The position numbers and the translations under genes are program-made. DNA of 41,118 nucleotides from Deltaproteobacteria bacterium (GTDB lineage Bacteria; Myxococcota_A; UBA796; SXON01), in contig VGRQ01000003.1 of assembly GCA_016875315.1 (NCBI GenBank), positions 1 to 41,118 of the forward strand, given 5' to 3'. The notes beneath the pieces were generated by a model that did no database searches, was not told where the DNA came from, and worked only from the letters and a program-made list of their open reading frames with translations. Each line of letters begins with the position of its first letter. Positions within the stretch are counted from its first letter, which is position 1. This document shows, piece by piece, positions 1 to 41,118 of the stretch.

Positions 1-169
1 AACGACCGCCGCGCCAAACAAGGCGCTCTCGATCACGGTGGCGGCGCCCCGCGGCGCCACCCGAGCCCGCTCTCGGGCCGACAGGGCGAATACGGCGGGC
101 TGAACCCGGCGTGACCGCCAGCGGGGGGGCTGTCACGGGGCCTGCCCTACGTTGTGGGTGGAGGTGCCC

Positions 170-1390
170 ATGCTCGTCTTTGCCTACGGTTCCACTCTCG
201 ACGCGGAGGACTACGCCCGGCGCGGTTTCCGCCTCGAGCACCTGCGCCCGGCCGGCCGCGCCGTGTTGCCCGACTACGCGCTCCGTTTCTGCCGCCACAG
301 CCACTACTGGGGCGGCGGCGTGCTCGGCGTCGTTCGCTCGCCGGGATCGCTGGTGGACGGCTTGCTCTACGAGGTGACCGCGGAGGGCCTGCGCGACCTC
401 GACCGCAAGGAGGGCGGGTACGAGCGTCGCGAGGTGACGGTGATCGACGAGGCCGGCGCGGAACGACAGGCGCACACCTACCAGTGTCGCGACGAGGGCT
501 TCGTGTCGCCGCCGGCGGCCTACCTCGCCGTGGTGCGCCGCGGTCGACAGGCGCACGGCCTCGACCTCGGCGAGCTGGAACGCGCCGCGACCGGGGCGCG
601 CCCGTCGCCGTTGCCGGTGTTCGTGTACGGCACGCTCCTCGCGGGCGAGCGTCGTGGTCACGTGCTCGCCGGCCTCTCCCGGGTGCCGGGCCGCGCCCGG
701 GGCACGCTCGTGGACTGCGGGCCCTACCCGGGGATGATCCAGGGCGAGGGCTGGGTGCAGGGCGAGCTCGTCGACGTGCCGAGTCCGCCTACCTTCACCC
801 GCCTCGACGCCATCGAGGGCTTTCCCGGCTTCGGCCGCGGCGGGGCGCTCTTCCGCCGCGTGCTGGTGGACGTGGAGGCCGAGTGGCCTCGTCCCACTCC
901 CGCCTGGGCCTACCAGCTCGTCGAGCCGGGCAAGGCGCCGCCGATCCCAGGCGGCTCGTGGCGGGCGCGCGGTGTGGTCGACACCGGCAGCGCCATTGCC
1001 GACGCGATCCATCGCATCCGCGCCGACGTGGAAGGGCTCGATGACGCCGTGGTGACGGCCTTCGACAGCGACGGCGACGGCGAGATGACCTGGGGCGGCG
1101 CCGACGTGGCCATCGCGAGCGGCCGACTGGGACCGCCGGCCAACGACGCATGGAATCGCTGGCTGAACCTGCGCGTGGTGGTCACGCCGCACGCCCGGGC
1201 GGCGGCCTGGCTCATCCTCCGGCTGCGCGACGAGGTGTCCCCGCAGGGTGTGCAGGTGGACAAGTACGTGTTCTACGCCGCGATCGCCGAGGCGATCGAC
1301 CGGCACCACCACGAGAAGGGCTGGAGCAGCCAGCGGGGCACGCTGTCGGCGGCGGTCGCGGCGGTGGAGGCGCTGGCCGCGACGGGGTGA
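170..1390 (+). CDS. Tandem gamma-glutamylcyclotransferase (GGCT/AIG2-like) domain protein with unknown C-terminal domain
   Basis: Two GGCT signatures: VFAYGS...GLLYEV...LDRKEG and VFVYGTL...GELVDV...LDAIEG. ATG at 170 follows GGAGG at 160-164 (ORF track starts at 152). Confidence 0.85.
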   Translation: MLVFAYGSTLDAEDYARRGFRLEHLRPAGRAVLPDYALRFCRHSHYWGGGVLGVVRSPGSLVDGLLYEVTAEGLRDLDRKEGGYERREVTVIDEAGAERQAHTYQCRDEGFVSPPAAYLAVVRRGRQAHGLDLGELERAATGARPSPLPVFVYGTLLAGERRGHVLAGLSRVPGRARGTLVDCGPYPGMIQGEGWVQGELVDVPSPPTFTRLDAIEGFPGFGRGGALFRRVLVDVEAEWPRPTPAWAYQLVEPGKAPPIPGGSWRARGVVDTGSAIADAIHRIRADVEGLDDAVVTAFDSDGDGEMTWGGADVAIASGRLGPPANDAWNRWLNLRVVVTPHARAAAWLILRLRDEVSPQGVQVDKYVFYAAIAEAIDRHHHEKGWSSQRGTLSAAVAAVEALAATG

Positions 1391-1446
1391 CGTGCCTCAG
1401 TCGAGGAGCCAGGCCCGGTGCCCCGCTCGATGCGACTTCTCCGGGC

Positions 1447-1671
1447 CCATGCCCCCCGAAAAGCGAGTGTTCACCGACCATGCCCCCCGAAAAGCGAAAG
1501 TTCAGTGGACACCGAGCGAGCGCCGCCGGTACCCGGGGGGCTCCCCAACGAGCGAACGCTGATTTTCCGCCAGGCGTGGCGGTCGACCCGCGGCGCGGCG
1601 GCGCCTCCCGCCGCGCGGATTCGCATCGAGGTGGGCATAGTTCCCGGAGATTCCCATTCTGGGGGGCATAG
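1447..1671. repeat. Short direct/inverted repeat cluster between convergent genes
   Basis: CCATGCCCCCCGAAAAGCGA at 1447-1466 and 1478-1497; related inverted copy TTCTGGGGGGCATAG at 1657-1671. Confidence 0.6.
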
Positions 1672-1677
1672 GGCGCC

Positions 1678-4600
1678 TCAGGGCAGGGTCCAGGCCCCCA
1701 GGTGCAGGGGCGGGGCCTTCCAGCCGGCGGCGCGTACCGCGTCGTGTACGCGCCCTGAGCGATCCGGGGTGACGGGGCCGATCGTCGGCCCGAGGCCGGG
1801 GTCGGCGGCCACGAGGATCGCCTCGGCGTGGCAGCCGGGGAGCCAGCGGGCGCCGAAGCGCGCGCGCACCGACTCGGCCTCGGCGTAGGGGCTGCGGCGA
1901 GCGAGCGGGCCTGCGTCGAGGGTACCGCCGCCGACGAGGAGCACGTCGCCGTCGCGCTGCATGCGGGCCAGGGCCGCTGCCTCGTCGAAGGCGCGGGGAA
2001 AGCTGTCGTCCACCACGATCGTCCCGGGGCGCAAGCTCGGCACGTCGATCGCCGCCCCGCCGCTGGTGGCGCCGATGATCAGCTCGGCCTCGCCGAGGTC
2101 GTCGAGGCGTACCCGCGGGTCGCGCACGTGGAGCGCGCGCGGCTCGCCCCAGAGTGCCCGCGCGAGCGCGAGCGTGGCCGCGCCGATGCTGCCGAGGCCC
2201 AGCACGCCCACGGCGAGATCCTGCCACCGAAGGCCTTGTCGCGACAGGGCCGCCTCGATGGTGAGCACCATCGCCACCACCGTGGCGGCGTGGCCGGTGG
2301 TCGCGACCGGTCCATCGCTCCAGAGCGGCCGGGTGCAGAGCCCGTGCGTGGCAGGCAACATCCCCGCCAGCGCCGCCACCCTCGCGCCCGTTGCCCCGGG
2401 GACCGCGGCCAGGAGCGACCCGGCGGCCTCGAGCCGGTCGGCCGTCACCGGGAGCAGCACCAGCTCCGATCGGCCGAGCGCGCAGTCCACCTGCTCCACC
2501 ACCGCCGGGCGGTCGATCGGCAGCGGCGTGCCCGCCGGTAGGTACATGACCAGCGCGGCGTCGGGTCGCGACAACTGCTCACTCAGGCGTCCGGCGACAC
2601 CGGCCGCGAGCGAGGTGCCATCGAGGTGCGCGCGCACTCCGCTGGCCGTCGGCATCGCGCCCACCATCAGCTCGGTGCCGCTCGAGGCGGTGGCGAAGGC
2701 GTACTCGCCGGCGGCCCAGTCCACCGACACCGGGCCCTCCACGGCTGGCACGCTCGCCGGGTCGAGCCAGCTCAGGAAGTAGCGACCGAGGCGAGCCAGC
2801 TCGCCCGGCGGGGCGGTGGCCGGGGCGTGGGACAGCGCCGTCGCGAGCTGCGCGGCCACGTCGAGGAAGGGGGCCTGGGATCGTACCGGGATGGCCGTGG
2901 CGATCGCGCCGATCGCGGCGGATCGCCGGGAGTCGCGACCGGCGTGGGCGATGCTAACCACGAGGTCGCCGTCGCAGGTGAGGGCGTGGATGGCGGTGAA
3001 CACCGACCGGAGGAGGTAGGGGAACGAAACGGGGGGGAGGTCGACCAGGTCGTGAAACAGCCCCTCGCTCGCCTCGCTGGCGCCCCATCCTGGCGCTTCC
3101 CGGGGCGGGTGGCTCCGGGCCTGCCCCGCCACCGTCGCGCGGGCGGGGGGCTCGCGCCGCAGGTACGCCGCCCACCACGCCTCGTCCGGCTCGGGCTCGG
3201 GCCCCGCCCGCTCCGGCTCCGGCAGGCGCTCCCCGGCGTGCAAGGCCAGCAGTTCCCGGGCGAGCACCCAGCCCGACCAGCCGTCGGCGAGCGCGTGGTG
3301 CGCCACCAGCACGAGGCGGTGATCCTCCTCGGCCACCCGGCAGAGCCGCGCGCGGAACAGGGGGAACCGGCCGAGGTCGAAGCGTGCGCTTCGCGCCTCG
3401 TCGAGCCGGGAACGGACGATGTCGTTGGCCCCGGGGACCTCGACGAGATCGTCGTACTCGAGGTCGACACGGCCATCGACCACGCGCGGCTCGGGCAGGA
3501 ACACCATGCGCAGCGCCGGGTGACGGTCCACCACGGCGCGCAGCGCGTGGCGCAGGCGGTCCGGGTCGAGGGGCCCCCGCAGCGGCAAGACCGCCGACCA
3601 CACCGGGGGATGCGCCGGGTCGAGCTTGTGGCTGAGCACGAAGCCGCGCTGGGCGCGGGTGAGCGGGGGCACCCCGGTCGGCTCGCGGGGAGCGGCCGCC
3701 GCCATCGAGTCGCCGCCGAACAGCCGCGCCGCCTCTCGCAGCGTGCGTGCCCGGTAGAGCGCGGTGGCGGCGGGCGCGCCCAGCCCCGCGTCGCGCGCGG
3801 CGTCGAGCACGTCGAGCAGCGCGATGCTGTCGCCGCCGAGGGCGAAGAAGTCGTCGCCCGGCGCGGGCGGCGCGGGGAGCTTCAGGACGCGTGTCCACAG
3901 CGTCGCGAGCCGGGCCTCCACGTCGCCGGGGGCGGTGTCGCCCCGCGGCTGCTCGGCCGCCACCTTCCCCGCGCTCGTGCGCGCCAGCGCCGCCACGGTG
4001 AAGGTCGACGGCACCATGTACCCCGGTAGTCGCGACAAGAGCCACGCCCGGAGATCCCCCGGGTCGTCGCGGCATTCCACGGTCGCGTGCAAGCGCTCGC
4101 CGTCGAAGCGCACGGCGGCGTGGATCACGGCGGGATGCTGGCACAGCACGCCCTCCACCTCGCCCATCTCCACGCGGTTGCCGTGTACCTTCACCTGGCT
4201 GTCACGACGCCCCACGTAGACGATCTCGCCGCTCGGCAAGCGCCGCCCGAGGTCGCCGGTGCGGTACGCCCCGTCGAAGCGCGCGCCGTCGAGGTAGCCC
4301 TCGGCCACCGCGCCGCGCACCACGATCTCGCCCACGTCGGCGCCGTCGATCTCGATGGTCACCCCGGCGCGGGCGCGACCGATGGGCACCAGCGGCGTGT
4401 CGGGCGGGCGGCGCACCACGAACCAGCTCGCGTTGACCACCGTCTCGGTGCTGCCGTAGGCGTTGACCAGCCGGGGCCCGGCGGGACCGACGAGGCGGAG
4501 CCATCGCGAGGCGTGCGCGCCGGTCATCACCTCGCCGCCCACCACCACCACCCGCAGCGCCCGGGGACGGAGGCCGGTGCGCTCCATCGCGTCCATCACC

Positions 4601-7173
4601 CGCACCCACAGCGAGGGGACGGTGTTCCACACCGTCACGCCCGCCGCGTCGAGGTAGCCGAGCAACGCCTGCGGGTCGCGACGCAGGTGCTCCGGGGCCG
4701 GGAGGCTCGCCGCGCCGCTGGTGAGCGGTCCCCAGCACTGGCGGATGCTGCCGCCGAAGCCGATCGACGCCGTCCACAACAGGCGGTCGCCGGGCCGAGC
4801 GGCCACCATGCCCTGGTTCCAGTCGAGCCAGCGACAAGCCGCCGCGTGGCTCACCTCCACGCCCTTGGGGGCCCCGGTGGAGCCGGACGTGAACATCGTC
4901 CATGCCAGGTTCCCGCCCCCGGCACCCGCGCACGAGAAGCCCGGGAACCGCGCGGGCTCCAGGCTGAGGAGCACGTCGAGCCGCGCCGCGTCGATCACCG
5001 ACTGGATGCGCGCGTCGGGCCACTCCGGGTCGAGCGGCACGTAGGCGGCCCCGGCGCGCATCGCCGCGAGCATCGCCACCAGCGCCTCGGGCGAGGGCCG
5101 GGCGAGCACGCCCACCCGCGCGGGGGAAAAAGCATGGAGCTCGGCGGCAAGCTCCGCCGACCGCCGCGACAACTCGGCGTAGCTCAGCCCCGGGGCCGCC
5201 TCGCGCTCGGGCCATAGCGCGGCGGCCCGGAGCACCCGGTCGTGGACTGTCCCCGGCAACTCGGCCTCGTCGAACAGTCCCGACGCGAAGGCCTCCACCT
5301 CGTCGATGTCCATCGACGAGGGGAGGAAGTTCCACGATAGTTCGAGCATCCCCTCCCGCACCCAGGCCACGAGCCCGAGCCCGGTGAAACCGTTCCCGCC
5401 GGCGGCGCGCAGTCGCGACACGGCGTGCGGGCCGGTGTCGGCGTCGAGCAGGGGAAAGGAGAAACCCGCCGGCGAGATCCCGGTGGGCGCGTCGGCACGC
5501 GACAGCCCGGCGAGCGCGGCGCTGCTCGCGTCGGGAAGGTCGCGCAGGGCGGCGTGGGCGCGGGCGGCCACGGCGTCGAGGGGACCGTCGGCGAACAACC
5601 GCACCGGGAGCGAGTCGGCGAAGGGGCCGAGGGCGCGGGCGATCCCGGGCACCCGGTGGGGGCGTCGCCCGTGCGCCACGCGGATCACGACGTCGTGCTG
5701 CCCGGTGGCCGCGAAGAACCGCCGCGCGTAGGCGCCGAGCACCAGCGCCGGGAGGGTGACCCCGAGCGCGCGGGCGCGGGCCAGGAGCGGGGCGGCGTCG
5801 ACCGAGGTGTGCACGAGGCCGGGCGGCCCCTCCGGATCGCCGCCGCGTCCAAGGGGAAGGACGGGCACGCCATCGGAAAAGCGCTGGGCGTAGTCCTTCA
5901 GTTCCCCCGCTGCCGCGGCGGGGATCGCGCCCCAGTCGGGGCCCTCCGAGGGGGCATCGCCCGCGAGCAGGCGCTCGGCGAGGTTCTTCAGGCTCCAGGC
6001 GTCGAGGACCGAGTGGTGGGCCGCGAGGGCAAGGCGACGGCCGTCGCAGGCCACGCGCAGCAGCGGTCCGCGCTCGAGGTCGAAGGGGGCGCGGCGAAGC
6101 CCGTCGTCGTCGACCGGTCCCCACTCCACGCCGGGGCGCTGCCCCCCGGGGACGAGCCGGTCGCCGAGGATCACGCTGCGGAGCACCTCGTGACGGTCCA
6201 ATGCGAGTGAAAGTCGCGACACCAGCGCCGATTGTTCCACCGGCGGCGACAGGTCCATCGCCATGAACACGCTCCCCGGGATGTCGGGGTAGAAGCGGCG
6301 TTGCACCACGAAGGTGCGCTGGCTGTCCTGCAAGGGCCGCCCCAGCGGCGGGCCCGCGTCGGCGCCCCGGAGCTTGTCAACGAGCTGCCGGAGAGTGGGC
6401 GCCTCGAAGAGCAGGGTGGGCGGCAGTGGTTGCCCGAGCCTTTCCTCCATCTCGCGCACGAGGTCGACCGCCATGAGCGAGTCGATGCCGAGCGAAGGGA
6501 AGGGCGCGTCGGGGTCGGGATCTCTCCCCACGCCCCGGGCGATGACCGCGCGCACCGCGTCGAGGTCGATGCCCACCTCGCGCGCCCCGGGGCGCCAGGC
6601 CGCGAGCAGGTTCGTCTCGTCCATGGCGAGCGACGCGCCGAGCAGGCGCAGGCCCAGCGAGGGCTCGATGGGCCGGAGTCCCCGCTCGGCGAGGGCCTCG
6701 GCGTGGGCCGCCGCCATGCCCACCCCCGACCACGGCGCCCAGGCGATCGAGAGCACGCCGGGCGTGGACCGCGCGAAGTCGTCGAGCCAGCGGTTGGCCG
6801 CCGCGTAGTCCTCGATGCCGCGATCGAGCCCGGGTAGCGCCGCCGACACCGAGCTGAACAGCACCCACCAGGGCGCGCGCGCCGCCGCCCGCAGGCGCAG
6901 GAGCCCATCGCGCTTGCTGCCCCAGGGGTCGCTCGTGCTCCCGGCGAGGTGGAAGACGCCGTCGTAGTCACCGGGGGGCACCGCGTCGTGTCGCGACAGG
7001 GCCACCACCTCGGCCCCCCAGCCCTCGCGCAACAGGCCGGTGACGAGCCGCCCCAGCGCGCCGGTGCCGCCGCTGACGAGGTATCGCCCGCCCGGCCGGA
7101 GTCGCTGCGCGCCGGGCCGAGGGCGCCGCCACGGCGGGCCCGCGTGCAGCCAGGGATCGAGCTCGTCGCTCAT
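1678..7173 (-). CDS. Hybrid PKS/NRPS: KR-ACP-C-A-PCP-C-terminal acyl-ACP-reductase-like domain
   Basis: KR: GGTGALG, FSSVS, YAAAN, SIAW. ACP: LGIDSL. C1: HHSVLD. A: FTSGSTGAPKG, NAYGSTET, YRTGDLG, QVKVHGNRVEMGEVE. PCP: DFFALGGDSI. C2: HHALADG. Terminal Rossmann domain: TTGH, GLGSIG, DDSFP, GCHAEAIL. Confidence 0.9.
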   Translation of the reverse strand: MSDELDPWLHAGPPWRRPRPGAQRLRPGGRYLVSGGTGALGRLVTGLLREGWGAEVVALSRHDAVPPGDYDGVFHLAGSTSDPWGSKRDGLLRLRAAARAPWWVLFSSVSAALPGLDRGIEDYAAANRWLDDFARSTPGVLSIAWAPWSGVGMAAAHAEALAERGLRPIEPSLGLRLLGASLAMDETNLLAAWRPGAREVGIDLDAVRAVIARGVGRDPDPDAPFPSLGIDSLMAVDLVREMEERLGQPLPPTLLFEAPTLRQLVDKLRGADAGPPLGRPLQDSQRTFVVQRRFYPDIPGSVFMAMDLSPPVEQSALVSRLSLALDRHEVLRSVILGDRLVPGGQRPGVEWGPVDDDGLRRAPFDLERGPLLRVACDGRRLALAAHHSVLDAWSLKNLAERLLAGDAPSEGPDWGAIPAAAAGELKDYAQRFSDGVPVLPLGRGGDPEGPPGLVHTSVDAAPLLARARALGVTLPALVLGAYARRFFAATGQHDVVIRVAHGRRPHRVPGIARALGPFADSLPVRLFADGPLDAVAARAHAALRDLPDASSAALAGLSRADAPTGISPAGFSFPLLDADTGPHAVSRLRAAGGNGFTGLGLVAWVREGMLELSWNFLPSSMDIDEVEAFASGLFDEAELPGTVHDRVLRAAALWPEREAAPGLSYAELSRRSAELAAELHAFSPARVGVLARPSPEALVAMLAAMRAGAAYVPLDPEWPDARIQSVIDAARLDVLLSLEPARFPGFSCAGAGGGNLAWTMFTSGSTGAPKGVEVSHAAACRWLDWNQGMVAARPGDRLLWTASIGFGGSIRQCWGPLTSGAASLPAPEHLRRDPQALLGYLDAAGVTVWNTVPSLWVRVMDAMERTGLRPRALRVVVVGGEVMTGAHASRWLRLVGPAGPRLVNAYGSTETVVNASWFVVRRPPDTPLVPIGRARAGVTIEIDGADVGEIVVRGAVAEGYLDGARFDGAYRTGDLGRRLPSGEIVYVGRRDSQVKVHGNRVEMGEVEGVLCQHPAVIHAAVRFDGERLHATVECRDDPGDLRAWLLSRLPGYMVPSTFTVAALARTSAGKVAAEQPRGDTAPGDVEARLATLWTRVLKLPAPPAPGDDFFALGGDSIALLDVLDAARDAGLGAPAATALYRARTLREAARLFGGDSMAAAAPREPTGVPPLTRAQRGFVLSHKLDPAHPPVWSAVLPLRGPLDPDRLRHALRAVVDRHPALRMVFLPEPRVVDGRVDLEYDDLVEVPGANDIVRSRLDEARSARFDLGRFPLFRARLCRVAEEDHRLVLVAHHALADGWSGWVLARELLALHAGERLPEPERAGPEPEPDEAWWAAYLRREPPARATVAGQARSHPPREAPGWGASEASEGLFHDLVDLPPVSFPYLLRSVFTAIHALTCDGDLVVSIAHAGRDSRRSAAIGAIATAIPVRSQAPFLDVAAQLATALSHAPATAPPGELARLGRYFLSWLDPASVPAVEGPVSVDWAAGEYAFATASSGTELMVGAMPTASGVRAHLDGTSLAAGVAGRLSEQLSRPDAALVMYLPAGTPLPIDRPAVVEQVDCALGRSELVLLPVTADRLEAAGSLLAAVPGATGARVAALAGMLPATHGLCTRPLWSDGPVATTGHAATVVAMVLTIEAALSRQGLRWQDLAVGVLGLGSIGAATLALARALWGEPRALHVRDPRVRLDDLGEAELIIGATSGGAAIDVPSLRPGTIVVDDSFPRAFDEAAALARMQRDGDVLLVGGGTLDAGPLARRSPYAEAESVRARFGARWLPGCHAEAILVAADPGLGPTIGPVTPDRSGRVHDAVRAAGWKAPPLHLGAWTLP

Positions 7174-7237
7174 CGGGCGCCCCTATCTGCGTGACGTGCT
7201 TTTACTGGACGCCGCGAGTGCGATAGGCTTCGCCCCC

Positions 7238-7465
7238 ATGGATACTTCGCTCATCGGCTCCATCGTCGGCTGCACCTGCTGCTGCCTCTTCTGGGTGTTC
7301 GTCATCGTGCTGATCGCCGGTGTGATGGCCCTGCGCAAGAAGGGCAAGAAGGTCACCGCCAAGGAAGCGGTGACCGAGGGCGTGGAGCAGGTGAGCCGCG
7401 TGTTCGTGCGCGGCAACAAGACCCGCGAGGAGATGCTCCGCGAGGACGACGAGAACAACCGCTAG
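7238..7465 (+). CDS. Small single-pass membrane protein, Cys-rich (CTCCC)
   Basis: 75 aa; hydrophobic helix followed by RKKGKK; GC-rich third positions; TAGGCT box 8 nt upstream of ATG. Confidence 0.75.
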   Translation: MDTSLIGSIVGCTCCCLFWVFVIVLIAGVMALRKKGKKVTAKEAVTEGVEQVSRVFVRGNKTREEMLREDDENNR

Positions 7466-7480
7466 CGGTTTGTTGAACAT

Positions 7481-7511
7481 CGGTCATTGACCGGGGTTTG
7501 ACCGTCGGTCA
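7481..7511. promoter_or_regulatory. Putative TetR operator (two palindromes)
   Basis: CGGTCA-T-TGACCG (7481-7493) and TGACCG-T-CGGTCA (7499-7511) directly upstream of the tetR-like ATG at 7523. Confidence 0.5.
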
Positions 7512-7522
7512 TACGCCCGGGT

Positions 7523-7875
7523 ATGGCGCGGCTCGATCCTCGCGCCCGCCGCGCGGCGCTCGTTGCCCTCGGCCGCGAGTTGTTCTCGCGGCAGCCCTAC
7601 GACGCGCTGTCTGTCGACGAGATCGCGGCCAGGGCCGGGATTGGCGAGGGCCTGCACTACGACTACCTCCCGCGGAAGAAGGAGTCCTACCTGGCCACGC
7701 TCCGCGACACCGCGGCGGAGCTGGGGGCGAGTTTCCAGGGCGGCAACGCGCCCCTCGGCCTGGATGGATTCCTCGACTTCGTGGCGCATGACCCCGAGAT
7801 GTACCGGGGACTGGTGGCCGACGGCTTGGGGCCGAACCCGAGGTTCGCGCGGTGGTCGACGAGGTGTACCTCGCG
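7523..7875 (+). pseudogene. Degenerate TetR/AcrR family regulator
   Basis: N-terminal HTH (RRAALVALGRELFSRQPYDALSVDEIAARAGI) with an eroded recognition helix (GEGLHYDYLP). The TetR-like sequence is lost after ~110 codons and runs into alkB remnants. End approximate. Confidence 0.7.
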
Positions 7876-7879
7876 GCGG

Positions 7880-8222
7880 CGGGCGGTGGGTGGCCTCGGG
7901 CCTGTCGCCTGGCGAGGCGGTGGGCGCTGCGGCGGGCGTCGATTTTCACGGCGCCATCGCCATCACCGTGGCGCACGAGCTGATGCACCGGACCACAGTG
8001 GTGGAGCGTCGTCTCGCCGTCGTGTTGATGTTGTCGTGTGCCTACCCGCACTTTTCCATCGAGCACGTGCAGGGTCAGCACAAGCGCGTGGGCATGCCAG
8101 CCGACCGCGGGCGCGGCGGCTAGGCCGGCATGGTGGTGCTGGCGTTGTTCCCGCCGCTGTGGTTCGCGGGGATGAACCCGCGCGTGGCGGCGTGGTCGGC
8201 GAGGGCTACGGCGGCGGCATGA
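7880..8222 (+). pseudogene. alkB: Alkane 1-monooxygenase (AlkB) remnant, internally deleted
   Basis: His boxes AHELMH and IEHVQGQH, joined directly to the C-terminal AGMVVLALFPPLWFAGMNPRV segment. No N-terminus; in-frame stop at 8121. Start approximate. Confidence 0.75.
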
Positions 8223-8344
8223 CCCGCACGATCTTGCTCCTCGTGGGCTCCGCGGCGCTCGCCATGCGCGAGGAGCGCACGTGAACCTACGGGGCCGCGG
8301 CGCTGTGCATGGTGGGGGCGGCTTGGCTCATGATTCGGAAGTAG
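8219..8344 (+). pseudogene. Internally deleted copy of the DMT/DUF486 gene at 12264-12596
   Basis: The 5' end (atgacccgcacgatc..tgctcctcg) and the 3' ~80 nt match the intact copy; the middle is missing and the frame is broken. Confidence 0.75.
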
Positions 8345-8414
8345 CGTGACATCGCCGGTCGCGGCGGGGTCCAATCCTGTGCTACAGGTACTCGCGACAA
8401 CGTCGAGGTTCGCA

Positions 8415-17430: not shown

Positions 17431-20361
17431 ATGGCGCAACTCGCCGACTTCATCTCGCGGATCTTCTCGTCGGGCCGCACGCAGGGCCTCTCGGGAGGCG
17501 CCGAGGTGGTGCTCGACCAGGACCCCGCTAGTGCATTCTACCTATCGCGACTGAGGAAGCACTCCGCGGAGGACGACCTCGTGGAGCACCCGGGGCTGCT
17601 CTGGTCGACCTCCAGCTACGGCGGCCGCAAGGGTGGTCTGCGCGCTCACATCCACGCCGAGCGCGGCGAGGGCATCGCCTCGTTCACCGACGTGCTGGTG
17701 GTGATCAACCAGCCCGACGCGCGACGGGTGGCCACCCAGGGCGCCGCCGCCAACGGGCAGGCGTGGACCGATCGCGCCGCCCGCCAGCTAGGCGACGACT
17801 TCACCGAGTACTGCGTGAAGGAGAAGTTCGAGCTTCTCTACGGCACGCGCCCCTTGCGATTCTGGATCGTGGCCGACGGCGGGAGCGAGATGCTCCACCA
17901 GTCCTTCGGCCTCGAACCCGGTGAGTTCATCACGGGACTGTTGCCCAACCTCTACATCGGTCCCGCCCCGCGCAGCCGCCCGGTGCTCGGGGTGCATCTC
18001 AACCTTCCCGGCGCCTGGGACGGCTACCGCGAGGTGGCGCGCCTCTACAGCGACCAGATCGTGCTCACCCTCGGTCGCCACTGGCTCGACAACTTCCACC
18101 ATCCGGGCCTGCTCGAGCCCGGCCTGTACCGCTTGCAGCAGTACCCCGACGGCTCGCTGGTACACGTGATCAGCCCGGAGCTGCAGGATCGCTACTTCGT
18201 GCGCTCCGACCCCACCGACGCCGGCCCGTCGGTGCTCACCATCGCGGAAACCAGCGGTCGCCCGGTGGCCTTCCTCGTGCTGGCGGTGATCGAGTCCGGC
18301 ACCATCGAGATGGCCGCGCCCTCGGAGGTCGAGGCGGCGATGGTGGCCGCCGAGGCGGCGAAGCCGAAGGGAAAGAAGGCGGTCGAGGCGCCCCCGAAGA
18401 TCGCGCTCGATCCCATCCCGACCGCGCCCGCGACCATGCCCCCGGAGAGCATTTCCGCCGGCGGATCGGGGCTCGGGGGGCGCCAGCGGACCATCGTCCC
18501 CGACGCCTTCGAGACGCGCATCCTCACGCTCCACGAGCGGGGTGCCCTCCTCCAGAAGGTCCACTTCAACAACTTCATGGAGGGCTACGACGTCTACCTC
18601 GGGCCGAAGGCGCAGATCGCCACCGCCCACGCCACGCCGCGCGCGACCATCCAGGTGCGCGCCAACCGGGTGACCCTCGTCCCTCGCGATGCCAACGTGA
18701 AGCTCGACAGCAAGGCCGCCGAGCCGGGCACGCCCGTGGTGCTGCGGGGGACGGTGGAGATCGAGGTCGACGGCATCAAGGTGGAGTACCGCGACCTCTC
18801 TGGCGTGAGGGCCGAGGGCTGGCCGTACCTCGGCGAGCTGCGCCGTTCCGGCGCCGGCACCTACCTCGACTTCGGCGCGGTGTTCCAGGTGGGTCGCGAC
18901 CGCCGATGCAAGGTTCGCCTGCCCGACGAGCCGCACAATGAGAACATCGCGTGGCTGCCCAGCGTGGGGGGCGGCTCGACCATCCGCTCCCGCACCGGCG
19001 ACATCCCGAAGGCGCGCTTCTACACCGACTCGATCATGGTGGCCTCGACTCACGCCGAGATCGACCTCAACGGCGAGCCGCTGGTGCGCTCGCTGGCCCG
19101 CCACTGCTACACCTACGTGCGTCGCGGCGCCGACGTGATCGCGCTCTTTCCCCGCGAGGGCCCCGGCGGCAGGCACGAGACCACGGTGCAGGTGGGCGAC
19201 GAGCTCCTCGTGGGCAACTGCCTGTTCCACGTGGCCTTCCCGCCCGCCGCCACGCCGCAGATCGCGTCGCTACCGCCCAGCTCGCTCCCCAAGTTCTCCG
19301 CCGCCGATCTCGCGGCGATCGCCGACGACGTGCGGGTTGGCACCTCGCGCACCGTCGATCCCGTGGCCCCGGCCGGTCTCGGCGGCGCGGGTCCCGCGCC
19401 TCGTCCCGTCAAGGAGGTCCCCGACGCGCCGCCCCGGCGGAAGACGAAGTCCAAGACCTTCCACGACAGCCTGAACGAGGCGCCGGCCCCCAGCATCTCG
19501 ATCGCCGAGGTGCCCGATCGCGCCCGGCCGCCGCGGCCAGTGAAGGTCGACCTGGGCAGCGCGAAGAGCGACTCGCTCGACGTCGTGCCCGTGGCGGTGA
19601 AACCGTCCAAGCAGGACGCGAAGCCGCCGCCGCCGCCGATGATCCTCGACGAGTCGGAACTCGACCCGGTGGTGTCGGTGGAGGAGCGCCAGTGGCAGCT
19701 GGAGCTGTCGCGCCCGGCGCGCCTGTTGCAAGTGGGCTGGTCGGTCCACGGCGAGTTCTCCATCGGCAACCACCGGGGCGTCGACATGATCGTCCCCGAG
19801 GTGAAGTCCTTCGCCGAGCAGGTGTTTCTCACGCTCGACTACGTGCGGGTGTACGCGCGCGGCAAGAAGGGCCGCATCGAGCTCATCCAGGAGGGCGAGG
19901 CCGCGATCACCGTCGCCTCGGGCAAGGTTCGCAGCACCGAGAGTCTCCAGGGCGCGCGGATCGACATCATTCGTCGCGACGCGAACCTCGAGCCCGACTT
20001 CGACGTGAGCCTGTCCTTCGCCGAGGGCGCGGTGCTGCCCGATCCGCGGGCGCAGCTGTTGACCATCGACGTGGGCGATCGGCTCGTGTCGGCCTTGTTC
20101 ACCGTGGGCTTCCCCCTGCGCACGCCGCGCGCCTGCCGGCTCGGCCCCATCAACGCGACCTTGCAGTTCGACGGCGAGAAGTTGACGGTGAGCGACTACC
20201 TCCCCAGCTACCGCACCGGTGCCTCCGGCTTCATGCCCTTCTTCCACCGCGAGGGCGACCGTCCCTGGCGCACCATGCCCGAGGATGGATCCCCGGTGTC
20301 GCTCCGCCCGGGCGATGGACTACTCGCGGGCGCAAACGTCTACCGCTTCGAAGTCGGGTAG
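17431..20361 (+). CDS. Large FhaA-like protein: DUF3662-like N-terminal domain, several FHA-like domains, Pro/Ala/Lys linkers
   Basis: FQVGRDRRC...VASTHAEID...GDELLVG and LRPGDGLLAG FHA-like patterns; N-terminal pattern resembles the FhaA N-domain; lies directly upstream of a PP2C gene. Confidence 0.7.
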   Translation: MAQLADFISRIFSSGRTQGLSGGAEVVLDQDPASAFYLSRLRKHSAEDDLVEHPGLLWSTSSYGGRKGGLRAHIHAERGEGIASFTDVLVVINQPDARRVATQGAAANGQAWTDRAARQLGDDFTEYCVKEKFELLYGTRPLRFWIVADGGSEMLHQSFGLEPGEFITGLLPNLYIGPAPRSRPVLGVHLNLPGAWDGYREVARLYSDQIVLTLGRHWLDNFHHPGLLEPGLYRLQQYPDGSLVHVISPELQDRYFVRSDPTDAGPSVLTIAETSGRPVAFLVLAVIESGTIEMAAPSEVEAAMVAAEAAKPKGKKAVEAPPKIALDPIPTAPATMPPESISAGGSGLGGRQRTIVPDAFETRILTLHERGALLQKVHFNNFMEGYDVYLGPKAQIATAHATPRATIQVRANRVTLVPRDANVKLDSKAAEPGTPVVLRGTVEIEVDGIKVEYRDLSGVRAEGWPYLGELRRSGAGTYLDFGAVFQVGRDRRCKVRLPDEPHNENIAWLPSVGGGSTIRSRTGDIPKARFYTDSIMVASTHAEIDLNGEPLVRSLARHCYTYVRRGADVIALFPREGPGGRHETTVQVGDELLVGNCLFHVAFPPAATPQIASLPPSSLPKFSAADLAAIADDVRVGTSRTVDPVAPAGLGGAGPAPRPVKEVPDAPPRRKTKSKTFHDSLNEAPAPSISIAEVPDRARPPRPVKVDLGSAKSDSLDVVPVAVKPSKQDAKPPPPPMILDESELDPVVSVEERQWQLELSRPARLLQVGWSVHGEFSIGNHRGVDMIVPEVKSFAEQVFLTLDYVRVYARGKKGRIELIQEGEAAITVASGKVRSTESLQGARIDIIRRDANLEPDFDVSLSFAEGAVLPDPRAQLLTIDVGDRLVSALFTVGFPLRTPRACRLGPINATLQFDGEKLTVSDYLPSYRTGASGFMPFFHREGDRPWRTMPEDGSPVSLRPGDGLLAGANVYRFEVG

Positions 20362-20362
20362 C

Positions 20363-21232
20363 GTGCTCGAGACCCTCGTGTCGGTGGGCGTGGTGTGCTC
20401 GGTCGGGATCGGCCCCGAGCGGGGCGGGCGCGCGACCAACCAGGACAACTACCTGGTTTGCCGGGGCGGGACGATCCGCTTCCGCGAGGGCGATCGCGAG
20501 GCCGTCGTGAGCGCGCCAGCCCGGCGCGACCTGCTCTTCGCGGTGGCCGACGGGATGGGCGGCCACGAGGACGGCGACATCGCCTCGGCGGCGGCCGTGC
20601 AAGCGATCAGCCGGCTGCAGTTCGCCGACCTGCCGCGCGAGCCGGAGCTGGCGCTGCGCGAGTTCTTCCTCCAGACGCACGCCCGGGTGCGGGAACGGGT
20701 GTCGCAGTCGGGCGAGGTGAAGATGGGCACCACGCTCACCGTGGCCTGGCTCGCTCGCGACCGCGTGGTGTGGGTACACGTGGGAGACTCGCGGCTGTAC
20801 CACTGGCGCGATGGACGGCTCACGCGCATCACTCGCGACCAGACGCGCGAGGAGTTCGCCATGCGCGACCGGCGCCCCACTCCGAGCCACCCGCGCTACC
20901 TCGCCCAGAACTTCATCTTTGGCAGCCGGGGTCTTGGCAACGACGAGTCGGTGAGGATCGACCATGGCATCGACACCGGGGCCTTCTCGGTGCGCCCGGG
21001 CGACCGGCTGCTGCTCAGCACCGATGGCCTGCATGCCCGCCTCGAAGACGCGCAGATCGCCCACGGCGTGGCCAACGTGCCCGAGGCGCAAGCCTGCGCG
21101 CTGGCGCTCTCCGAGCGCGCCCTGGCGCACGGGAGCGACGACAACCTCACCGCGCTCGTGGTGCGCATCGACGGCGTCCCCCCCGGCGACGACGAGTCCG
21201 ACGACGACGAGAACACCATCATCCCGGTGTGA
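20363..21232 (+). CDS. PP2C/PPM Ser/Thr protein phosphatase
   Basis: RATNQD, VADGMGGH, MGTT, HVGDSRLY, LLSTDGL, GSDDNLT; GTG 20363 one base after the upstream stop. Confidence 0.93.
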   Translation: MLETLVSVGVVCSVGIGPERGGRATNQDNYLVCRGGTIRFREGDREAVVSAPARRDLLFAVADGMGGHEDGDIASAAAVQAISRLQFADLPREPELALREFFLQTHARVRERVSQSGEVKMGTTLTVAWLARDRVVWVHVGDSRLYHWRDGRLTRITRDQTREEFAMRDRRPTPSHPRYLAQNFIFGSRGLGNDESVRIDHGIDTGAFSVRPGDRLLLSTDGLHARLEDAQIAHGVANVPEAQACALALSERALAHGSDDNLTALVVRIDGVPPGDDESDDDENTIIPV

Positions 21233-21244
21233 GCGAGCCGCCCC

Positions 21245-22882
21245 CTACTCCGTCATCGTGACGGCCACCCGCACGCTCCCCGTCGAGGCCCGCGGGAACT
21301 TCACCTGCGCCAGCCGCTCTCCCACGCAGTCCTCGGTGGGCGCGTGGGGGTAGTTGAGCAGGCGGGTGCGCGTCACCGCGCCGGCGTCGTCGAGGGTCAC
21401 CTCGATGCCGAGGTAGGGCGGGGCCCGGCAGGCCCGCTCGGCGCGCACGCCCTCCACGCCGAGCTGGTAGGCGATGGCCTGCCACTCCTTCCGCGCGGCG
21501 GCGTCGGGGTCGGTGCTGGTGAGCGCGCGGGAGGTGTCGCGATGCGTGAACCACCACAGGGCGCCGCCCAGCGCCAGTCCAAGGCAAACAAGCAGGAGGC
21601 CGCCTGCCACGCAGCCCACCCCGGCGGTGCGCGCGGCGGGGTTGGCCGCCATGCGCTCGATGGTGGGGACGGGGCTCAGCGGCACGCCGGCGGGGGCGCG
21701 GAGTTTCCCAGACGCGGTGGGCTCGTCGAGCGTGGGCACCGAGGTGGGGACCGACCGCGTTTCCACCGGGGCGGCCTTCGGCGCCGCCTTCGGGTGGACC
21801 GAGATGGTGTCGTCGACGGGCCCGCTCCCCGCCGTGACGCTGCTGTAAAGCGGGGCGCCGCCCGTCGGGATCGGCCCTGGATCGCGCCCCGCCGCGATGG
21901 CGTGGAGACGCTCGGCGAGGGTCTCGATCGCGCAGCGGTCGCCGGGGTCGGCGGCCATCGCGGCGGCGAGGGAGTCTTCCATCCAGCTCTTGGGGGGGCC
22001 GTCGAGCTGGGGCAGCCGCGGCGGCAGGTGGCGCAACAGGTGGTCGCGCTGGTCTTCCACGTCGAGCTCGGCCATGTACTCGGCCACCGGGCGCGCGGTG
22101 AGGCAGAAGTACAGCAGGGCGCCGACGGCGTACACGTCGGTGGCTGGCTCGGGCGTCATGCCGTCGAACTGCTCGGGGGCGGCGTACTGTGGCGTGCCGA
22201 TGAAGGCGCCCACGCGCGTGAGGCGGTCGCCCACTCCGCCAAAGACCTTGGCGATGCCGAAGTCGGCCACGCGCACGCGGGGCACCTCGTCGCGGGTGGC
22301 GATGGTCTCCAGCAGCACGTTCTCGGGCTTCAGGTCGCGGTGGATCACGCCCTGGCGGTGGGCCACGCCCAGCGCATCGCAGATCTGCACGCCGATGGCG
22401 GCGGTGGCCTCGACCGACAGGGTGCCCACGCGGCGGATGTGGTCGAGCAGCGAGCCCCCGGCCTCGAAGCGGGTGACGAGGTAGGGCGAGTGGCCCGAGC
22501 GATGCACGAAGCCGCGGCACTCGACGATCTGCGGGTGGTTGAGCCGCTGCAACACGTTGGCCTCGGTGGCGAGGCGGTGCAGGTAGGCGCCCTGGTCGCG
22601 TTGCTGGTAGAGCACCTTCAAGGCGAGGAGCGGCCCGGTTTCCTCGTCGCCCTCGCCGAGCTCCCGGCCGAGGTAGGTCACGCCGGCACCGCCGATGGCG
22701 AGTCGCGAGTGGATCCTGTAGGTACGGTCGAGCAACTCGCCGGGCTCCATCAGCTCTCCCCAGCCCACCGCCGGTCGCGCGTACCGGCAGCCGAGGTTGG
22801 GGCAGCGCGCCTCGTCGGCAAAGAACGTCGTGAGGCAGCGGCTGCAATAGCGCGTGCGCGGCGGCTCACTCTCGGTCATCAC
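21245..22882 (-). CDS. Membrane Hanks-type Ser/Thr kinase: N-terminal Cys4 ribbon, kinase, linker, TM, C-terminal AgmX/TonB-C-like domain
   Basis: CSRC..CPNLGC; LALK; HRDLKPEN; DFG; GTPQYAAPE; DVYAVG; TM helix; DCVGERLAQVKFP. Start may be 22879, 22882 or 22891. Confidence 0.93.
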   Translation of the reverse strand: MMTESEPPRTRYCSRCLTTFFADEARCPNLGCRYARPAVGWGELMEPGELLDRTYRIHSRLAIGGAGVTYLGRELGEGDEETGPLLALKVLYQQRDQGAYLHRLATEANVLQRLNHPQIVECRGFVHRSGHSPYLVTRFEAGGSLLDHIRRVGTLSVEATAAIGVQICDALGVAHRQGVIHRDLKPENVLLETIATRDEVPRVRVADFGIAKVFGGVGDRLTRVGAFIGTPQYAAPEQFDGMTPEPATDVYAVGALLYFCLTARPVAEYMAELDVEDQRDHLLRHLPPRLPQLDGPPKSWMEDSLAAAMAADPGDRCAIETLAERLHAIAAGRDPGPIPTGGAPLYSSVTAGSGPVDDTISVHPKAAPKAAPVETRSVPTSVPTLDEPTASGKLRAPAGVPLSPVPTIERMAANPAARTAGVGCVAGGLLLVCLGLALGGALWWFTHRDTSRALTSTDPDAAARKEWQAIAYQLGVEGVRAERACRAPPYLGIEVTLDDAGAVTRTRLLNYPHAPTEDCVGERLAQVKFPRASTGSVRVAVTMTE

Positions 22883-22943
22883 CGGCGACATCTATCAGGT
22901 CGCCGCTTGTATGCCGCCGTCCTCGCCGGTAGGCTTCGCGGCC

Positions 22944-24068
22944 ATGCGCTTCGGAATGCTCCGCGAGACCCTCCCCGGCGAGCGCCGGGTGCCGCTCACC
23001 CCCGAGGGCGCCCGCGCCCTCGTGTCCTCCGACCACGGCGTGGTCGTGGAGGCAGGGACAGGCCTTGGCGCCGGCTTCTCCGACACGGAGTACCTCGCGG
23101 CCGGCGCCCAGGTGGTGTTCAACGCGAGGGAGGTCTCGGCGAGCAGCGACGTGCTGCTGAAGATCCACCCGCCGAGCGAGGGCGAGGTGGCGCTCCTGCG
23201 GAAGTCACAGGCGCTGGTCTCATTCCTGCACCTCTCCACCCAGCCGGCGAAGTTCCACCAGGCGCTGGCGCGCGCCGGGGTCACGACGATCTCCCTGGAG
23301 CTGGTGCGCGAGGGGCTGGACGAGTACCCGATCCTCGAGCCCCTCTCGGCGATCGGCGGGCGCGTGGCGGTGGCGCTGGCCGCGTGGCACCTCACCGGCC
23401 CCGGCAACGGCCCCGGCATCCTCATCGGAGGTTCTCCCGGGGTGCCCCCGGCGCTGGTGCTGGTGATCGGCGCGGGGGCCGCGGGCTCGGCTGCGGCGGC
23501 GGAGGCCTCGGCGCTCGGCGCGCAGGTGGTGGTGCTCGACCGCGACCCGCGGCGCCTGCAGCGCATGGAGCACACCCTCGGGCGAGTGTGCGTCACCGCC
23601 GTGGCCAGCGAGTACCACCTGGTGCGCTACCTCGAGCAGGCCGACGTGGTCATCGGCGCCGTCGCGGTGCGCGGGGAGCCTGCGCCCAAGGTGCTCAAGC
23701 GCCATCACGTCCGCACCATGCGCGAGGGCTGCCTGTTCATCGACATGTCGATCGACGAGGGCGGGTGCGCGGAAACCTCGCGCCCCACCACCACCGAGGA
23801 GCCGGTCTACGAGGCCGAGGGCATCCGCCACATCTGCATCCCCAACCTGCCCAGCGAGGTGGCGCGTACCGCCTCGCGGGCGATGGGCGCCTCTCTCTTG
23901 CCGTACCTGGCGGCGCTGGGCCGCGGCATCGAGCCCGCTCTCGCGACCAACGCCGCCCTGCGGCACGCGGTGGGCTTCCTCGACGGCAAGCTGGTGAACC
24001 GCAGCCTTCGCCGGTACATCGCGGAGAGTTACGTCGACCTCGAGACGCTGGTGCCGGCGAGCGAGTAG
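22944..24068 (+). CDS. ald: Alanine dehydrogenase family protein (divergent)
   Basis: ERRVPLTP, VEAGTG.GAGFSD.EY, FLHL, GAGAAG, IDEGGCAETSRPTT, PNLP..VARTAS; TAGGCT box 8 nt upstream. Confidence 0.8.
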   Translation: MRFGMLRETLPGERRVPLTPEGARALVSSDHGVVVEAGTGLGAGFSDTEYLAAGAQVVFNAREVSASSDVLLKIHPPSEGEVALLRKSQALVSFLHLSTQPAKFHQALARAGVTTISLELVREGLDEYPILEPLSAIGGRVAVALAAWHLTGPGNGPGILIGGSPGVPPALVLVIGAGAAGSAAAAEASALGAQVVVLDRDPRRLQRMEHTLGRVCVTAVASEYHLVRYLEQADVVIGAVAVRGEPAPKVLKRHHVRTMREGCLFIDMSIDEGGCAETSRPTTTEEPVYEAEGIRHICIPNLPSEVARTASRAMGASLLPYLAALGRGIEPALATNAALRHAVGFLDGKLVNRSLRRYIAESYVDLETLVPASE

Positions 24069-24078
24069 GGCTCCCCTC

Positions 24079-24336
24079 TCAAGTCCCGAAGCGGAACACC
24101 ACCACGTTTTCCCCGGGCTCCGGCTCGCGATCGTCGAGCGGCACGGGGTGATCGTAGTCGTCGAGGGGGTGCTTCGCCGGCGCGGGCCCGTACACGCAGC
24201 TCACGTCGTCGCGGGCCGGCGCCTGCGCCGTCCACTTCCCCACCTCGCTCTCGCGGAGCTGGTCGCGGGTCACGTCGCCGACGTTGGCCTTCCCAGCGGG
24301 GAGGATGCGCACCAGCGAGATGGCTTCGAGCTTCAC
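24079..24336 (-). CDS. Small hypothetical protein (85 aa)
   Basis: Fills the gap between neighbours without overlap; AGGAG 5 nt before GTG; no recognisable motif. Confidence 0.55.
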   Translation of the reverse strand: MKLEAISLVRILPAGKANVGDVTRDQLRESEVGKWTAQAPARDDVSCVYGPAPAKHPLDDYDHPVPLDDREPEPGENVVVFRFGT

Positions 24337-24411
24337 GGGGACTCCTGTCCGCCTTCATCTTCACTTCGTACTCTTGTCATGTCAAGAGTTGACGTCGGAT
24401 AGGCGGGAACC

Positions 24412-25752
24412 ATGGTGTTGCTCGCCATCACTCACGCGCGCCTGTGGACCGGCGAGGGGCCGGCGCGCGAGGACATGGACATCCTCGTGTCGGGTGACCG
24501 CGTTGTCGCCATCGGCCAGGGCCTCGACACCACCGGCGCCGAGGTGATCGACGCCCGGGGCGCCACGGTGATCCCGGGCCTGGTGGACAGCCACGCGCAC
24601 CTGTCGATGAGCCCCGGCGCGGCCTACCGCCCCGGGGAGCCACCTGCCTACGCGGAGCACCTCCGCGCCTACCTGGCGTGCGGGGTGACCACCGTCCTCG
24701 ACCCGGCCGTCGGCCCGGCGGCGAGCGAGGCCATCGCACGGGAGCCCGTGGGTCCGCGGTATCTCCACCTCGGCATGCCCTTCTCCCCCGAGGGCGGCTA
24801 CCCGGCGGTGCTCTTCGACGGCGCCTTTCCCATGGTCGACACCGCCGCCGAGGCCGAGGCGCAGCTCGACGCCGTGGTGGCGCAGGGCGCAATCGGCATC
24901 AAGATGACCGCCGAGCGTGGTTTCCTCGGTCCCACCTGGCCGATGTTCGAGTCCGAAGTGGCGCGGGCGATTCGCGAGGGCGCAGCTCGTCGTGAGCTGT
25001 CCGTGTATGTCCACGCGATGTCGCCGGCGGAGCAGCAACTGGCCATCGAGGAGTACGGGGCGCGCGCGACGGTACACCCCCTTGAGCGCCCCCACTCGAA
25101 GGTGGCGACGCTGGCCGCCGAGCGGGGCGTGTACGAGGTCACCACCCTCTCCGTGCTCGACATGATGGGCGACGCCTGGGACCGATCCCGCCTCGACGAT
25201 CCCTTCCTCGACGCGCGCGTGCCCGCGGCGGAGCTGGCGACGGCGAGGTCACTCGATGTATCGCGACAGTTTCGCATTCGATTCGCGCAGGTGGTGCTCC
25301 CCGGGCTTCCCGCGCTGTTCGCCACCTCCGGGGCGGCGCGCGCCATCGCCGCCGCGCACCTTCGCCGCACCGGCCGCGCCCTGCGCCAGCTCCACGGGGC
25401 AGGTGTCGTGCTGGTGATGGGCTCCGACGCCGGGAACTGGCCGATCATCCCCTACCTCTTTCACGGCCCGTCGAGTCTCCGCGAGCTCGAGCTCATCGTC
25501 GACGCGGGATTCTCGCCGGAGCAGGCGCTGACGATGGCCACTCGTAACGCCGGCCGGATGCTCGATCGCGACGTGGGCACCCTCCACGAGGGTGGCCCGG
25601 CCGACCTCCTCGTGGTTGACGGCAACCCCCTCGACGACATCCGCGCGCTGCGCCGCCTCCGTCACGTGGTGCGGGCGGGCGAGGCTCGCACCCCAGCAGG
25701 ATGGCTCAGCCCGCCGGCTCCACCACCCGGGTCCACAGGCGCTTCGCGTTGA
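24412..25752 (+). CDS. Metal-dependent amidohydrolase superfamily protein
   Basis: PGLVDSHAH, GVTTV.D, YVHA, GSDAG, ADLLVVDGNPL motifs. Confidence 0.9.
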   Translation: MVLLAITHARLWTGEGPAREDMDILVSGDRVVAIGQGLDTTGAEVIDARGATVIPGLVDSHAHLSMSPGAAYRPGEPPAYAEHLRAYLACGVTTVLDPAVGPAASEAIAREPVGPRYLHLGMPFSPEGGYPAVLFDGAFPMVDTAAEAEAQLDAVVAQGAIGIKMTAERGFLGPTWPMFESEVARAIREGAARRELSVYVHAMSPAEQQLAIEEYGARATVHPLERPHSKVATLAAERGVYEVTTLSVLDMMGDAWDRSRLDDPFLDARVPAAELATARSLDVSRQFRIRFAQVVLPGLPALFATSGAARAIAAAHLRRTGRALRQLHGAGVVLVMGSDAGNWPIIPYLFHGPSSLRELELIVDAGFSPEQALTMATRNAGRMLDRDVGTLHEGGPADLLVVDGNPLDDIRALRRLRHVVRAGEARTPAGWLSPPAPPPGSTGASR

Positions 25753-27580
25753 GCAACTCCACCGCCGGGGCGAGTACCTTCCCCGCAGTGGCCTCCGCTC
25801 GGAGGATCTGGACCGCCTTCTCGGGCGACATCGCGCCCTTGTAGGGACGATCCCCGGCAGTCAGCGCGTCGAAGATGTCGGAGACGGTCATCAGGCGCGC
25901 GCCGTAGGGGATCGCCTCGCCCTTGAGCCGCCGCGGGTAGCCCGTCCCGTCGAGCTTCTCGTGGTGCGCGTAGGCCAGCGACGGGACGTTGCGCAGCTCG
26001 CGAGTCCAGGGGATCACCCGGAGGAAGCGGTAGGTGTGCTCCACGTGCCGCTCGATCTCGAAGCGCTCCTCCGGGTCGAGCGTGCCCACCGGGATGCACA
26101 GGCGACGCACCTCGCGAGCGTGCAGCACCGGCTCGGCCTCGGCGAGCTTCCAACGCTCCGCCACCGCCCGGATCGCGACCCCTTCCGCTTCGCCCACCCG
26201 CCCGATGCGGTTGAGCCTGCGCACCAGCGTGAGATCTTCCTGGAGCTGCGCGAGCCGCGGCGGCAGCATCGCATCGGCGGTGTTCTCCCTGATCGCCTCG
26301 AGGGTGGCCTGGAGTGACGCGATGCGAAAACGTTGCTCGATCTGCGCCAGCTCCCAGGGGTAGAGCCGTCCCGCCTTGAGCAGCACCTCCTCGCGCACGC
26401 CGACCTTGCCAAAGTCGTGGAGGATCGCCGCGTAGTGCAGCTCGGTGAGCTCGCGCGGCGTGAATCGCACCTCGGCAAAGGGCGGGTCGTCGGCCTCGGT
26501 GACCTCGCGGGCGAGCATCTCGGTGAGCTGCGCCACCCGGTAGCTATGGCCACCCGTGGAGGGGTCGCGCGCCTCGATCGCGGTGACCGCCGCCTCGACG
26601 AAGCCGTCGAACAGGGTGGTGATCTCGCGGTAGAGCCGGTAGTTCTCCAGCGTCACCGCGGCCTGGCTGGCCACCGAGCGCGCCATCGCGAGGTGACGCT
26701 CGCCGAAGGGGGTCACCCGGTCGAAGCTCGCGAGCGGGAGCCCGGCCACCGCCTTGTGGTTGACGAAGAGCAGTACGCCGATGACGCGCCCGTCGCGGTC
26801 CATCAGGGGGACCAGGAGGGCGGAGCGCGTCTGGTAGCCGGTGGCGGCATCGAAGCTGCCCGTGGGCTTGTATGGCACGTCGGGCGGCAGCAGTCGCAAG
26901 TCAGGAATGTTCAGGGGGATGGCGCGATTGGCGACGAAACCGATGAGGCTGTGGTCGTCGACGGGCAGCGTGGTGCGGGCGGCGAAGTACGGGACGGTGT
27001 CGTTCTGCGCGGCGGCGAAGCGGATGGTGCGGGCGCTGCGCGCCCCGCCGAGCGTGACATCACTACCGATGGAGGCCTCGTCGATCAGGTAGATGCTCGC
27101 GCCGTCGGCACGCAGGGCTCGCCGCGCGTGGGTGAGCAGCTCGTCGAGGAGCTGCGTGCGGTCGGTGATGGCGGAGAGGGCGTAGCCGATCTGGTTGAGA
27201 ACGAAGATCGTCTCGCGCTCCGACTCGGCGCGGGCGCGCAGGAGCTCGTTCTCGACAAGGTTGCGCATCGCCCGCGGCAGGCGCTCCTCCACCTCGTCGA
27301 GCGCGATCACGTCCCAGGCCGCGAAGGCCGGGTCGTCGCTGATGACGATGCAGCGGCTATTGAGCCGAGGCGCGCCGGTGGCCCGCGACATGTCCACCAC
27401 CACCACCCGCACCGCGATGTCGGCCGAGATCGGGCTGTCGGGGCGGCACAAGGTGGCGCCGAGGCCCGCGGCCACCCGCGCGACGATGCCGGCGAAGGCT
27501 GAATTCGGCGGCATGAGCGCGACCTCGACGCTCGGGGTCTCGTTCATGCTCGACGTGATTTCCCGGCCAAGCCCCGCCAT
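25706..27580 (-). CDS. GAF + HD-GYP phosphodiesterase (putative c-di-GMP PDE)
   Basis: GAF (FDAATGYQTRSALLVP); ARDPSTGGHS.RV, LHDFGKVG, HHEKLDGTGYP, DIFDALT..RPYK; TAGATT 6 nt upstream. Confidence 0.92.
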   Translation of the reverse strand: MAGLGREITSSMNETPSVEVALMPPNSAFAGIVARVAAGLGATLCRPDSPISADIAVRVVVVDMSRATGAPRLNSRCIVISDDPAFAAWDVIALDEVEERLPRAMRNLVENELLRARAESERETIFVLNQIGYALSAITDRTQLLDELLTHARRALRADGASIYLIDEASIGSDVTLGGARSARTIRFAAAQNDTVPYFAARTTLPVDDHSLIGFVANRAIPLNIPDLRLLPPDVPYKPTGSFDAATGYQTRSALLVPLMDRDGRVIGVLLFVNHKAVAGLPLASFDRVTPFGERHLAMARSVASQAAVTLENYRLYREITTLFDGFVEAAVTAIEARDPSTGGHSYRVAQLTEMLAREVTEADDPPFAEVRFTPRELTELHYAAILHDFGKVGVREEVLLKAGRLYPWELAQIEQRFRIASLQATLEAIRENTADAMLPPRLAQLQEDLTLVRRLNRIGRVGEAEGVAIRAVAERWKLAEAEPVLHAREVRRLCIPVGTLDPEERFEIERHVEHTYRFLRVIPWTRELRNVPSLAYAHHEKLDGTGYPRRLKGEAIPYGARLMTVSDIFDALTAGDRPYKGAMSPEKAVQILRAEATAGKVLAPAVELLNAKRLWTRVVEPAG

Positions 27581-27706
27581 GGCGTCAATCTAGTCTGTGC
27601 CCGGCCTTCCCGTCTGGCCCTTCGCGAACTCCGTCGTCACCCGCGCGGTCTCGGGGAGGCGTTCGGCGGCGTGCGCCCGGGGGGTCGAGGTCGATACACT
27701 AGGCCG

Positions 27707-28210
27707 ATGTTGTTTCTGGCCTTGCTCGCCTGCGAGCCGATGCCCTCCTCGGGCGAGATCTTCGCGCCGGTGAAGGTGGAGGCTGCGAAGCCCACCGGGC
27801 CCGACCAGCGTTTCGCGGAGCTCGACGAGCCGCGCTTCAAGATCTCCAGCGAGGAGATGGCCTCGGGCACGATGCCCGCACCCGCGCCGGCAGAGGGCGA
27901 GCCCTCCGCCGCCGACGCCGCCCTCGGCTCGCCCGCCCCCGTCCCCGCGGCCGCGGCGCCGGTCGGCCTGCCCTCGCCAACCAGTTTCCCGGTCCGGCTG
28001 GTCTCGACGATCGTGTCGGCGCAGCCCCCGCGCGCGGTGGTTGGCCTGCCGTCGGGCGAGGAAGTCGTGGTCTCGCCCGGGTCGGTGCTCGCCGCCGAGG
28101 GCCTCGTCGTGATGGCGGTGATGGACGGCCGCGTGCAGCTCGCGAAGATCAAGCCGCAGGGCGATCACGCCGCCATCGAGTCGATCGAGATCAGCGCGCA
28201 GTACCCCTGA
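27707..28210 (+). CDS. Putative lipoprotein with PilP-like C-terminal beta domain
   Basis: MLFLALLAC; Pro/Ala linker; VRLVSTI..PRAVV..PSGEEVVV..G pattern; TACACT 6 nt upstream. Confidence 0.6.
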   Translation: MLFLALLACEPMPSSGEIFAPVKVEAAKPTGPDQRFAELDEPRFKISSEEMASGTMPAPAPAEGEPSAADAALGSPAPVPAAAAPVGLPSPTSFPVRLVSTIVSAQPPRAVVGLPSGEEVVVSPGSVLAAEGLVVMAVMDGRVQLAKIKPQGDHAAIESIEISAQYP

Positions 28211-28949
28211 AGCGCCAGTAGATCGCCGCGCCCACCGTCACCAGCACGGCCGACGTGGCCTGCGCGTTGGTGGCGAGCCCGCCGAGCACGTAGCCGCGGG
28301 CGGGATCGCCGCGGAGCAGCTCGTTGAGGAACCTCGCCACGGGGTAGGTCAAGAGCAGCAAGGCGAATCGCTGTCCCGTGAAGGCACGGGGGCGGAAATG
28401 CAGGAAGGCCGCGATGAAGAGGCAGTAGATCGTCTCGTAGATCTGCGTGGGGTGGAGCGGCACCCCGGCGGGGGCGATGCGCGAGCCCTCGGGGAAGGTC
28501 ACCGCCCAGGGCACCGAGGTGGGGGCGCCGTAGCAGCAACCGGCACCGAGACAGCCCAGGCGGCCGAGCGCCAGGCCCACCGGCAACCAGGGCGAGAGGA
28601 GGTCGAGCATCGCCAGCGGCGAGAGGCCGCGCCGCTTGCAGAAGGCCACGATGCCGAGCACGCTCGCGACGAAGCCCCCGTAGTACACCAGGCCGCCGTC
28701 GTTCACGCGCGGGATGGCCGCGAGGTCGTGGCTGAAGTCGGCCCAGTGGGTCCGCACGAACTCCAGTCGTCCCCCGAGCACCGCCATCGCGAAGATGACG
28801 TGTACCACGCTCCAGGTGTCGTCGGGGTCGATGCCCTCGCGCCGGGACGACCACGCCGCGCCCAGCGCCGCCACGAACACGCCGCCTCCGAACAGCACGC
28901 CGTAGGTGTGGAACGTCACCCCGCCGAGCTGGAAAAGCTCGGGAAACAT
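28191..28949 (-). CDS. lgt: Prolipoprotein diacylglyceryl transferase
   Basis: TYG, GGRL, GGLVYYGG, GRLGC, HPTQIYE, RFLNELLR; follows lspA. Confidence 0.93.
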   Translation of the reverse strand: MFPELFQLGGVTFHTYGVLFGGGVFVAALGAAWSSRREGIDPDDTWSVVHVIFAMAVLGGRLEFVRTHWADFSHDLAAIPRVNDGGLVYYGGFVASVLGIVAFCKRRGLSPLAMLDLLSPWLPVGLALGRLGCLGAGCCYGAPTSVPWAVTFPEGSRIAPAGVPLHPTQIYETIYCLFIAAFLHFRPRAFTGQRFALLLLTYPVARFLNELLRGDPARGYVLGGLATNAQATSAVLVTVGAAIYWRFRGTAR

Positions 28950-29534
28950 CTACTCGAGCGAGGGCGCGGAGGAGCCGGGAGCCTTCACCGCCTCGGCTTC
29001 CTCGGCGGGGCGGTCTTTCTCGTAGAGGAAGCTGATGGCGAAGAGGCCGAGGCCGATGAAGATGCAGCTGTCGGCGATGTTGAAGATCGGCCACACGTGG
29101 CTGTTCAGGGGAGGCAGGTCGCGCAGCCAGGACTTCCCCGGCTCCCAGCCCCACTGCACCTTGATCATGTCGGTGACGGCGCGGAACAGGAGCCGATCGA
29201 TGAAGTTGCCGAGCGCGCCCGACAGGATGAAGCCCATCGCCGCGCCCTGGAGCCGATCGTCGACGCGGAGCTGCTTGTAGCCTTGCCACAGCACCACCAC
29301 CGCCACGCCGGTGAGGGCAAAGAACACGTGGTAGCGGTACTCCCAGTCGTCCATCGCCGAGAACGCTGCGCCGGTGTTCTTGGCGTGAGCGATCGAGAGG
29401 AAGTTCGGGACGATGACCCACTCGTCCTTGTAGGGCGTGAGACTGGCCCGCACGACGAGCTTGCTGAGCTGGTCGAGGACCAGGAACAGGGCGGCGGTGC
29501 CGAGGAAGGCGGAGGTCTTCGGGTGCGGCGACAT
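28950..29534 (-). CDS. lspA: Lipoprotein signal peptidase II
   Basis: DQLSK, NTGAAFS, GALGNFIDR, VTD, WPIFNIAD; ATG 29534 has TACCGT 8 nt upstream. Confidence 0.95.
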   Translation of the reverse strand: MSPHPKTSAFLGTAALFLVLDQLSKLVVRASLTPYKDEWVIVPNFLSIAHAKNTGAAFSAMDDWEYRYHVFFALTGVAVVVLWQGYKQLRVDDRLQGAAMGFILSGALGNFIDRLLFRAVTDMIKVQWGWEPGKSWLRDLPPLNSHVWPIFNIADSCIFIGLGLFAISFLYEKDRPAEEAEAVKAPGSSAPSLE

Positions 29535-29629
29535 CGGGCGCGACGGTAGCGCGGGCATGCCCCCTCGTCTACGCGCTGCGACCGGCCGTGACCAAGGAGG
29601 TTATGAACGGCGGCTCAGTCGGAGACCCG

Positions 29630-31303
29630 ATGCAGCGCGAAGCGATGCCCGTAGACGTTCTGTTCGTGGGGGGCGGGCCGGCCTGCCTCGCGGGCGCCAT
29701 CCGCCTGCTCGACCTGGTCAAGGCGCACAACGAGTCCGGCGCCGAGCCGAAGTTGCCCGAGCTCACCATCGCCCTGCTCGACAAGGGCAGCGAGATCGGG
29801 AGCCACGCGATCTCCGGCGCGGTGCTCGACCCCCGCGCCCTCGGCGAGCTGATCCCCGACTGGAAGTCGCAAGACCCCTACTTCGTCGAGCGCCACGTGG
29901 AGAAGGAGACCTTCCTCGTGCTCACGCCGAGGCACGCCGTGCCCGCGCCGATGATGCCGCCCGGCATGGAAGACCACGGCCAGCCCATCATCTCCATCGC
30001 CAAGTTCCAGAAGTGGCTGGCGGCGCAAGCGGAGGCGCGGGGGATCATGCTCTTCGCCGGCTTCGCGGGCACGCAGTTGCTCTACGAGGACGGCCGCGTG
30101 GCGGGGGTGCGCACCGGCGACAAGGGCATCGGCCCCGACGGCCAGCCCAAGCCCAACTTCGAGCCGGGCATCGACATCCAGGCCAAGGTGACCATCCTCG
30201 GCGAGGGCCCGCGCGGCACCCTCGCGCGGCAGCTCATCAACCACTTCCGCCTCGACGCCGACAGCCAGCCGATCGTCTACGAGATCGGCGTCAAGGAGGT
30301 GATCGAGATGCCCCCGGGCACCGTCACCCAGGGCGAGGTGACGCTCACCTTCGGCTACCCGCTCGATCTCAACACCTTCGGCGGCGCGTTCATCTACAGC
30401 CTCGCGGGCGATCGCTACGCCGTGGGCATGATGGTAGGTCTCGATGCGAAAGACCCGGCGATGGACGCGCACTACCTCCTGCAGAAGTTCAAGGCGCACC
30501 CCGCCATTCGCGCCAAGCTCGGCAAGGGCAAGGTGGTGAAGTACGGCGCCAAGGCGGTCACCGTGGGCGGCTGGCCCTCGATCCCCAGGCTCTACGCCCC
30601 CGGCGCGATGATCGTGGGCGACAGCGCCTCGTTCCTCAACCCGATGCGCATCAAGGGCATCCACCTGTCGATGAAGTCGGGCATGCTCGCCGCGGAAACG
30701 GCCTTCGAGGCGCTCAAGCGCGGCGAGGCCAGCGAAGACGTGCTCAAGGCCTACAAGGCGGCCGTCGACGCGAGCTGGATCCGGGAGGAGATGGAGCCGG
30801 CGAAGAACTTCCACCCCGCGATGGAGAAGGGCGTGATCGGCGGCATGGCCGCCGTCGGCATGTCGCTGGTGTTTGGACCGGGCGAGCAGAAGCCCTTCCA
30901 CGCCGACTACGAGCACGTGCACAAGAACGCGGCGGTGCGCGGGCAGCACGCCTACCCGGCGCGCGACGACATCGAGTACGACGGCACCTACATCGTCGAC
31001 AAGCTCACCGACGTGTACCACTCCGGTACCAAGCACGAGGAGAAGCAGCCGGCCCACCTCCACGTGGTCGACACCAACCTCTGCGCCACCCAGTGCGCCG
31101 AGGAGTACGGCAATCCTTGCACCCGCTTTTGCCCCGCCCAGGTGTACAACATGCACTTCAGCGAGACGACCAAGCGCAACGAGCTGCAGATCGACTTCAG
31201 CAACTGCGTGCATTGCAAGACCTGCGACATCCGCGACCCCTACCAGGTGATCACCTGGGTGCCGCCGGAGGGCGGGCAAGGGCCGGAGTACGGGATTCTC
31301 TAG
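29630..31303 (+). CDS. Electron transfer flavoprotein-ubiquinone oxidoreductase
   Basis: DVLFVGGGPA, SGAVLDP, GDSASFLN..RIKGIH, C-terminal 4Fe-4S (CTRFCPAQVY, NCVHCKTCDIRDP, WVPPEGG). Alternative starts 29588 and 29603. Confidence 0.95.
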   Translation: MQREAMPVDVLFVGGGPACLAGAIRLLDLVKAHNESGAEPKLPELTIALLDKGSEIGSHAISGAVLDPRALGELIPDWKSQDPYFVERHVEKETFLVLTPRHAVPAPMMPPGMEDHGQPIISIAKFQKWLAAQAEARGIMLFAGFAGTQLLYEDGRVAGVRTGDKGIGPDGQPKPNFEPGIDIQAKVTILGEGPRGTLARQLINHFRLDADSQPIVYEIGVKEVIEMPPGTVTQGEVTLTFGYPLDLNTFGGAFIYSLAGDRYAVGMMVGLDAKDPAMDAHYLLQKFKAHPAIRAKLGKGKVVKYGAKAVTVGGWPSIPRLYAPGAMIVGDSASFLNPMRIKGIHLSMKSGMLAAETAFEALKRGEASEDVLKAYKAAVDASWIREEMEPAKNFHPAMEKGVIGGMAAVGMSLVFGPGEQKPFHADYEHVHKNAAVRGQHAYPARDDIEYDGTYIVDKLTDVYHSGTKHEEKQPAHLHVVDTNLCATQCAEEYGNPCTRFCPAQVYNMHFSETTKRNELQIDFSNCVHCKTCDIRDPYQVITWVPPEGGQGPEYGIL

Positions 31304-31935
31304 GGGACGGTGACGATCACGGCGGCGGGGCCGGCCGGCGGCTGCGCGTCGACGGCGAGCTTGGCCGCCTCGGCCACGCAGTGCGCCCGCGACTCGTTCT
31401 CGCTGGTGCCGTCGCTCGCCCAGGTGGTGCCGTCGGCGTCGACGACCACGGCGACGGCGATCGGCTCCTCCTGGGGCCACGCGTCGAGACACCGCCTCAC
31501 CGATGGGTCGGCCGCGGCGGCCTCGTCGAGCGCGGCGTCGCGGCGCACCGGCTCGCCGGGGACGGTGAAGTGCCACCGGTACTGCCCGGTGTCGAGATCG
31601 ACGGTGGCCGAGGAGAGGCAGCCGGAGGTCGGCAGGCTCAGGGTGTGTGCGCCCGACTCGTCGCGGAAGTGGAACTCGCGAAACACCACGCCGTCGCCCT
31701 CGCGGAGGATGAACTCGGTGTGTACCCGCTGTCCCGCGCTCTCCGGGCGCATCGCCCGCTCGATGATGGTGCAGTAGCGCAAGCGCTTCGCTCCCCAGGG
31801 CGGCTTCGCGAGCGTCACGAAGCCGTCGGCGTCGACCTCCACCGCGGGGCGGGGCGCCGGCGCCTCCCGCGTGAACCACCAGGCTGCCCCGCCGGCGAGC
31901 GCCAGCACGAGGAGGGCGACGAGGGCTCGTTTCAC
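31300..31935 (-). CDS. Membrane-anchored hypothetical protein with C-terminal AgmX/TonB-C-like domain
   Basis: Signal anchor MKRALVALLVLALAGG; C-terminal RRCL..AVAVVVDADG..HCVAE pattern; in-frame TAG just upstream fixes the start. Confidence 0.7.
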   Translation of the reverse strand: MKRALVALLVLALAGGAAWWFTREAPAPRPAVEVDADGFVTLAKPPWGAKRLRYCTIIERAMRPESAGQRVHTEFILREGDGVVFREFHFRDESGAHTLSLPTSGCLSSATVDLDTGQYRWHFTVPGEPVRRDAALDEAAAADPSVRRCLDAWPQEEPIAVAVVVDADGTTWASDGTSENESRAHCVAEAAKLAVDAQPPAGPAAVIVTVP

Positions 31936-31944
31936 CGCGCCCGT

Positions 31945-32848
31945 CTAGCCTGTCGCGTGCCGCGGGGGGCCGGGGTGGCAGGCGCCGCGAGCCGCAGCAT
32001 CGGCTACAGGCCCTGGGAAATTTCTCTCTGGGTTAGCCTGATTTGGGACTGCTCGTGGATCGCCCAGCCCCCGATGACTGCCGTGCCGGCGCCCAGGAGC
32101 AGGCCGATGGCGCGCGCGCGGTGGCGCTTGGCCTCGAGTCGCTCCGGCGGGAGCTGCGCGTTCACCGCGGCGGGTGCTGGCCCCCAGGGCAGCGCGGTGC
32201 CGAGCTCCAGCATGGCCAGCGCGGCCACCGGCGGCTCGGAGGACACGCGGCCACAGCACACGTCGGCGGTCACGCCCAGCTCCGCGCCGAGCAGCAGCCC
32301 GGGATGCCCCACCCACCGTCCCCAGATGAAGCCACTGGCGCGCGCGCGGGCCAGGTCCTGTCGCGACTCGTCCGCCAGCGTGTAGTGCAGGATGCCCGCG
32401 TCGAGCCGGACGCCCGGTCCCCAGCCCTCCATCCCGTCGGCCGCGACGTTGAAGGAATAGCCCAGCTCGGGGGCCCAGTAGGCCTCGCGGACGACCCACT
32501 CGTTGTCTACGTGGTCGCCTTCCACCACCCTGAGAACCTCGTTGGTTTCCATCGTCCAGGTCGCCCCGGCGCTCAGGATCGAGCGCCGCGTGGGCGCCCA
32601 CAGCAGCCGTGGGCTCACGACGCCCTCCGGTTCGGCCCCCGCGCCCACGGTCGCGGCAACGCGATAGTCGTGCTTGTCCCCGGGGAGAGGTAGGTCGGCG
32701 GCGTAGAGGCAGCTGATGAGGAGCATGCCGGAGGAGCAAGCAAGCCCCGTGCCTTTCAAGAAATGTAGGTTCTACCGTAAGTAGACGGTTCGTGCTGCGT
32801 AATCCGGGTGGCGGTGGGCCCCCGCGGTGCGCACTTGGCGACGCGGTG
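31945..32848. repeat. Direct repeat copy 1 (~900 bp)
   Basis: Colinear with 34240-35143 at a constant offset of 2295 bp. Confidence 0.92.
32004..32726 (-). CDS. Hypothetical exported protein, paralogue 1 (beta-strand-rich with C-terminal TM helix)
   Basis: Frame conserved in both repeat copies. ATG 32726 (MLLISCLYA-ADLP) or TTG 32759. Confidence 0.7.
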   Translation of the reverse strand: MLLISCLYAADLPLPGDKHDYRVAATVGAGAEPEGVVSPRLLWAPTRRSILSAGATWTMETNEVLRVVEGDHVDNEWVVREAYWAPELGYSFNVAADGMEGWGPGVRLDAGILHYTLADESRQDLARARASGFIWGRWVGHPGLLLGAELGVTADVCCGRVSSEPPVAALAMLELGTALPWGPAPAAVNAQLPPERLEAKRHRARAIGLLLGAGTAVIGGWAIHEQSQIRLTQREISQGL

Positions 32849-32973
32849 AGCGCCGAGATCCTCTTGCCGATGACGCCCGCCGGGGCGCGTGCCGGCCGAG
32901 CCGTCTCCTGCTGCGGGGCGACCATTTCCACGGCCCGGTGCCGGTGGACGGGGCGCATTGGGTGACGACCTCG

Positions 32974-34230
32974 TCACGGGCCGATCGGGTACGACTCGTT
33001 GAAGATCACCCGTTGTCGTGGGTAGTCCGCCATCGGCTCGCCCAGGTCGATGGGCAGGTCGGGCCAGAACTGGCGTAGTTCCTCGTCGAGGCGCACCTGC
33101 GCCATCTCGGCGGCGTTCTTCTCGGTGAGGCGCACGTAGGTCACCGTCACCTCCACGCGCGCCGCGCCGGCGAGCGACAGCCGCGGCGTCCAGGCACGGG
33201 TTTCCGCAGCTTGCAGGCGGTTGTCGGCCAGTTTCCGGGCGGGCCGACCGGTGGTGTCGTCACCCCAGTCCCAGGTCTGGCCGATGCGGAGGAGATCGCT
33301 GGCGAGAGGCGCGCCCTGGGCGTCGATCGCTCGTGCCTCGACGAGCACGTGGCGCTCGGGATCGCCGGTGGGGATGGCGTGACCGGCCCGCGCGTTGACC
33401 AGCCGCACTTCCAGGGGCGCGACGCTCACCGCCACGTCGAGCCCGGGTTGCCAGTCGGCCAGCGACTCGAGGTCGTCGACGTGCTTGGGCAAGCCGCCGC
33501 CGGGCCAGGTGTGCGCGCGCAGCAGCTCGGCCGGGGCGCCGGCGGCCGCGGCTCGCGAGGTGCTGGGCATGTGGCAGTCCACGCACCTGGAGCCGGCCTG
33601 CGGCCCGGCGGCGACCTCCTCGGCGGTGGTGAACCAGCACGGGAAGGTGGGGGTGATCACGATGTTGGCACCGGGGCTGTGGCAGCCCTCGCACACGCCC
33701 TCGAGCGCAGCGGCGTCGTGACGAACCCGGTGCGGAGCGCGACCGCTGCCTCGCGGCCCCACGACCGTCCCCTCGCCGTCGTCGTCGCGACGCACGTGGC
33801 AGGCGGCGCATCCGATGCCCTCGGCCACGCGCGCGGGGTCGAAGGCCGGGTTGGGCGCGGCCTCCACCCGTTCGACCGAGCCTGCGGCGGCGAGGCGCGT
33901 CTCCGGGGTGATCAGCAGCGATCGCTGCGGGGAGGTGGGGGCATGGCAGTTGAGGCAGAGCCATCGCGGCTGGCCCGGCTTCGACATCTCGGCGAGGTAC
34001 TGCACGTCGCGCACCGCGTCGGCGTGGGTGGTGGCCGACCACTCGGCGAGGTGGCCGGGGTGGCAGGCGCCGCAGGTGCTGGCGCGGGTGTCTACCTCGG
34101 TCCCGTCGAGCATCGCGAGGGTGGAGGGCGTGTCGATCGGGGTGGCGAAGCGGTAGTCGCCGATGCGCTCGCCAATGGTGGGCGGCAGTTCCGCGCGGGG
34201 GCCGGTGCAGGCGAGCAGGAGGGCGAGCAC
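32974..34230 (-). CDS. Multiheme c-type cytochrome lipoprotein (5 CxxCH; c554-like family)
   Basis: CGACH, CLNCH, CAACH, CEGCH, CVDCH; W..T.HA and AGHAIPTG motifs; MLALLLAC N-terminus. Confidence 0.9.
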   Translation of the reverse strand: MLALLLACTGPRAELPPTIGERIGDYRFATPIDTPSTLAMLDGTEVDTRASTCGACHPGHLAEWSATTHADAVRDVQYLAEMSKPGQPRWLCLNCHAPTSPQRSLLITPETRLAAAGSVERVEAAPNPAFDPARVAEGIGCAACHVRRDDDGEGTVVGPRGSGRAPHRVRHDAAALEGVCEGCHSPGANIVITPTFPCWFTTAEEVAAGPQAGSRCVDCHMPSTSRAAAAGAPAELLRAHTWPGGGLPKHVDDLESLADWQPGLDVAVSVAPLEVRLVNARAGHAIPTGDPERHVLVEARAIDAQGAPLASDLLRIGQTWDWGDDTTGRPARKLADNRLQAAETRAWTPRLSLAGAARVEVTVTYVRLTEKNAAEMAQVRLDEELRQFWPDLPIDLGEPMADYPRQRVIFNESYPIGP

Positions 34231-34239
34231 GGCGTGGGA

Positions 34240-35143
34240 CTAGCCCGGCGGCGCGGCGGCGGGGGCCGGGTGGTTGGCGCCGCGAGCCGCGGCGGCGACT
34301 AGATGTTGGTGGAGATCTGTCCCAGGGGCAGCGAGAACGTGGACAGCTCGTAGATCGTCCAGCCCACGAAGACGGCCGTGCCGGCGCCCAGGAGCAGGCC
34401 GATGGCGCGCGCCCGGTCGCGCTTGGCCTCGTGTTGCTCCGGCGGGAGCTGCGCGTTCACCGCCGCGGGTGCTGGCCCCCAGGGCAGCGCGGTGCCGACC
34501 TCCAGCATGGCCAGCGCGGCCACCGGCGCCTCGGAAGACACGTGGCCGCAGCACACGTCGGCGCTCACGCCCAGCTCCGCGCCGAGCAGCAGCCCGGGAT
34601 GCCCCACCCACCGGCCCCAGACGAAGCCACTGGCGCGCGCGCGGGCCAGGTCCTGTCGCGAGTCGTCCGCCAGCGTGTAGTGCTGCATGCCCGCGTCGAG
34701 CCGGACGCCCGGTCCCCAGCCCTCCATCCCGTCGGCCGCGACGTTGAAGGAATAGCCCAGCTCGGGGGCCCAGTAGGCGTCGCGGACGACCATCTGCGTG
34801 TCTTCCCGGTCGCCTTCCACCCACCGGAGAGTCTCGCTGGTCTGCATGGTCCAGGTCGCCCCGGCGCTCAGGATCGAGCGCCGCGTGGGCGCCCACAGCA
34901 GCCGTGGGCTCACCACTCCGTCTGGTTCGGCCCCCGCGCCCACGGTCGCGGCAACGCGATAGTCGTGCTTGTCCCCGGGAAGAGGTAGGTCGGCGGCGTA
35001 GACGAAGGTGATGAGAAGCATGCCGGAGGAACAAGCAAGTCCCGTGCCTCTCAAGAAATGGCGGTTCTACCGTAAGCAGACGGTTCGTGCTGCGTAATCC
35101 GGGTGGCGGTGGGCACCCGCGGTGCGCACGTGGCTACGCGGTG
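34240..35143. repeat. Direct repeat copy 2 (~900 bp)
   Basis: Colinear with 31945-32848. Confidence 0.92.
34299..35021 (-). CDS. Hypothetical exported protein, paralogue 2
   Basis: Same length and frame as paralogue 1. ATG 35021 (MLLITFVYA-ADLP) or TTG 35054. Confidence 0.7.
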   Translation of the reverse strand: MLLITFVYAADLPLPGDKHDYRVAATVGAGAEPDGVVSPRLLWAPTRRSILSAGATWTMQTSETLRWVEGDREDTQMVVRDAYWAPELGYSFNVAADGMEGWGPGVRLDAGMQHYTLADDSRQDLARARASGFVWGRWVGHPGLLLGAELGVSADVCCGHVSSEAPVAALAMLEVGTALPWGPAPAAVNAQLPPEQHEAKRDRARAIGLLLGAGTAVFVGWTIYELSTFSLPLGQISTNI

Positions 35144-35158
35144 CCGCGGGGGACGGCC

Positions 35159-35914
35159 CTACCCGCAGTCGAGGAACTCGCGCCCGAGATCCCACGTCTT
35201 GACCAGGGTGGAGAAACTCGCCGGCCGCGCCGCGCACACCTCCTCGGCCAGCGCCTCGGCGTCGGCCCAGGCATCGACGTACTCCACGTGGAACACCGCC
35301 TTGCCGGCGTCGATGAAGGGTTCCACCCGCGCACACTCGTCGTAGGCCACGCACTCCTCGTTCAGCGCCCAGTCGAAGTCGGGCTCCAGCTCGCGCACCT
35401 GGTCGAGGTCGTTCTTCAGGCCGACGGAGAGGCCTCGGTCGTGGGCCGCCCCGGCGAGGAAACGGTTGTAGTCGAGCTGGTCGCTCGCAGCGAGGTCGAA
35501 GCCGTTGTCGTTGGCGTAGCCATCCACGTTGTCGGGCTCGACGGCGTCGCAGCCGCGTTGCACCGCGTGGTCGAGGCGCGCTTCCATGAGCGACCGGACG
35601 GTGCTGTCGCGAGTGTCGAGCCAGCGCTCGCCTGCCCAGCCATCGAGGGCCTCGCCGAGCGCCGCCTCGGGGAAGTCGCCCGCGTCGTCGCGCCAGTCCT
35701 CGTGGCTCCCGGCGGAGAAGTAGCAGATGACCACGCGGCCGGCCTCGCGCAGGTCGTCGATGGCGCGGTCGGGCGCGTCGAAGAGGTCGACGTCGTAGGC
35801 GGCCACGTCGATGCCCGTGTCGACCTGCCCGCTGAGCTGCCACTGCCAGGTGGTGCCGGGCGGGGGCGCCCAGCGCTCGGCGTCGTTGGTGCAGGCCGCG
35901 AGAAAGAGCCACAT
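35159..35914 (-). CDS. GH114 endo-alpha-1,4-polygalactosaminidase-like lipoprotein
   Basis: WQWQL, YDVDLFD, ICYFSAGS.EDWR.D, EPDNVD, GLKND, NEEC, VFHVEY; ATG 35914 with TATCCT 6 nt upstream. Confidence 0.92.
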   Translation of the reverse strand: MWLFLAACTNDAERWAPPPGTTWQWQLSGQVDTGIDVAAYDVDLFDAPDRAIDDLREAGRVVICYFSAGSHEDWRDDAGDFPEAALGEALDGWAGERWLDTRDSTVRSLMEARLDHAVQRGCDAVEPDNVDGYANDNGFDLAASDQLDYNRFLAGAAHDRGLSVGLKNDLDQVRELEPDFDWALNEECVAYDECARVEPFIDAGKAVFHVEYVDAWADAEALAEEVCAARPASFSTLVKTWDLGREFLDCG

Positions 35915-35958
35915 GGGCCAAGGATAGCACCCCGCCAGAGGACAACGCCCGGTGGCCC

Positions 35959-36513
35959 TCAGGACCGGGTGATGCTGTCGAGCGTTCGCCGCTCGGGCAC
36001 CGCGTGCAGCGACTCTCCGGCCAAGTCGACGTAGAGCTCCCCCTCGTTGACCGACACCGACCACCCGGTGCGCTTCTCTAGCCTCGCGGCGAGGGCAGCG
36101 ATGAAAGTCCGGTCGAGGATCACGACCTCCACTCGCTCGGGCGCGTGGACCTTCTGGCCCTGGAGCTGGCGAAGCCACGCCGACGGCTCCTTGTGACAGT
36201 ACACCCGGACGCGCCCGCAGGCCTTGCTCGCCCTGTGCAGCCGGGCGGCGTCGGGGGTGCCCACCTCGATCCAAGCCCGCAGTTGCCCGGTGAGGTCGTG
36301 TACCCAGAGGGCGGGCTCGTCGGCGTTGCTCAGCCCGCCGGAGAAGGCGAGCCCCTCCTCCAGCTCCAGGGCGTACGCCAGCACGCGCGCCACGAGGTAC
36401 TCGGCGCTCTCGGAGGGATGGCGGGCCACCTTCAGGGCGAGGGACTCGTACAGCCCCCGGTCGACGTCGGACAGGGCCACGTCGAAGTTGTGGACGGTGG
36501 CGGTGAGGGCCAT
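35959..36513 (-). CDS. yaeQ: YaeQ family protein
   Basis: MALTAT, SDVDRG.Y, ARHPSE, GLS..DEPALW..DLTG, WIEVG.PD..RLHRA motifs. Confidence 0.93.
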   Translation of the reverse strand: MALTATVHNFDVALSDVDRGLYESLALKVARHPSESAEYLVARVLAYALELEEGLAFSGGLSNADEPALWVHDLTGQLRAWIEVGTPDAARLHRASKACGRVRVYCHKEPSAWLRQLQGQKVHAPERVEVVILDRTFIAALAARLEKRTGWSVSVNEGELYVDLAGESLHAVPERRTLDSITRS

Positions 36514-36521
36514 CCGCGCGG

Positions 36522-37520
36522 CTAACGCGGAGGCCGGAGCGCCCGGCGACGAAGGCCCACGAGCGCCCCGGCGAGCGCCGGCACCCACCCGGCCTCCACC
36601 GGCAGGCCGCACACGCCCACCTCGTAGGACATCGACGTGATCGCGCCCTCGACGCCGCCGCTGCCGTCGGCTTGCCCGAGATCGTCGCAGGCGGGCGCGG
36701 GCAGCTCGTGGCCGATCTGGTCCTCGATCCAGTCGATCGCCGCGTCGGGGCGCGTGTAGATGCCGCCCTCCGAGCAAGGCAGCCGGGCGTCGCCGTAGCC
36801 GCGCGAGGTGATGCCCACGAGGTAGGCGCCGTCGTCCGTCACCAGGTAGAGCGGGCCGCCGGAGTCGCCGAAGCAGGCATCGACGCCGCCCCCGCCCGCG
36901 CCGAGCTCGCCCGCGGGCGACACGCGCTCGTTGCAGCCTCGATCGAGATCGGTGCAGTCCGGGTCCTGCACCTCGGTGTAGCCCTCGTTCAGCCGGGTGC
37001 CGTACACCTCGCCGCGCTTGTCGGTGGCGCCGTACCCCACCACCGCCACGCTGGCGCCCACGTCGAGCCACTCGTCGAGGGCGCAGGACTGCGCGATCAC
37101 TCGCGGTTCCACCGTGGAGGCGTGCTCGAGGAACACCAGCGCCAGGTCGTAGGTGCGCGCCCACTTCGGGTAGGCCACCACCTTGCGCGCGGCGATGCGC
37201 TCCCCCCCCTGCTCGAAGTCGACCGTGTCGAGCTTCACGGCGGTGATGCCCTCGGCGCAGTGCCCGGCGGTGAGCACCACGTCGGGGGCGACGAGCACGC
37301 CGGTGCACCCCACCTCGCGGCCGAAGTAGATCGCGGCCACGTCGGGCCAGGCGCCTGGAGAGGCGGGGGAACCGCCGGTGACCGGCTGGTCGTCGGCGCC
37401 ATCGTTCTCGCCGGGCGCGTCGACGTCGCCGGGGAGGGCGTCGGTGGCCTCGGTGGCCTCGGGGGAGGCGCTGTCGAGCGGGACCGCGGCGAGGGCAAAG
37501 GACAAGAGGGGAAGGACCAA
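36522..37520 (-). CDS. Trypsin-like (S1) serine protease with MYXO-CTERM-like anchor
   Basis: LTAGHC, DLAL, DACFGDSGGP triad; C-terminal GVCG-hydrophobic-LRRR. Start uncertain (TTG 37520, GTG 37529 or 37574). Confidence 0.88.
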   Translation of the reverse strand: MVLPLLSFALAAVPLDSASPEATEATDALPGDVDAPGENDGADDQPVTGGSPASPGAWPDVAAIYFGREVGCTGVLVAPDVVLTAGHCAEGITAVKLDTVDFEQGGERIAARKVVAYPKWARTYDLALVFLEHASTVEPRVIAQSCALDEWLDVGASVAVVGYGATDKRGEVYGTRLNEGYTEVQDPDCTDLDRGCNERVSPAGELGAGGGGVDACFGDSGGPLYLVTDDGAYLVGITSRGYGDARLPCSEGGIYTRPDAAIDWIEDQIGHELPAPACDDLGQADGSGGVEGAITSMSYEVGVCGLPVEAGWVPALAGALVGLRRRALRPPR

Positions 37521-37692
37521 GATTTCCACCAGGAACTCCGGGGCGAGGGGTTGCACCGGTTCCGACACCGGCACCCGCCGTGGCGTGACCCCGCGGAAGA
37601 TCCGTTGCAGGGGGCGACAGGCGGTGACCAGCGGGGCCGCCGTCGCTGTTGCCCGCCGGTGGGCGCCGCCTCGCGCCGGCTACACTGCCTCG

Positions 37693-39324
37693 ATGTTGCC
37701 CCTCCTCGCCTGCGCTGCCTCGATCCCCGGCCCGGCCGGCGAGGCCTCCGTGGCGAGCGCCGACGACACCGCGGCCGACACCGCGGCCGAGCTCGTCGGC
37801 GGGCCCGAGGAGATCGACCCCAGCGACGCGGTGTTCGACGCCTCGGTGGTACACCGCATCGACATCGAGATCGACCCGGCCGCCTGGTACGACATCCAGT
37901 ACAACTACGCGGCGGAAACCTGGTGGACGGCGGACTTCTCCTTCGACGGGGAGACGGTGACCGACGTGGGGATCCGCGCGTTCGGGGCGGGGAGCCAGGT
38001 GGCGGGCAAGACGCCGATCAAGTTGAGCTTCGACCGCGTGGTCGACGGGCAGGAGTTCCGGGGCCTGGAACAACTCAAGCTCGACGGCAGCACGCAGGAC
38101 GCCGGCTTTCTCAACGACCCGCTGGCGGCTTGGGTGCTGCGGGAACTGGACCTGCCGGCGGCGCGCATGAGCTGGGCGACGGTGTACGCCAACGGGGAAC
38201 AGTGGGGCTTCTACGTGGTGATGGAGCCCATCGACGACGTGTTTCTCCGGCGCCACTTCGAGGACGACGAGGGACCGCTCTACGGCACCTGGGACTGGCG
38301 CTACGGCCAGGGCCTCAACCCCATCACCTGGGGCGGGCCGCTCGACTGGTACGTGCCACAGACCAACGTGGAGACCGACGGCAGCGACATCGTCGCCGCG
38401 ATGACGGCGGTGGCGAGCGGCAGCGACGAGGAGCTGGCCGCCACCGTGGAGACCGAGCCCTTCCAGCGCATCTCGGCCACCCGCGCGATGATGGGCGCCA
38501 TCGACATGTTCGCCGCCGACGGCAACAACTTCTACCTCTACAATCACCAGGGCCGGATCACGATGATCCCCTGGGACATGGACGCCGACCTCGGCTACCC
38601 GGGCTACTTCATCAACGCGGTGGAGATGGGCCTGGAGGAGCCGTGGTTGTGGTCACACGCGCGCTACAACCCGGTGACCGGCGCGCTCTACAGCGACCCG
38701 CTCTACGCCCGGACGCTCGCCCAGGGCTGGGACCTCGCGGGCTGGGTGGATCATGCCACGTCGGGTCCGCTCGACTGGGCGACCATCGACGCCAAGGTGG
38801 TGGAGTGCGCGAGCACGATTCACGACGCCGCCTGCGAGGACAGTTACCACGGCTGTGGTAGCCACGAGCGGCGCGTGGCCGACCTGCGCATGTTCTTGCA
38901 CACGCGATTGTCGCGAATCGCCGGTGCCGAGGTGGCGGACTGTCCCGGGCCCACGTCGCTGTCCTTCTCGTCCGGTGGCGTGGTGGTCCCCCCCGACGCC
39001 ACCTACTGGGGGCCGGGCTTCGTCGTCAACGGCGAGCACCACTGCAACGGGGTCTACGCCGGCGCGCCGGCCACGCTGGTCACCACCGTGGAGGCCGGTA
39101 CGCTCAGCGGCGCGGTGGGACAGCACGACTGGGTGCAGTATTGCTCGGGCACTTCCGTGTTCAGCGTGTCGCAGGGGGGCGTGGTCTTGTGGCAGAGCGA
39201 GGCGGTGGGCCCGTATGCCAGCGCGGTGCCCTTCGAGGTGAGCGTGGCGGCCGGGGAGGTGACCTTGTCCACCACCCTGTCGGGCAACTGTGCGGCGGCG
39301 AGCTGGGTGGGGGTGGGGCAGTAG
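37693..39324 (+). CDS. CotH kinase family lipoprotein with C-terminal NPCBM-like beta domain
   Basis: K.PIKLSFD, GFYVVMEPID, NNFYLY, IPWDMD; MLPLLAC start with TACACT 6 nt upstream. Confidence 0.85.
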   Translation: MLPLLACAASIPGPAGEASVASADDTAADTAAELVGGPEEIDPSDAVFDASVVHRIDIEIDPAAWYDIQYNYAAETWWTADFSFDGETVTDVGIRAFGAGSQVAGKTPIKLSFDRVVDGQEFRGLEQLKLDGSTQDAGFLNDPLAAWVLRELDLPAARMSWATVYANGEQWGFYVVMEPIDDVFLRRHFEDDEGPLYGTWDWRYGQGLNPITWGGPLDWYVPQTNVETDGSDIVAAMTAVASGSDEELAATVETEPFQRISATRAMMGAIDMFAADGNNFYLYNHQGRITMIPWDMDADLGYPGYFINAVEMGLEEPWLWSHARYNPVTGALYSDPLYARTLAQGWDLAGWVDHATSGPLDWATIDAKVVECASTIHDAACEDSYHGCGSHERRVADLRMFLHTRLSRIAGAEVADCPGPTSLSFSSGGVVVPPDATYWGPGFVVNGEHHCNGVYAGAPATLVTTVEAGTLSGAVGQHDWVQYCSGTSVFSVSQGGVVLWQSEAVGPYASAVPFEVSVAAGEVTLSTTLSGNCAAASWVGVGQ

Positions 39325-39327
39325 GGC

Positions 39328-40995
39328 TTACCTCCCCACCAACTGATCCCTCACCGACTGCGGATAACTCTGCACCGTGGCCACGGTATAATCGAGGTAG
39401 TAGTCGTGTGTCGACATCCCGAATTCCTTGCGGGGGTCGATCTCGATGTAGGGCCGCAGCCAGTCGGCGAGGTCGGTCGCCACCCCGTCGAGCTCGAGGT
39501 CGTCCATCGTGTAGGTGGCCTCTTCGAGGATCTCGTTGTACCGGTCGTAACAACTGTCGATGGCGAGGCAGAAGGTGAACAGTCGCCCGTAGCCGCTCCA
39601 GGGGCCGTAGTACGCGGTCATGAAGGTCTGGTCGGTGCCCCAGGGGATGATCTGGAACTGGCCGGTCGTCGGGTCTTTGTAGAGGCGGTAGTTGTTGCGC
39701 GTGGTGTAGCCGTCCCAGTGCAGCGCCACCGCCTCCACCGCCATGTTGCGGAGGAACTCGTCCATGTCCACCATCGTCTCCACCTCGGCCAGCACCGCCT
39801 CGTTGCTGCCCTGGTCGAGCACCGCGATCAGCTCGGTGAGATCGGACCGATCGGAGGAGTCCGGTCCCTCGTCGTACTCGAAGCTGTTCTCGTAGCCGCT
39901 GTAGAGGTCGACCCCGTAGGCGCCCTCGAACAGCGGGCCGGAGCTGTCGGCATACCAGCGGTCGAGGAAACGGTCGTCGATGCTCTCCATGATGAGGTAG
40001 AGCCCGTAGTCCTGCCCGTTGACGGTCACCCAGGCGTAGCCCTGCCGCGGCGCGGGCACCCCCATCTCCCGGTACAGGGTGTAGGCCATGTACTCGTGGA
40101 CGTAGGTGACGTCTTGCACCATGTTGTTGAGGGTGAGCGTCTCGATCCCGTGCCAGCGGCGGTCATCGTACTCGTTGAGGTCGAGCTTGAAGCCACACTT
40201 CTGGTCGAGCGTCCGGCTACTGCCCACGTAGGCCTTCAGTCGCACCTGCACGTCGGGAAACTCGCCCTCGGGGAAGGTGACGCTGCCGTCTACCCACGTG
40301 AGCCGGCTGGCCCGGAGCGAGGCCATCGCCGCGTCGGACAGGCCGATCTCGATGGGGATGATCTCGTCGAGCTGGAACACCAGGTTGGTGGGGTCGAGGT
40401 CGGTGTCGCCGGTGGCGGGATTCTCGCTCCCGGCCGAGGTGTGGATGGTGAGTCCCCACTCGCCGCCGTCGGGCAGCCGCGCCCAGGCCACGTCGCGGGG
40501 TAGCTCGCCGAGGGCGATCCGGTCGGACACGCGGCTCTCGACGGTGAGCGTGAGCTGGTCGCCGTCGCCATCGAGGGCGAAGGGGGCGTGCTCCGGGCCG
40601 GCGTCGGGATTGCCGTCGGCGATGATGACGTAGCGCGCGCCGGGCTCCAGCGTGCCCTCGCTGCCGAGCCAGAGCACGTCGCCGCTGTCGGCGAGCGCGA
40701 GGTGAGCCAGGGGGACCGCCTCCGCAGACGCGTTGTAGATCTCCACCCAGTCGGGCCAGGATCCGTCGCCGCCATCCCAGGTGGAGTCGTTGCGGGAGAC
40801 GATCTCGTTGAGTAAGACCCTTGGCGGGTCCGGGTCGGGGGGCGTCCCGGTGTCGACCGGCGCGGGCTCGTCGGTGTCGCGCGAGTCGAGGACCACGCCG
40901 GTGTCGGGGCGCTCGAAGCTGGGGACCGGCTCGATCGCGCCCGTGGCCGACTGGGTGACAGTGGGCGTGTCGGTGCAGGCGAGGAGCAGGAGCAC
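39328..40995 (-). CDS. Lamin-tail-domain + CotH kinase family lipoprotein
   Basis: LNEI...DWVEIYN (LTD); FKLDLN, LTLNN, GLYLIMESID, WDGY, NNYRLY, IPWGTD. Confidence 0.9.
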   Translation of the reverse strand: MLLLLACTDTPTVTQSATGAIEPVPSFERPDTGVVLDSRDTDEPAPVDTGTPPDPDPPRVLLNEIVSRNDSTWDGGDGSWPDWVEIYNASAEAVPLAHLALADSGDVLWLGSEGTLEPGARYVIIADGNPDAGPEHAPFALDGDGDQLTLTVESRVSDRIALGELPRDVAWARLPDGGEWGLTIHTSAGSENPATGDTDLDPTNLVFQLDEIIPIEIGLSDAAMASLRASRLTWVDGSVTFPEGEFPDVQVRLKAYVGSSRTLDQKCGFKLDLNEYDDRRWHGIETLTLNNMVQDVTYVHEYMAYTLYREMGVPAPRQGYAWVTVNGQDYGLYLIMESIDDRFLDRWYADSSGPLFEGAYGVDLYSGYENSFEYDEGPDSSDRSDLTELIAVLDQGSNEAVLAEVETMVDMDEFLRNMAVEAVALHWDGYTTRNNYRLYKDPTTGQFQIIPWGTDQTFMTAYYGPWSGYGRLFTFCLAIDSCYDRYNEILEEATYTMDDLELDGVATDLADWLRPYIEIDPRKEFGMSTHDYYLDYTVATVQSYPQSVRDQLVGR

Positions 40996-41009
40996 GGGTG
41001 AAGCTTAGC

Positions 41010-41118
41010 TCAGCTTCGGCGCCGGGCGAACACCGCGAGGAGCCCGAGCCACGCGGGCCACGCGCCGGCGCTGTCGCAACCGCAGCCGGCGGGCGGCTCC
41101 TCCTTGCCGGGCGGCGCG
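41010..41118 (-). CDS. 3' end of a MYXO-CTERM-anchored protein (partial)
   Basis: Translates as ...KEEPPAGCGCDSAGAWPAWLGLLAVFARRRS-stop: GCGC, hydrophobic stretch, Arg cluster. Confidence 0.8.
   Translation of the reverse strand, partial: APPGKEEPPAGCGCDSAGAWPAWLGLLAVFARRRS

Follow-up and report, generated by a model that had tools for sequence, protein, structure and literature searches.

Can a bacterial export signal consist of little more than a methionine, a few hydrophobic residues and a cysteine? The question is raised by a stretch of 41,118 nucleotides (contig VGRQ01000003.1 of assembly GCA_016875315.1), hereafter called the window, in which an initial annotation had pointed out five N-termini with a lipobox-like Cys at residues 7-9. 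All five are present in the window exactly as they had been written, and together with a longer sixth leader (Table 1) all fit the lipobox and none contains Lys or Arg. By the PROSITE lipoprotein rule PS51257, Lys/Arg is expected near the N-terminus and the Cys at residues 15-35, and the DOLOP/PROSITE rule asks for an h-region of about 7-22 residues, with the Cys around residue 15-35. The bilayer is too thick for a core of 5-6 residues to span. We argue below that the five N-termini are probably a local sample of clade-wide, compacted Sec signals of about 7-12 residues that serve both kinds of cleavage, and that a Leu-rich core, together with strong acidity early in the mature part, most likely makes up for what these minimal signals lack.

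Table 1. Short leaders, upstream hexamers and processing genes in the window
Feature	Position	Strand	Remarks
Leader GTG-LLLLAC	40975..40995	-	7 codons; CotH and lamin-tail-domain protein, gene 39328-40995
TAAGCT hexamer	41002..41007	-	6 nt before GTG; first bases are the in-frame stop TAA 41005-41007
Leader GTG-LALLLAC	34207..34230	-	8 codons; multihaem cytochrome c, gene 32974-34230
TAGTCC hexamer	34237..34242	-	Imperfect -10-like box, 6 nt before GTG; TAG 34240-34242 is the in-frame stop
Leader MLPLLAC	37693..37713	+	7 codons; CotH and NPCBM protein, gene 37693-39324
TACACT -10-like box	37681..37686	+	Exactly 6 nt before ATG of the 37693 gene
Leader MWLFLAAC	35891..35914	-	8 codons, ATG; 251-aa protein, gene 35159-35914
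TATCCT -10-like box	35921..35926	-	Exactly 6 nt before ATG of the 35914 gene
Leader MLFLALLAC	27707..27733	+	9 codons; 167-aa protein, gene 27707-28210
TACACT -10-like box	27695..27700	+	Exactly 6 nt before ATG of the 27707 gene
Leader TTG-IAFLPAFLAAC	10111..10146	+	12 codons; FG-GAP/MopE-motif protein, gene 10111-11829
SPI-like leader MLLITFVYA-ADLPLPG	34299..35021	-	9-residue leader, 240-aa protein
Paralogue with leader MLLISCLYA-ADLPLPG	32004..32726	-	83% identical to the 34299-35021 protein
lspA (Peptidase_A8)	28950..29534	-	Sole copy found in the genome
lgt (prolipoprotein diacylglyceryl transferase)	28191..28949	-	Directly downstream of lspA

The short reading of these starts is maintained in other genomes. 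Short leader and Cys are conserved in orthologues of the 34230, 27707 and 35914 genes, as the interpretation in the initial annotation requires. The cytochrome c, which has five CxxCH motifs, retains both in six of ten close orthologues (G009, G011, G007, G006, G012 and G004), three of which have a stop 2-12 codons upstream. Orthologues of the 27707 gene, whose 167-aa product gave no match in a Pfam scan, begin with MLFLALLAC, MLLLALLAC or MLWIALLAC, the last with a stop three codons upstream, and those of the 35914 gene with MLLSLFAC (G009) and MLSLLAAC (G008). The open frames of the 40995 orthologues in eight genomes are just 557-562 aa against a 555-aa protein. The four start regions in 31200-41118 are all covered by contigs that another assembler produced from run X1, and these show no indels there. 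The protein families of the leader-bearing products are of exported kinds. The in-frame stops that had been held to fix the starts of the 40995 and 34230 genes are indeed there, but are better read as parts of hexamers that keep the 6-nt distance of the TAnnnT boxes, which the three ATG-initiated genes carry just as first described. Because the gene upstream of the 40995 gene has its stop, TGA, at 41012-41010, the two may also be co-transcribed. An incomplete gene at the window end has the C-terminus GCGCDSAGAW...ARRRS, in keeping with a MYXO-CTERM tag.

The claim that the lineage uses minimal leaders systematically was borne out by genome-wide counts. The genome is metagenome-assembled (881 contigs, 6.3% estimated contamination, 71% GC), and genes and starts were called with a crude, home-made caller. 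Among 4,881 called genes, an uncharged hydrophobic lipobox Cys occurs at residues 7, 8 and 9 in 91, 135 and 102 genes, with the mode at residue 8; the totals are 429 genes for residues 7-11, 215 for 12-18 and 46 for 19-35, which does not fit the textbook h-region and Cys position. The background is 0.57 per position (positions 100-300), an excess of more than 150-fold at the short positions. The lipobox filter itself requires an uncharged context; when this requirement is dropped, the three counts are 94, 139 and 110. The short leaders match the lipobox [LVI][ASTVI][GAS]C, whose Cys would begin the mature protein (among the 135 Cys-8 proteins, Ala is found at -1 in 110 and Gly in 23, and Leu at -2 in 100), and they lack the positively charged n-region of Sec/SPII signals. 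Among the 487 genes whose Cys falls at residues 6-12, the 30 codons upstream contain no alternative start in 338, 241 have no other in-frame ATG, GTG or TTG upstream at all, and in 124 the distance from the upstream stop to the Cys is 15 codons or fewer; the remaining 149 do have an alternative start in that interval, and for 74 of them extension would give a leader bearing Lys/Arg.

Motifs upstream of the called starts agree with this picture. Of 486 short-leader genes, 68 have TAnnnT at a distance of exactly 6 nt from the start, against 0.1% of 1,465 internal start-like codons; so do 150 of 4,098 other genes and 218 of 4,584 overall; the peak is sharp, with adjacent spacings giving 0-47. With the strict motif only about 14% of short-leader genes have the box and with the loose one about 28%, a Shine-Dalgarno-like motif takes its place in about a third, and one or the other precedes 59% of short-leader genes versus 15% of controls. 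As a sequence motif, the -10 hexamer at fixed short spacing that marks leaderless transcripts is thus present.

Equally short leaders are found on proteins that are not lipoproteins. TonB-dependent receptors begin with MLCLSAALA-AEPS and MLLAALALA-DDVP, an OmpA-family protein with MMLLTISLALA-QDA and an Omp85 (BamA-like) protein with MIVLLALLLSATAFA-QD, and about 13 of 21 MYXO-CTERM proteins have a short uncharged leader. The AxA leaders on exported families comprise 9-15 uncharged residues ending in ALA, AHA, AQA or AFA. AxA at positions 9-13 was counted 74, 68, 47, 41 and 34 times versus 35, 19, 10, 15 and 12 at pseudo-starts, an excess of about 2- to 4-fold over a high background, and Lys/Arg occurs in just 0-4 members of each class ending at positions 7-13, the classes numbering 34-74 proteins. 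As in Sec/SPI signals, small residues at -3/-1 follow a hydrophobic core on exported proteins; the basic n-region and the core of about 10-15 residues are absent. Hence the trait concerns Sec signals generally, and the view that it belongs specifically to the lipidation pathway (Lgt/LspA) does not hold. The two SPI-like leaders suggested earlier fared differently: MLLITFVYA-A is real and has a close paralogue, but LVLPLLSFALA-A in the trypsin gene requires TTG at 37520, and GTG at 37574 is also open.

Relatives were sampled at 220-400 kb each with the same pipeline. Counts of lipobox Cys at residues 5-11, 12-18 and 19-35 were 32/11/2 in G019, 25/23/11 in G011 and 21/19/4 in G003; in G029, from a sister family, they were 4/4/13 with a median of 21, i.e. 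ordinary lengths. Its GC content is equal, and the result shows that the caller by itself does not shorten leaders. Short leaders predominate in the samples of two families (f1 and f2) of the same order, and leader lengths are graded across its families. A marker pattern, M/V-LLLL-A-C in GC-rich codons, gave 12, 13, 6, 6, 5 and 4 matches in six f1 and f2 genomes and at most one match per genome across 257 genomes outside the order (one match in each of 6), a comparison in which low-GC phylum members could not match because the pattern fits GC-rich codons only. Judged from these genomes, only some members of a single Myxococcota order have the trait. The MYXO-CTERM sorting tag, described as universal in that phylum in the relevant part of PMC11980579, scored above the cut-off 21 times in this genome, whereas 14 control genomes gave no such match.

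The genome encodes the Lgt, LspA and Lnt of Sec/SPII processing and LolA, as well as SecY, SecA, Ffh, peptide deformylase and cytochrome c assembly proteins; the S26 peptidase gave three matches, and two weak Lgt paralogues are present. The insert noted earlier in LspA exists, with 14 extra residues between the two Asp motifs relative to chain 5dir_A, but a link to short leaders is not supported: the motif spacing is 40-43 residues, with one of 52, in all 33 sequences read from 28 genomes of the order, and G029, with its ordinary leaders, has the insert too. Two LspA matches occur in 13 of 30 relatives and a single LspA in the most extreme genome (G000). In SecY, Ile is retained at the residues that align with E. 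coli 82, 86, 191, 278 and 408, and Ser at 187 is common to all six readable SecY sequences of the order, including that of G029; no change tracking short leaders was found in these six. Since neither LspA nor SecY offered a trait-linked change, tolerance by the ordinary machinery is an assumption, and the unusual Sec/Lgt/LspA recognition mode proposed by the initial annotation is likewise an inference, without a candidate component.

The leaders share one layout: Met1, 4-8 uncharged residues that are mostly Leu, and the cleavage box, with no basic n-region. Export, lipidation, cleavage and compensation for the short length are inferences. The ordinary Sec translocon would export the short-leader proteins, the lipoproteins would then be processed by Lgt, LspA and Lnt, and the AxA proteins by signal peptidase I. 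Higher core hydrophobicity would make up for the lost length; the Leu fraction at -5 to -2 is 0.63 for Cys 7-9 and falls to 0.34 for Cys 19-35. Residue 2 is bulky, so Met1 should stay and extend the core. Hairpin orientation would depend on a charge difference set up by the strongly acidic, Lys/Arg-poor first 20-40 mature residues, perhaps together with the N-terminal amino group, as a substitute for the absent n-region charges. Residues +2 to +21 after the Cys have a net charge of -3.2 (K+R 0.9, D+E 4.1) against -0.76 for the proteome, and form a disordered, acidic tether rich in Pro, Thr and Asp.

That the leaders are an artefact of wrong starts, assembly errors, non-canonical upstream starts or chance Leu/Ala N-termini at 71% GC is already largely refuted, and we give it very little credence. 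The home-made caller and the 149 genes with another start, including the 74 extensions with Lys/Arg, speak for it; against it stand the 124 genes tightly bounded by an upstream stop, the stops and leaders maintained in orthologues, the promoter or Shine-Dalgarno motifs at called starts, the excess over background, the indel-free independent assembly and the ordinary median that the same caller returned for G029. It also seems improbable that the leader stays uncleaved as a small membrane-dipping anchor, with the Cys unlipidated or lipidated without leader removal. Such a leader may be too short to present its scissile bond normally to LspA or LepB, and the catalytic Asp pair of LspA sits within the membrane according to the pertinent section of PMC9360617; yet positions -3 to +1 track the lipobox, with Ala or Gly at -1 in 133 of the 135 Cys-8 proteins, the SPI-like leaders end in the peptidase-read AxA motif, the acidic tether comes directly after the Cys, an arrangement that ordinary lipoproteins share, and Lgt, LspA and Lnt are all encoded.

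More weight is due to the idea, which corresponds to the unusual recognition mode of the initial annotation, that the leaders work only through a changed or extra component of the clade (altered SecY, SecA or SRP, a dedicated chaperone, retained N-formyl-Met or a thinner membrane), although we regard it as unlikely. A core of 5-6 residues without a basic residue falls outside the canonical description, which in the part of PMC9360617 concerned requires a basic n-region and a longer h-region, and restriction to part of one order is what a lineage-specific change would predict; the second LspA matches in relatives and the Lgt paralogues point the same way. The LspA insert and SecY Ser 187 are, however, shared by G029, the SecY Ile positions are kept, the most extreme genome has one LspA only, the graded length series resembles drift along a tolerance and not a switch, and comparison of LspA and SecY yielded no candidate factor. 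It is also conceivable, if doubtful, that this part of the order has rewritten Sec targeting so that Met plus 5-6 Leu-rich uncharged residues suffice proteome-wide via a recognition or insertion step unlike the textbook hairpin; candidates for the differing step are a neutral formyl-Met N-terminus that enters one leaflet only, orientation wholly by the acidic mature region, or some further component.

Literature searches found no description of such short leaders. At about half the textbook length, they suggest that the lower limit now assumed for bacterial secretion signals may be set too high. If they work, the tripartite signal of basic n-region, membrane-length core and cleavage region would be no requirement but one end of a range, and several hundred natural minimal signals would be at hand for studying the true needs of Sec, Lgt, LspA and signal peptidase I. 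Rule-based and trained predictors that look for a basic n-region and place the Cys past about residue 15 would be likely to overlook about 9% or more of the proteome, and gene callers may misplace such starts in many metagenome-assembled genomes. The leaders are also candidate very short secretion or lipidation tags for engineering.

Compared with Sec/SPII signals such as that of E. coli Lpp, the lipobox L-[A/S]-[G/A]-C, the invariant Cys, the disordered tether after it, the lgt, lspA and lnt gene set and the exported kinds of protein are the same, whereas here a positive n-region is absent, the core amounts to Met1 and 4-6 further residues, and Cys lies at 7-11 instead of about 15-35. Sec/SPI signals, usually of roughly 20-25 residues with a basic n-region, share the hydrophobic core, the small -3/-1 residues and the acidic mature start that follows; here the total is 9-15 residues without Lys/Arg. 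Actinobacteria and Deinococcus are described as having leaderless mRNAs whose -10 box closely precedes the start codon; the TAnnnT at a fixed 6 nt is alike, but is known here from sequence and in only a minority of short-leader genes. Type IV prepilin (class III) leaders are likewise very short and N-terminal, but are charged and cut before a hydrophobic segment that the mature protein retains, as the prepilin passage of PMC9360617 describes, whereas in the present proteins the leader itself is hydrophobic, and what comes after it is polar and acidic. A similar trade-off is known from the laboratory. In E. coli, engineered minimal or idealised signals and prlA (secY) suppressors (Kendall, Mizushima, Beckwith) are reported to show that a more hydrophobic, Leu-rich core can offset lost length or lost n-region charge, and the Leu fraction here rises in the same way as leaders shorten. 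The alignable SecY positions carry no trait-tracking change here, and what were laboratory constructs or mutants would here be the natural state of hundreds of genes.

The window is one complete contig of the source genome (G000), a metagenome-assembled genome of 881 contigs (5.5 Mb, 70.8% GC) with an estimated completeness of 92% and contamination of 6.3%. Genes were predicted using a simple caller of our own, in which codon log-odds were trained on long high-GC3 frames and the start was placed at the maximum summed score; it returned 4,912 genes and independently picked the window starts proposed in the initial annotation. Lipobox Cys residues were counted in 4,881 genes, requiring the residues preceding the Cys (at most eight) to be uncharged and mostly hydrophobic. 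The Cys occupied position 7 in 91 genes, position 8 in 135, position 9 in 102, position 10 in 62 and position 11 in 39, with 215 genes at positions 12-18 and 46 at positions 19-35; the background was 0.57 per position (positions 100-300). Removing the charge and hydrophobicity filter left the peak nearly unchanged (94, 139 and 110 genes at positions 7-9). In the 12-18 class most leaders have a single Arg close to the N-terminus, usually at residue 2, and even these remain shorter than is normal. The proposal that ultra-short, uncharged leaders are a habit of the lineage is borne out by this genome-wide histogram, in which 429 genes fall at 7-11, with the mode at 8.

Matches to MYXO-CTERM above the cut-off numbered 21 in the source genome and 0 in 14 control genomes. 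A truncated gene cut by the contig edge encodes a MYXO-CTERM-like tail (GCGC..., a hydrophobic stretch and RRRS). The 21 matches and this tail therefore place the genome in Myxococcota, the tag being described as universal in that phylum (PMC11980579).

Both strands of the window were read and translated at the short-leader genes, named here by their start positions, and the proposed N-termini are present as written. Four of the products are exported kinds of protein according to Pfam: CotH with lamin-tail, CotH with NPCBM, multihaem cytochrome c and FG-GAP/MopE. In three genes a TACACT, TATCCT or TACACT box lies exactly 6 nt 5' of the ATG, as had been described. The starts of the 40995 and 34230 genes had been considered fixed by upstream stops; both stops are present and in frame, but each also forms the first half of a hexamer (TAAGCT or TAGTCC) with 6-nt spacing, hence one upstream layout is common to all five genes. 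The neighbour upstream of the 40995 gene, which is the truncated gene with the MYXO-CTERM-like tail, terminates just 14 nt before its start, so that co-transcription is also possible. Elsewhere in the window, a hybrid PKS/NRPS-type protein with KR, PP-binding, AMP-binding and condensation domains adjoins a GGACT/AIG2-like gene, and genes for a PP2C-type phosphatase and a Ser/Thr protein kinase are neighbours on opposite strands.

Coordinates of the features discussed (window positions, except for those on contigs C7 and C13 of the source genome)
Feature	Position	Strand	Remark
GTG-LLLLAC leader	40995	-	read and translated
GTG-LALLLAC leader	34230	-	read and translated
ATG-LPLLAC leader	37693	+	read and translated
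ATG-WLFLAAC leader	35914	-	read and translated
ATG-LFLALLAC leader	27707	+	read and translated
TTG-IAFLPAFLAAC leader	10111	+	read and translated
-10-like TAnnnT box	27695-27700		6 nt before ATG
-10-like TAnnnT box	35921-35926		6 nt before ATG
-10-like TAnnnT box	37681-37686		6 nt before ATG
TAAGCT hexamer	41002-41007		6 nt before 40995 GTG
In-frame TAA, 40995 gene	41005-41007		
In-frame TAG, 34230 gene	34240-34242		
lspA-lgt pair	28191-29534		Pfam
Truncated gene at contig edge	41010-41118	-	
240-aa paralogue	32004-32726	-	
240-aa paralogue	34299-35021	-	
Trypsin-like gene, possible starts	37518-37574	-	GTG 37574 or TTG 37520
Hybrid PKS/NRPS-type protein, 1,831 aa	1678-7173	-	Pfam
GGACT/AIG2-like gene	152-1390		Pfam
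PP2C-type phosphatase and Ser/Thr protein kinase genes	20219-22891	opposite	Pfam
Weak Lgt paralogue	C7:16974-17759		
Weak Lgt paralogue	C13:6559-7026		

The leaders had been regarded as a matter of the lipoprotein pathway (Lgt/LspA), a restriction that has to be abandoned as they also occur on TonB-dependent receptors and on OmpA-family, Omp85 and MYXO-CTERM proteins. Residues 2-7 are uncharged and mostly hydrophobic in 912 of 4,881 genes (18.7%) versus 4.5% after an internal Met, and 475 of these 912 have no lipobox Cys in the first 13 residues, many resembling MLLLLATLAHA-DD or MLFLAALALA-DD (hyphen after the AxA-type end). AxA-type ends fall at positions 9, 10, 11, 12 and 13 in 74, 68, 47, 41 and 34 genes as compared to 35, 19, 10, 15 and 12 in pseudo-starts, a test noisier than the lipobox count. 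Leaders of TonB-dependent receptors include MLCLSAALA-AEPS (stop 4 codons upstream), MLLAALALA-DDVP and MIAPFLSLAFA-QEAP; two OmpA-family proteins start with MMLLTISLALA-QDA (stop 1 codon upstream) and MLPLVALALA-QDL, an Omp85 protein with MIVLLALLLSATAFA-QD, and about 13 of the 21 MYXO-CTERM proteins have leaders of 9-15 residues without Lys or Arg. Some proteins, including LolA and one TonB-dependent receptor, keep ordinary leaders. Short AxA leaders on protein families whose members have to traverse the inner membrane are stronger evidence than the positional counts; the trait is therefore one of Sec signals in general, which shifts attention away from Lgt and LspA.

In the window, two 240-aa paralogues (83% identical), which gave no match in the Pfam scan, flank the multihaem cytochrome c gene and both start with the 9-residue leader MLLI..YA-ADLPLPG. 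The trypsin-like gene can be read from either of two starts, the GTG giving an acidic N-terminus of 29 residues and the TTG, preceded by GGTGGAA, an 11-residue leader (M-VLPLLSFALA-AVPLD).

Lack of conservation of the Cys at residue 7 or 8 had been named as grounds for refuting the proposal; orthologues were examined for it, and as several keep the short leader together with its Cys, the proposal withstands this check. The cytochrome starts VVLLLLAC in G009 (stop 3 codons upstream), MLVLISLGC in G011, MLVLISLSC in G007, MILLALAC in G006, MFTLLLLGC in G012 (stop 12 codons upstream, no other start) and V(AW)VLLLAASC in G004 (stop 2 codons upstream), and has ordinary Arg-bearing leaders of 19-25 residues in G003, G005, G029 and G028; both leader forms are therefore found on one protein family. 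Orthologues of the 555-aa protein of the 40995 gene in 8 genomes have open frames of 557-562 aa. Those of the 27707 gene start MLFLALLAC (G010), MLLLALLAC (G009) and MLWIALLAC (G008), and those of the 35914 gene MLLSLFAC (G009) and MLSLLAAC (G008).

The spread of the trait was assessed with the same pipeline on a sample of 220-400 kb per genome. In addition, a DNA marker pattern (M/V-LLLL-A-C in GC-rich codons, which low-GC genomes cannot match) was searched for in 301 genomes of the phylum. It matched 12 times in the source genome, 13 in G019, six each in G004 and G012, five in G125 and four in G261, all members of families f1 and f2 of the order, and twice in a single f6 genome. Outside the order there was at most one match per genome in 257 genomes (one match in 6), and a control with the pattern reversed yielded none or one. 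Families f4 and f7 (G027, G030) were judged by the marker pattern alone.

Lipobox Cys positions in relatives of the source genome (genes per class, and median position)
Genome	Relation	Cys 5-11	Cys 12-18	Cys 19-35	Median
G011	same genus	25	23	11	13
G003	same genus	21	19	4	12.5
G012	same family	8	11	4	13
G019	family f2	32	11	2	9
G022	family f5	14	15	7	13
G020	family f3	5	10	5	14.5
G029	family f6	4	4	13	21

We consider it probable that the leaders are genuine minimal Sec signals, of both SPII and SPI type, used on a proteome scale in part of one Myxococcota order with standard-looking machinery. That they are an artefact is scarcely credible. G029 has equal GC content and ordinary leaders, hence our caller does not itself shorten leaders. 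Among 487 genes with a Cys at 6-12, the open frame upstream lacks another ATG, GTG or TTG in 241, the upstream stop is at most 15 codons from the Cys in 124, and 338 have no alternative start inside 30 codons; 74 can be extended to a Lys/Arg-bearing leader and their starts are therefore ambiguous. A TAnnnT exactly 6 nt upstream was found in 68 of 486 short-leader genes versus 0.1% of 1,465 internal start-like codons, and a -10-like or Shine-Dalgarno-like motif in 59% versus 15%. Genome-wide, TAnnnT precedes 218 of 4,584 called starts by exactly 6 nt, the distribution of spacings peaking sharply there. An in-frame stop exactly 3 codons before the start is found in 414 of 4,912 genes, and in the 69 short-leader genes among them it is always a TAG or TAA heading the hexamer. 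This layout suggests that leaderless genes are widespread in the genome. The assembly itself was checked against contigs of sequencing run X1, produced by another assembler, which cover 32790-34404 and 35085-41118 and in which all four starts located there are indel-free. X1, which contains 95% of the sampled words of the window, is possibly the sample of origin. Two G>A differences, at 34261 and 34262 and thus upstream of the cytochrome hexamer, are seen in one X1 contig. In low-depth contigs of runs X3 and X4 a base is lost at 34214 and another gained at 34218, both within the cytochrome leader codons; the frame is restored inside 4 nt, hence they are probably from a related strain.

A changed or extra component of the clade, on which the short leaders would depend, is unlikely. 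The genome encodes one SecY, one SecA, one Ffh, three S26 peptidase hits, one LspA, one Lgt with two weak paralogues (29% identity to the window Lgt), one Lnt, one LolA, one peptide deformylase and cytochrome c assembly proteins. The insert reported in LspA is real (compared with chain 5dir_A, the stretch separating the two Asp motifs is longer by 14 residues), but was rejected as the cause because the spacing is 40-43 residues (52 in one) in each of the 33 LspA sequences read across 28 genomes of the order, and these include G029. A second LspA as specialist enzyme was also rejected, as G000 and the three genomes nearest to it (G008, G009 and G010) have one match each; two matches were found in 13 of 30 relatives (G001-G007, G011, G013, G015, G019, G023, G027). 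Six SecY sequences were read (L163 on contig C355 of the source genome, lacking some 70 N-terminal residues at a contig end, and L241, L242 and L244-L246; the set is without the SecY of G019). Aligned to chain 5abb_A, SecY retains Ile at 82, 86, 191, 278 and 408, which we take to be the pore ring. All six have Ser opposite E. coli Ile187, whereas at the position aligned to 411 Asn is found only in G000, G010 and G011, the others having Gly. A prlA-like SecY is thus unsupported as the cause, the aligned pore positions being kept and Ser187 also being present in G029. No trait-tracking change was found in LspA (33 sequences) or SecY (six sequences).

Under the preferred reading, minimal Sec signals, the leaders depart from canonical signals in two defining respects, having no basic n-region and too short a core, and agree with them in cleavage box, protein kinds and machinery. 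Export, lipidation and cleavage of the proteins, and leaderless transcription of the genes, are presumed from sequence. No description of such leaders was found in a full-text literature search, most subscription journals being outside its reach.

The Cys is followed by an Asp-, Pro-, Thr- and Ser-rich tether, and residues +2 to +21 have a net charge of -3.2 (K+R 0.9, D+E 4.1) versus -0.76 for the proteome. The shorter the leader, the richer in Leu are the four residues before the box (fraction 0.63 for Cys 7-9, declining to 0.34 for Cys 19-35). Methionine aminopeptidase usually leaves Met1 in place when residue 2 is bulky; some three in four of the ultra-short leaders have Leu, Ile, Phe or Trp there, hence Met1 should stay on them. 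The acidic early mature region and Leu-rich core might together offset a short, uncharged leader. In older work on idealised signals in E. coli, added hydrophobicity reportedly makes up for lost length or charge, a trade-off that these features fit. They likewise agree with the view that the hairpin is oriented by the difference in charge between the two sides of the core, and not by the n-region itself.
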